From an uncultured Actinomycetes bacterium (GTDB taxonomy: Bacteria; Actinomycetota; UBA4738; HRBIN12): a stretch of DNA of 64,000 bases. Below the pieces are notes generated by a model. That model searched no databases. It saw only the letters and a list, made by a program, of their open reading frames with translations, and had not been told where the DNA came from. The translations under genes and the position numbers were made by a program. The number at the start of each line of letters is the position of its first letter. The stretch's first letter is position 1. Location of the stretch: NCBI GenBank assembly GCA_963826185.1, contig CAWGVY010000001.1:261732-325731 (forward strand). The letters are read 5' to 3'. Shown here in pieces: positions 1 through 64,000 of this stretch.

Positions 1-345
1 GCGCGGCTCCTGGTGCGACCGACCCTGCCGTACCCGGGGCTGCGCGAGCTGGTGGGGTCCTTGCGGGGTCGCGGCGTGGAGCCGGTGCGATGGTCCTCCC
101 GGACCGACCGCCGTGGCCCGATGTCGGTACTGGAGATCGATGGCGACTGCTCACCGGATCTGGGCGCGGAGATCGAGGACGTGATCTGGTCGTACCTGCA
201 CCCGGATGACCGCCTCCACCGTGATCGCATCGGCGTGGTGCGCAACCCGGAGCGTGGTGAGGACCGCAGCGAGGCGCTGGCGCTTGCGCAGCTCCTGATC
301 GTGTCGCACCTGGTGGGGGCCCTCGACGGTGCGTTCGAGCTGTAA
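1..345 (+). CDS. hypothetical protein, C-terminal fragment (frame open to the window edge)
   Basis: Frame 1 is open from nt 1 to the stop at 343-345. I recognise no family. It lies 11 nt upstream of the helicase gene. Confidence 0.4.
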   Translation, partial: ARLLVRPTLPYPGLRELVGSLRGRGVEPVRWSSRTDRRGPMSVLEIDGDCSPDLGAEIEDVIWSYLHPDDRLHRDRIGVVRNPERGEDRSEALALAQLLIVSHLVGALDGAFEL

Positions 346-356
346 CCTTTCCCGAG

Positions 357-1571
357 ATGGCCGTTTCGAAGTTCCCCTCGTTCCAAGATCTCGGCGTGTC
401 CGACGCCGTGGTGAACACCCTCGCCTCGCGAGGCATCATGGAGCCCTTCCCGATCCAGATCATGGTGATCGAGGACGCCACCGGGGGGCGCGACACACTC
501 GCGAAGTCGAAGACCGGATCTGGCAAGACGCTGGGGTTCGCGATCCCCATCGTGGAGCGGCTCGATCCGAAGGCGACCGCCCGACCCGAAGCCTTGGTGC
601 TGGTGCCCACCCGCGAGCTCGCCACCCAGGTCAAGGACGACTTCACCGACATCGCGAAGGCCAAGCATCTCCGCGTGAAGGCCGTCTACGGCGGCACGAA
701 CGTCAAGGAACAGGCGAGGGGTGCCGACCAGGCGCACATCCTGATCGCGACGCCGGGGCGGCTTGACGATCTGGTCGAGCGCAAGCTCGTGAGGTTGGGT
801 GGCGTGCGGATCTTCGTGCTGGATGAGGCCGATCGCATGCTGGACATGGGGTTCCAGCCCCAGGTGGATCGCATCGTCCGATACCTGCCCAAGGATCGGC
901 AGACGATGTTCTTCTCAGCCACGCTGGACGGTGCTGTCGGTCGGATCGCCGAGGTGTACACGCGCAACCCGGTCCGTCACGAGATCGAATTCGAAGGCAA
1001 GACGGTGGAGGAAGCCGACCACCGCTTCGTGGCAGCGGAGCCGCACGAGAAGCTCCAGAAACTGGTGGAGCTGGCGAACCAAGAGGCCGAGGGCTCGGGT
1101 CTGACGCTGGTCTTCGTGAACACGAAGCGGCACGTCGACACCCTCGCCCGTCAGCTCCGGAACGAGGGCGTGCCCGCGGTGACGATGCACGGCGACATGA
1201 CCCAGCAAGCGCGCGAGCGAGCCTTGCAGCGCTTCGAGGACAAACACGTCGGGGTGTTGATCGCTACCGACGTTGCCGCCCGCGGATTGGACCTGGACGA
1301 CATCACCCTCGTCGTGAACTACGACCCGCCCCAGGACGACAAGGGCTATGTCCACCGCGTCGGGCGGACGGCACGCGCGGGGCGGCCGGGCACAAGCGTG
1401 ACGTTCGTGACCCCCCAGCAACTGGGCGACGTAAGTCGGATGGCGGCCCGGCTGGATCTGCACGAGGAGTTCGAGCACGAGGGGAGCATGAAGGTGGCTC
1501 CACCACGCACCGTGTTCAGTGGCAGCGTGGGTGGGCGTCGAAGCGGGCTTCGCAAACCGAAGCGCCGCTAA
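357..1571 (+). CDS. DEAD-box ATP-dependent RNA helicase
   Basis: 404-aa ORF. Q-motif 'FPIQ', Walker A 'SKTGSGKT', 'VLDEADRMLDMGF' (DEAD), 'SAT', 'HGDM', 'HRVGRTARAG'. Basic C-terminal tail. Confidence 0.95.
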   Translation: MAVSKFPSFQDLGVSDAVVNTLASRGIMEPFPIQIMVIEDATGGRDTLAKSKTGSGKTLGFAIPIVERLDPKATARPEALVLVPTRELATQVKDDFTDIAKAKHLRVKAVYGGTNVKEQARGADQAHILIATPGRLDDLVERKLVRLGGVRIFVLDEADRMLDMGFQPQVDRIVRYLPKDRQTMFFSATLDGAVGRIAEVYTRNPVRHEIEFEGKTVEEADHRFVAAEPHEKLQKLVELANQEAEGSGLTLVFVNTKRHVDTLARQLRNEGVPAVTMHGDMTQQARERALQRFEDKHVGVLIATDVAARGLDLDDITLVVNYDPPQDDKGYVHRVGRTARAGRPGTSVTFVTPQQLGDVSRMAARLDLHEEFEHEGSMKVAPPRTVFSGSVGGRRSGLRKPKRR

Positions 1572-3820
1572 CCGTTCGACCCCTCGATCAGGCGCAGCCC
1601 CGAACGTCGGTGCAGCGCCAGGATGTCGGCGGCGGGCACCGGTCGCGAGAAGAGGAAGCCCTGGCCCAGCCCACACCCTCGGTCGGCCAGGAAGCGCCAT
1701 TCCGCTTCGGTCTCGATCCCCTCGGCCAACGGGCTCATCCCCAGGTTGTTCGCTAGCGAGATCATGGCCGACACCATGCTGCCGGCATCGCGGTCCCTGT
1801 CGACGTTGCGGATGAACGACCGGTCGATCTTGAGGATGTCTACCGGCATGTGTTTGAGCCGGGCCAGCGACGAGTACCCCGTCCCGAAGTCGTCGATCGC
1901 CAGCTTCAGGCCGCGATCGTGCATCTCCCGCAGGATCGCCACTGTGCGGTCGGGGTCGGTCATCGCGGTCGATTCGGTGATCTCGATCGTGACCCGTGTG
2001 GGATCCATCCCCGCGATCACCAAGGGGGAGACGACCTTGTCCACCAGGTCGGGTTGCCACAGTTGCCGGGGGGAGAGGTTGAACGCGACCTCGAGGTTGA
2101 GGCCCTCGGCTCGCCACATCGCATCCTGACGGCAGATCTCCTCCACCACCCAGTCCCCGATGGTCTCGATCAGACCCATCTCCTCGGCGAGCGGGATGAA
2201 CTCCCCGGGCGGCACCAAACCGCCGTTCGGCTCGGGCCAGCGGATCAACGCCTCCACCCCATAGGTGTTGCCGGTCTGGAGGTCGATCAGGGGCTGATAG
2301 TGCAGCATCCATTGCCTGCGCTCGACGGCCTTGCGCAATCGCGTGGACAGCGACAGTCGCGACATCGCCTCGGCATCCTTCGCCACGTGGAGCGTGTAGC
2401 CGCCTGGGCCGGCCTTCTTGCTCCGGAACATGGCCGTGTCGGCGTTGGCGAGCAGGGTGGCTCCGTCCTCGGCGTCGTTGGGGAACAGGCTGATCCCCAG
2501 GCTGGCCGTGACGTAGAGCTCGGTACCGGCCACCTCGAATGGCTCTCGCAAGGTCTGCTGGATCCGCACGGCAACCGCCTCAGCGGTGATGGACGCGGCG
2601 TCCCGGCCCCCACTCAGGTGACGCGTGCGATCCAGATCCGACAGGAGGACCACGAACTCGTCGCCGCCCGGTCGTGCGATCAGGTCCGTGTCCCGGGTGG
2701 CCCGCTGCAGTCGTTCCGCAAGCTGGCAGATCAGCGCGTCCCCGGCCTCGTGGCCGAGGGAGTCGTTCACCAGCTTGAACTCGTCGAGATCGAGCGCGAT
2801 GACCGCGACGCTGACGCCGCCGCGACGTCCTCGCGCGAGCGCGAGTTCCATCAACTCGTCGAACATCGCGCGGTTCGGCAACCCCGTGAGCTTGTCGTGA
2901 TAGGCCAGGAACGCGATCTGCTCCTCGGCCTGTTTCCGATCGGTGATGTCGAGCATGACGCCCTGGACCATCTGGGGGGTCCCCTCCTCGTCGCTCAGTA
3001 CCACGGCGGAGTCCCGGAACCATAGGACCCTCCCGTCGCGCGCTATCAACCGATACTCGAAGACGAACGGCTCGCCGCCATCACGGCCCCGGCGGTACGC
3101 TTCCAGCGCAGCTTCACGATCGTCCGGGTGAAGGATCTTCGACCATAGCTCCGGGTCCCCGACGTACTCGTGCGCGGTGTATCCCAGGAGCGATTCGATC
3201 TGCGGGCTGACGTAGCTCGTGGTCATCCGGTCATCCGCCAGATCGACATACACGATCGCCGGGATCTGCTCGACCAGCGCGCCGTACTTCGAGCGCGCCT
3301 CCTGGAGCTGCACTTGCGTCTGGAAGAGTTCCGTCACGTCCAGCATCAGGCCGAGCCAGAACTGGGGCTCGCCGGCGGCATCGCGGACCAGGATGCAATC
3401 CTCGCGGATCCAGATCGTGCGTCCGTCCCGGTGGAGCGCTCGATACTCCACCTGGAAGCGGCTGCCCTCCGCGACCGCGCGGTCGCTTGCGGCCACGACG
3501 CGATCCAGATCGTCGGGATGGATGACCTCCACCCACCCGAGGTAGGACGAGAGCCACTCCTCACGCGGGACGCCCAGCATGGACTCGATCGCCGGGCTCA
3601 CGTCGATCATGTTGGCGCCGTCCTCGACCGCATCCAGATAGATCACGGCAGGGAGCCGTTCGATCAACCCCCGATACCGCCGTTCGAGCTCGAGGTACCG
3701 GGCCTGGAGCTCCTCGTGGGCGTCGAGCGTCCCAGCGCCGCCTTCCACGAAGAACCCACCGCGGGCGATGAGCGCGTCGGTTCCATCCGAAAGGTCGTGC
3801 GTGGTCAAGGGCCTACCCAC
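1568..3820 (-). CDS. PAS/PAS-GGDEF-EAL signalling protein (diguanylate cyclase/phosphodiesterase)
   Basis: 750-aa ORF. Two PAS-like repeats ('IHPDD...', 'ILHPDDRE'), 'GGDEF' in 'ARPGGDEFVVLL', 'EALIRW' and 'DDFGTGYSSL' EAL motifs. Its stop overlaps the helicase stop (CTAA). Confidence 0.93.
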   Translation of the reverse strand: MGRPLTTHDLSDGTDALIARGGFFVEGGAGTLDAHEELQARYLELERRYRGLIERLPAVIYLDAVEDGANMIDVSPAIESMLGVPREEWLSSYLGWVEVIHPDDLDRVVAASDRAVAEGSRFQVEYRALHRDGRTIWIREDCILVRDAAGEPQFWLGLMLDVTELFQTQVQLQEARSKYGALVEQIPAIVYVDLADDRMTTSYVSPQIESLLGYTAHEYVGDPELWSKILHPDDREAALEAYRRGRDGGEPFVFEYRLIARDGRVLWFRDSAVVLSDEEGTPQMVQGVMLDITDRKQAEEQIAFLAYHDKLTGLPNRAMFDELMELALARGRRGGVSVAVIALDLDEFKLVNDSLGHEAGDALICQLAERLQRATRDTDLIARPGGDEFVVLLSDLDRTRHLSGGRDAASITAEAVAVRIQQTLREPFEVAGTELYVTASLGISLFPNDAEDGATLLANADTAMFRSKKAGPGGYTLHVAKDAEAMSRLSLSTRLRKAVERRQWMLHYQPLIDLQTGNTYGVEALIRWPEPNGGLVPPGEFIPLAEEMGLIETIGDWVVEEICRQDAMWRAEGLNLEVAFNLSPRQLWQPDLVDKVVSPLVIAGMDPTRVTIEITESTAMTDPDRTVAILREMHDRGLKLAIDDFGTGYSSLARLKHMPVDILKIDRSFIRNVDRDRDAGSMVSAMISLANNLGMSPLAEGIETEAEWRFLADRGCGLGQGFLFSRPVPAADILALHRRSGLRLIEGSNG

Positions 3821-3899
3821 GTCCGCGTAGTCACTCTTAGGGGTGTCGGCTCGGCCGTTCCACGGCTTGAACGGTCCTGGAGCGCTGGTTCGAGCCTGA

Positions 3900-4754
3900 T
3901 CAGCAGCCGGTTTCGTCGGGCAGGAGGGGGCGGAACGCGATGGCGAAGCGTCGCCCGTCGCTCACCCACGGCGTCAGTTGGTTGGCGTGGGAGGCCTCGG
4001 GGGCCACTTCGGAAGACCAGTCGGTCCCCTGCACCACGCCGCAGCGGGACCCGTCCGTCGCGGGGTGGCCGAATCCTGCCAGCGGCACGTCCAGGGGCCA
4101 GGCGACGGGTTGCTGGGGCAGATCCTGGGAGGCCCGGTAGTCACTCACGTACAAACGCGCCTGCGATCCGTTGAATGGGGTCACCGGACCGAGGGACCCG
4201 TCCGGGAGCCAGTCGGCCAGCGAGCCGAGTTCCGACACCAGAGCGGACAGCTTCTGACGCGCTTCGAACTCCTTCTGGGACATCCCCGCGGTCCGTTCGG
4301 TGATCTCGGTGAGGGCATAGACCCGAACCGTGCGCCGGACACCGTCTGCGTTGAACGTGAACACCGTGGTGGTTGCGTCGGCGATCATGGTGACCCCGAG
4401 GTCGACGAGGTCGGGGGTCTCTTCGAGGCCGGCATCGATCCCCGCCTGCAGGATCGCCTGGATGCCGTCCTCATCGACGGTCTGACGCGTGATGGCCGGG
4501 ATGGCCGGCGGTGGGTAGATCTCGGTCTGAGGCCCGGGCGCGATGGTGGTGCCGTCCCCGTAGAGGGTGAACGCCGGGATCGCCAGCAGGGTGTAGGAGG
4601 GCGCCACGAAGCCTCCTTCGTGGCTGACCCGCAACAGCACGTCACGAGGGCCGTCCGCATGTGTGAGGTTCCCGGAGGTCTGGGGATCTGCGTCGGCACA
4701 GGACACGCCGAGCACGACGATCGTGACGAGTGCCACATGGGTCCGGAGCTTCAT
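3900..4754 (-). CDS. hypothetical lipoprotein
   Basis: Internal ATG of the 604-aa track ORF gives 'MKLRTHVALVTIVVLGVSC' (signal peptide plus lipobox L-G-V-S-C). The upstream part of the long ORF is antisense to tdh and was discarded. Confidence 0.7.
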   Translation of the reverse strand: MKLRTHVALVTIVVLGVSCADADPQTSGNLTHADGPRDVLLRVSHEGGFVAPSYTLLAIPAFTLYGDGTTIAPGPQTEIYPPPAIPAITRQTVDEDGIQAILQAGIDAGLEETPDLVDLGVTMIADATTTVFTFNADGVRRTVRVYALTEITERTAGMSQKEFEARQKLSALVSELGSLADWLPDGSLGPVTPFNGSQARLYVSDYRASQDLPQQPVAWPLDVPLAGFGHPATDGSRCGVVQGTDWSSEVAPEASHANQLTPWVSDGRRFAIAFRPLLPDETGC

Positions 4755-4844
4755 GGGTCCTCCTGGTCGCGGGATCGTACGTTCGACGCCGCACCCGGAG
4801 CCGCGGTTCCCGAGGGGCGGTACCCTGCGCGGGTGAGCCGGACG

Positions 4845-5894
4845 ATGCGGGCGCTGAGGAAGACCGGCCGGGTCCAGGGTGCCGAACTGGTGGAGATACC
4901 GGTGCCGGAGCCCCACGAGGACGAGGTGCTGATCCGCGTACACGGCGCGTCCATCTGCGGGACCGATCTCCACATCTACGACTGGAACGAATGGGCGGAC
5001 AAGCGGATCCCCCACGTGCCGATGACCTTCGGGCACGAGATGGCCGGGACGGTGGAGCAGGTGGGCGACGAGGTCCATCATCTCCAACCGGGCGCCTTCG
5101 TCGCGGCGGAGACGCACATCGCCTGCGGCCATTGCCCCACGTGCCAGACGGGGAGGGCCCACATCTGTCAGAACCTGCGGATCCTGGGCGTCGACACCGA
5201 AGGGGTGTTCGCTGACTACGTCGTGATCCCCGCCACCAACGCATGGGTGGTCGGCGAGGGCATCGCTCCGGATGTCGCCTCGATCATGGAGCCGTTCGGC
5301 AACGGGGTGCACGCTGCCTTCGGGACGGGGGGTGGCGAAGACATCGCCACGAACGCGGTTGCGGTGATCGGGTGCGGTCCCATCGGGATGTTCGCGGTCG
5401 CGATCGCGCGCTCGCTGGGCGCCTGGAAGGTGTTCGCGATCGAGCCCAACGGTTACCGGCGCGGCAAGGCCGAGGAGATGGGAGCCGACGTGGTCATCGA
5501 CCCCTCGGAGGTGGATCCGGTAGCCAGGGTCATGGATCTCACGAATGGGAGCGGCGCGGAGGTCGTCCTGGAGATGAGCGGGAACGCGCGCGCGATCGAC
5601 CAGGGAACCCGGATGCTGGCGCGGGGTGGCAGGATGTCCCTGCTGGGTCTGCCCGACGGCGCGGTCACGCTCGATCTCAATGACCAGGTCATCTTCAAGG
5701 AAGCTCGGATCCACGGCATCACCGGGCGGGAGATGTTCCGCACGTGGCAGCAGACCACGACGCTCCTATCGACGGGGCGCGTCGACGTGGCGCCCGTGAT
5801 CACGCACCGTCTTCCGCTGGCGCGGTTCGAAGAGGCGTTCGCCATCACCGCGTCGGGGGACGCGGGGAAAGTCGTCATGTTCCCGGAAGGGTGA
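4845..5894 (+). CDS. tdh: L-threonine 3-dehydrogenase (Zn-dependent MDR family)
   Basis: In-frame ATG at 4845 gives 'MRALRKTG...'. Motifs 'ICGTDLHIY', 'GHEMAGTV', 'CGHCPTCQTGRAHIC'. 349 aa. Followed 7 nt later by kbl. Confidence 0.92.
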   Translation: MRALRKTGRVQGAELVEIPVPEPHEDEVLIRVHGASICGTDLHIYDWNEWADKRIPHVPMTFGHEMAGTVEQVGDEVHHLQPGAFVAAETHIACGHCPTCQTGRAHICQNLRILGVDTEGVFADYVVIPATNAWVVGEGIAPDVASIMEPFGNGVHAAFGTGGGEDIATNAVAVIGCGPIGMFAVAIARSLGAWKVFAIEPNGYRRGKAEEMGADVVIDPSEVDPVARVMDLTNGSGAEVVLEMSGNARAIDQGTRMLARGGRMSLLGLPDGAVTLDLNDQVIFKEARIHGITGREMFRTWQQTTTLLSTGRVDVAPVITHRLPLARFEEAFAITASGDAGKVVMFPEG

Positions 5895-5901
5895 GGTAGA
5901 C

Positions 5902-7080
5902 GTGGGAGCTCTGGACTACCTGAACGACGAACTGGCCTCCCTGGAGGCCGATGGCCTCCTCCTCCACCCCCGGACGCTAGGGGGGCCCCAGGGGGCACGT
6001 GCCGTGTACGACGGTCGTGAGGTGATCAACCTCGCCTCGAACAACTACCTGGGCCTGTCCAACCACCCGCGGGTGAACCGGGCCGCATCGGAGGCCGCCC
6101 TCGCGTTCGGCGCGGGATCGGGGGCCGTGCGGACGATCGCGGGGACGATGTCGATGCATCGCGAGCTCGAGCAGCGATTCGCGGCCTTCAAGCATGCCGA
6201 GGATGCGCTGATGTTCCAGTCGGGGTTCACGTCGAACGCCGGGACCGTGGCGGCGATCCTTACCAAGGAGGACGTGATCGTCTCCGACAGGCTGAATCAC
6301 GCGTCGATCATCGATGGGGCCCGGCTCTCCCGAGCGGAGATCAAGGTGTTCGAGCATCGCGACGTCGACCATGCCGACGCACTGCTCGCCGAGACCGCCG
6401 CACCTGGCCGCCGACAGTTGTTGATCACCGACGGCGTGTTCTCGATGGACGGGGACATCGCCCCCCTTCCGGATCTGGTCGCCGTGGCGGAGCACCGCGG
6501 GGCCATCATGATGGTCGACGATGCCCATGCCTCGGGCGTGCTGGGCAGCGGTGGCGCGGGAACGGTGGACCACTTCGGACTGCACGGCCGGGTCGATGTC
6601 CAGGTGGGGACGCTGTCGAAAGCGATCGGTGTGCTCGGTGGTTTCATCGCGGGGCCGCCTCAGCTGATCACCTGGCTCCAGAACCGCGGTCGTCCGTTCC
6701 TCTTCTCGACCTCCGCTCCTCCCGCCGTGGTTGCCGCTTGTATCACGGCCTTGGATGTGATCGCAGACGAACCGGAGCGTCTGGCTCGCCTCTGGACCAA
6801 CACCGCGAGGTTCAAGGAGGGGTTGCACGAGCTCGGCTTCGATACCGGCAACTCCCAGACCCCCATCACGCCGGTGATCACCGGGGATGCGCCTGCCACG
6901 CAGGCCTTCGCGGAGCGGCTCTTCGATGAGGGCGTGTTCTGCCCGGCGATCGTGTTCCCGACCGTGGGAAAAGGTCAGGCACGCGTGCGGACGATCGTCA
7001 CCGCCGACCATTCGGACCGAGACCTGGACGAGGCGCTCGAGGTCTTCGGTCGGGTGGGGCGGGAGCTGGGATTGCGGTGA
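5902..7080 (+). CDS. kbl: glycine C-acetyltransferase / 2-amino-3-ketobutyrate CoA ligase
   Basis: 392-aa ORF with a GTG start. 'NNYLGLSNHP' and the PLP-lysine context 'GTLSKAIG'. Classic tdh-kbl pairing. Confidence 0.92.
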   Translation: MGALDYLNDELASLEADGLLLHPRTLGGPQGARAVYDGREVINLASNNYLGLSNHPRVNRAASEAALAFGAGSGAVRTIAGTMSMHRELEQRFAAFKHAEDALMFQSGFTSNAGTVAAILTKEDVIVSDRLNHASIIDGARLSRAEIKVFEHRDVDHADALLAETAAPGRRQLLITDGVFSMDGDIAPLPDLVAVAEHRGAIMMVDDAHASGVLGSGGAGTVDHFGLHGRVDVQVGTLSKAIGVLGGFIAGPPQLITWLQNRGRPFLFSTSAPPAVVAACITALDVIADEPERLARLWTNTARFKEGLHELGFDTGNSQTPITPVITGDAPATQAFAERLFDEGVFCPAIVFPTVGKGQARVRTIVTADHSDRDLDEALEVFGRVGRELGLR

Positions 7081-7084
7081 TCGC

Positions 7085-7750
7085 TCAGCCGCGTCCGTAT
7101 CGGGCTCGGATCCCCTCCAGCATCAGGTCGAGCCCGAGCTCGAACTGCGCGTCGAGATCGCATTCCGCCAGGTAGGGAAGCGCGGCGGCCACGCAAGGGA
7201 GCGAAGCGGCATCGATCAGATGCTGCATCTGGGCGAGCCCCGCCTTCCCCCCGTGCTTCCCGAAATCCATCTGGTGCTCCATCATCGTGGAGCCCATGAT
7301 GTAGCCGCCGAAGGCGTGGAAGACCTGGACGACCTCGTCTTTCGGAACACCCATCGAACGGAGGACGGCGAGGGCGACCTCCATGGCCCCGAACGCCTCG
7401 GTGGACGTGGGCGGTTCGTGCTCCTCGGCCAACAGCTCCAGCATGTTGGGATGCGCCTGCAGCAGGTTCCGCCACGCACGAGCCACCGACCGGCCGTTCG
7501 CGAAGGGGTCGGAAGGATCGAGTTCGGGGAACGCGAACTCGGAGAACACCAGGGTCCGGATCCCGTCCAGCAGGTCGTCCTTGTCCCGGACGTGGTTGTA
7601 CAGCGACATCGCCTCGACGCCCACGTCACGCGCGACCCGGCGCATCGTCACCGCCTCCAGGCCGTCGCGGTCCATCACGTCCAGGGCGGCTCGCACGATC
7701 CGTTCGCGCGTCAACCTCTCACGCGCCTTCGCTGGGGCTTCCGTCACCAT
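7085..7750 (-). CDS. TetR family transcriptional regulator
   Basis: Internal ATG 'MVTEAPAKARERLTRERIVRAALDVMDRDGLEAVTMRRVARDVGVEAMSLYNHV' (TetR HTH). 221 aa. Divergent from the MMPL gene. Confidence 0.88.
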   Translation of the reverse strand: MVTEAPAKARERLTRERIVRAALDVMDRDGLEAVTMRRVARDVGVEAMSLYNHVRDKDDLLDGIRTLVFSEFAFPELDPSDPFANGRSVARAWRNLLQAHPNMLELLAEEHEPPTSTEAFGAMEVALAVLRSMGVPKDEVVQVFHAFGGYIMGSTMMEHQMDFGKHGGKAGLAQMQHLIDAASLPCVAAALPYLAECDLDAQFELGLDLMLEGIRARYGRG

Positions 7751-7779
7751 CTGTTCATCTCGCTCGCTTCGTGCAAGGG

Positions 7780-7808
7780 TTGACACACTTACAACGTATG
7801 CATATCCT
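7780..7808 (+). promoter_or_regulatory. sigma-70-like promoter candidate for the MMPL gene
   Basis: TTGACA (7780-7785), exact 17-nt spacer, TATCCT (7803-7808). 72 nt upstream of the ATG at 7880, which is preceded by GAAGGAGGGG. Confidence 0.5.
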
Positions 7809-7823
7809 CGCGTACATCGTAAG
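7788..7823. promoter_or_regulatory. imperfect inverted repeat, candidate TetR operator
   Basis: CTTACAACGTA (7788-7798) faces TACATCGTAAG (7813-7823). Outer 5 nt and inner TA are complementary. It overlaps the -10 element. Confidence 0.4.
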
Positions 7824-7879
7824 CATACACCGTACGTCAATGGCGCCGGGAGCCGACGCCTGAAGGAGGGGAACGCGGG

Positions 7880-10161
7880 ATGAAGATCAATCCCGAATCG
7901 CTGGCCAGGGCTAGCAGCCGACACCCGTGGCGCGTCATCGGCAGCTGGGTGGTGTTGTTCTTGGTCATGGGAGGGATCACGGGGGCCCTCCTCAGCGGTG
8001 TACTGAACAACGACATCTCGTTCACCAACAAGCCCGAGTCGATCAAGGCGCAGGACGTGATCGATGCGAAGTTCGCGGCCAAGGAAGCCGGTGCCAGCAC
8101 CGAGTACGTGATCGTCCAGTCCTCGGACCTGACGGTGGACGACGCCGACTTCCAGAACTACGTGAAGCAACTACAGGGCGCGCTGGCGGCGAGGACCGAC
8201 CTCGTAACCGAACCACCCGCGACCTACTACGACGTGGTCAAGCAGGCTCCGGATCAGGCGGCGGGGCTCGTGTCCCAGGACAAGAGCGCGACCCTGATCC
8301 CTGTGGCGATCACCGAAGACAACACGGAGACGATCGACGGTCTCCGCACCGTGATCGATGAGAACGCATCCGACGCGTTCACCACCCAGTTGGCGGGCCA
8401 GGCCACCCTGAACGCCGACTTCACGACGGTCGCCGAAGAAGACGCTCGAAAAGGTGAATCGATCGGCATCGTGGTGGCTCTGATCGTGCTCGTCGTGGTG
8501 TTCGGCGCGATCATCGCAGCGCTCCTGCCGATCGGGGTCGCCATCATGGCCATCGTGATCGCGCTGGGGATCACCTCGTTGGTCGGGCCAGTTGGTGGAG
8601 TTCAACCTCTTCGTCACCAACATCATCTCGATGATCGGTCTGGCGGTGGGCATCGACTACTCCTTGTTCATCGTGTCCCGCTTCCGCGAAGAGCGGAAGA
8701 AGGGGTTCGAGAAGCTCGACGCGATCGGCGCGGCAGGCGCCACGGCGAGCCGGGCGGTGTTCTTCAGCGGCATGACGGTGGTCCTCGCCTTGCTCGGGAT
8801 GTTCATCATCCCCACCACGATCTTCCGTGCGCTGGCATCAGGAGCGATCTTCGTGACCCTGGTCTCCATCGCGGCTTCGATGACGCTGTTGCCCGCGATG
8901 CTGGCCAAGCTCGGTGACCGGATCAACTGGCCCCGCCTGTCCAAACGGGCTCGGCTGGACACGCCCCACGATCGGCAAGGGGGGGTTTGGGATCGGATCT
9001 CTCGTTCCGTCATGGCGCGTCCGTGGGTGTTCCTGACCGTGAGCGTGCTGATCCTGGGCGGCCTCGGTTCGTTCTACTTCCAGATGAACAAGGGCAGCTC
9101 CACCGGGATCAGCCAGTTGCCCGACACGATCGCGTCCAAGGCGGCCTTCATCACGCTGGAGAAGGAGTTCGCAGGAGGCCTGACCGACCCGGCACAGATC
9201 GTGATCACCGGCAACGTGCAGGCTCCCGAGGTCCAGGCAGCCGTCGAGGATCTGCAGGCCGAGATCGCGAAGGATCCGGCGTTCGCGACGCAGACCACCG
9301 TGACGCCTTCCGAGGACGGGACGGCGATCCAGGTGTCCGCGTTCTTCAAGGGCGAGACGCAGAACGACGCGGCGTTCGCCGGGATCAAGGGATTGCGCAG
9401 CGGGTGCGGTTCCAGCGGCGTTCAGCGGCGTGCCCGGCGTCGAGGTGTTCGTCGGAGGGAACACGGCGATCTTCGCCGACTTCCTCGACGTGACCGACAC
9501 GTACCAGTGGGTCGTCCTGGCGTTCGTGCTGGGTCTGTCGTTCCTCCTGCTGATGGTGGTGTTCCGCTCGGTCGTCGTTCCGCTCAAGGCGATCGTCATG
9601 AACCTGCTCTCCGTGGCCGCCGCGTACGGGGCAGTCACGCTGGTCTTCCAGAAGGGTGTGGGGATCGGCTTCTTCAACTCGATCGGGTTCCACTTCCATC
9701 AGAGCGAGGCGATCGAGGCTTGGCTCCCTCTGTTCCTGTTCTCGATCCTGTTCGGGCTCTCGATGGACTACCACGTGTTCCTGTTGAGCCGGATCCGTGA
9801 GGAGTACGACAAGACCCACGACAACACCGAGGCCGTGGCCTATGGGCTGCGCACGACCGCCGGGATCATCACCGGCGCCGCGATCATCATGGTGGTGGTG
9901 TTCACGGGGTTCGCATCGGGCAGCCTGGGACCGCTCCAGCAGATGGGCTTCGGACTGGCGGTGGCGGTCTTCCTTGACGCCACGATCGTGCGGACGCTGC
10001 TGGTGCCAGCATCGATGCGGCTGCTCGGCGACCGCAACTGGTACCTGCCGAAGTGGCTCGAGTGGCTCCCGAAACTGAACGTGGAGGGTCACGAGCCCGA
10101 ACTCGCCGTCACGGTGCCCGACACGCCTGCCGAGCTTGTGGAGGCAGGCGAGAAGGAGTGA
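7880..10161 (+). pseudogene. MMPL/RND-superfamily membrane transporter, interrupted by two +1 frame breaks (three track ORFs)
   Basis: ORFs 7880-8917 (frame 2), 8592-9800 (frame 0) and 9430-10161 (frame 1) join into one MMPL protein: '...ITSLVG|QLVEFNLFVTNIISMIGLAVGIDYSLFIVSRFREE...' and '...GIKGLRS|GAVPAAFSGVPGVEVFVGG...SMDYHVFLLSRIREE'. Breaks are at about 8588 (CC) and 9402-9404 (GGG). Confidence 0.85.
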
Positions 10162-10181
10162 CGCGCCGTCCCTGGCCGATC

Positions 10182-10209
10182 GAGGAGGGGGTGCCCGTGC
10201 CCCCTCCTC
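10182..10209. terminator. bidirectional hairpin between convergent genes
   Basis: Perfect 10-bp stem GAGGAGGGGG (10182-10191) / CCCCCTCCTC (10200-10209) with an 8-nt loop. Lies between the MMPL stop and the AlkD-like stop. Confidence 0.65.
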
Positions 10210-10253
10210 CGGACCAGGGAGTACTCGAAGCCATGGCCGGCTGAAGTGGCAAC

Positions 10254-10943
10254 TCAGCCTTTGGAGGCCAGGCGCTGCTGGACGGCGTCGCTTCGGAGCT
10301 CTCGGAGCGCGTCGCGGGCGATCCACCGCGCGGAGCGCGAGTCCAACTTCAGGAGCTCCTCGGCCTCTCGGATGGCAGCGGCATTCAGGTGGCGGTTCCG
10401 TTTGCCGATCTGGCGCAGGGCCCAGTTCACGGACTTCTTGACGTAGTTGCGCTCGTCGGTGGCTCCTCGGCGGATCGCGGGGAAGAAGCGCATCCAGAAG
10501 GCATCATCGTGGTCGCGATCGTGCACGGTGAGCTCGGCGATCATCGTGAATCCTGCCCGCCGTTCGAACTCCTGCTCGCGTTTCACCCACGTGCGCGCTT
10601 TCGCGCGGGCGAAGGGCGTGCGGATGAACAGGTTCCCGCACACCTGATCGCACAGATCCCACGAATCGAAGCCGGCCACCCACGTCTCCATCTGCTCGTC
10701 GGTGACCTGAGACGGGTCGTCCACCATGGAGGCGAGGATCCGTGCCTCGTGGATCCCCGTGTCCCACAGGTCCAGCGCCAGTGCGTGATCCCCTCGATGC
10801 AGCCGCCCGATCTTGCGGCAGAGGGGGATGCTCACCCCCAGGGCGCGCTCGGTGTTGATCCCCACGCGTGCCATCCCGGGGAGCCGCGATGCATCAGCTA
10901 CGCCGCGTAGCTCGTTGAGGACCACACGCGCGGTCGCCTTCAC
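10254..10943 (-). CDS. DNA alkylation repair protein (AlkD-like HEAT-repeat family)
   Basis: GTG at 10943 gives 'VKATARVVLNELRGVADASRLPGMARVGINTERALGVS...WVKREQEFERRAGF...NYVKKSVNWALRQIGKRN'. Family recalled from memory. The N-terminal part of the 321-aa track ORF was discarded. Confidence 0.65.
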   Translation of the reverse strand: MKATARVVLNELRGVADASRLPGMARVGINTERALGVSIPLCRKIGRLHRGDHALALDLWDTGIHEARILASMVDDPSQVTDEQMETWVAGFDSWDLCDQVCGNLFIRTPFARAKARTWVKREQEFERRAGFTMIAELTVHDRDHDDAFWMRFFPAIRRGATDERNYVKKSVNWALRQIGKRNRHLNAAAIREAEELLKLDSRSARWIARDALRELRSDAVQQRLASKG

Positions 10944-11008
10944 GGACCCGCCTTCGCGCCCATCGGTGGATGCTACGGCGCAGCGACAGGATAGGCGTGC
11001 TGGGGGAG

Positions 11009-12097
11009 CTACACGGGCTGCGGTGGGATCGTGACGAAGCGCAGACCGCGATGACGGATCCCTCGGATGATCTTGGGGAGCGCGTCGATCGTGTGCGCCG
11101 CATCGCCACCACCGTCGTGCAGCAGGATGATCGACCCCGGCTTCACATGCCGCAGGATCGAGTGCACGATCTGCCGTTTCGTCCTGGCGGCACGCCAGTC
11201 TCGAGGGTCGACGCTCCACAGCACCACACGCATGCCCTCGCGTCGAGCCTCCTGCACCACGAAGTCGTCGAAGCTGCCTCCCGGCGGACGGAAGAGCGTC
11301 GGGCGGATCCCGGCCTTGGTGAGCGCAGCGCTCGCATCCGCGATCTCGGCCACGATGTCCTCGTCGGTGAGCTCGGCGAGGGCGGGCGATACCGGATGGT
11401 CGAATGAGTGGTTGCCGATCTGGTGGCCGCGTTTCACGACCTTCGCCACCAGGTCTGGATAGCGCTCGGCCAGGTTCCCCACCATGAAGAACGTGGCCGG
11501 CACGTGATACCGCTTCAGGACGGCCAACACACGTTCGGTGTCGCCCGGCCAGGGGCCGTCGTCGAACGTCAGCGCGACCGCCCGCGGGGTCTTCGCGCGA
11601 CCTCTTGACTCGTCGGTGATCGACACGATCTCGCCGGACACGCGTCCGGAGATGGTCGTACGTCGCGTCCGGTACGTCGCCAGGGTACGTTCGGGGTTGC
11701 CGAGCCTCCTGCCGATGTCGGCAACGAGCCGCCGGGTACCTTCCGTGCGATCGTGCCCATCGTCCACGACGATCTGATCACCGGTCGACAGGCGTGTGGC
11801 CCTGGGCGCTCGGGAACCGTTGAGCAGGATCCGCCCGGGGTCGGCGAACCGGTTCAGTACGGCGCCACCTACCGAGAGGAGTCGACCGGTGTGCGCCTGG
11901 ATGCCGAGTCGTTCGATGGCGCCACCGAACGTGATCCCCGGTGGGAGCTCGTGGGCGGCATCGTTCACCATGATCCGGACCGGCGGCGGGGGTGGCGGCG
12001 TGGCGCCACCGCACGCACCGACGAGCGCGGCACCGGCGATCAGTGCCAGGGCACGCGCGGCGAACGGGAAGGTCGTGCCAGCCATGGACCCGTCCAT
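11009..12097 (-). CDS. polysaccharide deacetylase (NodB domain) with signal/lipobox and N-terminal beta-rich domain
   Basis: '[31 protein letters not shown]' (lipobox LVGAC). NodB motifs 'TFDDGP', 'GNHSFDHP', 'LLHDGGG'. The start could also be 12085. Confidence 0.85.
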
Positions 12098-12132
12098 CCT
12101 GTCACGAGCATGATCGGGCCACCTGACAGGAT

Positions 12133-12576
12133 GTGAAGATGGAACGAGAAGCTGCCTCATCACCGCACGCCCCGCCGGCCATCCTGATGGTCTGTGACGG
12201 GGTGGCCCTGCTCGCGTTCGTCGCTGCGGGGATGCGTTCCCACCATGAGGGCGCCCTCTGGTGGGTGTTCGCGCGTAACGCGATCCCCCTCCTGACTGCG
12301 TGGGCCGTGTTCGCGGCGCTCTTCCACACCTACCGACGGCGGGACCTAGGGTCGTTGCTGCGCACCTGGCTGGTCGCCGTTCCTGTGGCGTTGGTCGTCC
12401 GCTCGGTATGGGTCGGGTCACCCACCGGAGGTAGGTTCGTGACCTTCCTCGTCGTCGGGATGGCGTTCACCCTGCTGTTCCTGCTTCTGGGCCGCGCTGC
12501 CGCGAGCGGGATCTCGAGGATCGGGCGCCCGAAGGCGCCGCCACGGATGTCCGGCCGTCGTCCGAAAGATCAGTAA
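12133..12576 (+). CDS. DUF3054-like integral membrane protein
   Basis: 147-aa ORF with four hydrophobic helices and a basic tail. Family assignment from memory. Confidence 0.6.
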   Translation: MKMEREAASSPHAPPAILMVCDGVALLAFVAAGMRSHHEGALWWVFARNAIPLLTAWAVFAALFHTYRRRDLGSLLRTWLVAVPVALVVRSVWVGSPTGGRFVTFLVVGMAFTLLFLLLGRAAASGISRIGRPKAPPRMSGRRPKDQ

Positions 12577-12836
12577 CGGTCGTCGCGGCCGCCGGGCAGC
12601 TGGCCCGGGTCTGCCTCGTTCGACCGGTACTTGGTCTCGCGGGACTGGGAGAGCTGGCGGTCGTATCCCTCGGAGAGTTTGCGCGTGGATCGCTTCAGCG
12701 CCCACCAGGCGAGGGCCACCAGGAGCGTCACCGTGAGCGCGAAGGCGAGGATCAGGATCGCGGTGGCCTTCAGCACGGCTCCCAGGACGCCGAACACGGC
12801 TGCCAGGATCAGCAGGATCAGGATGAACAGGAACAT
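12570..12836 (-). CDS. small hypothetical membrane protein
   Basis: 88 aa. 'MFLFILILLILAAVFGVLGAVLKATAILILAFALTVTLLVALAWWAL' followed by a charged tail. Confidence 0.55.
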   Translation of the reverse strand: MFLFILILLILAAVFGVLGAVLKATAILILAFALTVTLLVALAWWALKRSTRKLSEGYDRQLSQSRETKYRSNEADPGQLPGGRDDRY

Positions 12837-12902
12837 GGTCCCTCTAGCCTACGACGGGATCGGTGAACGGGTCGATCTGCTTCGAACCGGCATACTGCCA
12901 CG

Positions 12903-13721
12903 ATGGCCGACGATCTCCGATCCCCGCTCTCGCCGGATGCGAACGCCGGGTCCGTCGCCATCGTGACGGGGGGTGGAACGGGGATCGGCCGCGCCACCGC
13001 TCTCGAGCTGTCGCGGACCGGCGCCCATGTGGCGATCTGCGGTCGCCGCCCCGAGCCGCTGGAGGGAACGGCCCGGGCGATCCAGGACGCGGACCGCGAC
13101 TGCTTCGCGATGCCCTGCGACGTGCGCGAACCCGCACAGGTCGATGGATTCCTGGACGCGGTGGGTGAGCGGTTCGGACCGGTGAACATCCTGGTGAACA
13201 ACGCCGGAGGGCAGTTCGCGGCGCCGGCCGAAGCGATCGAACTGAAGGGATTCCGGGCGGTCCACCGCTTGAACGTCGACGCGCCGTGGGACGTCACCCA
13301 TAAGGTGGCCACCCGCTGGATGATCCCGAACCACCGCGGCGTGGTGATCTTCCTCGGGTTCAGTCCGCGCCGGGGCGTGCCGATGATGGCGCACTCCTCG
13401 GTCGCCCGCGCTGCCCTGGAGAACATGGCGGCGTCGCTGTCGAACGAGTGGGCGAGATACGGGATCCGCGCTGTGTGCGTGGCGGCGGGGCTGATCCAGA
13501 CCGAAGGGGTCTTGCAGTACGGGGGCCAGGCGGCGGTGGACGAGTTCGCCACGCAGGTCCCGTTGGGTCGTCCCGGCCTGGCTCAGGAGGTGGCGGCCAC
13601 CATCGCGTTCCTGACGTCGCCGGGAGGCGGGTACATCACAGGATCGACCGTTCTGGTCGACGGCGGTGCCGATGCCTGGGGCCTGGGGATGCCACCTCCC
13701 GGCCCCGACGCTCCTTCGTGA
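12903..13721 (+). CDS. SDR family oxidoreductase
   Basis: 272 aa. 'AIVTGGGTGIGRA' Rossmann motif and 'NNAGG'. Confidence 0.88.
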   Translation: MADDLRSPLSPDANAGSVAIVTGGGTGIGRATALELSRTGAHVAICGRRPEPLEGTARAIQDADRDCFAMPCDVREPAQVDGFLDAVGERFGPVNILVNNAGGQFAAPAEAIELKGFRAVHRLNVDAPWDVTHKVATRWMIPNHRGVVIFLGFSPRRGVPMMAHSSVARAALENMAASLSNEWARYGIRAVCVAAGLIQTEGVLQYGGQAAVDEFATQVPLGRPGLAQEVAATIAFLTSPGGGYITGSTVLVDGGADAWGLGMPPPGPDAPS

Positions 13722-13774
13722 ACGGACGTACGATGCATCCTGTCCGAACCGAGCCCGCGGGAAGGAGCCGATCC

Positions 13775-14062
13775 ATGTACGGCACGTGTGCGAGCGCGAG
13801 GATCCGTCCCGAGAACCGGGATCAACTCGTCAAGGTCCTGGAGGCCCAGAACCAGGGGTCGCAGATCCCCGGATTCATGCACGGGTTCGTCCTGCTTCCC
13901 GAGGGCCGCGATGACGAGGTGATGATGTTCGCGGTGTTCGAGGATCGGGACTCCTACATGAAGAACGCCGATGATCCCGCTCAGGACGAGCGCTATCGCG
14001 AGTACCGAGCGCTGATGGAGTCGGATCCCGAGTGGACCGACGGGGAGATCGCCGGGATCTGA
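13775..14062 (+). CDS. small ABM-like (antibiotic-biosynthesis-monooxygenase fold) protein
   Basis: ATG at 13775 preceded by GGAAGGAG. 95 aa, 'MYGTCASARIRPENRDQLVKVLE...FAVFEDRDSYMKNADDPAQDERY'. Family call tentative. Confidence 0.55.
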   Translation: MYGTCASARIRPENRDQLVKVLEAQNQGSQIPGFMHGFVLLPEGRDDEVMMFAVFEDRDSYMKNADDPAQDERYREYRALMESDPEWTDGEIAGI

Positions 14063-14063
14063 G

Positions 14064-15263
14064 TCAGTTCCCTTTCGGCCTCCGTGGCGCCAGCAGACCC
14101 GCGACGATGATCCCCACCGTCGCGACCACCACCACGGCCATGGCAGCCCTCAGGTCCACGGTCTGCGCGATGTAGCCCAGCAGGGGCGGGCTCCAGATGA
14201 ACCCCGTGTATCCGACGGTGGTGACAGCCGCGATGGCGTTCGTGGGATCCTCGTCGATCCCCTCGACCAGACCGTACCCGGCAGGCGCCGCGGCGCTGAT
14301 CATGAAACCCAGGAGCAGGAACGCGACGCCGACCACCCACGCTTGGTCCGTGCTGACCGCCACGACCCCGCCGATCGCCGACCCGACACCGGAGACCAGG
14401 ATCGTGGTCCGCGGGCCTAGACCGAACAACACGCGGCCCGCGAACAGACGCCCGAAGAAGATCGCTCCGGAGAACGCCACGAAGACCAGGGCGGCCGTTC
14501 CGGCTGATGCATTCAATTCGGTCCGCAGGTAGAGGCCGGACCAGGTGTCCATGGAACCCTCGACCAGGAAGGCGAACAGGACCACCAGGGCGGGGACCCA
14601 CAGCGCGGGCGAGCGCAGTAGCGGCGAGATGGACAGCGACGTCTCGGTCCCTTCTGTCGAGCGGTCTCGAGGCGCAGTACGAGCGTTCCACGCCGCCATG
14701 ATGAACAGCGCCGTGCCCGCGAAGGCCAGACCGAGCCGGAAGTCCATGTCGGCGGTCCGGAGCAAGCCCGCGACGGCGGCGCCGGTCACCCCGCCCAGAG
14801 CGTAGGAGGCGTGGAGCCACTGGAGGACGGGCTTGCGGGTGGCAACCTCGGCACGCTGAGCTGCCACGTTGAGGTACACGTCGATCAACCCGTTGCCGGC
14901 GCCCACCAGGATGAAACCGATCACGATGACCGAGCTGGGCAGGTAGGAGATGGCGAACGATGCCACGGCCAACGTCGCCAAGGAGAGGGGAACGTTGGTC
15001 GAGAGAGCCAGCGGCTGGAGGCGGGGAGCGCCGAACAGCATCACCCCGACCGCGACAAGCGACAGGATCGTGTAGAGCAGGCCGAGCCGGCTGTCCGAGA
15101 TCGCGTGGAACCGTTGGAACTCGAAGACGAGGATCACCCAGACGCCCCAGAACTGCCCGAAGGCCCAGTAGCCGGCCAGAAGGGGGAGGATGGCTGTGCG
15201 ATCCCCTGAGGGGGACGTGGGGCCAGAGTCGGCTGGGCTCAGACGGGGCCCCAGTTCGTCCAT
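14064..15263 (-). CDS. MFS transporter
   Basis: About 12 predicted TM segments. I chose the start at 'MDELGP' (15263) rather than 15323, which would overlap the divergent potA. Confidence 0.8.
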   Translation of the reverse strand: MDELGPRLSPADSGPTSPSGDRTAILPLLAGYWAFGQFWGVWVILVFEFQRFHAISDSRLGLLYTILSLVAVGVMLFGAPRLQPLALSTNVPLSLATLAVASFAISYLPSSVIVIGFILVGAGNGLIDVYLNVAAQRAEVATRKPVLQWLHASYALGGVTGAAVAGLLRTADMDFRLGLAFAGTALFIMAAWNARTAPRDRSTEGTETSLSISPLLRSPALWVPALVVLFAFLVEGSMDTWSGLYLRTELNASAGTAALVFVAFSGAIFFGRLFAGRVLFGLGPRTTILVSGVGSAIGGVVAVSTDQAWVVGVAFLLLGFMISAAAPAGYGLVEGIDEDPTNAIAAVTTVGYTGFIWSPPLLGYIAQTVDLRAAMAVVVVATVGIIVAGLLAPRRPKGN

Positions 15264-15342
15264 CGCCGCATCATCCCACGGCCGTTGAACGGTGCTACAA
15301 ACTTGACCCAGGTCACGGGGCATGGTCTATGCTCCGCGGACG

Positions 15343-16467
15343 ATGGCAGGCGGACAGGTCCAGCTCGTCGATCTGGTCAAACGGTTCGGCGAATTCACGG
15401 CGGTGGCGGGGATCAACCTGCAGATGCCCTCGGGCGAGTTCTTCTCGCTCTTGGGTCCGTCCGGCTGCGGGAAGACGACCACCTTGCGGATGATCGCGGG
15501 GTTCGAGCGACCGTCAGAAGGGCAGATCCTGCTGGACGGCGTCGATATGGCCCAGACCCCTCCGCACAAGCGCAACGTGAACACGGTCTTCCAGAACTAC
15601 GCACTGTTCCCTCACCTCACGGTGGAGGAGAACGTGGCGTTCGGGTTGAAGTACAAGGACGTGTCGAAGCAGGAGTCCAAAGACAGGGTGGGCCGCGCTC
15701 TGGAACTGGTGGCGCTCACGGGGTTCGGCGGGCGCCGGCCCAATCAGCTCTCAGGCGGTCAGCAGCAGCGGGTGGCGCTCGCCCGCGCGTTGATCCTCAA
15801 CCCGGCCGTGCTGCTGCTGGACGAGCCGCTCGGTGCGCTCGATGCGAAGCTCCGCAAGCGCCTGCAGATCGAATTGAAGGCCCTCCAGGAGGAGGTCGGC
15901 ATCACGTTCATCTACGTGACGCACGACCAAGAGGAAGCGCTCACGATGTCGGACCGCATCGCGGTCATGTCGCAGGGGCGCGTGGAACAGGTGGGTCCCC
16001 CCAAGGAGATCTACGAGGAGCCCGCAACCGCCTACGTCGCGGATTTCCTGGGTGTGTCGAACCTGATGGACTCCACCGCCAGCGGGCCGGGTGACGGTGG
16101 ATGCCGCGTCAAGCTCGGTGACTTCGATCTGGTCGCGGGCCAGGGGGACGTCGAGACGGTCGGTCCGGCGAAGATCACGATCCGTCCCGAGCGCGTGGAT
16201 CTGCAGGCGCAGGGGAGCACCGGCGAGAACCGGATCCCCGCCATGGTGGAGCGTGTCGTCTACGTGGGGTCGGTGCTCCAGGTGATCGTGAACCTCGCGC
16301 CCGGCGAGCGCATCCAGTCCTGGATCCAGAACGAGGGGGGAACGGTGCCCTTCGAGTCGGGGATGCCGGTGACGGTGCACTTCCCTCCCGATGCCCTGCG
16401 CGTGTTGACACAGGGTGGCGCCGGACTGAACGAAGAGGACGACTCTCCGCCCCCGACCGACGACTGA
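15343..16467 (+). CDS. potA: spermidine/putrescine ABC transporter ATP-binding protein
   Basis: 'GPSGCGKTT', 'LSGGQQQRVALARAL', 'LLLDEPLGALD' and a C-terminal TOBE-like domain. Start taken at 'MAGGQVQLVDL'. Confidence 0.9.
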   Translation: MAGGQVQLVDLVKRFGEFTAVAGINLQMPSGEFFSLLGPSGCGKTTTLRMIAGFERPSEGQILLDGVDMAQTPPHKRNVNTVFQNYALFPHLTVEENVAFGLKYKDVSKQESKDRVGRALELVALTGFGGRRPNQLSGGQQQRVALARALILNPAVLLLDEPLGALDAKLRKRLQIELKALQEEVGITFIYVTHDQEEALTMSDRIAVMSQGRVEQVGPPKEIYEEPATAYVADFLGVSNLMDSTASGPGDGGCRVKLGDFDLVAGQGDVETVGPAKITIRPERVDLQAQGSTGENRIPAMVERVVYVGSVLQVIVNLAPGERIQSWIQNEGGTVPFESGMPVTVHFPPDALRVLTQGGAGLNEEDDSPPPTDD

Positions 16468-16484
16468 ACCCCTCGTTCGGGGGT
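16468..16484. terminator. short hairpin between convergent potA and potC
   Basis: ACCCC (16468-16472) pairs with GGGGT (16480-16484) around a 7-nt loop. Weak 5-bp stem. Confidence 0.25.
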
Positions 16485-17416
16485 CAGAAACTGACGAAGT
16501 CCTGCACGCTCGATGCCCCGTCCTTGCGCTGCCCCCGGCTCAAGACGCGGTAGACGATCAACGCCAGAGCGATCGCGGTGAAGGTGGAGAGCAGCATGAA
16601 CGTGGCGGCGGCGTTCACCGCCGGGGTGGGCGAGGAGCGGGCGGCCGAATAGATCTTCACGGACAGAGGCTGGGTCGCCACGGTGGAAGAGAGGTAGTAC
16701 ACCGTGACGAAGTCGTCGATCGTGTCGGCGAACACGATGGCGAAGCTCGCGAAGATCGCTGGATACAACAGCGGGAGCAGAACGCGAGTGATCGCTTTGC
16801 GCGGTGTGGCCCCCAGGTCCATCGCCGCCTCTTCGTAGTACGGGCCGATCGTCAATAATCGAGCGCGCACGATGATCACCGGATACGAGAGCTGGAAGGT
16901 GATGAGCCCCAGGAGTTGCGCGGTCGTCCCCAAGTTGACGAACGATCTCAGCAGGTTCGTGAACAGCAGCCACAGGGCGACCCCCAAGATGATCTCGGGC
17001 ACCACGAAGGAGAAGAGCATCCCGAAGTTGGCGAACTTCGCCGGCCGCGTGTGCCAGCGGTCGATCGCGATGGCGAACAACGTTCCCAGGGGCACCGCGA
17101 TCAGCATCGTGAGAAGGGAGAGCTTGAGGCTCTGGACGATCGCCTGTCGCAGGGTTGGGTCGGTGAAGAGCGCGTCGTTGGGGTCCTGCCACCACCACCT
17201 GAAGGAGAACCCCTGCCAGATGCTCCGCGACCGGCCGGCGTTGAATGAGAACGCGATCGCGATGAGCACCGGCACCAGCGCCCATGCGATGTAGGCCCAG
17301 GTGAAGCCCATCAGGAACACGGGCCGCCGCCATGGACTGGTGAGCCAGTTCCCGGACCGGTCCCCCGAGGGTCCGGCGGCGCCCGTGTCCTGCGGTTCCA
17401 CCGCGATCTCGCTCAC
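16484..17416 (-). CDS. potC: polyamine ABC transporter permease
   Basis: GTG at 17416 overlaps the restored potB stop (GTGA). 'VSEIAVEPQ...FLMGFTWAYIAWALVPVLIAIAFSFN...EEAAMDLGATPRKAITRVLLP'. Confidence 0.82.
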   Translation of the reverse strand: MSEIAVEPQDTGAAGPSGDRSGNWLTSPWRRPVFLMGFTWAYIAWALVPVLIAIAFSFNAGRSRSIWQGFSFRWWWQDPNDALFTDPTLRQAIVQSLKLSLLTMLIAVPLGTLFAIAIDRWHTRPAKFANFGMLFSFVVPEIILGVALWLLFTNLLRSFVNLGTTAQLLGLITFQLSYPVIIVRARLLTIGPYYEEAAMDLGATPRKAITRVLLPLLYPAIFASFAIVFADTIDDFVTVYYLSSTVATQPLSVKIYSAARSSPTPAVNAAATFMLLSTFTAIALALIVYRVLSRGQRKDGASSVQDFVSF

Positions 17417-18400
17417 TCCAACCCCTCCGCTGCTCGCCGTGTGGACCGCAGGTAGTACGCCATCGGGACGAGCAGGATCGCGATCAAGATGAGGACCAAC
17501 GATCCCGCGCGTGGGCCCTGGTTCGACTGGGTGACCGTCTTGTTGATCAGGTTGCCGTACATCGAGGTTCGTGGCGATCCCCATCAGGTCGTTCGTGTAG
17601 TAGTCGCCGAACATCGGGAGCGAGACGATCACCAAGCCGGCCAGGATCGCCTGCTTCGACACGGGGATCGTCACCCGTAGGAACGTACGCAGGGGACCGG
17701 CCCCCAGATCACGGCTGGCCTCGAGCAAGCTCAAGTTCATCCGGTCGATCCCGCCGTAGATGGGCAGGATCATGTACGGGATGTAGCCGTACACGAGCGA
17801 CAGGATCACCGTGACGGGTTTGCCCGACAGCCAATCCACAGGCTGGGCCACGAGGTGCAGGGCGATCAGCACGTCGTTCACCCATCCCTCGGTCGTCAGC
17901 AGGCTCTGCCAGGCGAAGATCCGCATCAGGTAGCTGATCCAGAACGGTGCCACCAGCAGGATCAGGTACACGGTCTTGTGCTTGCCCCCGTACCGAGCCA
18001 CGTAGTAGGCGACCAGGAAGCCGACCACGACGCAGATCAGCGAGGCGACCGCCACGTAGAGGAAGGTGCGGATGAGCGACGGCTGCCAGAACGCTGCGTC
18101 GCCGAAGAACCGTCCGATCACCTGCTTGAACGACGATGCGCTCCAGTACCACGGCTCGTACACGGGCAGCGCCTCGCCGAAGATCGGTCCCGAGGTCCCG
18201 AACGCAACCGATACCACGACATACAGGGGCAAGAGGAAGAAGATCAGGAGCCAGATCGTGGAGGGGGCCGCGAGGGAGGGCCAGTACCAGCGGGGCGACC
18301 ACGAGCCGGCGTCCTTGCGCGCTCGCCGACGGGCCTCGCGTCGGCTCGGAGGTCCCTGCTGTTCGCCCCCGGGCGTGACCTCGATGGTGACGTCAGCCAC
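17413..18400 (-). CDS. potB: polyamine ABC transporter permease, carrying one +1 frame break that fuses it to potC in the ORF track
   Basis: After '...FGDYYTNDLMG' the alternative frame reads 'SPRTSMYGNLINKTVTQSNQGPRAGSLVLILIAILLVPMAYYLRSTRRAAEGLE*' (canonical PotB C-terminus). The break is at the C4 run 17579-17582. Confidence 0.82.
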
Positions 18401-19643
18401 CTGAGGTGACCTCGTCCCACGCGTCGAACCATAGCTGGTCGGTCTCGCGGTCGAGCTCTAGGAGCAGTCGACCGGTGTCGAAATCCCCTTGTGTCACCAC
18501 GGCATCCGGCATCGACGCCGGCACCACCTTGTCATCGATCAAGGTCGCGGGCTTGATGGCGTTCTGTGGTGGTTGATAGCCCACCCAGTCGGCGAAGTTC
18601 TGGAACGCCCACTTCTCGTCGAGCATGAAGTTCAGGAACGCGTGCGCCAGGGCGGGGTTCTGGGAGTTGCTCGGGATCACCATCACGTCGTTGTTCACGG
18701 TGCCGTCCCGGGACTCCGGGTACCAGAACCCCAGGACGTCCTCACTCACACCGTTCGGCAGGTAGTACTTGGCCCCCACCATGTCGCCCGACCAGGCCTG
18801 CGTGACCCAGATCTCGTCGTCGGGCAAGAGGACATAGGCGTTGTTGATGGCGATCCGGGCGTTCGTAGCATCGAGCAGTCCGATGAGCGCGTCCGATGCC
18901 TCCTTGATGTCCTTCTCGCTCCCCGTGTTGACGTCGTCCACCCCGTTGCGGAGCAATGCCATCCCCAACGCGGTCCGGTAGTCGTCGTAGAAGGCGGTCT
19001 TGCCGAAGTACTTGGTGTCCCACAGGATGTCGTAGCCCTTCTGGGCCACCTCGTCGTCCTGGATGTGATCGCGCCGGTACCCGATCCCGGTGGTCCACGT
19101 GACGTACGGCACGGTGTAGCGCCATTTCTGATCGTAGAAGGGGTTCTGGTAGACCGGCCAGATGTTCTTCTTGAGGTTGGGGATCAACTCGTGGTTCACC
19201 GGCTGCATCAGCTTCGCCTCGGTGAGCTTGTTCAGCTTGTCGATGTCGGTGACGAAGACGTCGGGCTGGATCTGCCCGGCGCTGATCTTCTGGATCCCCT
19301 CCTCCATGTTGTTGAAGGTGGTGTATTCCACGGTGACGTCGAACTCGCTCCCGAACTCCTTCAGCGTCTTCTTGTAGAAGTAGTCGGCCCAGTTATACAG
19401 GCGCAGGGTCGCGCCCTTCTCGATCGGCGTGTCCGTGGGGATCGGCTCCCGTCCGTAGGTGGGCAGCGTGATCGGCCGGTCTTGACGTGCCGGCGGAAGG
19501 AGGGTCACGCCCTCGGGGAGTTGGCCGGGTCGTGCACACGCGGCCAGGATCGCGGCCATGCTGGGGAGCGCTATCGCTGCTCCACCCGCCCGCCGCAGGA
19601 ACTGGCGCCGCGAGTAGCGCCCATCCATCGGGTGACCTGCCAT
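18393..19643 (-). CDS. potD: polyamine ABC transporter substrate-binding protein (Tat signal)
   Basis: ATG at 19643 preceded by GGGAGG. 'MAGHPMDGRYSRRQFLRRAGGAAIALPSMAAILAACA' (twin-arginine plus lipobox-like AAC). PotD/PotF-like body. Confidence 0.88.
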   Translation of the reverse strand: MAGHPMDGRYSRRQFLRRAGGAAIALPSMAAILAACARPGQLPEGVTLLPPARQDRPITLPTYGREPIPTDTPIEKGATLRLYNWADYFYKKTLKEFGSEFDVTVEYTTFNNMEEGIQKISAGQIQPDVFVTDIDKLNKLTEAKLMQPVNHELIPNLKKNIWPVYQNPFYDQKWRYTVPYVTWTTGIGYRRDHIQDDEVAQKGYDILWDTKYFGKTAFYDDYRTALGMALLRNGVDDVNTGSEKDIKEASDALIGLLDATNARIAINNAYVLLPDDEIWVTQAWSGDMVGAKYYLPNGVSEDVLGFWYPESRDGTVNNDVMVIPSNSQNPALAHAFLNFMLDEKWAFQNFADWVGYQPPQNAIKPATLIDDKVVPASMPDAVVTQGDFDTGRLLLELDRETDQLWFDAWDEVTSGG

Positions 19644-19749
19644 GTTCGTCGCCTCCCTGGCCGACCGGCTCCGGACCGCGAGCTGATGCGGCTGAGTACC
19701 ATAGGCGACCCGCACCAGGCAAGTGCGGGTTCGCGAACGATCTGGATGA

Positions 19750-21006
19750 GTGGGTCCGAAAGGGTGTCCTTCCTTGCATACGTCACGGCGGATCGTGGTG
19801 ATTGGGGGCGGCCTCGCGGGCCTGAGCGCCGCCCGGGATCTGGAGGACGCCGGCGCCTCGGTCACCGTGCTAGAGGCGAGGGAGCGGGTCGGTGGACGGG
19901 TCTGGTCCTTGACCCTCACGAACGGGGCTGTCGTGGAGCTCGGCGCCGAGTGGATCATGGAGACGGACCGCGCCGTGCTCGGCCTGGCTGAACGCTTCGA
20001 GCTCGATGTGGTGGCGACGGGGGCGGACTACAGACGTCGGGAGCCCTGGGGGCCGGGAACGGCGTCCCTGGAGGTGCAGGATGCGTTCCTCCGGTCGGCC
20101 GAGGCTACCTGGGCCGAATTGTCCGCCTCCGAGAGAGCTGCCATGACCCTCGGTGGGTTCCTCGATGACGTTGATGGAGACGCAGCGGCCCGGTCGGCGG
20201 TCAAGGTCCGGCTCGCGGGCACGGCGGCCGCGGACCTGACGGGCGTGGCGCTCCGCGTGGCGGATACCGAGCGTCCCTTCGCCTCCGACGGTGGCACGTA
20301 CTACCGGATCGGGCGCGGGAACGGCGTCCTGCCCGAAGCCCTGGCTTCGTCACTGGCCGATGTCCGGACCGGACAGGTCGTGGATGCCGTCGAGCGCGAC
20401 GCTGCCGGCGCCACGGTGCACATGGGTCCCGACGCCGAGCGCGCCGACGCGGTGGTGGTGGCCGTGCCGGCGCCCATCTCAGCGCGGCTCCATCACGCGC
20501 CCGAGCTTCCCGAGGAGCTCGCGGAGGCGCTCGAGCAGTTGCCCATGGGCGAGGCGTCGAAGTTCGCCGTCGCAACCGATGAGCCACCCTCCGCCCGGGC
20601 GGTGCAGTGTTCGGACCTGTCGATGTGGTGTTGGGCAGCCAACGGTGAGGACGGCTTACCACGGCCGTGCATCGCGTCCTTCGCGGGGTCCCGGGAGGCC
20701 CAGGAGGCGCTGGACGTGACCTCCGGTCGGATCGGTCCCTGGCTGGATCGCCTCACCTCGATGAACCCCGACGTGGAGTTCGTGGGCGAGCCCGTCCTCT
20801 ACGCCTGGGCGGATGATCCGTTCACGCTGGGTGCGTACTCCGCCTGGGATAACCGATCGTGGGATCGGCGACCACTGTTCGAACGGCCGGTGGGGCGGCT
20901 GGCGTTCGCGGGGGAGCACACGGGCGGCGATCATTACGCCACGATGGAGGGTGCCGTGCGCAGTGGGATCCGCGCGGCCGCCCAGGTCCTGCAGTTGTTG
21001 GACTGA
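19750..21006 (+). CDS. flavin-containing amine oxidase (putrescine/polyamine-oxidase-like)
   Basis: 'RIVVIGGGLAGLSAARDLEDAG...VLEARERVGGR' dinucleotide and GG motifs. 418 aa. Start uncertain. Confidence 0.85.
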   Translation: MGPKGCPSLHTSRRIVVIGGGLAGLSAARDLEDAGASVTVLEARERVGGRVWSLTLTNGAVVELGAEWIMETDRAVLGLAERFELDVVATGADYRRREPWGPGTASLEVQDAFLRSAEATWAELSASERAAMTLGGFLDDVDGDAAARSAVKVRLAGTAAADLTGVALRVADTERPFASDGGTYYRIGRGNGVLPEALASSLADVRTGQVVDAVERDAAGATVHMGPDAERADAVVVAVPAPISARLHHAPELPEELAEALEQLPMGEASKFAVATDEPPSARAVQCSDLSMWCWAANGEDGLPRPCIASFAGSREAQEALDVTSGRIGPWLDRLTSMNPDVEFVGEPVLYAWADDPFTLGAYSAWDNRSWDRRPLFERPVGRLAFAGEHTGGDHYATMEGAVRSGIRAAAQVLQLLD

Positions 21007-21078
21007 CCCGCCAACCCCCCCATTGCTAGCATCCCGGCCTCACGCAGTGTCGATCGAACCAGGTGGAAGGGGAGCGCC

Positions 21079-21900
21079 GTGACCGAGGGAACCGTCGCCG
21101 AGCCTGTCTTGCTGACCGAGGACATCGGGCCGGTCCGCCGACTCACGATGAACCGCCCCGATGCGTTGAACGCGCTCAACCACGATCTGGTGGAGGCGAT
21201 GTCCGAGGCTCTGGGCGAGGCGAGCGGGGACCCATCCGTGCACGTCGTGATCCTTCGCGGCGCGGGACGGGCCTTCTGCTCCGGCTACGACCTGAACGAG
21301 GACGCGCGCGAGGGCGAGCTTGACGCCCAGCACTGGCATCGCTCCCTGGCCGAGAGCGTCGACCGCATGCTGGAGTTCACCGACTGCCCGAAGCCCACCA
21401 TCGCGCAGGTCCATTCCTATTGCCTCGCGGGGGGGACCGATCTGATGTTGGCCTGCGATCTGGCGGTGGCCGCCGACGACAGCTATTTCGGCTACGTCGA
21501 TATCAGGTTCGGGTCTGGCGTGGTGTCGATGTTCTTGCCGTGGGTGGTCGGCGCTCGGACGGCCAAGGAGATGCTGTTCACAGGCCAGGACCGCATCCCG
21601 GCCGACGAGGCGCTCCGGCTGGGTCTGGTCAACCGGGTCGTTGCGCGCGATCAGCTGGACGACGCCACCCTCGAGTTGGCCACGGAGATCGCCAAGAACG
21701 AGCCGTTCGTGGTGCAGACGGCGAAGCGAGCCGTGAACCGAGCGTGGGACGTCGCAGGGTTCCGCGCCGCCATGGCCGCCAACGTGGAGCTCGACGTGAT
21801 GATCGAGACCGCCAACCTTCCCGCTCGCGACGAGTTCCGCAGGATCACCCAGGAGCGCGGGTTGAAGGAGGCGATCGCGTGGCGCGACGCCCGCTACTGA
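21079..21900 (+). CDS. enoyl-CoA hydratase/isomerase (crotonase) family protein
   Basis: 273 aa. 'LTMNRPDALNAL', 'ILRGAGRAFCSGYDL', 'GYCLAGG'-like 'SYCLAGGTDL'. Confidence 0.88.
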   Translation: MTEGTVAEPVLLTEDIGPVRRLTMNRPDALNALNHDLVEAMSEALGEASGDPSVHVVILRGAGRAFCSGYDLNEDAREGELDAQHWHRSLAESVDRMLEFTDCPKPTIAQVHSYCLAGGTDLMLACDLAVAADDSYFGYVDIRFGSGVVSMFLPWVVGARTAKEMLFTGQDRIPADEALRLGLVNRVVARDQLDDATLELATEIAKNEPFVVQTAKRAVNRAWDVAGFRAAMAANVELDVMIETANLPARDEFRRITQERGLKEAIAWRDARY

Positions 21901-21908
21901 GCGGGGTG

Positions 21909-24009
21909 ATGAACCCTTCCGCCCTGCAACCGCTGCTCGCTCCGCGCTCGATCGCCGTGGTGGGTGCCTCTGAATCACCCGACAGTTGGGCGCCCGAGAT
22001 CGAACGATCGTTGCGCCATGTGGGGTTCGACGGGGATCTTTATCCGATCAACCCGAAGTACGACGAGGTGTGGGGGCGGCCATGCCTGGGCGGCATCCGC
22101 GAGCTGCCTCGCGGGGTGGATCTGGTCGTCTTCGTCGTGCCGGCTCGTGTGGTCGTGCGCATGATCGACGATTGCGGCGCGGCGGGCGTCCGCGGGATCA
22201 TGGTGGTCTCCTCGGGTTTCGCCGAGGCGGGTGACGAGGGACGGGCGCTTCAGGAGGAGCTCCGTCTGGCCGCGGTCCGTACCGGGATCCCGGTCTTAGG
22301 TCCCAACGTCGAGGGGTTCGTGAACTACGTCGATCGCGTGGCGCCCTACGGCACGGTGCCGCCGCCCAACCCGCTGCCCGGGCCGATCAGCGTGATCAGC
22401 CAGAGCGGCACCGTCGCGTGGGCGATGAACCAGATGGCCTCGGATCGAAGCGTGGGCCTGCGGATCATCCTGGGTGTCGGCAACGAGGCCGTGGTGGGGC
22501 TGGGGGACATGTTCGCCTGGGCGGCGGCCGACGCCAAGACCACCGTGGTCACCAGCTACATCGAGACGATGCGCGACGTGGACGGGATCGGGCGCGGGCT
22601 CGACGCGCTGCGCGACGCTCGCAAGCCGATCCTGATCTGCGCACCAGAGGGGCGGAGCGAGGCAGCCCGCCGGTCCATCGTGGCGCATACGGGCGCCCTG
22701 GCTGGAGACACGGCGATGCGCGATGCCTGGCTGAAGGGCCACGGCGTCGTCCTGGTCGACGATCCCGTCACGATGTTCGAGGCAGCGGTGCTGCTGTGCC
22801 ACGCCAGGAAGGTGAGGACCCCCGGGGTGGCGGCGGCTCTGCAGTCGGGCGGTGCCTGCACCCTGTTCGCCGAGGCTGCGGGAGGGCAGGGCCTCACGAT
22901 GCCGGAATTCTCGACCAAGACGAAGCGACGGCTCAAGCGGACGCTGCCGCACTACGCCTCGCAGAACAACCCGCTCGACGTGACGGGTCAGGCGGCGGTG
23001 GAGACGGGGATGTTCTGCGACGCGCTCGATGCGTTGGCGAACGATCCGGGCGTGGGGGTGGTGGTGTTCGACGCCTTCCCGCCCAGGCTTCCCGGCGAAG
23101 AGCCATGGGCCGGCCCGGTCCTGCGGAAGGTGCAGGAGCTCCGTCGATCCACCGGCGTGGTGTTCGTCAGCGTCGCCATGAGCCCGCTCGCATACGCGGC
23201 GGAGGCTGCGTCGTTCGTGCGTAGGTGGAGGCTCCCCGTTCCTCCAGGGTCACCGGGCGGCGACCGGCGCGATACGCGCGCTGATCGACCTCCAAGGGTT
23301 CCCGGCCCGGCCGGCGACGACGCGTGCGGGGCATCCGAACCGAGCGAAGGCTCTCCGGTCGCTCCGGGGGGCCGCCGGCCCATTGGACGAGGAGAAGGGC
23401 GCGAAGCTCCTCACCTGGTACGGGGTCGCCCGGCCGAAAGAGGCCACGGTTCGAACACCGGCCCAAGCCGCCGAGGCGGCGCGGTCGCTCGGGTTCCCGG
23501 TCGCCGTGAAGGCCCTGGCACCCGAGGTGCCGCACAAGGCCCGGCTGGGCGGCGTCCGGCTGGATCTCACGGATGCCGCCGATGTTGAGATCGCAGCGGC
23601 CGAGGTGCTCGCGGCCGCCGCACGTGCTGGCGCCGTGGCCCCGAAGGTCCTTGTGCAGCGGATGGCGACCGGGCACGAGGTGCTCGTCGGCGCGGTGGTC
23701 GACGAACGGTTCGGCCCGTGCATCACGATCCGACCCGGAGGCGCGCTCGCGGAACTCGGTGAGGCGGTCTTCGCGGCCTGCCCGCTGACCCCGGCGCAGG
23801 CGGAGGCCTACGTGCGTTCGCAGGCCGACCGATGCGGCCTGGATCCGGCTCTGCACGATCTAGCCGCCACGGCCAAAGCTGTGGGCGCGATCGCGAGAGC
23901 CGCGCACGATCTCCGGAACCGCCTCACGTCGCTGGAGGCCAACCCGCTGTTGGTGAGCTCGCGCGGGGCTGTAGCGGTGGACGCGTTGGCCGAAGCGCGC
24001 TCCGGGTGA
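21909..24009 (+). CDS. ADP-forming acyl-CoA synthetase (CoA-binding/ligase domains plus ATP-grasp domain), with one frame break
   Basis: Frame 0: 'MNPSALQPLLAPRSIAVVGASESP...'. Frame 1 from about 23224: 'GGSPFLQGHRAATGAIRALIDLQ...LDEEKGAKLLTWYGV...' (ATP-grasp). Break within 23182-23225. Confidence 0.8.
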
Positions 24010-24860
24010 TCCTCGGACTGTTCGCGGCGCTCGGCTGGGGCTCGGCCGACTACTTCGGGGCGCTGGCCGGCCGCCGGATGGGCAGCCTGGCCACCGTCGT
24101 GGTCGGCCAGGTGCTCTCGGCAGCGTTCATGACCGCGATCTTGGTCGCGTCGGGCACCTCGATCGGAACCCTCGGCTCCGTGATCGGGCTGGTCGCGCTC
24201 AACGGGGTGTTCACCGCCACCGCCTACGCCACGCATTACCGGGCCCTGGAACTGGGGCCGGTGCTGGTGGTGTCGCCGATCGGCGCCTCGTTCGCCGTGG
24301 TGACGATCGCGCTGTCGATGATCTTCCTGGGCGAGCGACCGGCGCCGATCCAGCTGGCGGGGGCGTTGGTCACCGTCATCGGCGTCATGCTCGTCTCCAC
24401 GGACATCCGGGCGTTGCGAGCCGGGATGCGTGACCATCCGGCAGGTCTCCCATGGGCGGTCGTGGCGGCCCTCGGTTTCGGCGTGGCGGCCTTCCTCCTG
24501 GGGTACGTCTCGAAGGAGGCGGGATGGGTCGCGGGACTGTGGGGATCGAGGATGGCGCAGGTGGCGTGCTTCATCCCCCTGATCGCGATCCGCCGCACCG
24601 AGATGGGCCGACTCAAGACGGCTGGCGCCGGCGTGATCGGGCTGGCCCTGGCGGCGGGGGCCGCCGACATCCTGGGTGTCACGACGTACTCGATCGGCGC
24701 CGAGCGAGGGTTGCTGTCCATCGTCGTCGCGGCGAGCGCCGTTTTCCCGTTGGTGGCCGTCATCCTGTCGTACGTCTACCTGCACGAGCGCCTGGTCCCG
24801 AACCAGTATGCGGGCATCGGATTGGTGGTGGGGGGATTGCTCCTGCTCGGCCTCGCGTGA
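24006..24860 (+). CDS. EamA/DMT family transporter
   Basis: GTG at 24006 overlaps the upstream TGA (GTGA). 10 TM segments. 'WGSADYFGALAGRR'. Confidence 0.8.
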   Translation: MILGLFAALGWGSADYFGALAGRRMGSLATVVVGQVLSAAFMTAILVASGTSIGTLGSVIGLVALNGVFTATAYATHYRALELGPVLVVSPIGASFAVVTIALSMIFLGERPAPIQLAGALVTVIGVMLVSTDIRALRAGMRDHPAGLPWAVVAALGFGVAAFLLGYVSKEAGWVAGLWGSRMAQVACFIPLIAIRRTEMGRLKTAGAGVIGLALAAGAADILGVTTYSIGAERGLLSIVVAASAVFPLVAVILSYVYLHERLVPNQYAGIGLVVGGLLLLGLA

Positions 24861-24870
24861 GGCCGCGTGG

Positions 24871-25266
24871 TCATTTCGTCTCGCTGATCTCCATCAGGTG
24901 GCCGTCGGGGTCGCGGAAGAAGGCCCGGATCTCCCAGTCCGACTCGACCGGCGGCGTGAGGAACCGTGCTCCACGGCCCTCGAGCAGTGCGTGCGCCGCC
25001 CGGCAGTCGGGAACCCTGAACGTCATCGAGTGGCTCACGCGATCCAGATCGGGCGGCACCTCGAATGTGACCGTCGGCTTATCGACGGTCGGCGGGCCTC
25101 CCGTCACCAGCAGGAGCCATGTTCCCATCAACCGCATGACGCAGGATGTGCCGCCGTACGACCGCTCGACCTCGGCGCCCACGACGTCGCGATAGAACGC
25201 GGTCGCTTCAGCAAGATCACGCACCACCAGGATGTGCGTGACCTCCGAGCCCCAGTCTGTCGCCAC
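24871..25266 (-). CDS. VOC/glyoxalase family protein
   Basis: 131 aa. 'THILVVRDLAEATAFYRDVVG...FFRDPDGHLMEI'. Confidence 0.8.
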   Translation of the reverse strand: MATDWGSEVTHILVVRDLAEATAFYRDVVGAEVERSYGGTSCVMRLMGTWLLLVTGGPPTVDKPTVTFEVPPDLDRVSHSMTFRVPDCRAAHALLEGRGARFLTPPVESDWEIRAFFRDPDGHLMEISETK

Positions 25267-25269
25267 CCG

Positions 25270-26928
25270 TCAGCTCTCGCGGTGCCGATAGAAGTCGACC
25301 GGCTCCGCCGGCAGCGGTGTGTTGCCCAGGACCAGATCGGCGGCTTTCTCCGCCACCATCATCACCGGCGCGTAGATGTTACCGTTGGTGACGTAGGGCA
25401 TCACCGACGCATCAACGACCCGAAGGCCGTCGAGCCCATGCACCCGCATGCTGGCCGGGTCGGTGACCGAGAGGTCATCGATGCCCATCCTCGCGGTGCA
25501 CGAGGGATGCAGGGCCGTTTCGGCGTCCCTAGCCACCCACTCCAGGATCTGCTCGTCGGTCTCCACGCTGGGACCGGGTGAGAGCTCGCCGTCGTTGAAC
25601 GGGTCGAACGCGGGCTGGTTCAGGATGCTGCGGGCCGCGTGGATCGCCTCGACCCACTCGCGACGGTCCTGCTCGGTCGAAAGGTAGTTGAACGTCATCG
25701 CCGGGTGCTCCCGGGGATCGGCGCTCTTCACCGTGATGGATCCGCGGGCGTCGGAGTACATGGGGCCGATGTGCACCTGGTACCCGTGGTCGGTCGCCGG
25801 CGCGGATCCGTCGTAGCGGATCGCGATGGGCAGGAAGTGGAACATCAGGTTCGGGTAGTCGACGTCTTCGTCCCCCCGGACGAAGCCGCCGGCTTCGAAG
25901 TGGTTGGTGGCTCCCAGTCCGCTCCTGAAGAACAACCACTGGGCTCCGATGAAGGGCCGGCGCCACATCTTCATCCCCGGGGCGATCGAGACCGGTTGCT
26001 TGCACGCGTATTGGATGTACACCTCCAGGTGGTCTTGCAGGTGCTGGCCCACGCCGGGGAGGTCGTGCACGACGTCGATCCCCAGCGGCCGGAGATCCTC
26101 GGCGTTGCCCACCCCCGAAAGTTGGAGCAATTGCGGGGTGTTGATCGCCCCGCCGCACAGAACGACCTCGCCGGCCCGCACGACGATGGCGTCGCTCCGG
26201 CCATGCGTGTATTCCACGCCGACGGCCCGCGTCCCCTCGAACAGGATCTTCGTGACGAACGCCCTCGTCTTCACGTCGAGGTTGGGTCGCGACATCACGG
26301 GGTGGAGGTAGGCGCGCGCCGCCGAGAGCCTCCGACCCCGATGGACGTTGCGGTCGAAGGGCGCGAAGCCCTCCTGGCGGAACCCGTTGACGTCGTCGGT
26401 GAGCGGGTAGCCCGCCTGTTGCACGGCTTCGAAGAAGGCGCCGAACAGCGGGCTGGTGGCGGGGCCACGCTCGAGGACGAGCGGTCCGGCGTGCCCCCGG
26501 AACGCGTCGTCCCGGTCCGCGGCGAGGCACCGCTCCATGCGCTTGAAGTAAGGGAGGCAGTGCGCGTAGTCCCACGTCTGCATCCCAGGATCGGACGCCC
26601 ACCGCTCGTAATCGAGCGGGTTCCCGCGCTGGAAGATCATGCCGTTGATGCTGCTGGAGCCACCCAGCACCTTGCCGCGGGCGTGGTAGATGCGCCGCCC
26701 GTTCATGTGGGGTTCGGGTTCGGATTCGTACTTCCAGTCGTAGAGACGGTTCCCGATGGGGAACGCCAAGGCGGCGGGCATGTGGATGAAGGCGTCCCAG
26801 ATGTAGTCGGATCGGCCCGCCTCCAGGACGAGGACCCGGTTCGACGGATCCGCGCTCAGGCGGTTGCCGAGGGCGCTTCCCGCAGACCCCCCGCCGACGA
26901 CTACGAAGTCGTATCGCCCCCCACCCAT
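25270..26928 (-). CDS. betA: choline dehydrogenase (GMC oxidoreductase)
   Basis: 552 aa. '[20 protein letters not shown]', '[13 protein letters not shown]', C-terminal 'HPSCTARMG' and 'VVDASVMP'. Confidence 0.9.
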
Positions 26929-27038
26929 ACTGGGGGAGTGTGTACCAGGTACCCCTATGCGTGCACACGTGCCGTTGCCGATACCGCAACCCCTGACTTG
27001 CGCCGTCGCCGTCGGAGGCCGACACTCGACCGGTTCCT

Positions 27039-28079
27039 ATGGGGAGGGTGCCCTTGACTGATCCGTCGAACGTCACGGTTTCTTGCCGCAACGTGTGGAA
27101 GGTCTACGGACCGAAGGCTGAACGGATCGTCGGGTCAGAGGACGCCAAACTCCCGCGGGCCGAGCTCCTGGAGAAGACTGGTTGCGTCGCCGCGGTCCGC
27201 GACGTCTCGTTCGATGTCGCTCCCGGCGAGGTCTTCGTGGTCATGGGCCTGTCGGGCAGCGGGAAATCGACGCTGGTCCGCATGTTGAACCGGATCCACG
27301 ACCCCACCGCGGGGGAGATCCTGATCGACGGCGACGATGTGCTCGCCATGAACGACGAGCAGCTCCGCCAACTTCGCCGCCGCAAGATCAGCATGGTGTT
27401 CCAGCACTTCGGACTGCTGCCCCATCGCCGCATCGGCGACAACGTGGCGTTCGGCCTGGAGATCCAAGGAGAGAGCAAGGAAGCCCGTGCCACCAAGTCT
27501 CGGGACGTCCTGGAGACCGTGGGTCTGGGCGGATGGGCGGACCACTTCCCGGACGAACTGTCCGGCGGCATGCAGCAGCGCGTGGGACTAGCTCGCGCGC
27601 TGGCGACCGATCCGGAGATCATGCTGTTCGATGAGCCGTTCAGCGCCCTCGACCCGTTGATCCGTCGTGACATGCAGAACGAGGTGGTGCGCCTCCAGAA
27701 AGAGGTGAAGAAGACGATGATCTTCATCACCCACGATCTCGCAGAAGCGCTGAAGCTCGGCGATCGCATCGCGATCATGAAGGACGGGCATTTCGTGCAG
27801 GTGGGGACGCCGGAGGAGGTCGTGGCACACCCTGCCGACGACTACGTGGCCGACTTCACGAAGGAGGTCCCCGGGCCCACGTCCTCACGGCCCGCGCGAT
27901 CATGCGCCCGCCGAACGGGGGCGACGGACGGTCCTGTCGTCGACGTCGCCACCGTGGTGCAGGACCTCATCCCGATGGTGGCTCACGCCGATCCCACGAT
28001 CCGCGTCACGGAAGGGGACGCCGTGGTGGGCCTCGTCGACCGCGATGCCGTGATGTCCGCGTTGGTGGAGGAACACTAA
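27039..28079 (+). CDS. proV: glycine betaine/proline ABC transporter ATP-binding protein
   Basis: 'GLSGSGKST', 'LSGGMQQRVGLARAL', 'MLFDEPFSALD' and a C-terminal CBS-like tail. Start uncertain. Contains a locally compensated frame excursion (see findings). Confidence 0.88.
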   Translation: MGRVPLTDPSNVTVSCRNVWKVYGPKAERIVGSEDAKLPRAELLEKTGCVAAVRDVSFDVAPGEVFVVMGLSGSGKSTLVRMLNRIHDPTAGEILIDGDDVLAMNDEQLRQLRRRKISMVFQHFGLLPHRRIGDNVAFGLEIQGESKEARATKSRDVLETVGLGGWADHFPDELSGGMQQRVGLARALATDPEIMLFDEPFSALDPLIRRDMQNEVVRLQKEVKKTMIFITHDLAEALKLGDRIAIMKDGHFVQVGTPEEVVAHPADDYVADFTKEVPGPTSSRPARSCARRTGATDGPVVDVATVVQDLIPMVAHADPTIRVTEGDAVVGLVDRDAVMSALVEEH

Positions 28080-28290
28080 GCATGGCCGTCGCGCCACCGC
28101 GATCGCAGACCCCATTCGAACAGGTCGCCGCTCCGCCGTCGATCGCCTCGTCGGGGAGTCCGTGGCCTCGGCGGATCGCTGGAGCGAGAGCGGCGCGAGG
28201 TCGGTGAGGTGGTGGCGGTTGCCGCTGTGGTCGTGATCGTAGTCGTTCATCGGTCTACAGCTCACGCCCGGCTTCCCGGAGAAGTGGATC

Positions 28291-29150
28291 GTGGACGTCA
28301 CCCGTTGGTTCGATGCCTTCCGCGACTGGGCGATCCTGAACCGCACCACCAGCCCTTTGTTCGTCTACTTCCTTACGCCGATCGGGGACTTCGCGACCCA
28401 GGTGGTGACCAACACGATCCTGCTGCTCGAACGCATGACGTGGCTCGGGCTGGTGGTGACCGCCGCCGCGATCTCCGGTCTGGTGGCGGGGTGGAAGATG
28501 GCGGTCCTGGCCGGGGCAGGGGTTCTGAGCTTCGGTCTGCTCGGGGTATGGGACGCCGCCATCGAGACCATGGCGCTGATGCTCGTGGCCGTGGTCCTCG
28601 CCCTCCTGATCGGGATCCCGTTGGGCATCTGGGCCGGTCGTCGTCCTCGGGTGGAGCGCGTGCTGCGCCCGATCCTGGACGCGATGCAGACGATCCCCGC
28701 CTACTCCTACCTCTTGCCGTTCGTCCTTCTGTTCGGGATCGGGGACGCGCCGGCGCTGATGGCCACGCTGGCCTTCGCCCTCCCGCCGGCGATCCGGCTG
28801 ACGGCGCTGGGGATCCGTTCGGTGCCCGGTTCATCACTCGAGGTCGCGGACGCGTTCGGTTCCACCGACCGCCAGAAGTTGCGCCTGGTGCAGGTCCCCC
28901 TCGCCAAGCCGTCGATCATGCTTGGTGTGAACCAGACGATCATGATGGCGCTGGGGATCGTCGTGATCGCCGCGTTCGTTGGCGCTGGCGGTCTGGGCCA
29001 GACGGTGCTGGACGGGCTGCAGCGCCTGAGCGTCGGCTCGGCGCTGAACGGGGGCGTCGCCATCGTCATCATGGCGGTTGTGCTCGACCGGGTCACCACG
29101 GCCTGGAGCCTGCGTGAACGTCGCCGGGTCCGTCCACCACACTCGGAGAA
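28291..29150 (+). CDS. proW: glycine betaine ABC permease, first transmembrane domain (ProW-like); N-terminus and 3' boundary unresolved
   Basis: Intact frame-1 segment: '...LDAMQTIPAYSYLLPFVLLFGIGDAPALMATLAFALPPAIRLTALGIRSVP...QVPLAKPSIMLGVNQTIMMALG'. Likely N-terminal pieces lie upstream in other frames (ATG 28082 in frame 2; GTG 28209 'VVAVAAVVVIVVV' in frame 0). No stop codon before the second domain. Confidence 0.7.
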
Positions 29151-30176
29151 CTACGAGCTGAGCCGTCGGCAGCTGACGATCATCGCCGCCGCCGCCATCG
29201 TTGCCGCGGTTCTGATCGGCCGGCAGGTCCTGCGGCAGCAGGGGTTCCCGGAGGGACTAGTTCTCGCTCGCCGGACCCACGGACACCTTCGTGGATTGGC
29301 TGCAGGCGACGTTCGGGAACTCACGAGCGCGATGAGCGACTTCATCCTTGATATATGCTGGATCCGATCGAGGATCTGTTCACGGGTGTGCCCTGGTGGA
29401 TGATGGCGGCGCCTTTGCGCTGATCGGATACAGGGTGTCCGGGATCCGGCTGGCGATCGGCGAGTTCTGCTGCATCGCTGGGCTGGGCGTGCTGGGCATG
29501 TGGGATCTGTCGATGGGCACGCTCAGTCAGGTGCTCGTGGCGGTCGTCATCACGATCGCGTGCGCGATCCCCTCGGGATCCTGTCGGCCCGTAGCGACCG
29601 CTTCGAACGATGGTCCAAGCCGGTGCTGGACGCGATGCAGACGATGCCGGCGTTCGTGTACTTGGTTCCGGTGTTGTTTCTGGTCGAGCCCGGCCGCGTG
29701 CCTGCGATCATCGCTTCCTTCGTCTACGCTTGCCCCCATGGCGATCAGGCTCACGAACCTGGGGATCCGCCAGGTGCCCAAGGAGATCGTCGAGGCCAGC
29801 GAATCCTTCGGGCCCTACCACGGCCAGACTGCTCCGCAAGGTGCAGGTCCCGCTGGCGAAGCCGTCGATCCTGCTCGGCGTGAACCAGACGATCATGATG
29901 GTCCTCTCGGTCGTGATCATCGCCGGGCTGATCGGGGCAGCGGGCCTCGGGCAGGAGGTAGTGTTCGCGCTCGGGAAGCAGCAGATCGGCCGCGGGGTGG
30001 TCGCAGGGGTCTGCATCATGCTCCTCGCCGTCTCTATTGACCGTATAACTCAAGCGATGGGTTCTGGCTCGGCGAACGAGGGGCCCGGGCGGTATCGGGT
30101 TGCCCGCCCGGACACGGATGCGTGTCGTGCATGTTCATCTCGGCAAGGCCGACCGGAGGGAAAGGGGATCGGATGA
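29151..30176 (+). pseudogene. glycine betaine ABC permease, second transmembrane domain (ProZ-like), broken by about 7 frame changes
   Basis: Conserved pieces alternate between frames: 'FSLAGPTDTFVDWLQATFGNS' (f2), 'AMSDFILD' (f1), 'LDPIEDLFTGVPWWMMAA' (f0), 'AFALIGYRVSGIRLAIGEF...' (f2), 'LGILSARSDRFERWSKPVLDAMQTMPAFVYLVP...' (f1), 'PPMAIRLTNLGIRQVPKEIVEASESFG' (f2), 'RKVQVPLAKPSILLGVNQTIMMVL...' (f0). The frame-0 stop overlaps the proX ATG (ATGA at 30173). Confidence 0.75.
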
Positions 30177-31177
30177 GGAAGCGCGGATGGGTACGGCTCG
30201 CGGCCCTGTCGGCCGTGGCGGTGCTCGCGATGGCGGCGTGCAGCGACGTCCAGGAGAGCGGTGAGCGGAGCGTCGGCGGGTCCACGGCGAACGTCGCTAA
30301 GTGCGGGAGCGATCGATCACGATCGCGGTCAACCCATGGGTGGGCGCGGAGGCGAACGCCACCGTCGCCAAGGTCGTGATGGAAGAGCAGATGGGCTGCA
30401 CGGTGAAGCTGCAGGAGATCAACGAGTCGGGCCAGTTCCCAGCCATGGCCGACGGCAGCGTCGACGCCACCCTGGAAGTCTGGCCGTCCGGTCACCTGAA
30501 GGACCGCAAGGACTACATCGAGAAGGACGCGGGCGTGGTCGACGGTGGCGAGTTGGGGATCATCGGCAATATCGGCTGGTTCGTGCCGTCGTACGTGATC
30601 GATCAGACCCCCCAGTTCGCCACGTGGGAGGGGTTCAAGAACAACGCCGACGAGTTCGCCACGGCAGAAACCGGCGACAAGGGCCGGTTCCTGGGCGCAG
30701 ACACGACCTACTCGATCTTCGACGAGGCCATCATCAAGAGCCTCGGATTGGATCTTCAGGTCGTGTACTCCGGGTCGGAGGCTGCCTCGCTGGCGGCCTT
30801 GGACAAGGCCTACAACAACCAGGACCCCATCCTGATGTACTGGTGGACCCCGCAGTGGGCCAGACGCAAAGTACGACCTGGTCGAGGTGAAGTTGCCCGC
30901 AGGCGACAACTGTGCCTCGATCGCCGCGGCGGACCCGGATGTGGCCGAGGGCTACAACTGCGACTACGCCGAGGATGTCCTGTACAAGGCGTTCAGCTCG
31001 GAGCTCGAGGGCAAGGACGCGGCGGCGTTCGCGTTCCTGTCCAACTTCCAGTGGACCGAGGAGGACCAGAACGGCGTGGCCCTCGCGATCCAGGACGGCA
31101 CGGATCCTGAACAGGCCGCCCAGGACTGGATCGACGCCAACAAGGACACCGTTCAGGGGTGGATACCGACCGCGTAG
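30173..31177 (+). CDS. proX: glycine betaine ABC substrate-binding lipoprotein, with two frame breaks
   Basis: ATG 30173 after GGAGGGAAAGGGG. 'MRKRGWVRLAALSAVAVLAMAACSD' (lipobox). Then 'SITIAVNPWVGAEANATVAK...MYWWTPQWA' (frame 1) and 'KYDLVEVKLPAGDNCASIAAADPD...DWIDANKDTVQGWIPTA' (frame 2). Breaks at about 30302-30318 and 30850-30866. Confidence 0.8.
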
Positions 31178-31200
31178 CTCCCGTCGTGACAGGAGAGTGA

Positions 31201-31217
31201 GGGCGGCCCGGCCGCCC
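31201..31217 (+). terminator. GC-rich hairpin downstream of proX
   Basis: GGGCGG-CCCGG-CCGCCC. 24 nt after the proX stop. No U-tract. Confidence 0.35.
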
Positions 31218-31356
31218 CTACTGTTCGGGCCGCGCCTCCCCGTTGCCGCGTCGGATGTGCGGTGCACGGTTGCGGGCAGCGCAACCTGAGGTTTGCCGGC
31301 GCAACGGTGAGTGAGAACATCACCGAGGCAACGCGGGCGGAGGAGCGAGCGGGCGG

Positions 31357-33822
31357 ATGCGCGAGCGTGCACAGACGGTGATCATCGGCGCCGGGATCGT
31401 CGGCGTGAGCGCCGCCTATCACCTGGCCGAGCTCGGCGAGCGCGATGTCCTGGTCCTCGACCAGGGTCCGCTATTCGAGACCGGGGGCTCCACCTCGCAC
31501 GCCCCCGGCCTGGTGTTCCAGACGAACGGCTCGCGCACGATGTGCCGGATCGCGCAGGACACGGTGACGCTGTACGCGGGCCTCGAGCTGGACGGCGAAC
31601 CCGCATGGTTCGGGGTCGGCGGCATCGAGATCGCTACGACGCCCGAGCGCATGCGTGAGCTCCGTCGCAAGATCGGATTCGCCCGTTCGTACGGGATCGA
31701 GGGCGCGGAGCTGATCACCCCCGCCGAAGTGGTCGAGCATGTCCCACTGCTGGATCCCTCCACCGTGCTGGGTGGCTACTTCGTCCCGTCCGACGGGATC
31801 GCGAAGGCCGTGCGGATCGTGACGGCCCTCGCACGTGCGGCCTCGCTGCACAGCGTGGACTTCGAGGGCGGGGTCGCCGTCACGGGGTTCGACATCCGGG
31901 ATGGTCGCGTGCACGGCGTGATCACCGACCGTGGAGCGGTCGAGTGCGATCGGGTGCTGATCTGTGCCGGGATCTGGGGCCCGACGGTGGGGGCGATGGC
32001 CGGCGTGCCCATCCCCTTGATCGCGGTCCAGCACCAGCTGGTCTGGACCGACCCCATCCCGGAGTTGACCGACGAGACGCACGAGGTCGTTCACCCGATC
32101 CTGCGCCACCAGGACATGGCGATGTACTTCCGCCACCGCGAAGATCACTACGGGGTCGGGAGCTACAGGCACGAGCCGATCGCGACGCCGCAAGCCGGGA
32201 TCCGGGCGTCCGGAGGGCCGATGCAGCCCTCGCTGATGCCCTTCACCCCCGCCGACTTCGCCGTGGCCGAGGCGGAGGCCGGACGGATCCTCCCCCCGCT
32301 CAGCGGTCGGATGCGTCCGGCCGACCCCGCGCGATCGCTCAACGGGATGTTCTCGTTCACCCCCGACGCCGGATCGATCGTGGGTGAGAGCGCGTCGGTG
32401 CGCGGCCTGTGGGTGTGTGAGGCGGTCTGGGTCACGCACGGCGGCGGGATGGGCCGGCAGGTGGCCGAGTGGATGGCCACCGGCGAGCCCTCCTACGATC
32501 TGGCAGAGGCGGACGCGAACCGCTTCTATCCCTTCCAGACGACGCCGCCCTACGTCCTGGAGCGTGGCAAGCAGCAGTACCGGGAGGTCTACGACATCCT
32601 CCACCCGCTCCAACGGATGGAGCGCCCGCGCAAGGTGAAGCTCACCCCGTTCTTCGCCCGGCATCAGGAGCTGGGAGCCGAGTTCTTCAGCGGTGCGGGA
32701 TGGGAGCGTCCGCAGTGGTTCGAGGCCAACGCCGGCTCGGTGCCGGCTGACGCGGGATGGGTCGAGCGCGATCGATGGGCGGCCCGGTTCTGGTCGCCTG
32801 CGGTCGGCGTGGAGCATCTCGCCACCCGCGAGCGCGTCGCGCTGTTCGACATCACACCGTTCGCGAAGTTCGACGTCGCGGGCCGGGATGCGCTGAGCTA
32901 CCTCGAGCGCATCTGTGCGAATCGGATCGATCGACCGGCCGGGTCCGTCGTCTACACCGCGATGCTCACGCCCCGCGGTGGGATCCGCTGCGATCTCACG
33001 GTCACCCGCAAAGACGAGGACCTGTTCCGAGTGGTGACCGGAGGCGGCTCCGGTCAACATGATCTGGCGTGGATGCGTTCGCAGATCCTAGGCGGCGAAC
33101 GCGTGACGATCACGGAGCGCACCGGCTCGCTCTTCTGCCTCGGGCTGTGGGGGCCCCGGGCGCGCGACGTGCTGGCCTCGGTCACCGACGCGGACGTCTC
33201 GAACGAGGCCTTCCCGTACCTGACGGCGAAGTACCTGAACATGGGCGAGGTAGGGCCGGTGTGGGCGCAGAGGATCTCCTACGCCGGCGAGCTCGGCTGG
33301 GAGCTGTACGGCCAGTTCGCGATGGGGGATCGGGCCTGGTCGATGCTCTGGGAGGGCGGGCGCGAGCACGGGATCGTGGCCGCCGGCGGGGGCGCCTTCG
33401 ACTCCCTCCGCTTGGAGAAGGGCTACCGGCTGTGGGGCCAGGACATCCATACCGAGCACGATCCGATCGAGGCCGGGCTGGGATTCGCGGTGCGGTGGGA
33501 CAAGGACTTCCAGGGCCGGGAAGCGCTCGAGCGGATACGGGATGGGAGCCTGACCCACAAACTCGCGTGCATGACCCTGGACGACCCGGTCGCCGTGGTG
33601 ATGGGCAAGGAGCCGATCTGGGCGAAGGGCTCCGTCGTGAGTTACGTCACTTCCGCCGCCTACGGCTATTCGGTTGGCCGTGGCATCACCTACGGGTACC
33701 TGCCGGTCGAGATCGCCACCGAAGGCACGCCGGTGGAGATCGAGTATTTCGGCGATCGGGTTGCGGCGACCGTGGCGGCTGACCCCTTGGTCGACCCGAA
33801 GGGCGAACGGATGAAGGTGTGA
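31357..33822 (+). CDS. dimethylglycine oxidase-like flavoprotein (FAD oxidoreductase domain fused to GcvT-type folate-binding domain)
   Basis: 821 aa. 'TVIIGAGIVGVSAAYHLA' and a C-terminal aminomethyltransferase-like region ('ISYAGELGWELY', 'LRLEKGYRLWGQD'). Architecture resembles Arthrobacter DMGO (from memory). Confidence 0.85.
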   Translation: MRERAQTVIIGAGIVGVSAAYHLAELGERDVLVLDQGPLFETGGSTSHAPGLVFQTNGSRTMCRIAQDTVTLYAGLELDGEPAWFGVGGIEIATTPERMRELRRKIGFARSYGIEGAELITPAEVVEHVPLLDPSTVLGGYFVPSDGIAKAVRIVTALARAASLHSVDFEGGVAVTGFDIRDGRVHGVITDRGAVECDRVLICAGIWGPTVGAMAGVPIPLIAVQHQLVWTDPIPELTDETHEVVHPILRHQDMAMYFRHREDHYGVGSYRHEPIATPQAGIRASGGPMQPSLMPFTPADFAVAEAEAGRILPPLSGRMRPADPARSLNGMFSFTPDAGSIVGESASVRGLWVCEAVWVTHGGGMGRQVAEWMATGEPSYDLAEADANRFYPFQTTPPYVLERGKQQYREVYDILHPLQRMERPRKVKLTPFFARHQELGAEFFSGAGWERPQWFEANAGSVPADAGWVERDRWAARFWSPAVGVEHLATRERVALFDITPFAKFDVAGRDALSYLERICANRIDRPAGSVVYTAMLTPRGGIRCDLTVTRKDEDLFRVVTGGGSGQHDLAWMRSQILGGERVTITERTGSLFCLGLWGPRARDVLASVTDADVSNEAFPYLTAKYLNMGEVGPVWAQRISYAGELGWELYGQFAMGDRAWSMLWEGGREHGIVAAGGGAFDSLRLEKGYRLWGQDIHTEHDPIEAGLGFAVRWDKDFQGREALERIRDGSLTHKLACMTLDDPVAVVMGKEPIWAKGSVVSYVTSAAYGYSVGRGITYGYLPVEIATEGTPVEIEYFGDRVAATVAADPLVDPKGERMKV

Positions 33823-33832
33823 GGAGACGAGG

Positions 33833-34531
33833 ATGAGCGACGAGGAACTTGACCTGTCGACCCTGCCCGACCCCGAACTGGTCGCCCAGATGCACGATGA
33901 TCTGTACGACGGCCTGGCCGAGGAGATCGCGGAGGGCACGAACCTGCTGCTTGCCCGCGGGTGGTCGCCCGATCGGGTGTTGAACGAAGCCCTGGTCGAG
34001 GGGATGCGGATCGTCGGGATCGACTTCCGCGACGGGATCCTGTTCGTGCCTGAGGTCCTGCTCGCGGCCAACGCGATGAAGGCCGGGATGTCCATCCTCC
34101 GCCCGCTGCTGGCCGAGACCGGTGCCGAGCGCATGGGCAAGGTGGTGATCGGCACCGTCAAGGGCGACATCCACGACATCGGCAAGAACCTGGTGGGGAT
34201 GATGCTGGAGGGCGCCGGCTTCGACGTGATCGACCTCGGTATCAACAACCCCGTGGAGAGCTACCTGGCGGCGCTGGAGGAACACGAGCCCGACATCCTG
34301 GGGATGAGCGCGTTGCTCACCACCACGATGCCCTACATGAAGGTCGTGGTCGACGAACTGGTGGCCAAGGGGCTCCGCGACCGCTACATCGTGCTGGTGG
34401 GCGGCGCCCCGCTCAACGAGGAGTTCGGCAAGGCGGTGGGCGCGGACGCCTACTGCCGCGATGCCGCCGTGGCGGCCGAAACGGCCCAGGCGCTGGTGAT
34501 GGCCAAGCGTGCCGCGGCCGCCAGCGCTTGA
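33833..34531 (+). CDS. cobalamin-binding corrinoid protein (MtgC/MttC-like)
   Basis: 232 aa. B12-binding 'DxHxxG' as 'GDIHDIGKN', 'SALLTTTM', 'VLVGGAPL'. N-terminal helical cap domain. Confidence 0.9.
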   Translation: MSDEELDLSTLPDPELVAQMHDDLYDGLAEEIAEGTNLLLARGWSPDRVLNEALVEGMRIVGIDFRDGILFVPEVLLAANAMKAGMSILRPLLAETGAERMGKVVIGTVKGDIHDIGKNLVGMMLEGAGFDVIDLGINNPVESYLAALEEHEPDILGMSALLTTTMPYMKVVVDELVAKGLRDRYIVLVGGAPLNEEFGKAVGADAYCRDAAVAAETAQALVMAKRAAAASA

Positions 34532-34542
34532 GGGCCGATGTG

Positions 34543-34860
34543 ATGGCGGAGCTCACGGTGATCTGGTGGCGTGACATCCCCGCCCAGGTGACGGCGAAGG
34601 AAGGTCGCGTCCGTGCGAAGGCCCCGCTGTCCAACCGATTCCAAGAGGCGATCGACATGGCGGCTACCCGGGTGGGCTTGATCGGCACTGACGAGTACCT
34701 TGCGCAGTGGCGGCGGGAGACGCGTCACTGTTCGGACGACATCGAGGCCGAGGTCGAGCGGGAGGCCCACCGGCTCGAGCAGTCCTACGGGGATTCCTGG
34801 CTCGAGACCCTGGTGCGCCAGGGTGGCAGAGCCGACGCTTCCGGAGGTGCCGAGTCATGA
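34543..34860 (+). CDS. small conserved protein of unknown function ('virulence factor'-domain-like, operon partner of corrinoid methyltransferases)
   Basis: 'MAELTVIWWRDIPAQVTAKEGRVRAKAPLSNRFQEAIDMAATRVGLIGTDEYLAQWRRE...'. The start could be TTG 34528 or GTG 34540. Its TGA overlaps the next gene's ATG. Domain name recalled from memory, not verified. Confidence 0.6.
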   Translation: MAELTVIWWRDIPAQVTAKEGRVRAKAPLSNRFQEAIDMAATRVGLIGTDEYLAQWRRETRHCSDDIEAEVEREAHRLEQSYGDSWLETLVRQGGRADASGGAES

Positions 34861-35810
34861 CCGATACGGTCGTGTCCTCGGCCACCCGCGAGGTGGTGAT
34901 CGGCTCGGGACGTCCGTTCGTGATCATCGGTGAGCGGATCAACCCCACGGGCCGCAAGAAGCTGGCCGAAGAGATGAAGGCGGGGGACTTCTCCACGGTC
35001 GTGTCGGACACGCAGGCTCAGGTGGGGGCCGGCGCCCACATGCTGGACGTGAACGCGGGCATCCCGCTCGCGGACGAGCCCGCGATCCTCGCCGAGACCG
35101 TCCAGCTGGTGCAGTCGCTCACCGATGTGCCCCTGTCGATCGATTCGTCGATCGTGGCGGCCCTCGAAGCGGGTCTCGCCGTGTACCAAGGCAAACCGTT
35201 GGTCAACTCGGTCACGGGCGAGGACGAGCGTCTCGAGAGCGTCCTCCCGCTGGTCGCGAAGCACGGAGCGGCCGTGGTCGCGATCACGAACGATGAGACG
35301 GGGATCAGCGAAGATCCTGACGTGCGCTTCGCGGTCGCGGAGAGGATCGTGCACGCCGCCGCGGACCATGGGATCCCGGCCCACGACATCGTGGTCGATC
35401 CGCTGGTGATGCCGATCGGCGCCATGGGATCGGCGGGCCGACAGGTATTCACGCTGGTGCGCCGGCTGCACGATGAGCTCGGCGTCAACACCACATGTGG
35501 TGCGTCCAACGTCTCTTTCGGGCTCCCGAACCGCAACGGGATCAACGGGGCGTTCCTGGCGATGGCGATCGCCAGTGGGATGACCAGCGCCATCACCAGC
35601 CCGATGCACGAGCAGGTTCGGCAAGCCGTGATGGCAGCGGATGTCCTGATGGGGACCGATCCCGATTGCCGGGCGTGGATCTCACGCTACCGGGAGGGCT
35701 CCGACGGCTCCGCGCCCGACGGTGCGCGCCGGCGCGGGGGGCGAGAGGGCCGGCGGCGCGCCACCGGTGGCGAAACTGGCCCCACCTTGGAGATCGTGCC
35801 CGACCCGTGA
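34857..35810 (+). CDS. methyltetrahydrofolate:corrinoid methyltransferase (pterin-binding, MtgA/AcsE-like)
   Basis: ATGA overlap at 34857. 'VIIGERINPTGRKKLAEEM', 'MLDVNAG', 'LSIDSS', 'PLVNSVTGE', 'CGASNVSFGLPNR'. Confidence 0.88.
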   Translation: MTDTVVSSATREVVIGSGRPFVIIGERINPTGRKKLAEEMKAGDFSTVVSDTQAQVGAGAHMLDVNAGIPLADEPAILAETVQLVQSLTDVPLSIDSSIVAALEAGLAVYQGKPLVNSVTGEDERLESVLPLVAKHGAAVVAITNDETGISEDPDVRFAVAERIVHAAADHGIPAHDIVVDPLVMPIGAMGSAGRQVFTLVRRLHDELGVNTTCGASNVSFGLPNRNGINGAFLAMAIASGMTSAITSPMHEQVRQAVMAADVLMGTDPDCRAWISRYREGSDGSAPDGARRRGGREGRRRATGGETGPTLEIVPDP

Positions 35811-37840
35811 GCGGTCCAGCGGACGCGCTCGTGGTCTTCACGCCCTCGGGCAAGCGGGGTCGGTTCGACCGTGGCGCGAACCTCCTGGACGCCGCCCGAT
35901 CCCTGGGCGTCGACCTGGACTCGGTGTGCGGGGGACGCGGGATCTGCGGGCGATGTCAGATCGTGGTGAGCGAGGGCGCGTTCGCGAAGCACGGGATCAC
36001 CTCGGCGGCGGATCACCTCACCGCGTTCTCGGAGCCAGAGGGACGGTACCGGCGGCTGCGCGGTCTCGCCGAGGACCGACGGTTGGGATGCCACGCCCGC
36101 GTCCTGGGCGACCTGGTCGTAGACGTGCCGCCGGAGAGCCAGCTCCACCGCCAGGTGGTGCGCAAGGAGGCCGACGCGCACACGATCGAGGTGGATCCGG
36201 TGGTCCGCCTCCACTACGTGGAGGTCCGCGAGCCTGACATGGCCGATCCCTCAGGCGATCTGGAGCGGCTGATGGAGGCGCTGGAGCGTGACTGGGCCTT
36301 GACCGGCCTCGCCTGCGATCCGCATGTGTTGAGCGTCCTCCAGTCCACGCTCCGCGCGGGTGCCTGGGCGGTGACGGTGGCGGTCCACGACGCCTCGGTG
36401 ATCACCGCGATCTGGCCCGAGCTCCACGAGACGATGGTGGGTATCGCCTTCGACGTCGGCTCGACCACCGTGGCCGGGCATCTCTGCGACCTCGCTTCGG
36501 GCGTGGTGTTGGCGAGCGCCGGGACGATGAACCCGCAGATCCGATTCGGTGAGGATCTGATGAGCCGGGTGTCCTACGTGATGATGAACCCGGATGCGAA
36601 GGACGACCTGACCCGCGTCGTGCGCGAGTGCCTGGACGAGCTGATCGTCGGGCTCTGTCAAGAAGCGGGGGTGACGCCGGACGACGTCCTGGAGCTCACC
36701 GTGGTCGGCAACCCGATCATGCACCACCTGTTCCTCGGTCTCGATCCCACCGAGCTGGGCGGCGCGCCGTTCGCGCTGACTACCGACCGAGCCGTGCGCC
36801 GCCCAGCTGCGACGCTGGGGCTGCATGCGAATCCTGGAGCCCGCGTGTACGTCCTGCCGTGCATCGCGGGGCACGTCGGCGCGGATACCGCGGGAGTGAT
36901 CCTGTCCGAGGCGCCCTACCAGCAGTCGACGATGAACCTGATCGTCGACGTGGGCACGAACGCCGAGATCGTGCTCGGCAACCATGAGCGCTTGCTGGCA
37001 GCCTCCAGTCCCACGGGTCCAGCATTCGAGGGTGCCCAGATCTCGTGCGGACAACGGGCAGCGCCGGGTGCGATCGAGCGGGTGCGGATCGATCCCGAGA
37101 CGCTGGAGCCTCGCTTCCGCGTCATCGGCGATGAGCGATGGTCGGACGAGCCAGGGTTCGACGGGGCAGCGACCGGGGTGTGCGGGTCGGGCATCATCGA
37201 GGTCGTGGCCGAGCTGTTCCTGGCGGGGATCCTCACGACCGACGGGGTGATCGACGGCGCGCTCGCCTCGCGCTCGCCGCGGATCGTCCCCGACGCTCGC
37301 ACGTTCTCCTACGTTCTGCACGACGGCGAACCACGGCTGGTGATCACCCAGAACGACATCCGGCAGATCCAACTGGCGAAGGCCGCTCTATACGCCGGCT
37401 GCCGGCTGTTGATGGATCACGCCGGCCTGGAAGGAGTGGACCGGATCCGACTGGCCGGCGCGTTCGGCGCGCACATCGATCCGGTCCATGCCCTGGTCCT
37501 GGGCCTGGTCCCCGATTGCGATCCCGAGAAGGTCACGAGCGCCGGGAACGCCGCCGGCACGGGAGCGCGCATCGCCCTGTTGAACCGCGCCGCTCGGCCC
37601 GAGATCGAGGGAGTCGTCCGGCGGGTCCAGAAGATCGAGACGGCCGTGGAGCCACGGTTCCAGGAGCACTTCGTGGATGCGATGGGTATCCCGCACTCGA
37701 CCGATCCGAATCCACGGTTACGGAGCGCCGTGACCCTGCCCGATCCCCGGACGGCCGGCGGCGACGATCGTGGCCGCCGACGCCGAGGTCGGGAACCCAG
37801 GACCGCCGACGTCCAACCCGCCGAGAGGAGCACGCCATGA
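35807..37840 (+). CDS. corrinoid reductive activase (RACo-type: N-terminal [2Fe-2S] ferredoxin plus ASKHA/DUF4445 ATPase)
   Basis: GTGA overlap at 35807. 'CGGRGICGRCQIVV...GCHARV' ferredoxin. ASKHA motifs 'IAFDVGSTTVAG', 'IVDVGTNAEIVLG', 'GNAAGTGA'. 677 aa. Confidence 0.85.
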   Translation: MSGPADALVVFTPSGKRGRFDRGANLLDAARSLGVDLDSVCGGRGICGRCQIVVSEGAFAKHGITSAADHLTAFSEPEGRYRRLRGLAEDRRLGCHARVLGDLVVDVPPESQLHRQVVRKEADAHTIEVDPVVRLHYVEVREPDMADPSGDLERLMEALERDWALTGLACDPHVLSVLQSTLRAGAWAVTVAVHDASVITAIWPELHETMVGIAFDVGSTTVAGHLCDLASGVVLASAGTMNPQIRFGEDLMSRVSYVMMNPDAKDDLTRVVRECLDELIVGLCQEAGVTPDDVLELTVVGNPIMHHLFLGLDPTELGGAPFALTTDRAVRRPAATLGLHANPGARVYVLPCIAGHVGADTAGVILSEAPYQQSTMNLIVDVGTNAEIVLGNHERLLAASSPTGPAFEGAQISCGQRAAPGAIERVRIDPETLEPRFRVIGDERWSDEPGFDGAATGVCGSGIIEVVAELFLAGILTTDGVIDGALASRSPRIVPDARTFSYVLHDGEPRLVITQNDIRQIQLAKAALYAGCRLLMDHAGLEGVDRIRLAGAFGAHIDPVHALVLGLVPDCDPEKVTSAGNAAGTGARIALLNRAARPEIEGVVRRVQKIETAVEPRFQEHFVDAMGIPHSTDPNPRLRSAVTLPDPRTAGGDDRGRRRRGREPRTADVQPAERSTP

Positions 37841-39375
37841 GCGACGAACCTCGCCCCGGCCGTCGGGGCCGAGCTGCCCGCCAGGCGGCCCGCGCCCACG
37901 CCGTGGCCGAGAAGGTCCCCTTCATCACGCGAACGCTTCGCCCCTTCGAGGTCCTGAGCGACGAGGGGTTGGAGCTGATCGAGCACAACGCGGACACGAT
38001 CCTTGAGCAGGTGGGGATCGACTTCCGCGACGCGCCCGACGCGGTGAAGCTCTTCAAAGAGGCGGGCGCGGACGTAGAGGGAGAACGCGTGCACTTCCCC
38101 AAGGGGATGTGTCGTCGGATCATCCAGGCGAGCGCCCCCAGCAGCTTCACCCAGCATGCGCGCAACCCCGCCAACACCGTCGAGATCGGCGGGATGAACA
38201 CGGTCTTCGCTCCGGCGTACGGCTCTCCCTTCGTGCGCGATCTGGACGGAGGCCGTCGTTACGGCACGATTGAGGACTTCCGGAACTTCGTGAAGCTCAC
38301 CTATCAGACCCCGTTCCTCCATCACGCGGGAGGGACGGTCTGCGAGCCCGTGGACCTGCCCGTGAACAAGCGCCACTACGACATGGTCTATGCCCACATG
38401 CGGTACTCGGACAAGCCCTTCATGGGCTCGGTGACCCATCCCCAGCGTGCCGAGGACACCGTGGAGATGGCGCGGATCCTCTTCGGCAAGGATGAGCTGG
38501 AGTCCAAGTGCGTGATCCTCAGCCTGATCAACGCGAACTCTCCGCTCGTGTGGGATGCCACGATGTTGGGCGCGGCCAAGGCGTACGCACAGGCGAACCA
38601 AGGGGTGATCATGACGCCGTTCATCCTGGCCGGCGCGATGAGTCCAGCGACGGTGGCCGGAGCCGCGACGCAAACGTTGGCCGAATCGATGGCGGGGATG
38701 ACCTACGTGCAACTGGTGCGCCCGGGCGCGCCGGTCGTGTTCGGATCGTTCGCGTCCTCGATGTCGATGCAGTCGGGGGCCCCCACGTTCGGCACGCCGG
38801 AGCCGGCGCTGGTGCTCTACACCCTCGCTGCCTGCGCGCGCCGCTTGGGCGTGCCCTTCCGCAGCGGAGGTTCGCTCTGCGCGTCCAAGATCCCCGACGC
38901 CCAAGCGGCATACGAATCGGCCAACACCTTGCAGCCCACGGTCTTGGGCGGGGCGAACTTCGTCCTGCACGCGGCCGGATGGCTCGAGGGCGGGCTGACC
39001 ATGGGTTATGAGAAGTTCGTGATGGACCTCGACCAGTGCGGCATGATGCACGCGTTCGCCAAAGGGGTGGACCTGACGCCGAACGGACAGGCCTTGGACG
39101 CGATCATCGAGAACGGACCGGGACAGCACTTCCTGGGGACCGCGCACACCCTGGCGAACTTCGAGACCGCGTTCTTCCGCTCAACGATCGCCGACAACAA
39201 CAGCTTCGAACAGTGGGAGTCGGAGGGATCCAAGGACGCCGTCACCCGCGCGAACGCTCTTTGGAAGGCGATGCTGGCCGAGTACCAGGAGCCGCCGATC
39301 GACGAGGCCGTGGACCTCGAGCTCCGGGAGTGGATCGAACGCCAGAAGGCGTCGTTCCCGGACTCCAACGTGTGA
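37837..39375 (+). CDS. MttB-superfamily methyltransferase, non-pyrrolysine type (quaternary amine:corrinoid methyltransferase, MtgB-like)
   Basis: ATGA overlap at 37837 with GAGAGGAG upstream. 512 aa uninterrupted (no in-frame TAG). N-terminal '...FITRTLRPFEVLSDEGLELIEHNADTILEQVGIDF' and the body are typical of the MttB family as I recall it. Confidence 0.85.
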   Translation: MSDEPRPGRRGRAARQAARAHAVAEKVPFITRTLRPFEVLSDEGLELIEHNADTILEQVGIDFRDAPDAVKLFKEAGADVEGERVHFPKGMCRRIIQASAPSSFTQHARNPANTVEIGGMNTVFAPAYGSPFVRDLDGGRRYGTIEDFRNFVKLTYQTPFLHHAGGTVCEPVDLPVNKRHYDMVYAHMRYSDKPFMGSVTHPQRAEDTVEMARILFGKDELESKCVILSLINANSPLVWDATMLGAAKAYAQANQGVIMTPFILAGAMSPATVAGAATQTLAESMAGMTYVQLVRPGAPVVFGSFASSMSMQSGAPTFGTPEPALVLYTLAACARRLGVPFRSGGSLCASKIPDAQAAYESANTLQPTVLGGANFVLHAAGWLEGGLTMGYEKFVMDLDQCGMMHAFAKGVDLTPNGQALDAIIENGPGQHFLGTAHTLANFETAFFRSTIADNNSFEQWESEGSKDAVTRANALWKAMLAEYQEPPIDEAVDLELREWIERQKASFPDSNV

Positions 39376-39382
39376 TCGGGGC

Positions 39383-40270
39383 GTGTCCGTGGCCGTGAGG
39401 AAACGTCGTCCAACAGGGGGCCTCGACCAGGAGCAGCGGGCCACCCTGCGGAGGTTGGTCGCGGCGCCCAAGTTCGAGCTGATCCCGTTGAAGGATGCGA
39501 TCGAGCGATCCGAGCCGCTGCCCCACGGGGCCACGGTGACGGTGACGGCATCGCCCAGCCATGGCATCGAGGCCACCCTCGACCTCGCCGAGGCGATGGT
39601 CGAACGCGGTCATGCGGCCATCCCGCATCTATCGGCACACATGATCCGCGATCGGGCACACCTTCGGGACATCCTCCAACGGTGCGGCTCGTCGGGCCTG
39701 TCCCGAACGTTCGTGGTGGGCGGCGATGCGCGCGACAAGGGGGAGTTCCACGACGGCCTGATGTTGCTACGCGCGATGGAGGAGGAGGGCCATCCGTTCG
39801 AGGAGATCGGTGTCCCGGGGTATCCAGAGGGTCACGTCGACATCGCGGACGGCGTCTTGGTGGCGGTGCTCAAGGAGAAGCAGCGCCTGGCGGCGTACGT
39901 GACCACGCAGATGTGCTTCGATCCCGATGCGATCGCCGGCTGGATCGCACGGATGCGATCAGAGGGCGTGACCCTGCCCGTGCACCTGGGGACCCCGGGG
40001 GTGGCGGAGCTCGCGAAGCTCATGACGATCAGTGCGCGGATCGGTATCGCGGACTCAGCCCGATACCTGAAGAAGAACCGGAGGATGGTGGGCCATCTGC
40101 TCTCACCCGGACGTTTCGGACCCGACGCCCTCCTCGAGGGCCTGGCGCCGACGTTCTGCGACCCCATCGCGCGGCTCGAGGCCCTGCACGTGTTCACCTT
40201 CAACCAGGTGGAGGCCACGATCGCGTGGCAGGAGCGCATGCTCGCCGCGCTCGACGAGGAGACCACGTAG
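39383..40270 (+). CDS. metF: methylenetetrahydrofolate reductase family protein
   Basis: 295 aa, 7 nt after the MttB-family gene. MTHFR-like TIM-barrel pattern ('FELIPLK', 'TFVVGGD', 'PGYPEGH'). Assignment from memory of the family. Confidence 0.75.
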   Translation: MSVAVRKRRPTGGLDQEQRATLRRLVAAPKFELIPLKDAIERSEPLPHGATVTVTASPSHGIEATLDLAEAMVERGHAAIPHLSAHMIRDRAHLRDILQRCGSSGLSRTFVVGGDARDKGEFHDGLMLLRAMEEEGHPFEEIGVPGYPEGHVDIADGVLVAVLKEKQRLAAYVTTQMCFDPDAIAGWIARMRSEGVTLPVHLGTPGVAELAKLMTISARIGIADSARYLKKNRRMVGHLLSPGRFGPDALLEGLAPTFCDPIARLEALHVFTFNQVEATIAWQERMLAALDEETT

Positions 40271-40283
40271 CCGAGGAGGGATC

Positions 40284-40748
40284 ATGGCGGAGGACCGATC
40301 GGTGGTGGCCGTGTACGAGACGGATGAGCAGGCGCAGATGGGGTACGAGTCGGTGCGAGAGACGGGGATCGCCGCCGAGCAGATCACCGTGGTCGGGGCG
40401 GGGGAGAGCGGTGCCACGGATGCCTTCGCAGGAGCCGAGAGCCCGACCGCGAAAGGAGCCGGCCGCGGTGCCCTCCTCGGCGGCATCGTTGGCGCTGTGG
40501 TCACCCTGGCGATCCCCGGCGTCGGCGTGGTCTTGGCCAGTGGTCTGTTGGCGGCCGGCGCCGTGAGCGGGGCCGGTCTCGGGATGCTCGCAGAGGTGGG
40601 CGTCCCCACTGCGAACGTGAAGGACTACGAGGAAGATCTGGCCGACGGTCGCTACCTGGTGGTGGTGCACGGCTCGGCCGAGGACGTCGAGCGGGCTCAC
40701 GACGCGCTCTACATGACGGACACCGAGGAGCTCGATCGATACGTCTGA
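40284..40748 (+). CDS. YflT-like general stress protein with glycine-zipper membrane segment
   Basis: 154 aa. 'SVVAVYETDEQAQMGYESVRETGI', the Gly-rich hydrophobic core 'GALLGGIVGAVVTLAIPGVGVVLASGLLAAGAVSGAGLG', and 'YEEDLADGRYLVVVHG'. Confidence 0.6.
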   Translation: MAEDRSVVAVYETDEQAQMGYESVRETGIAAEQITVVGAGESGATDAFAGAESPTAKGAGRGALLGGIVGAVVTLAIPGVGVVLASGLLAAGAVSGAGLGMLAEVGVPTANVKDYEEDLADGRYLVVVHGSAEDVERAHDALYMTDTEELDRYV

Positions 40749-40754
40749 GCGGTG

Positions 40755-41312
40755 TCAGAACCTCGCCGCTTCCAAGAGCCAGTCCAGGAGGTAGTCCGCG
40801 AACGAGGTCCGGACCAGGATGCTGGTACGACCGTCGACCTCCCCGAGGATCACCTGGGCCTTGGCCAGCATCGTCTGAGCGCACATCCCATCGCGCCACG
40901 CGCGCGGATGCAGATCGAGTGAGCATCCCTTCGACAGCAGCGTGAAACGACCGGGACCGCGCAGCTCGAGCGCCACGCGGTTGGCGCTGACATCTACGAC
41001 CGAGTGATGCACGCCGGCCAGGGCCGCCTCGAGCTCCGCGACGATCTGCGGGCCGGAGCCGCCCCCGCCGAGGATGAGCCATTCGTCCGGACCGATCCAC
41101 AGGGCCCGTCGTTGCCGGTCGCCCAGGGTCGTGTTGGGCGTGCGCGGGAGTGGGTGGGGCGCCAGGTCGAGCAGCGACGGATCGAGGCGCAGGTTCACCT
41201 GGCCGAGGAGGGCATGGGCCGCAGTTACGGTTCCCCCGGAGCGCTCGGCGATGCGTTCCAGATCATCGAGCCGGTCGCGGTACGGCGTGCGCCCAAGATC
41301 CTCAGCCGTCAC
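40755..41312 (-). CDS. soxG: sarcosine oxidase subunit gamma
   Basis: GTG 41312 preceded by GGAGGGG. Overlaps the soxA end by 11 nt. '...LWIGPDEWLILGG...VVDVSANRVALELRG...'. An ATG at 41333 is the alternative start. Confidence 0.8.
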   Translation of the reverse strand: MTAEDLGRTPYRDRLDDLERIAERSGGTVTAAHALLGQVNLRLDPSLLDLAPHPLPRTPNTTLGDRQRRALWIGPDEWLILGGGGSGPQIVAELEAALAGVHHSVVDVSANRVALELRGPGRFTLLSKGCSLDLHPRAWRDGMCAQTMLAKAQVILGEVDGRTSILVRTSFADYLLDWLLEAARF

Positions 41313-43986
41313 GACGCATCCCCTCCGGGTCATAGAAGATCGGCGACGTGACCTCGGCTGCGATCGTCCCATCCGGCATCGGAGCGTGCACGGTGGTCCC
41401 GTAGAGCTCTCGGCCCCGTTCGATCATCGCGAGCGCGAACGTTCGCCGCAGGACGGCGCTCCGGTAGCTGGAGGTCACGTGGCCCGCCATGGGCATGGGG
41501 ATCTCGCCGGTGTCCTCCAGGACGATCTGCGCTCCTTCCGGGATCCGGGTGTCTGGATCGACGGGCAGCAGGCCGACCAACCGTTTGCGGTCGGGTCGGA
41601 TCGAGTCCGGTCGAACCAGCGATCGTTTGCCCACGAAGTCCCCCTTGCCAGGGTTCACGATCCACCCCATGCCCAGGTCCTCGGGCGTTACGGTGCCGTC
41701 GGTATCCTGGCCCACGATCACGAACCCCTTCTCGGCCCGGAGCACGTGCATCGTCTCGGTCCCGTAGGGCGTGATGCCGAAGGGCTCACCCGCGGCCATC
41801 ACCGCCTGCCAGACGTCGAGACCGTGCGAGCCGGAGACGTTGATCTCGTAGGCGAGCTCTCCGCTGAAACTCACGCGCGCGACGCGCGCCTGGTGGCCCG
41901 CCACGGTGCCGTCGCGCCATGTCATCCACGGGAAGGCCTCGACCGAGAGATCGATATCGGTGCCCACGGCCGCCACGACCTCTCGGGCACGGGGGCCGTT
42001 GACCGCGATCGTGCTCCATTGCTCCGTGACGCTGGTGCAGTACACCTGCAGCTCCGGCCACTCCGTCTGGAGCCATTCCTCGAACCGGTCCAAGACCTTG
42101 GCGGCGCCCCCCGTCGTCGTGGTGACCAGGTAGCGGTCCTCAGCGAGGCGCATCGCCACGCCGTCATCGAAGACCATCCCGTCGAGCCCGAGCATCAGCC
42201 CGTACCGGATCGCGCCCACCTTCACGGTCGACATCGCGTTGGTGTACATGCGGTCCAAGAACGCGGGGGCGTCTGCGCCAACCACCTCGATCTTGCCCAA
42301 CGTCGATGCGTCCATCGCACCAACCCCGGTCCGCACGGCGAGGCATTCGCGTTGCACGGCGGGGTCCAGATCCTCGGATGGGCTCGCCGGGAAATACCAG
42401 GGCCGCTTCCACTGCCCGACGTTCTCGAACACCGCTCCGCGGGCGAGATGCCAGGGGTGGATCGGGGTGGTCCGCGCCGGATCGAGGAGCGCTTCCCGAT
42501 CGAGGCCCGCGAGCGTGGCGTAGGGGATCGGCGAGTACGGCGGACGAGCGCTGGTAGGACCCTGCGCTCCGCCGCCGTCACCGCGAAGGTGGTTCACGAT
42601 CTCCGCCGTGAGGACGCCGGAGGTGCGGCCCTGGTCGATCGCGGTGCCGATGTATGTGGCTCGCTTGATGTGCTCGACGGACCGGAGGTCGTGGCCCAGG
42701 GCGGCGAGTACATCCGCGACCGTCGCGTCCCGCTGCAGATCCACGAAGTGTCGGCTCAGGTCCTCCGCCGGGGTGAACCAGAACGGGGAGCCAGCAGGCA
42801 CGTTCCCGGCTGCCATGCCCGTTACCTCCAGCCACGTCGGGCCGGATCCATCTGGGACGAAACACGATCGAGCTTCGTCGTAGCGCAGTCCGCCGCCGAT
42901 CGAGCGCCACAGCTGCACCGTGGGGTTCCAGCCGCCGGATACGAGGACCAGATCCGCGTCGAAGGACTCCTGCGCGCCGCCGGGGCCGATGCCGTGCACC
43001 GCGACGACCCGCCGGTCGCCATCCGTCCCGGTGACGGCCCAACCGGTCCGCACGTCGATCCCTTTCGCAAGTGCGAGATCGGCAGCCGGTCCACCCTCGC
43101 CGGCATCCAGGATCGCCACGATCTCCACGCCGGCGTCGGCCAGCACCTCCGCCGACCGGTACGCATTGTGGTTCGTGGTGAACACGACCGCCCGCCGTCC
43201 GGGGAGGACCCCGAAACGATCCGCGTACAGGGCCGCCGATGAGGCGAGCATCACGCCGGGACGGTCGTCGTCTGAGAACGCCACCGGGCGCTCGTGTGCG
43301 CCGGTGGCGAGGACCACTCGTCGGGCTCGCACGTGCCACACCCGCTCCACCGGCCTGGACCGCTCGTGCACGACCACGGACCCCATGTCGTAGATCCCCG
43401 ACGCGGTCGCCCTCGGCAGGACCGTCACCTCCGGATCGGCGAGGAGCGCATCGAGGGTGGCGGCGATCCACGTGGGAGCCGGTTCATCCTCTACGGAGTC
43501 GGTGGAGGCTACGGTGCCCCCGACCCAGTGGCGCTCGTCGACGAGCATCACGCGATCGCCCGTTCGCGCGGCGTCACGGGCCGCGCCCAGACCGGCGATC
43601 CCGCCTCCCACCACCAGGGTCTCGACGTGGATGGAGCGGTGTTCGGCCTTCCGTGGCGTTGGGTCGCCGGCGGGGAGGCGCCCGACCCCAGGCCTGCCTT
43701 CCGCGACGAGCCCTTCGACCAACTCGACGGCGGGGGCGGGGACGATGGGGTCGCACCAAGGCTCGCTCACCTCGACGAACGCGCCCGACTCCTCGACGCC
43801 GGCCGACATCACGCCGCGCGGCCGACCCAGGATCGGTGAGTGACAGACCTCGTCGACATCGGCGGCCAGCAACGCGCTGGCGAGCGTATCCCCCGCGAAA
43901 CCCTGGAGATCTGTGCCGCCGAAGGAGAAGGGGATCGTCGTGGATCGATCGATCCCGTGTCCGAGGTGCGCCGATCGCGAGCCCAT
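41302..43986 (-). CDS. soxA: sarcosine oxidase subunit alpha
   Basis: 894 aa. 'GDTLASALLA', 'LVVGGGIAGLGAARDAA' and a C-terminal GcvT-like folate domain ('VSFSGELAYEINV'). Confidence 0.9.
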   Translation of the reverse strand: MGSRSAHLGHGIDRSTTIPFSFGGTDLQGFAGDTLASALLAADVDEVCHSPILGRPRGVMSAGVEESGAFVEVSEPWCDPIVPAPAVELVEGLVAEGRPGVGRLPAGDPTPRKAEHRSIHVETLVVGGGIAGLGAARDAARTGDRVMLVDERHWVGGTVASTDSVEDEPAPTWIAATLDALLADPEVTVLPRATASGIYDMGSVVVHERSRPVERVWHVRARRVVLATGAHERPVAFSDDDRPGVMLASSAALYADRFGVLPGRRAVVFTTNHNAYRSAEVLADAGVEIVAILDAGEGGPAADLALAKGIDVRTGWAVTGTDGDRRVVAVHGIGPGGAQESFDADLVLVSGGWNPTVQLWRSIGGGLRYDEARSCFVPDGSGPTWLEVTGMAAGNVPAGSPFWFTPAEDLSRHFVDLQRDATVADVLAALGHDLRSVEHIKRATYIGTAIDQGRTSGVLTAEIVNHLRGDGGGAQGPTSARPPYSPIPYATLAGLDREALLDPARTTPIHPWHLARGAVFENVGQWKRPWYFPASPSEDLDPAVQRECLAVRTGVGAMDASTLGKIEVVGADAPAFLDRMYTNAMSTVKVGAIRYGLMLGLDGMVFDDGVAMRLAEDRYLVTTTTGGAAKVLDRFEEWLQTEWPELQVYCTSVTEQWSTIAVNGPRAREVVAAVGTDIDLSVEAFPWMTWRDGTVAGHQARVARVSFSGELAYEINVSGSHGLDVWQAVMAAGEPFGITPYGTETMHVLRAEKGFVIVGQDTDGTVTPEDLGMGWIVNPGKGDFVGKRSLVRPDSIRPDRKRLVGLLPVDPDTRIPEGAQIVLEDTGEIPMPMAGHVTSSYRSAVLRRTFALAMIERGRELYGTTVHAPMPDGTIAAEVTSPIFYDPEGMRRDG

Positions 43987-44268
43987 CTAGGGATCCACCT
44001 CGGGCGGATCCTCACCGATCCGGTAGATCGCCAGGAATCGGTACGTGGCGGTATCGCGCACGGCGTTGAACCAGCGCCGGCAACCGGCGCTGTGCATCCA
44101 GCGTTCGTGGAACGGGCCCTTGGGGTTGTCCCGCATGAACAGGAAGTCGGCCCACTCGCCGTCGGAGAGCGTCTCGGGGTCTGCGGGGTAGGCGATACCG
44201 GCTTGGCCGCCGTAATGGAACTCGGTCTCATCTCGCGGGCCGCACCAGGGGCAGGGGATCAGGAGCAT
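43987..44268 (-). CDS. soxD: sarcosine oxidase subunit delta
   Basis: 93 aa. 'MLLIPCPWCGPRDETEFHYGG...WMHSAGCRRWFN'. Confidence 0.9.
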   Translation of the reverse strand: MLLIPCPWCGPRDETEFHYGGQAGIAYPADPETLSDGEWADFLFMRDNPKGPFHERWMHSAGCRRWFNAVRDTATYRFLAIYRIGEDPPEVDP

Positions 44269-44269
44269 G

Positions 44270-44611
44270 TCAGGCGGTGTCCTCGTCGAAGGTCCTCACC
44301 AGTCGCTTGGGGGCGGTCATGCGCCAGGCCTCGATGATGAGCTCCCGCACCTCATCGGTCCGGGCCCGCGCGATGTGGACACCGACCCACCCGTGCTGCG
44401 CGACATACGGCGGCAGGTAGTAGGCCGCCGCGTTCTCCTCGATCAGGGCTTGCTGTTCCTCATGGATCGACTTGATCGACGCCCGCTTCCCGTCCGTCCC
44501 CATGATCACGAAGATCTTGTTCCGGATCCGGAAGGTCGCCTCGCCCCAGGTCTCCCGCTCCTCGGCCTCCGGCAACGAGAGCGCGATCCGTCGCACGGCG
44601 TCGGCCTTCAT
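44270..44611 (-). CDS. MmcQ/YjbR family DNA-binding protein
   Basis: 'MKADAVRRIALSLPEAEERETWGEATFRIRNKIFVIMG...' Start taken at 44611, downstream of the soxB stop. Inserted between soxB and soxD. Confidence 0.7.
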   Translation of the reverse strand: MKADAVRRIALSLPEAEERETWGEATFRIRNKIFVIMGTDGKRASIKSIHEEQQALIEENAAAYYLPPYVAQHGWVGVHIARARTDEVRELIIEAWRMTAPKRLVRTFDEDTA

Positions 44612-44636
44612 CGCCCCGCCCCGCCCGCCGCATCCA

Positions 44637-45869
44637 TCAGTGCGCGACCGCCGCGGCCCCGTGCTCATCGATCAGTGCGCCCGTCGTGAAGCGCTCCAGG
44701 GCGAACGGGCGCGCCAGCGATCCCGGCTCACCGTTGGCCACGAGGTCGGCGTACACCCACCCGGAGCCCGGCGTCCCCTTGAATCCCCCCGTCCCCCAGC
44801 CACAGTTCACGAACAGGCCGGGGATCGGCGTGACCCCCACTATCGGCGATGCATCGGGGCACACATCGACGATCCCTCCCCAGGTCCGAAGGACGCTCGC
44901 GTGGGCGAACATCGGGAAGAGCTCGAGCGCCGCCGCCATCTGGTGCTCGATCACATGGAACGCTCCACGCTGTCCGTAGCCGTTGTAGGCGTCGATGCCC
45001 GCGCCCATGACGAGCTCACCCTTGTCCGCCTGACTGACGTACACGTGCACGGCGTTCGACATCACGACGCAGTCCAGGATCGGCTCGTAGAGCGCTGACA
45101 CGAGCGCCTGGAGGGGGTGGGACTGCACGGGGAGACGCAGGCCAACCATCGACCCGAGCACGCTCGTGTGCCCGGCCGCCGCCAGCGCCGTCCGGTTCGC
45201 GCGGATCGGTCCCCGGCTCGTCTCCACGCCGGTCACCGCACCGGAAGCATCTCGGAGGAACCCGGTCACTTCGGCGTGTTCCACGATGTCCACACCGAGG
45301 CGGTCCGCGCCGCGTGCGAAGGCCCAGGCGACCTTGTCGTGCCGTGCGACGCCTCCTCGCCGTTGCAGCGTGGCCCCCAACACCGGGTAGCGAACGTCGG
45401 GCGAGACGTTGATCAGCGGGCAGAACGTCTTCACGCCCTCGGCATCCAGCCATTCGGCGTCGACGCCGTTCAGCCGATTCGCGTTCACGCGGCGCAGCGA
45501 GGTCCGGACATCACCGAGGTCGTGCGCGAGGTTCAGTACCCCGCGTTGGCTGAGCTGCACGTCGAAGTCGAGTTCGTCCTCCAGACCCTCCCACAACCGC
45601 AGGGAGTGCTCGTAGATCGCGGCGGACTCGTCCCACAGGTAGTTCGACCGGATGATGGTGGTGTTGCGCGCCATGTTGCCTCCGCCGAGCCAGCCCTTCT
45701 CCACGACGCACACGTCGGTGATCCCGTGGTTCTTCGCGAGGTAGTAGGCGGTGGCCAGGCCGTGGCCACCCCCTCCCACGATGATCACGTCGTAGGCGGG
45801 CTTGGGCTCGGCGGCCCGCCAATAGCGGTTGGGATCGGGCGTACTCAGGACGCTCAGAGCTCCTCGCAT
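44637..45869 (-). CDS. soxB: sarcosine oxidase subunit beta
   Basis: Start at 'MRGALSVLS' (45869) gives 410 aa. '[20 protein letters not shown]', '[13 protein letters not shown]'. Confidence 0.9.
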
Positions 45870-45978
45870 GTCGGTCGCGATCGATGTCGGGACACCCCAA
45901 GGCTCCGAGACCACGGTCCGAGCGTCAATCGGCGGATGCGCGTTCCGCAACCCGGCGGGCCCGCGCGAGGTGTCGCCA

Positions 45979-46007
45979 TTGACAGCTCACGGGGCCGGGC
46001 GTAGCGT
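45979..46007 (+). promoter_or_regulatory. promoter candidate for the IclR gene
   Basis: TTGACA (45979-45984), 17-nt spacer, TAGCGT (46002-46007). 36 nt before the GTG at 46043. Confidence 0.4.
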
Positions 46008-46042
46008 CCGGCGCGGTTGCCGATGCCGAGAGGTGTTGCGGA

Positions 46043-46846
46043 GTGGGAGACGGTTCGGACGGTACGCCCGTCGGCGGGAACCTCCAATCCGTCAACCGGG
46101 CCCTGCGCGCACTCGAGTTGATCGCGGAGGCGGGGGAGCTGGGGGTCACGGAGCTCGGGCGGCGACTGGACGTCCATAAGGCCACCGCCTCGCGCCTTGT
46201 GGCAACCCTCGCCGAGCGCGGGCTGGTCGAGCGCGATCCGGTGACCGAGAAGTACCGCCTGGGGTTCGGGCTGATCCGTCTTGCCGGGGCGGCCATGGCC
46301 AGCTTGGACCTGGTCCGCACCGCGCGCCCGATCATCGAGGACCTCGCCGACCGGACCCGTGAAACGGTGAACCTGGGGGTGCTCTCGGGCGATGCGGTCG
46401 TGTACATCGATCAGGTGACGGGAACCCGTTCGATCGTGGCCGTGAGCTGGGTGGGCCGGCGCACCCCGCTGCACTGCACATCCAACGGCAAGGTGCTGCT
46501 GGCCTCGCTGGGGGACGCGGAACGTGATCGGATGCTGTCGGTGCCGCTGGAGCGCACGACACCGGGAACGATCGTGGATCCGGACACGCTCCGAGGCCAG
46601 CTGGCCGAGATCCGCCTGAAGGGGTACGCCCAGACGATGGAGGAGCTCGAGGAGGGATTGAACGCCGTCGCGGCCCCGATCCACCGGGCCGACGGCGAGA
46701 CGGTCGCGGCGCTGAGCGTCTCGGGGCCCGCGTTCCGGATGCGCCCCATCGACCTGCCGCGGATCGGGCGGATGACGATGGAGGCGGCCTCGGCGATCAG
46801 CCGGCGGCTCGGCTACGTGGAGCGCAGACGGCCGGCCGCCGGCTGA
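46043..46846 (+). CDS. IclR family transcriptional regulator
   Basis: 267 aa. 'LQSVNRALRALELIAEAGELGVTELGRRLDVHKATASRLVATL' HTH plus an IclR effector domain. Divergent from soxB. Confidence 0.9.
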   Translation: MGDGSDGTPVGGNLQSVNRALRALELIAEAGELGVTELGRRLDVHKATASRLVATLAERGLVERDPVTEKYRLGFGLIRLAGAAMASLDLVRTARPIIEDLADRTRETVNLGVLSGDAVVYIDQVTGTRSIVAVSWVGRRTPLHCTSNGKVLLASLGDAERDRMLSVPLERTTPGTIVDPDTLRGQLAEIRLKGYAQTMEELEEGLNAVAAPIHRADGETVAALSVSGPAFRMRPIDLPRIGRMTMEAASAISRRLGYVERRRPAAG

Positions 46847-46861
46847 GATGGAGGTGGGGAC

Positions 46862-47902
46862 GTGAACGTGGCGTGGGATGCGCATCGAACCGAGGTCCCG
46901 ACCCTCCTCCAGACGATCGGGCTGACTCCGCTCGTACGCCTCCAGCGTGTGGCCCCGGCGGGGATCGAGATCCTGGCGAAGGTGGAATGGTACGGGCCCA
47001 CAGGCTCGGTGAAGGACCGGATCTACGCCCGGATGCTGTCGGAGGCCGAGGAGCGAGGAGATCTCCGCTCGGGCATGACGATCATCGAATGCACGACGGG
47101 GAACGCCGGGATCGCGTGCGCCGCCGTGTCGGCGATCAAGGGATACCGGTGCGTGATCGTGATGCCGGAGGGGATGAGTCCGGAGCGCAAGGCGATGATC
47201 GCGGCGTACGGCGCCGAACTCATCCTCACACCCGGCGCTGGCACCGACATCGATCTCGCGCTGGCCAGGATGCGGGAGATCGTGTCGGAGGACCCCCTTG
47301 CCTACTTCTTCCCGGGTGAATTCGAGAACCCCGATAACCCGGGCGCCCAACTGGCGTCGGGTGAGGAGATCTGGGAACAAGCGGGCGGCCGGATCGAGGC
47401 CGTGGTGGCGTCCCAGGGAACGGGAGGGTGGATCACCGGCGTGGCTCGGGCCCTCAAGGCCCACGATCCGAGCGTGCGTGCGTTCGCGGTGGAGCCTGAG
47501 GAGTGCCCATTGATCTCCTCGCAGCGCTGGGGCACCCACGGCGTCCCCGGGATCGGCGACGGGATCATCCCCGCGAACCTGGATCTCGCCTGCATGGACG
47601 GCGTCGTGACCGTGTCTACCGCGGACGCGCTCGCGTTCGCGCAACGCCTGTCTCGCGAGGAGGGCATGTTCTGCGGTCCGTCCTCGGGGATCAACGTGGC
47701 GGCGGTGCACAAGGTCGCCGCTGCCCACCCCGAACTGCATCGGATCGTGACGGTGATCCCCGACACCGGCCAGCGGTACCTGAGCGGCGAGCTCGTGGGT
47801 GAGCGCCCCGCGGTCGAGGAACCGGACCGCGACCACGCGATCGATGCCGCCACCTTGGAGCGACTGGCGGCGCACAGGAAGCGCTTGGAGTTCATCGCGT
47901 AG
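46862..47902 (+). CDS. PLP-dependent cysteine synthase/CBS-family protein
   Basis: 346 aa. 'TGSVKDRI' (PLP lysine), 'TTGNAGIA', 'GTGG', and a roughly 35-aa C-terminal extension. Confidence 0.82.
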   Translation: MNVAWDAHRTEVPTLLQTIGLTPLVRLQRVAPAGIEILAKVEWYGPTGSVKDRIYARMLSEAEERGDLRSGMTIIECTTGNAGIACAAVSAIKGYRCVIVMPEGMSPERKAMIAAYGAELILTPGAGTDIDLALARMREIVSEDPLAYFFPGEFENPDNPGAQLASGEEIWEQAGGRIEAVVASQGTGGWITGVARALKAHDPSVRAFAVEPEECPLISSQRWGTHGVPGIGDGIIPANLDLACMDGVVTVSTADALAFAQRLSREEGMFCGPSSGINVAAVHKVAAAHPELHRIVTVIPDTGQRYLSGELVGERPAVEEPDRDHAIDAATLERLAAHRKRLEFIA

Positions 47903-47916
47903 CTCACCCGGGCGGA

Positions 47917-48810
47917 TCAGATCTCGCCCGAGAACGTATCGCAGGCGCTGATGTCGCCACCCTGGAACCCGGCGCGGAACCAGGTCGCGCGCTGCGCTGC
48001 GCTCCCGTGGGTCCAGCTGTCCTTACCTGCCCCCGGAGCCACCCGGTCGTCCCCCACGGCGGCTGCAGCGTTCAATCCCTCGTCGACGTCGCCGGGATCC
48101 AGATCGCCACGTTCGTAGACCGAGTGCGCCCATACCCCGGCCAGGCAGTCGGCCTGGAGTTCCAGTCGAACGGACAGCTCGTTCGCCTGGCTCGGATCGG
48201 CCTGGCTCTGCTGGTGGACCTGGTCGCTGATGTTCAGCTCGTCCTGGACGTGATGGCCGATCTCGTGGGCGATCACGTAGGCCTGGGCGAAGTCACCGGG
48301 AGCGCCGAACCGCCGCTGCAGCTCTTTGAAGAACCCCAGGTCGAGGTAGACCTTCTGGTCGGCGGGGCAGTAGAAGGGGCCCGTCGCGGCCGAGGCACGG
48401 CCGCATCCTGAGGAGGTCGAGTCCGTGAACAGGACCAGGGTCGAGTCGTGGTACGTACGTCCGGCGTCTCGGAACACCGTCGACCAGTAGTTCTGGACGT
48501 CGTTCAAGACGTAAGCAGAGAACTGCGCCAGGGTGTCGTCGGAGGGAAGCGGTTCTCCGGTGGGTCCCGGCCGGAACTGATCGAATCCCGAGTTGACGTC
48601 GAACCCGTTCGACCCGAGGCATCGGGGGAGGACGAAGATCAGGATCACGATCAGGATCAGGCCTCCGATCCCCATGCCGCCCTTGCTCATCGGCACGTTG
48701 AGCCCCCCGCCGCCGAGGCCCGGGAACCCCATGCCTCCTCTCCCGCCCACGCCCGGCTGACCCCGGCGATCCTCGACGTTGGCGGTGCTGGACCTCCGCT
48801 TCCACTTCAC
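47917..48810 (-). CDS. YpfJ-like neutral zinc metallopeptidase (membrane-anchored)
   Basis: 297 aa. Gly-rich N-terminus, TM 'GGLILIVILIFVL', 'GPFYCPADQKVYLD', zinc motif 'AHEIGHHVQ'. Confidence 0.8.
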   Translation of the reverse strand: MKWKRRSSTANVEDRRGQPGVGGRGGMGFPGLGGGGLNVPMSKGGMGIGGLILIVILIFVLPRCLGSNGFDVNSGFDQFRPGPTGEPLPSDDTLAQFSAYVLNDVQNYWSTVFRDAGRTYHDSTLVLFTDSTSSGCGRASAATGPFYCPADQKVYLDLGFFKELQRRFGAPGDFAQAYVIAHEIGHHVQDELNISDQVHQQSQADPSQANELSVRLELQADCLAGVWAHSVYERGDLDPGDVDEGLNAAAAVGDDRVAPGAGKDSWTHGSAAQRATWFRAGFQGGDISACDTFSGEI

Positions 48811-48941
48811 GGCAGGGATGCTGGCTCCAGGCCGGGGTGGTCGTCAAACCTGCGGTCGGCGCACGTGACGGCGCTGAATCCTCGTTCGATCCGCGCGATA
48901 TGCTCCGGCCCGGCACCGGCTCCCCGGAGGAAGCGCTCGCC

Positions 48942-50120
48942 ATGACCACCTATCCGATGTCCGCGGAGGACCGCGCGATCCAGGAACGGACACGTCGCTT
49001 CGTGGACGAGGAGCTGATCCCGTGGGAGACGCATGCGGAGGAGCATGAGGGCCTGATCCCCCAGGACGCGCGTGCTCGCCATCACGAGCTGGCGATCGAG
49101 TTGGGTCTGTACGCGATGAACATGCCCGTGGATGAGGGCGGGACCGGGATGACGATGTTCCAGCAGACGCTGGTGTCCGAGCAGATCGGACGCGTCACGA
49201 ACGCCCTCGGGTGGTGCGTGCACACGCCGCCGGCCTGGGCGCCGGGCGTGGCGACCGAGCATCAGATGGCGACCTGGATCCGCCCCACGATCGCGGGAGA
49301 TATGCACGAGTGCTATGCCATCACCGAGGAGGGCGCCGGCTCCGATGTCGACGCGATCCAGGCTACCGCGCGCCGCGACGGGGACGTCTACGTCCTGAAC
49401 GGCGTCAAGATGCATGTGACGTCGTTCAACCATGCCTCGTACAGCTTCTTCCAGGCGAGGATCGTCGGCGGTCCGAACGAAGGCGCTCATGCGATGTTCT
49501 TCGTGGACAACGACACCCCAGGGGTCCGCGTGATCCGTACGCCCGCCTACACCCACACCTATGCGGATCATCACCCGTTGGTGGCTTTCGAGGAGGTCCG
49601 TGTCCCAGTCGAGAACCTCGTGGGTGACGAAGGTGACGGGATGGCGTTCACCTACGAGTGGTTCCGGTACGAGCGCCTGATGATCGCCGCGCGCTGTTGC
49701 GGCGCGGCCGAGCGGCTGATCGACGAGGCCACCGCGTTCGCCAAGGAACGCGTGCAGTTCGACCGTCCGATCTTCGGGTTCCAGGTGATCCAGCACATGC
49801 TGGCGGACTCGCTCACCGAGTTGTGGGCGGCGCGGCTCATGACGTATCGGCTCGCGGAGAACATCGATGCGGGCATGGACGTGAAGTTGCAGCACGCGCA
49901 ATGCTCCATGGCGAAGCTCTACGCCAGCGAGATGGCGGGGCGCGTGGCCGACCGTGCTGTGCAGATCTTCGGAGGACGTGGCTATATGCGCGAGAACGTG
50001 GCCGAGCGCTTCTACCGCGAGGTGCGGGTCGATCGCATCTGGGAGGGGACCTCCGAGGTGCAACGCAATATCATCGCCGACCAGCTGGCGAAGCGGGGTG
50101 CGCGGAGTTTGATCGGGTGA
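48942..50120 (+). CDS. acyl-CoA dehydrogenase family protein
   Basis: ATG 48942 after GGAGGAAG. 392 aa. 'ITEEGAGSDV', 'QIFGGRGY', 'RIWEGTSEVQ'. Confidence 0.88.
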   Translation: MTTYPMSAEDRAIQERTRRFVDEELIPWETHAEEHEGLIPQDARARHHELAIELGLYAMNMPVDEGGTGMTMFQQTLVSEQIGRVTNALGWCVHTPPAWAPGVATEHQMATWIRPTIAGDMHECYAITEEGAGSDVDAIQATARRDGDVYVLNGVKMHVTSFNHASYSFFQARIVGGPNEGAHAMFFVDNDTPGVRVIRTPAYTHTYADHHPLVAFEEVRVPVENLVGDEGDGMAFTYEWFRYERLMIAARCCGAAERLIDEATAFAKERVQFDRPIFGFQVIQHMLADSLTELWAARLMTYRLAENIDAGMDVKLQHAQCSMAKLYASEMAGRVADRAVQIFGGRGYMRENVAERFYREVRVDRIWEGTSEVQRNIIADQLAKRGARSLIG

Positions 50121-50145
50121 TCCGCCCGTGTGGCAGACTCCGGCG

Positions 50146-51515
50146 ATGGGTACCGAACCCGGAGGCCCGCCACCTCGCGACGAGGCGCGCTCGGAGCGCC
50201 TTCAGCGGGGGCATGCCTTGCGCAGGAAGATGCCTCGTCACCTCCACGGCGGGTGGTCACCTCCGGACGACCGGCCCGATCCCGTCTTCCTCCTGGAGGC
50301 GCAGGCCCAGGAGCGGGTCCCCGAACTGATCCCCATCCGGTACGGGCGGATGCTGGCATCGCCCTTCGCATTCTTCCGAGGCGCCGCCACCGTGATGGCT
50401 CGCGATCTGGCCGCCACGCGCCGGTCAGCGGGATCCGTGCCCAGGCATGCGGCGACGCGCACCTGCTGAACTTCGGGATCTACGCCACCCCGGAACGCAA
50501 CGTGGTGTTCGACGTCAACGACTTCGACGAGACGCTCGCCGGGCCCTGGGAGTGGGACCTGAAGCGTCTCGCCACCAGCTTCGAGATCGCCGGGCGAGAG
50601 AACAGCTTCGAGGTCGCGGACCGGCGCGCAACCGTCATAGAGGTCACGCGCTCCTATGCGATGCGCATGCATGAATACGCACAGGTCCGCCACCTCGACG
50701 TGTGGTACGCACGGGTCGATGCCGAGGCCGCGCTCGCTCTGTTCCGGGGGCAGCCGCAGCTTTCCGCGCGCAGGACCCTGGAGACGGCTCGCCTCCACGA
50801 CAACCTCCACGCCGAGCAGAGGCTCACGCAGCTCACGCCGGACGGCCGGCGCATCAAGGAGGCCCCGCCGATCGTCATGAAGCTCCCCGGCCGCGAGCGC
50901 GATGTGGTCATGCATCGGCTCATGCGGGACCGCCGGACGTTGTCCCCGGAAGTGCGGTAGTTGCTCGCCCGTTACGGGTTCGTCGACGCGGCCCAGAAGG
51001 TGGTGGGCGTCGGGAGCGTCGGGACGAGGTGCTCGGTGGTCTTCCTGGAAGGAGATGACGACCGCGATCCTTTGTTCCTGCAGATCATGGAAGCCCAGCG
51101 CTCCGTGCTGGAGCCGTACCTGCGGAGGTCCCCCCACAAGAACCAGGGTCAGCGCATCGTGCTGGGCCAGCGTGCGATGCAGGCGGCCAGCGACCTGTTC
51201 CTCGGGTGGGGGCATCACGAGGGTCGTGACTACTACTGGCGTCAGCTCCGCGACATGAAGGGGAGCGTCGATCTGGAGGGGACGGCCCCGGCGGGCCTCA
51301 TCTCTTATGCGAAACTGTGCGGGTGGTCGTTGGCGCGTGCGCATGCTCGGTCCGGAGATCCGGTCACGATCGCCGGCTACACCGGTAGCGGCGACGCCTT
51401 GCCTGAGGCGATCGCCGACTTCGCCGCCGCGTACGCCGACCAGTCCGAGCGGGACTACAAAGCGCTGCTCGAGGCATGGAAACGCCGGCGCGTGTTCGCC
51501 GAGACGGGGATCTGA
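50146..51515 (+). pseudogene. DUF2252 family protein, disrupted by one frame break and one in-frame TAG
   Basis: Frame 1: 'MGTEPGG...IPIRYGRMLASPFAFFRGAATVMARDLAAT'. Frame 0: 'PVSGIRAQACGDAHLLNFG...LSPEVR' then TAG (50958-50960), then 'LLARYGFVDAAQKVVGVGSVGTRC...'. Confidence 0.75.
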
Positions 51516-51560
51516 TCCGACCCACGGCTCCGGGTACCATCGGCCGGGTGATCGATAGAC

Positions 51561-52046
51561 GTGGAGCGCATCAACCGATCGGATGGGGGGCGAATGATGG
51601 ATCGTCGGGAGGACCTGTTGCGGACCGAGTCGGACGTGTGGGCCGCCTTCGCAGCGGAGCTCGAACGGGTGCCGCGCGATCGTCGGGAGGAGCCAGGTCT
51701 GCCGGAGGGGTGGTCAGTGAAGGACCTCCTCTGGCACATCGCGTGCTGGGCCCGGGAGTTGCCCACGATCCTGCCGCAGGTCGCCGCCGGGACGTTCGTC
51801 TCTGCGTACGCGGACGACGAGGTCGTGGAGCGACGCAACGCCGAGATCTTGGTGGAGGCGCGGCGACTGCCGCTAGGCGAGGCCGAAGACGCGGTGACGG
51901 ACGCGCGCGCCGGGGCGCGAGCGGCGTTCGAGGCGCTGGACGAGGTGGATGAAACGGCGGCGGAGTGGTTCGACGCCGAGACCATCGACCACTATCGCGA
52001 CCACATCGGCGATCTCAAGAACTTCGCCGCGTCGCTGGAGGGCTGA
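51561..52046 (+). CDS. DinB/ClbS-like four-helix-bundle protein
   Basis: 161 aa. 'WSVKDLLWHIACW' and 'DHYRDHIGDL'. Start uncertain (GTG 51561 or ATG 51594). Confidence 0.55.
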   Translation: MERINRSDGGRMMDRREDLLRTESDVWAAFAAELERVPRDRREEPGLPEGWSVKDLLWHIACWARELPTILPQVAAGTFVSAYADDEVVERRNAEILVEARRLPLGEAEDAVTDARAGARAAFEALDEVDETAAEWFDAETIDHYRDHIGDLKNFAASLEG

Positions 52047-52051
52047 CAGCA

Positions 52052-52074
52052 ACGCCTCCCATCAATGGGGGCGT
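52052..52074. terminator. hairpin between convergent genes
   Basis: ACGCC(T)CCCA-TCAA-TGGGGGCGT: 9 bp with one bulge. Spans the stop of the minus-strand amine oxidase. Confidence 0.4.
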
Positions 52075-53732
52075 GACGCCATCGCGGTCGGAACGGGCAC
52101 GCCCAGCGCGGTCATGACCTCGATCGCGGCACGCTCGCCGCTCTCCACGCCGCCGTTGAGGTATCCCTGACTGTAGGTCGAGGTGGCCTCTCCCGCGAAG
52201 TGCACGTTGCCTTCGGCCTGAGCCGTCCCACCCCAGAACCTCGTGTACTGACCCACGCCGAACGCGGCGTACGCCCCGTTCACCCACGGGTCGTGCGTCC
52301 ACAGGTCCGCGTACGCCATGCCATTGAAGTGCGATGCGGTGCCCGGGACCGCTCGGTCGATGCGGTCGAGGATCTGGCTGGTGAGCTCCTGGGGCGCCGT
52401 GCCGTGGGGTCGGTCGGCGGTCCAGCTGGCCCCCGTGCGCCCGCCCGCATACACCGTGATCAGGCCTGCCTCGCCCGGCTGGGCAGCGGAGCTCTCCCAG
52501 GTCACGAAGTCCGGGTCCGTGTACTCCAACCCGCCGCTCCAATCCTCGAACGTGCTCGGTCGTCGGTCGTACTGGACCAGCAGTTTCACGTCGTAGCCCA
52601 TCGAGAGACCGTCGATCGCCGACATCTTCTGCGGTGAGAATCCGGCTTGCGTGAGATCCACCCGCCGGAGCGCGGTGAACGGCAACGTGAGGATCACCAG
52701 GTCCGCCACCACCGGATCTGCCTTCCCAGCGAAGCGGAGCTCGTAGGGTCCGTCGCTCCTGCGACGTAGCGAGGTCAGTGCCGAACCGAGGTGCACGGTG
52801 TCGGCCGGCATGGCCTCGGACGCGAGCGAGGTGACCTGGTCGTTCCCACCGCGCACGTGCCATCGTTCGTCGGCGCCGGGTGCAGGGATCACGAAGTAGT
52901 CGATCCAATTGAGGGCCGACAGGTCGTCCATGTTCAGGCCGTACCAACCGCACATCACCTCGTCGAGCCAGTCCCCGACCCGCGTGCCCACGATCCCGTC
53001 GACGTTGCGCTCGAGCCAGGCGGACATGGAGAGCCGGTCGACCGCCTCCGCGGCGGGCGTGGCGGTCCCGTAGGACAGTGCGCTCATGGAGGCCTCCCCG
53101 TCCTGGAACACGCCGATCTCTCGGGCCATGCGGTGCACCGCGGCATCGATCCGCTCCATCTGCGGCTTCGTCTCGTCCACGGTGAGCTCCCTGCCGTCCA
53201 CGAACCGCGGGTAGTTGGTTCCAGCCGCCGATCCCGACCAGAGATCGTCGAGCTGCAGGCCAAGGTCCTTCACCAGCGCGCGGAGGTGGACGTGCCGACT
53301 GTCGATGAACTCGCCGCCGTGCTCGGCGATCTGCCCGTCGACCCAGCCGCGGGAGGTCCAGCAGCGTCCGCCCACCCGGTCGCGCGCCTCGTAGAGCTGC
53401 GAGGGGACGCCGGCCCTGGCCAGTCGGTACGCCGCGGTCACGCCCGCGAGTCCGGCACCTATCACCACGACCCGGGCATCCTCGGGGGACGTGCCGGAGG
53501 TCCTCGGTCGAGCCTCATCGTCACGTCCGGGTCGGGTGCACGAACCGAGTACGGCACCTGCGCCCAGCACCCCGCCCGCTTTCAACATGGCCCGGCGCGA
53601 AACACCAGGCTGCTGGAACGAGGCCAGGAACTCGTCGAACGACATCGGTGGTTGGTCGGGACGACCGGCCCGTCGCGCCTGAGCGTGCTCCTTGAACGCA
53701 CGCGCCAGCGGCGACTTCCGACCTCCGTGCAT
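52062..53732 (-). CDS. flavin amine oxidase / L-amino-acid-oxidase-like protein with Tat signal
   Basis: ATG 53732 preceded by GAGGAAGGA. 'SRRAMLKAGGVLGAGAVLGSC' twin-arginine signal after a 45-aa N-region. 'VVVIGAGLAGVTAAYRLA', 'EARDRVGGR'. Confidence 0.85.
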   Translation of the reverse strand: MHGGRKSPLARAFKEHAQARRAGRPDQPPMSFDEFLASFQQPGVSRRAMLKAGGVLGAGAVLGSCTRPGRDDEARPRTSGTSPEDARVVVIGAGLAGVTAAYRLARAGVPSQLYEARDRVGGRCWTSRGWVDGQIAEHGGEFIDSRHVHLRALVKDLGLQLDDLWSGSAAGTNYPRFVDGRELTVDETKPQMERIDAAVHRMAREIGVFQDGEASMSALSYGTATPAAEAVDRLSMSAWLERNVDGIVGTRVGDWLDEVMCGWYGLNMDDLSALNWIDYFVIPAPGADERWHVRGGNDQVTSLASEAMPADTVHLGSALTSLRRRSDGPYELRFAGKADPVVADLVILTLPFTALRRVDLTQAGFSPQKMSAIDGLSMGYDVKLLVQYDRRPSTFEDWSGGLEYTDPDFVTWESSAAQPGEAGLITVYAGGRTGASWTADRPHGTAPQELTSQILDRIDRAVPGTASHFNGMAYADLWTHDPWVNGAYAAFGVGQYTRFWGGTAQAEGNVHFAGEATSTYSQGYLNGGVESGERAAIEVMTALGVPVPTAMASRPH

Positions 53733-53850
53733 CGAGCCGATCCTTCCTCGGGGGCTCCCTACCCTCGGCGAGCCGGACGCTGAGCGTCAACCCAACCGCC
53801 TCCGCTTCCGCATCCCCGGGGTGCCCGCGACCCCGTGCTACCGTCCGGCC

Positions 53851-54948
53851 GTGGACGTCCCTCCCGACCGGATCACCCACGTGCAGTGGCCCGGCCCCAG
53901 CTACTGGGTGCGGAGCGCGGCGGCGGTCCTGGTGACGATCGCGCTGTTCGTGGCGTTGCGCCGGCTCGAGCACGTGATCGTGCTGGTCCTCCTGTCGTTG
54001 GTCCTGGCGGTCGGGCTCGAACCCTGGGTCGAGGCGTTGGACCGCATCAAGATCCGGCGTGGGTTCGGTGTGTTCATCATCTTCCTGGCCGTCGTGGCCG
54101 TCGTCGTCGGCTTCCTGATCCTGGTGGGACCCCGGCTCGTCCGGGAGATCCAGGGACTCGGAAGGGATCTGCCGCGCATCTTGGCCGATCTGTCGAAGTC
54201 CGGCGGCCTTGTGAATCGGGTGTTCGGCGACGTCGACCTGAACGCCGAGCTGCAGAAGTTCATCTCGGACCTGCCGTCCAATCTCACCTCTTCACTTGGC
54301 ACGTTCATCGGCGCCGCTGGGAAGGTCACCGAGGCGGTCTTCAGCCTCCTCACGGTCGCCATCCTCACCGTGTACTTCATGGCCTCGCTCCCTTCGATGC
54401 GTCACAACGTGGCGGGGTGGTTCCCCCGCTCCGAGCGCGAGCGGTGGGAGCAGGTGCTCAACCGCTCGATGCATCGGATCGGCCGCTACGTCTCCGGGTT
54501 GCTGATCCAGTCGGCGATCTCGGCCGTCGCCACCGGGATCTTCCTGATCGTGATCGGGATCGATTTCGCGGTGCCGCTGGCACTGTGGGCGGGGGCGGCG
54601 AGCATCATCCCGATCGTGGGGGCGTACCTGGGCGGGATCCCCGCTGTCATCGTGGCGTTCTCGGTATCGCCGGGACTGGGGATCGCCACCGTGGTGTTCT
54701 TCGTGGCGTGGCAGCAGTTCCGCGACTACGTGATCAGCCCGCGGGTGATGAGCGGGGCGGTGAACCTATCGCCCGCGGCCGTCATCGTGGCCTCGTTGGC
54801 CGGGGCAACGCTGGCCGGATTCGCCGGGGTGCTCCTGGCACTTCCGGTGGCGGCCACGATCAAGGAGGTCATGCAGGAGTTCCGGCGCCGCGACGAAGAT
54901 GATCAGGAGTCGGAAGAGGCCTCTCCCGCGCGCCCCAGGTCCGTGTAG
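53851..54948 (+). CDS. AI-2E family transporter (PerM/UPF0118)
   Basis: Multi-TM. '...GAASIIPIVGAYLGGIPAVIVAF...' Start uncertain (GTG 53851 or 53881). The track start at 53692 would overlap the divergent gene. Confidence 0.78.
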   Translation: MDVPPDRITHVQWPGPSYWVRSAAAVLVTIALFVALRRLEHVIVLVLLSLVLAVGLEPWVEALDRIKIRRGFGVFIIFLAVVAVVVGFLILVGPRLVREIQGLGRDLPRILADLSKSGGLVNRVFGDVDLNAELQKFISDLPSNLTSSLGTFIGAAGKVTEAVFSLLTVAILTVYFMASLPSMRHNVAGWFPRSERERWEQVLNRSMHRIGRYVSGLLIQSAISAVATGIFLIVIGIDFAVPLALWAGAASIIPIVGAYLGGIPAVIVAFSVSPGLGIATVVFFVAWQQFRDYVISPRVMSGAVNLSPAAVIVASLAGATLAGFAGVLLALPVAATIKEVMQEFRRRDEDDQESEEASPARPRSV

Positions 54949-55388
54949 CGGAACGTGCCCTTCGCGATCCGCAACCCCACGAAGGAATCGACCTCGGCGA
55001 CGCCGGGGACCTTCCGGACCTCCTGCTGCATGAGCCTGAGGAGATCGTCGCCATCCTGGGCTACCACCTCCACGAGGACGTCGTAGTGACCGGTGCACTC
55101 GATCACGTACACCGCTTCGGGGATGCGGCAGAGGGCTTCGATCGCTCGATGGGCGTTGGGGCCCGTGATCCGCACCCCCAGGTAGGCGAACAGCAAGCCG
55201 AGCTCGTGGGGCTTGACGTCGGTGACGAAACGGATCGCGCCGATGCGCTGGAGGCGAGCGACCCGGGCGCGCACCGTCGCCTCCGCGACACCCAGCTCCT
55301 CGGCCACGGAGGTGAAGGGGCGCCGCCCGTCCTCCGCAAGGCCGTCGATGATCTGCAGATCCAGGTCGTCGAACCGTGGTTTCGCCAT
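54903..55388 (-). CDS. Lrp/AsnC family transcriptional regulator
   Basis: Start at 'MAKPRFDDLDLQIIDGLAEDGRRPFTSVAEELGVAEATVRARVARL'. 161 aa. Divergent from the Rieske gene. Confidence 0.88.
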   Translation of the reverse strand: MAKPRFDDLDLQIIDGLAEDGRRPFTSVAEELGVAEATVRARVARLQRIGAIRFVTDVKPHELGLLFAYLGVRITGPNAHRAIEALCRIPEAVYVIECTGHYDVLVEVVAQDGDDLLRLMQQEVRKVPGVAEVDSFVGLRIAKGTFRYTDLGRAGEASSDS

Positions 55389-55426
55389 CACATTGCGATT
55401 CTCGCAGACACGGAGCTTTGACGGTG

Positions 55427-55503
55427 CGATATCCGCATCCACCCTCACGCTGGATCCCTATCCGACCCCGTCGCAGCCCACTATCCTTGACGATATCCGC
55501 ATC
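55427..55503. repeat. 13-nt direct repeat CGATATCCGCATC x2 in the Lrp/Rieske intergenic region
   Basis: Identical copies at 55427-55439 and 55491-55503, 64 nt apart centre to centre. Each is preceded by TTGAC(G). Confidence 0.7.
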
Positions 55504-55519
55504 AACCGGAAGGACGACG

Positions 55520-56674
55520 ATGAAGCAAGCCTACGAGGTCAACATCCGCGACGACTCGCCCGATTGGCGCCCGCGCCCCACGCTCAGCAGCGCGGACTAC
55601 GCCAGCCCGGAGGTCTGGGCCGAGGAGAAGGAGCGGATCTGGTGGGGTGATTGGGTGTGCGTCGGCAGGACCCAGGAGGTGGCTGCCCCCGGTGACTACA
55701 TCGTGAGGGACATCGCCGGAGAGTCGGTCTTCATCGTTCGCAACGAAGCGGGTGAGTTGCACGCGTTCTACAACGTCTGCAGCCACCGCGGCACGAAGTT
55801 CCTCGATGACATCGACACCACCGGCAGCGTGCGGAGGGCGTTCGTCTGTCCCTACCACGCGTGGACGTTCAACCTGACCGGCGAGCTGATCGGGAGTCCC
55901 AACGTAAAGGAGGACGAGCGGTTCAGCCGCGCTGACCACCCGCTGTACGGCATCGCGGTGGATAGCTACGCCGGGTTCCTGTTCCTCAACATGGCGAAGG
56001 AGCCCCGGCCACTGATGGAGGCGCTGACGGACGGCGCCGAGACGATCACCGCCTTCGACCGATTCAAGATGGATGAGCTCACCGTCGGCGTCCGGCTCGT
56101 CTACGAGGTAGCGGCGAACTGGAAGATCGTCGTGGAGAACTACAACGAATGCCTCCACTGTCCGCAGATCCACCCGGAGCTGGTACAGGTCGTGCCGCTG
56201 TTCCGTTTCGGAGAGGTTTGGGACGAGGAGACGCGCGACGACGGCAACTGGATGATGGACGGCGCCACCAGTTTCACGAAGACGGGGACCTCGGAGTTGC
56301 CGAAATTCCCGGGTCTGCTCCCTGAGGACCACCAGATGTACTACGGGAGCTACGAATTCCCCAACCTGATGCTGAACCTGCACCCCGACTGCGTCATGTA
56401 CTACATCGGCTACCCGAAGGGCCCCGCCCACACCACGGTGGTGTCGGAGTTCCTCTTCCGGCCCGAGACGATCGAGGGACCCGACTTCAAGCCGGATCCG
56501 GTTGTGGAGCTGTGGGATCTGATCAGCAAGCAGGACTGGGAGGTCTGCGAGCGCGCCCAGACCGGGGTCTCCTCCCGCGCCTTCACCCGCGGCGTATTCC
56601 CGCGGCAGGACCGGTTCCTGTACTGGTTCAACGAGGAGTACCGGGTGGCCATGGGCCGCCAACCACTCGGCTGA
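55520..56674 (+). CDS. Rieske [2Fe-2S] non-haem-iron oxygenase, alpha subunit (quaternary-amine monooxygenase-like: GbcA/CntA/CMO group)
   Basis: ATG 55520. 384 aa. Rieske 'CSHRG...CPYHAW' and the catalytic-domain motif 'ENYNECLHCPQIHP'. No reductase partner nearby. Confidence 0.82.
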   Translation: MKQAYEVNIRDDSPDWRPRPTLSSADYASPEVWAEEKERIWWGDWVCVGRTQEVAAPGDYIVRDIAGESVFIVRNEAGELHAFYNVCSHRGTKFLDDIDTTGSVRRAFVCPYHAWTFNLTGELIGSPNVKEDERFSRADHPLYGIAVDSYAGFLFLNMAKEPRPLMEALTDGAETITAFDRFKMDELTVGVRLVYEVAANWKIVVENYNECLHCPQIHPELVQVVPLFRFGEVWDEETRDDGNWMMDGATSFTKTGTSELPKFPGLLPEDHQMYYGSYEFPNLMLNLHPDCVMYYIGYPKGPAHTTVVSEFLFRPETIEGPDFKPDPVVELWDLISKQDWEVCERAQTGVSSRAFTRGVFPRQDRFLYWFNEEYRVAMGRQPLG

Positions 56675-56680
56675 TCCTCC

Positions 56681-57910
56681 ATGGCGATCGATCGTTCGGC
56701 ATCGCCGACGGCCGCGGACCTGGGCCTCATGCAAGGGATACCTCCGGCGCCGGAGGCGACCGTCACGTTGGAGAACTGGTTCGTGCCGCCCTTCAACCGG
56801 TGGGCCCTCCAGCACGCGCGTGAGCTGATGCCGACGGCGCCGGTCCCGGCTGTCCCCGATGCCCCCCGGCTTCCTCGCGCCGAGCGAGCGCTGGGGAATC
56901 TCACGTTCGATCACGACGGGGAGACATGGACGGTCGACCAGATGGTGGATGCGACCTTCACCGACGGGTTCCTGGTCCTGCACCGGGGTGCCGTGGTGGC
57001 CGAGCGGTATGCGAACGGTCTCACGCCGGACGCGCCGCACGTGCTGTTCTCGGTGACGAAGTCGATCGTGGCCACGCTTACGGGGATCCTGGTGGGTCGG
57101 GGAGAGCTGTCACCCCGGGACGCGGTGGGCGACGTCATCCCAGAACTCCTGGGTACGTCGTGGGGCGACGCCACCGTCCAGCACCTCCTGGACATGAGGA
57201 CCGGGACGCGGTTCAACGAGGTCTACGAGGACATGGAGGGCGACATGGCCGCGTACACCATCGCCGTAGGTATGGGCCCGCGCACCGAGCCTGATCACCC
57301 CACGGACACCTACTCCTTCCTGGCGTCACTCCCGAACGATCGTCCGCACGGGGGGGAGTTCGACTACCGATCCGCGGTCACCTCGATGCTCGGGTGGGTA
57401 TGCGAACGCGCAGGGGGCGAGCGGCTCCACACGCTGTTGTCCCGGGATCTGTGGGGGCCGATGGGGGCGCAGCGGGATGCTTCGATCGTCGTGGATCCCT
57501 ACGGAAATCCGATGGCCGCGGGTGGACTCAGCGTCACCCTGCAGGACCTCGCACGTTTCGGACAGCTCTGGCTCGACCACGGCTGGGGGCGTTCGGGTTC
57601 CGTCGTTCCCGAGGCGTGGGTCACGGACACCTTGACCGGCGACCCCGACAGCTCGGAGGTGTTCGCCGCCTCGTTGGAGACGCCGGATCCCGATCATCCG
57701 CGTGCCTTCTACCGCAACAAGTGGTGGATCCTGGATCCCGCCCTTCCGTCGTACACGGGCATCGGGATCGAGGGGCAGTTCGTCATGATCCACGAGCCGG
57801 CCGCCGTCGTGATCGCGAAGCTGTCCTCGCTGCCCGCGGCCGACGACCCGGAGTTCGAGCGCCTCCAGCTCCGGGGGTTCACCGCGATCGCCGAGTCCCT
57901 GGCAGGGTAG
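56681..57910 (+). CDS. serine hydrolase (beta-lactamase/transpeptidase-like family)
   Basis: 409 aa. S-x-x-K as 'SVTKS'. 6 nt after the Rieske gene. Confidence 0.8.
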   Translation: MAIDRSASPTAADLGLMQGIPPAPEATVTLENWFVPPFNRWALQHARELMPTAPVPAVPDAPRLPRAERALGNLTFDHDGETWTVDQMVDATFTDGFLVLHRGAVVAERYANGLTPDAPHVLFSVTKSIVATLTGILVGRGELSPRDAVGDVIPELLGTSWGDATVQHLLDMRTGTRFNEVYEDMEGDMAAYTIAVGMGPRTEPDHPTDTYSFLASLPNDRPHGGEFDYRSAVTSMLGWVCERAGGERLHTLLSRDLWGPMGAQRDASIVVDPYGNPMAAGGLSVTLQDLARFGQLWLDHGWGRSGSVVPEAWVTDTLTGDPDSSEVFAASLETPDPDHPRAFYRNKWWILDPALPSYTGIGIEGQFVMIHEPAAVVIAKLSSLPAADDPEFERLQLRGFTAIAESLAG

Positions 57911-57922
57911 CCTTCGGCTTCC

Positions 57923-60388
57923 ATGTCTACGATCGCCGAACACCTCGCGAACCGGGACCTGGACGCCGCAGCTGTGCTCGGTCCGCTCGACCAGGTGCCC
58001 GCGCGAGCGCGGGTGGTGATCGTGGGTGGCGGCATCATCGGCGCCTCGATCGCGTACCACCTCACACGCTCCGGGATGACCGATGTGGTGCTCGTGGAGC
58101 GGGGCCGTCTCACCAACGGCACCACCTGGCATGCGGCCGGGTTGGTCTCCCAGGTGCGTGGCAACCACGCCCTCACGGCGCTCACGGCGATCAACGCGAC
58201 GACCTACGAACGCCTGGCGGCGGAGACGGGGATCCCGACCGGGATCCGACGGCACGGCGCGATGACGGTGGCGCGGACCGAGGGACGGATGCAGGAGAGC
58301 CTCTACGGCGTGGCGATGGCCAAGGACTTCGAGATCGACGTCGAGGTCCTGACACCTGCGGAGGTGAAGGAGCGATGGCCGGCCGCCCGCGTCGACGACC
58401 TGGTGGGAGCGGTGAACTTCCCCACCGACGGGACGGTGAATCCGGGCGATGCGGCGCTGGCCTTCGCCAAAGGGGCGGTCGATGGGGGGGTCCGATACGT
58501 CCCCGACACCACGATCACGGCGTTCCGCTCGACGGCGGGCCGCGTCACCGGGGTCGAGACATCCCGGGGGCCGATCGAGGCCGAGACCGTGGTGCTGGCG
58601 GCGGGTCTGTGGACGTCGGAGCTCGCGCGTCTCGCCGGGGCCAGCGTGGCGTTGTACCCCGCGGAACACGTCTGGGTCATGACCGAGGAGGCGGAAGGGG
58701 CGCGTGAGGAATCCCCCTTCCTGCGTGATCTGGATGGGTACCTCTACATCCGGCACTATCGCGGCCGCTACCTGATCGGCGCCTTCGAGCCGCAGGGGCG
58801 TCCCCGTTCCGTCGACCAGATCGAGCGGACGGGGTTCGTCGAGTTCGGGCCGGATTGGGACCACTTCGCACCGGTCCTGGCCAACGCGCGACAGCGGGTG
58901 CCGGAGCTCGAGACGATCGGGTTCTCGCACTTCCTGCGCGCCCCCGAGAGTTTCACCCCGGACTCGAACTTCCAACTTGGCTACGTGCCGGAGATCCCGG
59001 GGCTCTTCGTCGCGGCCGGGTTCAACTCGCAGGGGATCATCTACGGTCCCGGAGCGGGCATGGCGGCGGCTGAGTGGATCGTCGAGGGACATCCCACCAT
59101 GGACCTCACCGACGTCGACGTGGCGCGGACGGGCCGCTGGGCCAACGAACGCGCATGGTTGAACGAACGGACCGTGGAGTCGCTGGGTGGGCTGTACGCG
59201 ATGCACTGGCCGGGCCTGCAGCCGTATACGGCGCGCGGCGTGCGCCGTGTTCCCCTGTACGACCGGCTCCGCACGGCCGGCGCGGCCTTCGGGCAGGCGG
59301 CGGGGTGGGAGCGGGCGAACTGGTTCGAGCCCGGTGTGGTCGATCCGGAGCCGCGCTATGACTTCGAGGCGCCCTCGTGGTTCCCGGCGTTGCGCGACGA
59401 GGTGCTGGCCACACGCGAGGACGTGGCGCTCTACGACCTCACCTCGTACTCCAAGTTCCTGATCCAGGGGCCGGACGCGGCGTCGGGTCTGCAACGACTA
59501 TGCGCCTCCGACGTCGACGTGGAGCCCGGACGGGTCGTCTACACCTTGCTGTGCAACGAGCGAGGGGGGATCGAGATGGATCCCACGGTGACGCGCTTGA
59601 GCGAGGATCGGTTCCTCGTGGTATCGCCGACGCTGGCCCAGCGACGCACCGAGATGCTGCTCCGCAACGGCTTGCCCAGTGGTGCCGCCGTCACCGACGT
59701 CACGGGCGGGTGGGCGGTCCTCCACCTGGCCGGGCCCCGCTCGCGGGAGTTGCTGGGGAGGCTCACGGACGCCGACCTCGACAACCAGGCGTTCCCCTTC
59801 ATGCACGCGCGAGAGATCGAGGTCGCATGGGCCCGGGCGTGGGCCCTGCGCGTGTCGTACACCGGCGAGCTCGGCTGGGAGCTGTACGTCCCCACCGAGT
59901 TCATCACCGACCTGTACGACCGGGTGATGGTGGCGGGCGCCGACCTTGGTCTACGACCCGCCGGGGCCCTCGCCTTCGACGCGGCCCGCACCGAGCGTGG
60001 ATTCCGGTCCTGGGGCCACGACATGGGCCCGATCGACGATCCTTACGCCTGCGGGCTGGGATTCGCCGTCGACCTCGACGGCTCGTTCGTCGGTCGAGAT
60101 GCGTTGCACGCTGCGAAGGAGGCGCCCCGAGAACGGCGGTTGGTGGCCGTGCACGTGCCGGGTGCAGTGCTGTGGCACGGGGAGTCTCTGGTGCACGGCG
60201 ACGAACGCCTCGGGCACATCACCTCGGGCGGGATCTCGCCGACGCTGGGAGGCTCCGTGGGGCTCGCTTGGATCCATGGGGAACCCGCGGGGGACGGTTG
60301 GGGGGTGGAGATCCGCGGTTCGGTCGTGGAGGCCCGGGTGCAGGCCGCCGCGTTCTACGACCCCAAGGGCGACCGGCTGCGCAGCTAG
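57923..60388 (+). CDS. dimethylglycine/sarcosine dehydrogenase-type flavoprotein (FAD domain plus GcvT folate domain)
   Basis: 821 aa. 'VVIVGGGIIGASIAYHL', 'TTWHAAGL' (covalent-FAD histidine context of the DMGDH/SARDH family), 'VSYTGELGWELY'. Confidence 0.85.
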   Translation: MSTIAEHLANRDLDAAAVLGPLDQVPARARVVIVGGGIIGASIAYHLTRSGMTDVVLVERGRLTNGTTWHAAGLVSQVRGNHALTALTAINATTYERLAAETGIPTGIRRHGAMTVARTEGRMQESLYGVAMAKDFEIDVEVLTPAEVKERWPAARVDDLVGAVNFPTDGTVNPGDAALAFAKGAVDGGVRYVPDTTITAFRSTAGRVTGVETSRGPIEAETVVLAAGLWTSELARLAGASVALYPAEHVWVMTEEAEGAREESPFLRDLDGYLYIRHYRGRYLIGAFEPQGRPRSVDQIERTGFVEFGPDWDHFAPVLANARQRVPELETIGFSHFLRAPESFTPDSNFQLGYVPEIPGLFVAAGFNSQGIIYGPGAGMAAAEWIVEGHPTMDLTDVDVARTGRWANERAWLNERTVESLGGLYAMHWPGLQPYTARGVRRVPLYDRLRTAGAAFGQAAGWERANWFEPGVVDPEPRYDFEAPSWFPALRDEVLATREDVALYDLTSYSKFLIQGPDAASGLQRLCASDVDVEPGRVVYTLLCNERGGIEMDPTVTRLSEDRFLVVSPTLAQRRTEMLLRNGLPSGAAVTDVTGGWAVLHLAGPRSRELLGRLTDADLDNQAFPFMHAREIEVAWARAWALRVSYTGELGWELYVPTEFITDLYDRVMVAGADLGLRPAGALAFDAARTERGFRSWGHDMGPIDDPYACGLGFAVDLDGSFVGRDALHAAKEAPRERRLVAVHVPGAVLWHGESLVHGDERLGHITSGGISPTLGGSVGLAWIHGEPAGDGWGVEIRGSVVEARVQAAAFYDPKGDRLRS

Positions 60389-60468
60389 CCAACCACCGCC
60401 GGGCGTGGAGCTCCGCCGGCGGTTCGACACAGGTGCATGCGGCATGCATCCTTGCGGTCGTGGGTGCG

Positions 60469-61344
60469 ATGACGTTCATCGGGGTGCCGATCGACTCCGT
60501 GGGTCGGTCCGGAGGCACGGAACATGGTCCGGCGGCCCTGCGTGACCTGGGCATGCCTCAGGTGCTCGGGGGCCGCGACGCCGGGGATCTGTCCGTCCGC
60601 ATCCGCGGCGATGAGCGCGACGCCACGACGGGGATCGTGGGGAGTCCGGACGTGTTGCGTTGCACCACCGTGATCCGAGACGTCGTCAGCAACGCCGTGC
60701 GCGATGGCGAGCGACCGTTCCTGGCGGGAGGCTGCTGCACCGAACTCCCGGGTGCGCTGGCGGGAGCGCGTGACGTGCTCGGTCGGGTGGGCCTCGCCTA
60801 CTTGGACGGCCACATCGACCTCCACGACGGCGTCACGTCCCCCACGGGGGAGGCCGCCGACATGCCGGTAGCCACCGCACTCGGCTTCGGTCCCGTGGAC
60901 TGGGTAGCGGCCGCGGGTGGGCACTCCGTGGCGGGCGCCGACGTCGCGATCGTGGGATACCGCGATGCGTCCGAGCTCCCGCTGCTGGAGCAGCTTCGCG
61001 TGGACGGGTCGGTCGAGGGGGTCGAGCTCGTGGACCGAACCGGGGTGACCGCCGAGGGCGCCGCAGTGCTCGGGGCTAGGATCGTCGACCGGCTCGAAGC
61101 CGTCACAGGCGGGTTCTGGCTCCATCTGGATGTGGACGTGCTGGACGAGTCCGTGTTCCCGGCCACCGACTACCTGATGCCCGGCGGCTTGAGCTGGGAC
61201 GAACTGGTCGAGCTCATGAGACCGCTCGTCATCTCACCCGCTCTCATCGGAGCATCGATCGGCTGCTACAACCCCGACAAGGACCCCGACCGCGTCGACG
61301 GCCGTGCCCTGGTGGCCGCTTGGCGGACGGCCTCGATGGGATGA
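60469..61344 (+). CDS. arginase/ureohydrolase-fold protein with non-canonical first metal motif
   Basis: 'MTFIGVPIDS', 'LDGHIDLHD' (DxHxD), 'HLDVDVLDE' (DxDxxD). The expected 'GGDH' is 'GGCC'. Alternative GTG starts at 60433 and 60460. Confidence 0.75.
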   Translation: MTFIGVPIDSVGRSGGTEHGPAALRDLGMPQVLGGRDAGDLSVRIRGDERDATTGIVGSPDVLRCTTVIRDVVSNAVRDGERPFLAGGCCTELPGALAGARDVLGRVGLAYLDGHIDLHDGVTSPTGEAADMPVATALGFGPVDWVAAAGGHSVAGADVAIVGYRDASELPLLEQLRVDGSVEGVELVDRTGVTAEGAAVLGARIVDRLEAVTGGFWLHLDVDVLDESVFPATDYLMPGGLSWDELVELMRPLVISPALIGASIGCYNPDKDPDRVDGRALVAAWRTASMG

Positions 61345-61374
61345 TCGGCGCCGCCGTCGCGCGGACCGCGCAAC

Positions 61375-62247
61375 TCACCTCAGGGCGGCCGCCAGGGCGG
61401 AACGCTCGGGCATGCCTTCGCGCGCGCCGGCGGTCGCGACCGAGAGGGAGGCGGCGACCACCGCCCGCCGCACCGCGTCGAGCATCGCCGAACCCTCCAG
61501 CAGGCTCGCCGCCAGCACGCCGTTGAAGCAATCCCCCGCCCCGGTCGTGTCCTCGACAACCGTGGCCGGTGCTGCTATGTCCTCGACCTCCCCCCCGATA
61601 TCGATGCGCGCCCCGCGGGCGCCGCGCGTCTCGATCACGACGATCCCGCTGGGGACCTGACCGATCGCCGCGAGCTCCCCTTCGTTCGGGGTGATATGGG
61701 TGGCGAGGGGGAGGAGTGCGCCTGCATCGGCGGTGGCGGGAGCGGGGTTGAGCACGAACGTGACTCCGTGGTCGCGGCACCAGAGCCCGGCGGCCTGGAC
61801 GGCGGACGCCGGGACCTCCAGGCTCGCCAGCACGACTTCGGGTTCCGACTCGCGCATCGCGCGGGTCACGTCGTCGCCGGTGAGGTGAGCGTTGGCGCCT
61901 GAAGCGACCGAAATCTGGTTCTGACCGTGCCCGTCCACCACGATCAGCGCCACGCCGGTGGCCGCATCATCATCCACCCGGCGGATGCGGGACGTGTCGA
62001 CGCCCTCGGCGCCGAGCGCCTGCGTCGCTGCGACGCCGTGCGGGTCGCCGCCGACGGCGGCGATCATCGCGATCCGGTGGCTGTTCTGCCCGAGCGCTCG
62101 CGCAGCCGCCACGGCTTGGTTTCCACCTTTCCCACCCTGGTGCTGGGCGAACACACCCCCCACCACCGTCTCGCCGGGGCGCGGAAGATCCGCGCCCGAT
62201 ACCACCAGATCCACGTTGATCGCACCGATGACCGCCAGCGTCCCCAT
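61375..62247 (-). CDS. rbsK: ribokinase / PfkB family sugar kinase
   Basis: 290 aa. 'GGKGGNQAVAAA', 'TPNEGE', 'DTTGAGDCF'. Confidence 0.85.
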   Translation of the reverse strand: MGTLAVIGAINVDLVVSGADLPRPGETVVGGVFAQHQGGKGGNQAVAAARALGQNSHRIAMIAAVGGDPHGVAATQALGAEGVDTSRIRRVDDDAATGVALIVVDGHGQNQISVASGANAHLTGDDVTRAMRESEPEVVLASLEVPASAVQAAGLWCRDHGVTFVLNPAPATADAGALLPLATHITPNEGELAAIGQVPSGIVVIETRGARGARIDIGGEVEDIAAPATVVEDTTGAGDCFNGVLAASLLEGSAMLDAVRRAVVAASLSVATAGAREGMPERSALAAALR

Positions 62248-62332
62248 CGTCGGCGAAGCCTAACCGGGTCCGGCCTGTGGCCGCGCGACCCAACCACTTC
62301 CTGCAACGAGAACCCGTAGCGCCGCGCGGGGT

Positions 62333-62962
62333 CTAGCTCGGCAGGACGGGCTGGAAACCGATCAGTCTGGCGGCCACGTCCATGCAGACCTGCTGCATCC
62401 GCTGGGGCGAGAAGGTGCCGTCGTTCATGAGCACCTGGATCGCGAGGCCGTCGATCATGGCCCCCAGCTCCAGGCCGAGCTCGTCGGCATCGGCGCCGTC
62501 GGGGAACTCCCCGGTGGAGCGCCCTTCGCGGATGATGTCGGCGATCGATTGACGCCACCGCCGCTCAAGGACCTCGCGCTCCTTCGCCAGCATCGGGTCG
62601 CGCAACGCACGTACCCAGATCTCGATCCACAGGGCCCATTCATCGAGTCGCTCGTACTCCGGCAGCAGACCCGGCACGCTCAGCTCGACTAGACGGGCCA
62701 TCCGGTCGCGCGCGGAGTTCAGTCTGCGGATCTCGCGTGAGAGCCGGAGGTAGAACTGATCGTTGGCGCTGGTGAGCGCCTCGACCAGCAGGCGGTCCTT
62801 CGACTCGAAGTAGTAGAGGATCAGACCGGGGGATACGCCGCAGCGGTCGGCGATATCGGAGATCCGCGTGTCGGCGAGCCCGCGATCCGTGATCACACGC
62901 GCCGCCGCCTCCAAGATCTCCTGGTGGCGATCCTTCGAGCCCTTCTGGCGGGTCCGAGCCAT
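62333..62962 (-). CDS. TetR family transcriptional regulator
   Basis: 209 aa. 'ILEAAARVITDRGLADTRISDIADRCGVSPGLILYYFESK'. Confidence 0.9.
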   Translation of the reverse strand: MARTRQKGSKDRHQEILEAAARVITDRGLADTRISDIADRCGVSPGLILYYFESKDRLLVEALTSANDQFYLRLSREIRRLNSARDRMARLVELSVPGLLPEYERLDEWALWIEIWVRALRDPMLAKEREVLERRWRQSIADIIREGRSTGEFPDGADADELGLELGAMIDGLAIQVLMNDGTFSPQRMQQVCMDVAARLIGFQPVLPS

Positions 62963-63018
62963 CCCGGTCCTTTCCTGAACGGCGTACAGTTGCGGGCGGT
63001 TCCGCCCCGCTTTTCGTC

Positions 63019-63028
63019 TGAACGTTCA
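63019..63028. promoter_or_regulatory. perfect 10-bp palindrome TGAACGTTCA
   Basis: Lies in the TetR / oxidoreductase divergent intergenic region. The half-site TGAACG recurs at 62977-62982. Confidence 0.4.
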
Positions 63029-63054
63029 ACCAACTTTACCCGTGTGAGCAGGGA

Positions 63055-63090
63055 AGTCAAAACCCTTGGTCAGGGCCAGCCAAGTTGACT
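63055..63090. promoter_or_regulatory. imperfect inverted repeat AGTCAA-n4-CTTGG ... CCAAG-TTGACT
   Basis: 11 complementary positions flank a GC-rich centre. About 52 nt upstream of the ATG at 63142. Confidence 0.35.
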
Positions 63091-63141
63091 GGTGATTCAA
63101 AGTTCGACATGATGCCGCCCTAGCGACCCGGAAGGGAAACC

Positions 63142-64000
63142 ATGGCATCGAACACCTATGACGCCATCGTGATCGGTGGCGGGCACAACGGACTCACGTC
63201 GGGTGCGTACTTCGCGCGCGAGGGAGCGCGGACCGTGGTGCTGGAGTCCCGGAACAAGACAGGCGGTGCCGCCGACACCAGCGCCCCGTTCGCCGAGCAC
63301 CCGGAGATCAACGTCACGACGTACTCGCTACGTCATGTCGTTGATGCCGCCCACGATCATCCGCGAGCTGAACCTGAAGCGTCACGGCTACGACGTGACG
63401 CCGTTCGGTCCCTACTTCCAGGCCTTCCCAGACGGTCGGGCCATCACCGTCTACGCCGACGACGCCAAGAAGAGCTACGACTCGATCGCGCAGTTCTCGA
63501 AGCGTGATGCGGACACGATGCCGAAGTGGGAAGCGTGGATGAAGGGCGTATCGGACGTCCTCGGCCCGTTGCTCCTCTCGGTGCCGCCGCACGTGGGGTC
63601 GACGAAGCTCGGCGATCTCCTCCCGCAGGCACAGACGGCGTGGAGCATGCGCAAGCTGGGTCAGCGCGGCGTGGCCGACGTCACGCGACTGTTCACGATG
63701 AGCGTCACGGACCTGCTGAACGATTGGTTCGAGTCCGACGCGATCAAGGCGATGCTCACGGTGAACGGCGTCATCGGCACCTGGGCCGGACCCGACGAGC
63801 CGGGTACCGCCTACGTGATGCTGCACCACTCGATCGGTGACGTGGGTGACGGGCACCTGGGCAGCTGGGGCTTCCAGCAGGGTGGGATGGGCGGCGTGAG
63901 CGACTCGATCCGCCGCAGCGCCGAATCGTTCGGATGCGAGATCCGCACCGACGCGCGCGTGAAGAAGATCCTGGTGCGCAACGGCCGCGCGGTGGGTGTG
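63142..64000 (+). CDS. phytoene-desaturase-family NAD(P)/FAD-dependent oxidoreductase (partial, runs off the window), with one frame break
   Basis: 'YDAIVIGGGHNGLTSGAYFAREG...VLESRNKTGGAA'. After '...INVTTYS' the +1 frame reads 'YVMSLMPPTIIRELNLKRHGYDVTPFGPYFQAFPDG...GSWGFQQGGMGGVSD' and stays open to nt 64000. Extra base near 63328. Confidence 0.8.

Follow-up and report, generated by a model that had tools for sequence, protein, structure and literature searches.

Clustered Frame Breaks in a Betaine/Choline-Family Importer Operon of an Actinobacterial MAG Are Most Likely Errors of the Deposited Consensus

Importer Operon and Family Membership

The window analyzed here is a 64,000-nucleotide stretch of contig CAWGVY010000001.1 from a metagenome-assembled genome (MAG) of an uncultured actinobacterium (GCA_963826185.1; G000). 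An operon on its forward strand encodes the three components of an ABC importer. The first gene, proV (27039..28079, + strand), encodes the ATP-binding subunit as an open ORF of 346 aa, which carries a Pfam ABC_tran domain and holds a frame excursion described below. Against the NCBIfam model TIGR01186, this protein scored 359.9 bits (cut-off 326.6), with a match that stops at residue 295, shortly past the first frame break at 27868 (~residue 277). Amino acid identity to the G009 orthologue was 89%.

The second gene (28082..30170, + strand) encodes a fused double permease, composed of a ProW-like half and a second ProW/ProZ-like half. In relatives, this permease is a single ORF of ~686–690 aa, and here it is divided into 11 frame segments. 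Where the sequence-only reading had described proW and a proZ-like domain as separate units, they are the two halves of one ~690 aa protein. The read-through showed 85% amino acid identity to the intact permease of G009 (P0001), which contains two BPD_transp_1 stretches and lies above the TIGR03416 and NF008196 cut-offs; its scores, with the two halves summed, were 470 against a cut-off of 363 and 463 against a cut-off of 439. The unbroken permease half of the window, taken alone, scored 236–239, which is under the ProW and choline-permease equivalog cut-offs. A search of 5.8 billion proteins returned 5328 homologues of the permease, mostly 680–700 aa long. None was an intact permease of the same species, and the best match to the read-through was 86% identical. 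The two halves are 70% similar over 307 nt by blastn, and this inter-half similarity and the self match were all that blastn recovered when a second copy of the operon was sought in the genome.

The third gene, proX (30173..31177, + strand), encodes a lipoprotein substrate-binding subunit with an OpuAC fold. It lies in three frame segments, both large pieces of which match Pfam OpuAC, while the signal peptide and lipobox (..LAMAAC) are found in a third frame. At full length, ProX was ~74–75% identical (amino acids) to the orthologues of G025 and G016, and its 190-aa middle piece was 81–87% identical to the nine closest relatives. The ProX orthologue scored well under the equivalog cut-offs for ChoX (58.8 vs. 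379) and ProX (38.3 vs. 215). OpuAC family membership holds, but with these cut-offs missed, a substrate assignment (whether betaine, choline, or another quaternary amine akin to them) does not. Operon neighbors include GMC choline-dehydrogenase-like and dimethylglycine-oxidase-like genes, and the importer is placed to feed these adjoining choline/betaine/dimethylglycine catabolic genes. The operon very probably encodes an ordinary, functional importer of the betaine/choline family, built as proV, a fused tandem permease, and proX.

Frame Breaks in the Operon

Frame breaks were located by aligning orthologous proteins from 7–8 congeneric genomes to the DNA with a purpose-written program that includes frameshift states. 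The operon contained ~14 breaks, each of one or two bases; a plus sign below marks surplus bases and a minus sign absent ones, with the orthologous frame as reference, and all positions refer to the + strand. The sequence-only reading had counted at least 10 frame changes in 3 kb; alignment to the intact orthologues reproduced all ten of its intervals, added four breaks beyond its list, and recovered both signs, as its report of insertions and deletions had anticipated. In the permease, the N-terminus is broken at 28242–28248 (+1). A further possible break at ~28199 is doubtful, as it falls in the poorly conserved N-terminus and was seen against G009 only. The first permease core (28258..29258, 1 kb) showed no frameshift with any orthologue. 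It is followed by the densest patch (29258..29828), where seven breaks in 570 bases were consistent over the 7–8 orthologues: 29258–29260 (−2), 29319–29320 (−1), 29348–29351 (−1), 29407 (−1), 29568–29571 (−1), 29729–29743 (+1), and 29810–29828 (+1). A last permease break lies at ~30069–30075, with the family-conserved C-terminal tail (..MGSxxP.RGPxGxGL..R.R..) found in the next frame. Two breaks fall in proX, at 30312–30315 (−1) and 30862–30863 (+1).

The remaining breaks form a pair in proV, at 27868 (−1) and 27918–27923 (net −2), which scrambles ~17–18 residues. The proV ORF remains open because the two breaks compensate each other. This pair was recovered with 6/6 of the orthologues covering that part of the gene, and its missing bases are visible in the nucleotide alignment. 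Between the breaks, the shifted frame reads PRAHVLTARAIMRPPNG against PRAHVLTARAIMRPVNG in the orthologue (16/17 identical).

The cluster of breaks is far beyond chance, with P(≥13 events in 3 kb) ~5e-10 at the genome's own mean rate. Gene boundaries are not followed, as the patch starts within proV and stops within proX. The flanks of the operon contained one break in 5 kb upstream and none in 7.7 kb downstream. Read-through along the operon met no in-frame stop codons, and 218 of the 223 invariant permease columns of the family were kept outside the breaks; the storm half of the permease was no worse than the clean half, residues next to breaks excepted. The earlier observations that nonsense substitutions are absent and that the peptide segments are conserved are thus borne out. 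Four of the 14 operon sites lay within 6 nt of a homopolymer run of 4 or more, compared to 10% of random coding positions.

Frame Breaks Elsewhere in the Genome

The MAG consists of 10 contigs totaling 2.29 Mb, with a completeness of 77%. Breaks were sampled genome-wide in 134 orthologue alignments to ORFs of a 97%-complete congener, covering 147 kb of coding sequence. Internal breaks numbered 42 and were distributed over 22 genes (16%), a rate of 0.28 per kb. The error suspected at the operon had been called 'localised'; with 22/134 sampled genes affected, the breaks are genome-wide, though patchy. Among the affected genes were those for PEPCK (8 breaks), RecG and a class-III aminotransferase (3 each), and a MurC-like ligase and MetH (2 each), along with a DUF2252 gene located at the end of a contig (6). 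The RNA polymerase genes were also broken, each matched at one locus only, on contig C7. For rpoC, five HMM pieces take the place of an uninterrupted 1299-aa frame in G003, and 14 frame changes were needed to read it at 92% amino acid identity; rpoB required six frame changes and was 95% identical to a single ORF in the same congener. At ~4 breaks per kb, the operon was as densely broken as rpoC (3.6) and PEPCK (5.3). Breaks are strongly over-dispersed among genes: four genes had 6 or more events, against 0.02 expected at a uniform rate. By contig, the rate ranged from 0.08 to 4.4 per kb.

A reference-free scan of GC3 phase using an HMM was carried out on the MAG and a control genome. Phase switches occurred at 0.855 per kb in the control and at 0.89–2.0 per kb in the MAG contigs, where contig ends showed 1.6 switches per kb compared to 1.0 in the interior. 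The scan, helpful for mapping patches, marked ~47 dense ones, which is a lower bound because the HMM is insensitive to closely spaced breaks and left rpoC unflagged. Error density tracks assembly features (contig, contig ends), not gene function.

Insertions outnumbered deletions 42:20. Genome-wide, 11% of events lay close to a homopolymer of at least 4 bases compared to a 10% background, a lack of enrichment by which a homopolymer explanation was ruled out for the genome as a whole. The breaks are therefore not of the classical Nanopore homopolymer type, and the earlier suggestion of a homopolymer-type error fails both here and on the excess of insertions; its placement of break sites in homopolymers stands weakly for the operon alone. 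Break rate rose slightly over bins of conservation (0.24, 0.28, and 0.36 per kb over identity bins), and this trend was not significant (Spearman p = 0.42, 134 genes).

Relatives and Independent Short Reads

The same operon had 0 frame breaks in G021, G008, G004, and G025. A congener with 4 contigs and 67% completeness (G024) had 10 breaks in this operon, at other residues. Split ProX matches were found only among congeners with 20 or fewer contigs.

Independent reads came from eight soil short-read runs of one study, in which 6–12% of sampled words were present. Near-identical unitigs span only 28483–28945, 30591–30741, 30760–30900, and 30922–31072, so that a single break site (30863) was covered. 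Over 28483–28945, the unitigs of four soil runs showed 0–5 differences and no gaps. One unitig (run X5) covered the 140 bases of 30760–30900 with 0 substitutions and one gap, located exactly at base 30863. This base is the second proX break site, and its indel was not reproduced by the unitig; since the unitig diverges from the window past 30900, it stems from a closely related genome, which need not be that of the MAG. Fragments 85–95% similar over proV and the permease were also numerous in these runs.

Discussion

The ~14 operon breaks are, with high confidence, errors of the deposited consensus rather than mutations in the organism. As rpoB, rpoC, and about one in six conserved genes are broken too, the observations point to patchy consensus errors and not to a dying gene. 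The sequence-only reading had left a choice between consensus error and very recent inactivation of the importer. Consensus error is upheld; inactivation is unsupported because rpoC, rpoB, the MurC-like ligase, MetH, RecG, and PEPCK share the same kind and density of breaks, and these cannot all be pseudogenes, since the cell lives. In the mechanism we propose, the MAG consensus would carry 1–2-base indels in patches, with stretches of 0.5–3 kb at 4–5 indels per kb, most multi-kb stretches clean, and the operon falling in one bad patch. Error-prone long reads probably lie behind the assembly, and the patches may represent locally poor consensus, arising via low local depth, few bridging reads, or mixed-strain reads. 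Consensus indels of long reads are known to lead to frameshift errors in gene calling, and large numbers of indels are possible even in MAGs of the 'high quality' tier (PMC9262707). IDEEL tests, short-read polishing, and proovframe all deal with such indels (PMC9262707; bioRxiv 10.1101/2021.08.23.457338).

Mixed reads, not low depth, are a credible but rather unlikely source of these errors. Reads of co-occurring congeners would cross-map during polishing and leave a mosaic, indel-laden consensus. Many congeners occur in similar samples, the very conserved rpoB, rpoC, and PEPCK are among the hardest hit genes, and the plentiful 85–95% similar fragments fit such mixing. However, the rise in break rate with conservation is weak and non-significant, and conservation within the permease is highest in the clean stretch at 28258–29258.

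We consider it very unlikely that the breaks record a true and extremely recent pseudogenization, in which the importer was just lost through a burst of small indels and substitutions have yet to accumulate. The concentration of breaks in one operon, with the nearly clean flanks, and the lack of a second, compensating copy are what such a loss would leave. Yet rpoC, rpoB, the Mur ligase, and numerous further conserved genes showed equal break density, and therefore no locus-specific process is needed. Fourteen indels with no nonsense and with nearly all invariant columns intact are unlike bacterial pseudogenes; the patch ignores gene boundaries in running from inside proV to inside proX; and a short read does not carry the inserted base at 30863. 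There is a similarly slim chance that the cluster is wholly or partly real amid genuine assembly errors elsewhere, which would mean that a soil actinobacterial population very recently inactivated its quaternary-amine importer by a burst of small indels, and would suggest that some process generates indels locally.

Genome-wide reductive evolution of the Mycobacterium leprae kind, with frameshifted pseudogenes everywhere, is less probable again, to the point of being hardly credible. It could account for the small assembly (2.29 Mb compared to 2.5–3.6 Mb in congeners) and for the 16% of sampled genes that are broken, but the small assembled size arises because the MAG is only 77% complete. The beta and beta' subunits of RNA polymerase, each encoded at a single locus, would be non-functional (20 breaks), and broken genes retain 92–95% identity without stops. 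Break density also varies by contig and is higher at contig ends, so the pattern tracks assembly and not biology. Programmed ribosomal frameshifting or recoding that restores the frame has practically no chance of being correct, as it accounts for the intact amino acid signal and nothing more, whereas the ~14 sites include gains and losses of one or two bases and share no slippery motif, the breaks are missing from all intact orthologues, and unrelated genes show the same pattern.

The indel cluster is thus, in our firm judgment, not a real biological feature, and the value of the finding is mainly that of a warning, as the biology of the operon is ordinary. Taken at face value, the MAG would pass for pseudogene-rich and for devoid of a betaine/choline importer and of intact rpoB, rpoC, PEPCK, MetH, and other genes. 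For metabolic reconstruction, pseudogene counts, or selection analysis, this genome must be re-polished or its genes called by a frameshift-aware method. Several congeners with few contigs and low completeness, G024 among them, call for equal caution.

Comparison with Known Systems

The operon shares with the ProVWX, OpuA, and ChoVWX betaine–choline–proline ABC importers an ATPase that scores over the TIGR01186 cut-off, a permease whose halves have ProW and the choline permease as their best matches, and an OpuAC-fold binding protein with a lipoprotein signal and choline/dimethylglycine gene neighbors. It differs from them in carrying two permease domains in one ~690 aa polypeptide, in its gene order (V, WW, X), and in a binding protein far under the ChoX and ProX equivalog cut-offs.

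As in the pseudogenes of reductive genomes (Mycobacterium leprae, Rickettsia), several frameshifts occur in recognizable genes; unlike in those genomes, there is no nonsense, no larger deletion, and no loss of invariant residues, and indispensable genes are hit equally. The likeness to consensus indels of long-read assemblies and MAGs comprises 1–2-base breaks with the amino acid signal carried on in another frame, essential genes among those hit, contig ends denser in breaks, and high contiguity with low marker-gene completeness. In contrast to the classical Nanopore homopolymer-deletion pattern, insertions exceed deletions and homopolymers are not enriched, and compared to known long-read consensus indels, the breaks here are gathered in sharp patches between clean multi-kb stretches.

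Operon structure and gene content

The assembly under study (G000; ~68% G+C, 2.29 Mb, 10 contigs, estimated completeness 77%; window at C1:261732–325731) carries the three-gene importer operon at 27039–31177 on the forward strand. The proV-type ATPase matched Pfam ABC_tran and NCBIfam TIGR01186 (359.9 bits vs. a cut-off of 326.6), the permease sequence matched Pfam BPD_transp_1 spread over several frames, and the binding protein, of the OpuAC fold, occupied three frames, with its lipoprotein signal (..LAMAAC) in a different frame from the protein body. In relatives, the permease is a single fused tandem protein of 686–690 aa with two BPD_transp_1 stretches, whose source annotation is glycine betaine/proline transport permease; with 5328 matches, it is very common among Actinomycetota MAGs. 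The sequence-only reading had separated a proW gene from a proZ-like domain; because the relatives' protein is fused, the two are halves of one gene rather than two genes. The permease at 28082–30170, like its homologues P0001–P0120, consists of two ProW-like halves covalently joined in tandem, ~70% identical in DNA over 307 nt of core. Its C-terminal tail is conserved (..MGSxP.RGPxGxGL..), and the frame is open until a few bases before proX begins (30173). Two intact genes flank the operon, one for a choline-dehydrogenase-like GMC oxidoreductase (25270–26928, reverse strand) and one for a DAO, FAO_M and GCV_T protein resembling dimethylglycine/sarcosine oxidases (31357–33822, forward strand). 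These neighbors are consistent with an importer that feeds quaternary-amine catabolism.

Frame breaks in the operon

Frame breaks were located using a purpose-written protein-to-DNA aligner with explicit frameshift states, queried with orthologues from eight relatives that were fetched as longer stretches. The same sites recurred with every intact orthologue, and a control run on the three corresponding genes of four relatives (G021, G008, G004 and G025) gave no breaks. Ten recurrent breaks were placed on the forward strand at 28242–28248, 29258–29260, 29319–29320, 29348–29351, 29407, 29568–29571, 29729–29743, 29810–29828, 30312–30315 and 30862–30863. These recovered all ten intervals of the sequence-only reading, which had proposed such an alignment as a check. 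Its statement that nonsense substitutions are absent was also borne out: the read-through contained no in-frame stops along the operon and no larger deletions.

Four further forward-strand breaks were found: a compensated pair in proV (27868 and 27918–27923), one in the family-conserved tail of the permease (~30069–30075), and a doubtful one at ~28199. The proV pair leaves the ORF open with ~18 residues scrambled; the shifted frame holds a peptide that agrees with the orthologue at 16 of 17 residues. ORF finders and annotators would miss such a pair, but the NCBIfam match of proV extends only to residue 295, a little past the first break (~residue 277). Silent scrambled stretches of this kind may be common in G000.

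The first permease core (28258–29258) showed no break with the orthologue alignment. The flanks were nearly clean, with one break (23235) in the 5 kb upstream and none in 31.36–39.1 kb. This +1 break, seen with five orthologues and the only further one detected from 19.7 to 39.1 kb, lies in an ADP-forming acyl-CoA synthetase gene (21924–24000) whose orthologue carries CoA_binding, Succ_CoA_lig and ATP-grasp_5 domains.

The public runs that contain the sequence belong to a single study and are shallow short-read metagenomes of soil (6–12% of sampled words), and near-identical unitigs (assembled short-read pieces) covered few places of the locus. A unitig from one run (X5) matched 30760–30900 with no substitution and one gap at 30863, exactly at the proX break; an otherwise identical sequence with an intact frame at 30863 therefore exists. 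As this unitig departs from the window sequence beyond 30900, a sister strain may be its source. Within the first permease half, 28483–28945 was matched by unitigs from four soil samples at 97–100% identity (mostly ≥99%), and neighboring parts at only 85–95%. The organism may occur in these samples at very low abundance, or else the nucleotide sequence of this core is unusually well conserved among co-occurring relatives.

Frame breaks elsewhere in the genome

The sequence-only reading had left two alternatives, consensus error and recent inactivation of the importer. Breaks aside, the read-through permease retained 218 of the 223 columns with ≥97% invariance in a set of 104 homologues; its break-dense second half deviated at two, both adjoining break sites. 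A second copy of the operon was not found in G000. The RNA polymerase genes are decisive: rpoC (TIGR02386), a single open frame of 1299 aa in congener G003, lies in five pieces in different frames in G000 and needed 14 frame changes at 92% identity, and rpoB needed 6 at 95%. Neither can be a pseudogene, so their breaks are consensus errors. Break density in the operon (~4 per kb) was the same as in rpoC (3.6) and PEPCK (5.3), and no locus-specific cause is needed.

For a genome-wide sample, 400 kb of the 97%-complete congener G021 yielded 266 coding-like ORFs, 134 of which had a likely G000 orthologue (aa identity ≥60%) and were aligned to it. Internal frame breaks numbered 42 in 147 kb (0.28 per kb), within 22 genes (16%); the distribution was strongly over-dispersed, with 112 genes having none. 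The hardest-hit genes were PEPCK (8), a DUF2252 gene 0.6–2 kb from a contig end (6), RecG (3) and an aminotransferase (3), followed by a Mur ligase and MetH (2 each). These genome-wide breaks, together with rpoB and rpoC, support consensus error and speak against recent inactivation; the operon breaks are very probably artefactual.

A reference-free Viterbi scan of GC3 phase gave 0.855 switches per kb in a control genome vs. 0.89–2.0 in G000 contigs, with ~47 dense patches; the operon patch (C1:290.5–292.75 kb) is one of five on its contig. Contig ends had 1.6 switches per kb vs. 1.0 in the interior, and reference-based rates ranged from 0.08 to 4.4 per kb among contigs. Density that tracks contigs and their ends is a property of the assembly. 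Contigs differed strongly in consensus quality (1.42 switches per kb in C7 and 2.0 in C9, where 22% of 1.5-kb windows were dense, vs. ~0.9 in C1, C2 and C4), perhaps from unequal coverage.

Among congeners, ProX matches were split across frames only in assemblies of ≤20 contigs (G011, G013, G018 and G022), never in many-contig ones. G024 (4 contigs, 67% complete) had 10 breaks in the same operon, all at different residues than in G000. Several neighboring genes at this locus (G024:C1:525000–544900) were also broken. An entire class of assemblies in the genus thus seems to share the problem.

Nature of the frame breaks and their possible cause

Genome-wide, indels were +1 (35), −1 (17), +2 (7) and −2 (3), and the consensus looks locally near raw-read quality. 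The patchiness may stem from mixed strains, shallow local coverage or a shortage of bridging reads. If congener reads had cross-mapped during polishing, conserved genes should be hit harder; the trend of break rate with conservation was weak and not significant. A classical homopolymer artefact, suggested by the short C/G runs noted earlier at several breaks, was ruled out because sites showed no genome-wide homopolymer enrichment (11% vs. 10%), the 4 of 14 operon sites near runs of ≥4 bases being too few to matter.

We advise annotating the locus as an intact proV/fused-permease/proX importer whose sequence needs polishing. Indels in long-read consensus sequences are known to yield frameshifted gene calls, and MAGs ranked 'high quality' under MIMAG can contain many such indels (PMC9262707).

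Follow-up and report, generated by a model that had tools for sequence, protein, structure and literature searches.

An actinobacterial operon that probably encodes an MtgBCD-type glycine betaine demethylation system together with a dimethylglycine oxidase-like enzyme

The window, the whole 64 kb stretch of Actinomycetes DNA that was analysed, carries seven forward-strand open reading frames between positions 31357 and 40270, read directly from the sequence. They encode a dimethylglycine oxidase (DMGO)-like protein, MtgC, a small PF13769 protein, MtgD, a RACo-type activase, an MtgB-like methyltransferase, and MetF. The TGA of the DMGO-like gene ends at 33822, followed by a 10-nt gap containing GGAG and by the ATG of mtgC at 33833. 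The stop codon of mtgC (34529-34531) precedes a PF13769 gene that starts either at an ATG at 34543 (11-nt gap) or at a GTG at 34540 (8-nt gap). The next three junctions are overlaps, namely ATGA between the PF13769 gene and mtgD (34857), GTGA between mtgD and the RACo gene (35807), and ATGA between the RACo gene and mtgB (37837), the last with GAGAGGAG just before it, while metF starts with a GTG at 39383 after a 7-nt gap. A possible eighth operon gene on the same strand (40284-40748) lies 13 nt after metF, with a GGAGG site in the gap; it encodes a YflT-like small protein (Pfam YflT, marginal at 28 bits) that is also found in the related locus L004. The operon, with the junctions reported by the first-pass annotation, is real, and its spacing argues that the genes, the DMGO-like one included, very probably form one transcription unit. 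A synteny survey across Actinomycetota, which that annotation had suggested, found the gene order in seven or more independent MAGs of Actinomycetes, so the arrangement is not due to chance. The DMGO-first order is kept in L001, L004, L006, L007, L008, L011 and L012, and the products of the eight operon genes and of soxBDAG share 62-91% identity with their counterparts in relatives.

The first gene (31357-33822) encodes an 821-aa FAD/GcvT fusion consisting of DAO, FAO_M, GCV_T and GCV_T_C domains (Pfam). Its best solved relative is the DMGO of Arthrobacter globiformis (PDB 1PJ5) at 751 bits, with dimethylglycine dehydrogenase at 463 bits. The four-domain architecture is common to both proteins, as is the GGSTSHAPGLVFQTN stretch with His48, which is identical in DMGO. 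We describe the product as dimethylglycine oxidase-like, as an oxidase and an electron-transfer-linked dehydrogenase are not separable with certainty at this level. Unlike the Arthrobacter gene, the one described here heads a corrinoid methyltransferase operon.

The MtgC-type corrinoid protein (33833-34531, 232 aa) comprises B12-binding_2 and B12-binding domains with the DxHxxG motif (GDIHDIGKN). It is 80% identical to the cobalamin-binding protein of the S. meliloti mtg locus, and its best NCBIfam model is MtgC_2, at a score below the model cutoff. The PF13769 ('Virulence_fact') protein (34543-34860, 105 aa, 71.7 bits) is found in almost every complete cassette and shares 52% identity with its counterpart in the S. 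meliloti locus. Its AlphaFold2 model has a pLDDT of 89.7, and a Foldseek search of this model against the PDB gave no match. The MtgD-type methyl-THF:corrinoid methyltransferase (34857-35810) features a Pterin_bind domain, scores 359 bits with PRK07535 (cutoff 259), and is 65% identical to its S. meliloti homologue. The RACo/RamA-type reductive activase (35807-37840) is built from Fer2, RACo_linker, Raco_middle and RACo_C_ter domains; its N-terminal [2Fe-2S] domain carries CGGRGICGRCQ, and it is 60% identical to the ASKHA protein of S. meliloti.

The MtgB-like protein (37837-39375, 512 aa) is a non-pyrrolysine member of the MttB family (PF06253, 767 bits). Its reading frame has no in-frame stop, and the residue at the pyrrolysine position is Leu347, a leucine in MtgB too, in agreement with the absence of an in-frame TAG noted before. 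Its identity is 65% with the homologue from S. meliloti (PDB 4YYC) and 43% with the biochemically proven MtgB of D. hafniense; true MttB scores only 122 bits. Picking et al. 2026 (PMC13080624) defined four glycine betaine-contacting residues of D. hafniense MtgB, and three of these, Y97, R312 and H348, are kept here as Y128, R342 and H378. The equivalent of the fourth, F356, is Gly386, a glycine also in S. meliloti, which weighs against glycine betaine as substrate; from the sequence, Trp382 may substitute for F356.

MetF (39383-40270) is a single-subunit MTHFR of 295 aa with a weak PF02219 match (47.5 bits). The solved protein that it matches best, at 115 bits, is S6MTHFR (Yu et al. 2025, PMC11868366; PDB 7XG9), and other MTHFR-family chains in the PDB reach at most 41.5 bits. 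As in the S6MTHFR system, a short single-domain MTHFR is encoded beside a demethylase that produces methyl-THF; the partner here differs, being a corrinoid-dependent system like CmuAB and not LigM. Two of the seven S6MTHFR (type 4) motif residues checked are kept (Pro49 and Phe269), while L48, R78, F215, C219 and P268 are replaced by S, M, I, I and T, which counts against the overall reading given below. From its relationships, MetF probably oxidises CH3-THF. Pfam and NCBIfam profile searches bore out the initial assignments of all seven products.

Upstream of the operon lie betA, encoding a choline dehydrogenase (25270-26928, minus strand; TIGR01810 at 845 bits, cutoff 732; GMC_oxred N- and C-terminal domains), and a proV-like gene for the ATPase of a betaine/choline ABC transporter (27039-28079, plus strand; TIGR01186 at 360 bits, cutoff 327). 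A fused, ProW-like double permease follows (28291-30100, plus strand; BPD_transp_1), with its frame disrupted from about position 29100: the ~700-aa orthologues of L004 and L008 map to two window frames, and the GC3 frame plot switches likewise. The lipoprotein substrate-binding protein (30122-31177, plus strand) is split into a signal-peptide piece and two other pieces in different frames, and its orthologues align with frame 1 over 30313-30870 and with frame 2 over 30869-31165. After its stop codon, a GC-rich hairpin (GGGCGGC-CCG-GCCGCCC, 31201-31217, plus strand) was read from the sequence; it has no T-tail and was not called by the terminator scan, and L004 and L008 have hairpins like it. 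Downstream, soxG, soxA, soxD, a YjbR-like gene and soxB (40755-45950, minus strand) encode a heterotetrameric sarcosine oxidase (Pfam SoxG, SO_alpha_A3 with GCV_T, SoxD, YjbR and DAO; SoxB at 632 bits with TIGR01373, cutoff 529) and are convergent with the operon. They are followed by a gene for an IclR-family regulator (46043-46846, plus strand; HTH_IclR and IclR_C), whose position is kept in relatives at 74-87% identity. These profile matches confirm the betA, proV, soxBDAG and IclR flanks noted before. A second demethylation cluster in the window (54903-60388) encodes a Rieske oxygenase and a second FAD/GcvT enzyme, so the organism handles several methylated amines.

Palindromes mark three of the promoter regions. 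A putative operator, GTTGCCGATACCGCAAC (26974-26990), lies in the divergent betA/proV intergenic region, and two adjacent palindromes, GTTGCGGGCAGCGCAAC (31269-31285) and TTGCCGGCGCAAC (31293-31305), form a putative operator/promoter region upstream of the operon. A one-mismatch copy, GATGCGCGTTCCGCAAC (45935-45951), is located in the divergent soxB/iclR region, and such copies are also found near iclR in L001, L003 and L004. The 64 kb window holds just two exact copies of GTTGC-N7-GCAAC, with 0.02 expected by chance. Relatives keep the block at 31269-31305 in front of their DMGO gene, and the exact site is present in nine actinobacterial loci; in eight of the nine it lies within ~100 nt upstream of the first mapped gene of the cassette, and in L003 it lies ~2.5 kb upstream of mtgC. 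Only one other exact match was found in 1.46 Mb of loci. The IclR regulator is a candidate binder of this palindrome.

As a whole, we interpret the region as an actinobacterial form of the MtgBCD system by which aerobes demethylate glycine betaine, very probably transcribed together with the DMGO gene, and assign this reading a probability of about 0.8. Glycine betaine would be supplied by BetA and the ABC transporter. MtgB would transfer a methyl group to the Co(I) corrinoid of MtgC, yielding dimethylglycine, MtgD would pass the methyl group on to tetrahydrofolate, and MetF would convert 5-methyl-THF to 5,10-methylene-THF. The RACo/RamA protein would re-reduce Co(II) formed by oxidation, a need that should arise often in an aerobe. 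DMGO would convert dimethylglycine to sarcosine and SoxBDAG sarcosine to glycine, both placing the C1 unit on THF through GcvT-type domains, and the common GTTGC-N7-GCAAC operator, probably bound by IclR, would coordinate the three promoter regions. The substrate of DMGO is the expected product of MtgB, and its position as the first gene adjoining the cassette supports this reading. The scheme, in which a B12/THF step removes the first methyl group, flavoenzymes remove the other two and MetF runs oxidatively, had been put forward in the first-pass annotation, and every test run supported it.

It is unlikely that the MttB-family protein instead demethylates another quaternary amine (proline betaine, carnitine, gamma-butyrobetaine or choline), with the adjacency to DMGO being coincidental or part of a broader N-methyl catabolic cluster. 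The loss of F356 fits this alternative, as do the second demethylation cluster and the description of the four residues as a minimal set beyond which further specificity determinants exist (PMC13080624). However, the products of such amines are not DMGO substrates, yet DMGO lies 10 nt away in a conserved position. The Y97/F356 aromatic pair is not kept in MtcB, MtpB, MthB or MtyB (PMC13080624), whereas Tyr128 retains its Y97 member. Moreover, betA and a ProV-type transporter stand in front, the betA/proV palindrome is common with the operon, and genetics on mtgC and mtgD ties the orthologous proteobacterial system to glycine betaine.

It is quite improbable that MtgC, MtgD and RACo mainly make up a split, cobalamin-dependent methionine synthase like that of Phaeobacter inhibens, with a reductive MetF supplying methyl-THF. 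MtgC and MtgD do form the core of split MetH in Rhodobacterales (Mausz et al., PMC12478193; Price et al.), and MtgD is proposed to be bidirectional. However, neither the 64 kb window nor the actinobacterial loci contain a homologue of the homocysteine-binding MtgE/Bmt, and its absence from the window favours a catabolic role over methionine synthesis. The cassette also sits between the catabolic genes for DMGO, soxBDAG and betA, and MetF is far closer to the oxidative S6MTHFR than to other MTHFR-family chains. A dual role may apply if MtgE is encoded elsewhere in the genome. Finally, a decaying, non-functional remnant with frameshifted uptake genes and an unused pathway is scarcely credible: the several disruptions in the permease and binding-protein genes of this assembly (~29100-31177) count against our reading, but they are confined to ~2 kb and may stem from indel errors in the assembly, whereas the eight operon genes and soxBDAG are all intact with a strong GC3 coding signal, and identity to the relatives' products is high.

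The glycine betaine reading can be set beside known systems. D. hafniense MtgABC (Ticak et al. 2014; Picking et al. 2026, PMC13080624; PDB 2QNE, 9YCE) likewise moves a methyl group from glycine betaine through a corrinoid protein to THF, but its host is a strict anaerobe and the route ends at dimethylglycine, whereas flavoenzyme steps are present here. The aerobe Ruegeria pomeroyi DSS-3 demethylates glycine betaine via MtgBCD with RamA, DUF1638 and MetF2, and MtgB, RamA, DUF1638 and MetF2 are induced on this substrate (Mausz et al., PNAS 2025, PMC12478193), contrary to the first-pass annotation's view that such systems are known from strict anaerobes. In Alpha-, Gamma- and Deltaproteobacteria, the genes for reactivation, C1 oxidation and downstream demethylation are often co-located, even in operons, and S. 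meliloti is named for its co-localised mtgBCDE locus (PMC12478193), which also carries bmt. MtgB in aerobes has been assigned by proteomics, not by mutant or assay (PMC12478193), which weakens our reading.

These proteobacterial loci agree with the one described here in their non-pyrrolysine MtgB, MtgC, pterin-binding MtgD (Pterin_bind/PRK07535, MetH/AcsE-like), RamA/RACo, a MetF paralogue proposed to oxidise methyl-THF, and nearby genes for dimethylglycine and sarcosine demethylation; the proteins share 52-80% identity with those of the S. meliloti locus. In contrast, the host here belongs to an uncultured, soil-type lineage of Actinomycetes, the genes all lie on a single strand with DMGO first, mtgE is not nearby, and the single-subunit S6MTHFR-like MetF takes the place of MetV (PF12225) with a 363-aa MetF. 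DUF1638, required together with RamA in P. inhibens, is absent from the cassette and from the whole 64 kb window, which also speaks against our reading.

On the earlier question of prior characterisation, the pathway is largely described (PMC12478193), but we found no description in the literature of this exact actinobacterial operon with DMGO as its first gene. The hybrid route is not unusual, contrary to what was first supposed, and the cassette recurs in many genomes of Actinomycetota, Chloroflexota and Proteobacteria. With the pathway on record since 2025 for aerobic Proteobacteria, the locus adds a new actinobacterial case to a type of system already known.

The observation of an MttB-family corrinoid methyltransferase module in one operon with a DMGO-like gene is correct. 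The mechanistic reading drawn from it is very likely right, at a probability of about 0.8: MtgB, MtgC and MtgD would convert glycine betaine to dimethylglycine, a dimethylglycine oxidase (DMGO) would convert this to sarcosine, and SoxBDAG would convert sarcosine to glycine. The seven plus-strand open reading frames that the first-pass annotation placed at 31357-40270 (DMGO, mtgC, a PF13769 gene, mtgD, RACo/RamA, mtgB and metF) are all present exactly where it put them. Reading of the sequence also bore out the short gaps it had described (10 nt, about 11 nt, and 7 nt before metF) and the stop/start overlaps (ATGA at 34857, GTGA at 35807, ATGA at 37837). The DMGO stop codon at 33820-33822 is followed by the 10-nt gap, which contains GGAG, and then by an ATG at 33833. 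The PF13769 gene starts at GTG 34540, leaving an 8-nt gap, or at ATG 34543, leaving an 11-nt gap, and metF starts at GTG 39383, 7 nt after mtgB. An eighth same-strand open reading frame (40284-40748), weakly YflT-like, is separated from metF by 13 nt and a GGAGG site. MtgD and RACo end in Arg/Gly-rich low-complexity tails and MtgB begins with one (35690-35810 and 37740-37900), all encoded at the overlapping junctions. Each of the product families originally named is supported by Pfam and NCBIfam.

The MttB-family protein carries the PF06253 domain (767 bits) and, as had been claimed, no in-frame TAG or other stop. We assigned it to MtgB by pairwise scores to solved structures and by residue mapping; in the NCBIfam search TIGR02369 was its sole match, with no MtcB, MtpB, MtyB or MthB models. 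Its closest solved relative is PDB 4YYC (738 bits; 65% identity), which translation of the S. meliloti locus identified as the S. meliloti MttB-family protein adjoining mtgC. It is 43% identical to the biochemically proven MtgB of D. hafniense (2QNE/9YCE). A true trimethylamine methyltransferase MttB is rejected: the frame contains no TAG, the TIGR02369 score is 262 against a cutoff of 525, and the match to 7XCL reaches only 122 bits. In the alignment, Leu347 takes the place of pyrrolysine Pyl334 in M. barkeri MttB, and D. hafniense MtgB likewise has Leu at this position.

Four residues contact glycine betaine in D. hafniense MtgB, namely Y97, F356, R312 and H348 (Picking et al. 2026, PMC13080624). 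When these were mapped by alignment, three were found to be kept, as Y128, R342 and H378, and F356 is replaced by Gly386. Trp382 lies four residues before Gly386, and the GWLEGG segment is common to the S. meliloti protein. Since F356 is not conserved and the assignment of the substrate rests on sequence, substrate specificity is the main uncertainty of the reading.

The partner proteins are close to their S. meliloti counterparts. MtgC consists of a B12-binding_2 and a B12-binding domain with the motif GDIHDIGKN (DxHxxG), shares 80% identity with its S. meliloti counterpart and 77% with that of Paracoccus, and appears to belong to the aerobic clade. MtgD is a Pterin_bind protein (PRK07535, 359 bits against a cutoff of 259) that is 65% identical to its S. 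meliloti homologue. The RACo/RamA activase comprises Fer2 and the RACo linker, middle and C-terminal domains, carries CGGRGICGRCQ, and shares 60% identity with the S. meliloti protein.

The first gene product has a DAO, FAO_M, GCV_T and GCV_T_C architecture. It matches Arthrobacter dimethylglycine oxidase with 751 bits, compared to 463 bits for dimethylglycine dehydrogenases, and shares with the former the stretch GGSTSHAPGLVFQTN, which includes His48. By architecture, His48 motif and similarity, it is predicted to be a dimethylglycine oxidase. At the other end of the operon, the metF adjoining mtgB is classed as the associated MetF paralogue and a putative methyl-THF oxidiser. Its product has a Pfam MTHFR match of 47.5 bits, and its closest solved relative is 7XG9 (S6MTHFR) with 115 bits, other MTHFR-family chains reaching at most 41.5 bits. 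S6MTHFR oxidises methyl-THF and works with demethylases that produce methyl-THF; type 4 MTHFRs are marked by motifs in loop β2-α3 (L48-P49), helix α8 (F215, C219) and loop β8-α11 (P268-F269) (Yu et al. 2025, PMC11868366). In the window MetF, Pro49 and Phe269 are kept. The equivalents of L48, R78, F215, C219 and P268 differ, those of L48, F215, C219 and P268 being S, I, I and T, and this MetF is therefore no more than a candidate member of type 4.

The flanks are as originally described, with betA (TIGR01810, 845 bits) and proV upstream and the sox genes and IclR downstream. On the minus strand downstream of the operon lie soxG, soxA, soxD, a YjbR-family gene (44270-44668) and soxB, followed by IclR and a CysK/cystathionine-beta-synthase-like PLP enzyme. 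The same YjbR insertion between soxD and soxB is found in five related loci (L001, L004, L005, L007 and L011). The PLP enzyme (46862-47902, plus strand; 316 bits against the cysKM cutoff of 344) lies directly 3' of iclR, and its position is kept in relatives at 71-80% identity. Immediately upstream of the operon, the betaine/choline ABC transporter genes for a fused ProW-like permease and for a lipoprotein substrate-binding protein (29100-31177, plus strand) are split over several frames, and the 9-kb operon beside them is intact. The frame breaks reflect either assembly indel errors or pseudogenisation. Two flavin amine-oxidase family genes (19750-21006, plus strand; 52062-53732, minus strand) flank the betaine region, accompanied by enoyl-CoA hydratase, CoA-ligase-like and acyl-CoA dehydrogenase genes. 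A horizontally acquired island was considered and rejected, as GC content is uniform (0.64-0.71) across the window, without compositional signal.

A second N-methyl catabolic cluster occupies 54903-60388 and comprises a divergent AsnC regulator, a Rieske/Ring_hydroxyl_A oxygenase, a beta-lactamase-fold protein and an 821-aa FAD/GcvT enzyme that is 33% identical to the operon DMGO; a BetI-like TetR regulator lies nearby (62333-62962). The Rieske protein (55376-56674) raises the alternative that a GbcA-type oxygenase performs the first demethylation. It resembles GbcA over its N-terminal part only, with 180 bits where the cutoff is 670, and we did not accept it as GbcA.

Ahead of the operon lies a region of 179 nt that begins with a GC hairpin (31201-31217) and contains the palindromes GTTGCGGGCAGCGCAAC (31269-31285) and TTGCCGGCGCAAC (31293-31305); the block upstream of the DMGO gene is conserved in relatives. 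The window holds two exact GTTGC-N7-GCAAC sites, compared to 0.02 expected by chance. The second exact site lies in the divergent betA/proV intergenic region (26974-26990), and a one-mismatch copy is present in the soxB/iclR region (45935-45951). Nine actinobacterial loci carry the exact site, in eight of the nine no more than about 100 nt ahead of the first mapped cassette gene; in the related locus L003 the site precedes mtgC by about 2.5 kb. Beyond the sites of these nine loci, only one further exact hit occurs in 1.46 Mb of loci. One-mismatch copies adjoin iclR in L001, L003 and L004. We infer that the palindrome sites may share one regulon, for which the IclR protein is probably the regulator and GTTGC-N7-GCAAC the putative operator. 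Such a regulon would link the corrinoid cassette with the oxidation of choline and sarcosine and with betaine uptake, and supports glycine betaine as the substrate. Scanning of the whole window against Rfam yielded no cobalamin, THF or glycine riboswitch above gathering thresholds. Scans of 30800-41500 for sigma-70 promoters and intrinsic terminators gave no match, such scans being uninformative for high-GC Actinomycetota.

Close MtgB relatives are encoded in at least 598 stretches of species-representative genomes, and related MtgB protein clusters in the protein database exceed 8000. The best 80 of the at least 598 matches (68-85% identity) fall in Actinomycetota, Thermoleophilia/Gaiellales, Chloroflexota (Limnocylindrales) and Gamma-, Beta- and Alphaproteobacteria. 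Mapping by tblastn gives the cassette of Actinomycetota and Chloroflexota as mtgC-DUF1638-PF13769-mtgD-RACo-mtgB-metF. The proteobacterial version, as seen directly in annotated records of S. meliloti and Paracoccus, is rearranged, with mtgB divergent from mtgC-DUF1638-...-PF13769-metV-metF-mtgD-RACo. The window form begins with DMGO, lacks DUF1638, and is followed by convergent soxBDAG, IclR and the PLP enzyme. This exact form recurs in the uncultured Actinomycetes MAG loci L001, L004, L006, L007, L008, L011 and L012, and the window itself seems to come from an uncultured MAG lineage. The single-subunit MetF found here is of another MTHFR type than the proteobacterial MetV/MetF pair.

The small protein left without a family in the first-pass annotation is a member of the Pfam family PF13769 ('Virulence_fact'). 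Almost every complete cassette recovered, across three phyla, encodes it; examples are found at 34543-34860 of the window and at 7111-7413 of L081, another recovered cassette locus. The protein is 52% identical to its S. meliloti counterpart. In the window its gene overlaps the start of mtgD, to which it is translationally coupled, and the S. meliloti gene has an 8-nt overlap with metV. An AlphaFold2 model built from 57 homologues is confident (pLDDT 89.7). Comparison of this model to the PDB by Foldseek gave no significant match (best E-value 0.35), sequence comparison to solved structures gave no match, and a literature search on PF13769 found no papers. DUF1638 was found neither in the whole 64 kb window nor in the cassettes of the nearest relatives, and it is present in the other recovered cassette variants; another part of the source genome could encode it. 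Taking both together, it is conceivable, though we lean against it, that the PF13769 protein is an unrecognised, near-obligatory part of aerobic corrinoid methyltransferase cassettes and that the window lineage has dispensed with DUF1638, which would imply a different mode of corrinoid reactivation or protection under oxygen.

The hybrid pathway had been thought unusual, a claim that does not stand. In aerobic marine Ruegeria pomeroyi, two PF06253 proteins (MtgB1 and MtgB2), RamA, DUF1638 and MetF2 are induced on glycine betaine, choline and carnitine, and MetF2 is proposed as the methyl-H4F oxidiser (Mausz et al., PNAS 2025, PMC12478193). These findings establish the pathway in kind. The same study describes a co-localised mtgBCDE locus in S. 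meliloti and attributes just 5% of mtgC reads to Actinomycetota. The window shares with this MtgBCD system the non-pyrrolysine MtgB, MtgC, MtgD, RACo/RamA and an adjoining MetF. It differs in that its RamA-like activase stands without DUF1638 in the window; a related split methionine synthase needs both the RamA-like and the DUF1638 proteins (Price et al. 2018). Literature searches for a DMGO-first actinobacterial operon found no earlier description. The system is thus an actinobacterial member of a very widespread kind described in 2025. Its local traits are the DMGO in the operon, the lack of DUF1638, a single-subunit S6MTHFR-like MetF, the conserved putative operator and the PF13769 component; they are worth recording and constitute no new category of biology.

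The compact eight-gene operon offers a handy unit for heterologous reconstitution. Leads for further work are the PF13769 protein, the loss of DUF1638 from the cassette, and the palindrome common to the betA/proV and mtg promoters, with its one-mismatch copy at soxB/iclR. As a whole, the locus widens the range of aerobic cobalamin-dependent glycine betaine demethylation, recently described in marine Proteobacteria, to include soil-type Actinomycetota and Chloroflexota, and the abundance of MtgB relatives suggests that B12 supply may be limiting for the turnover of osmolytes both in soils and in the ocean.
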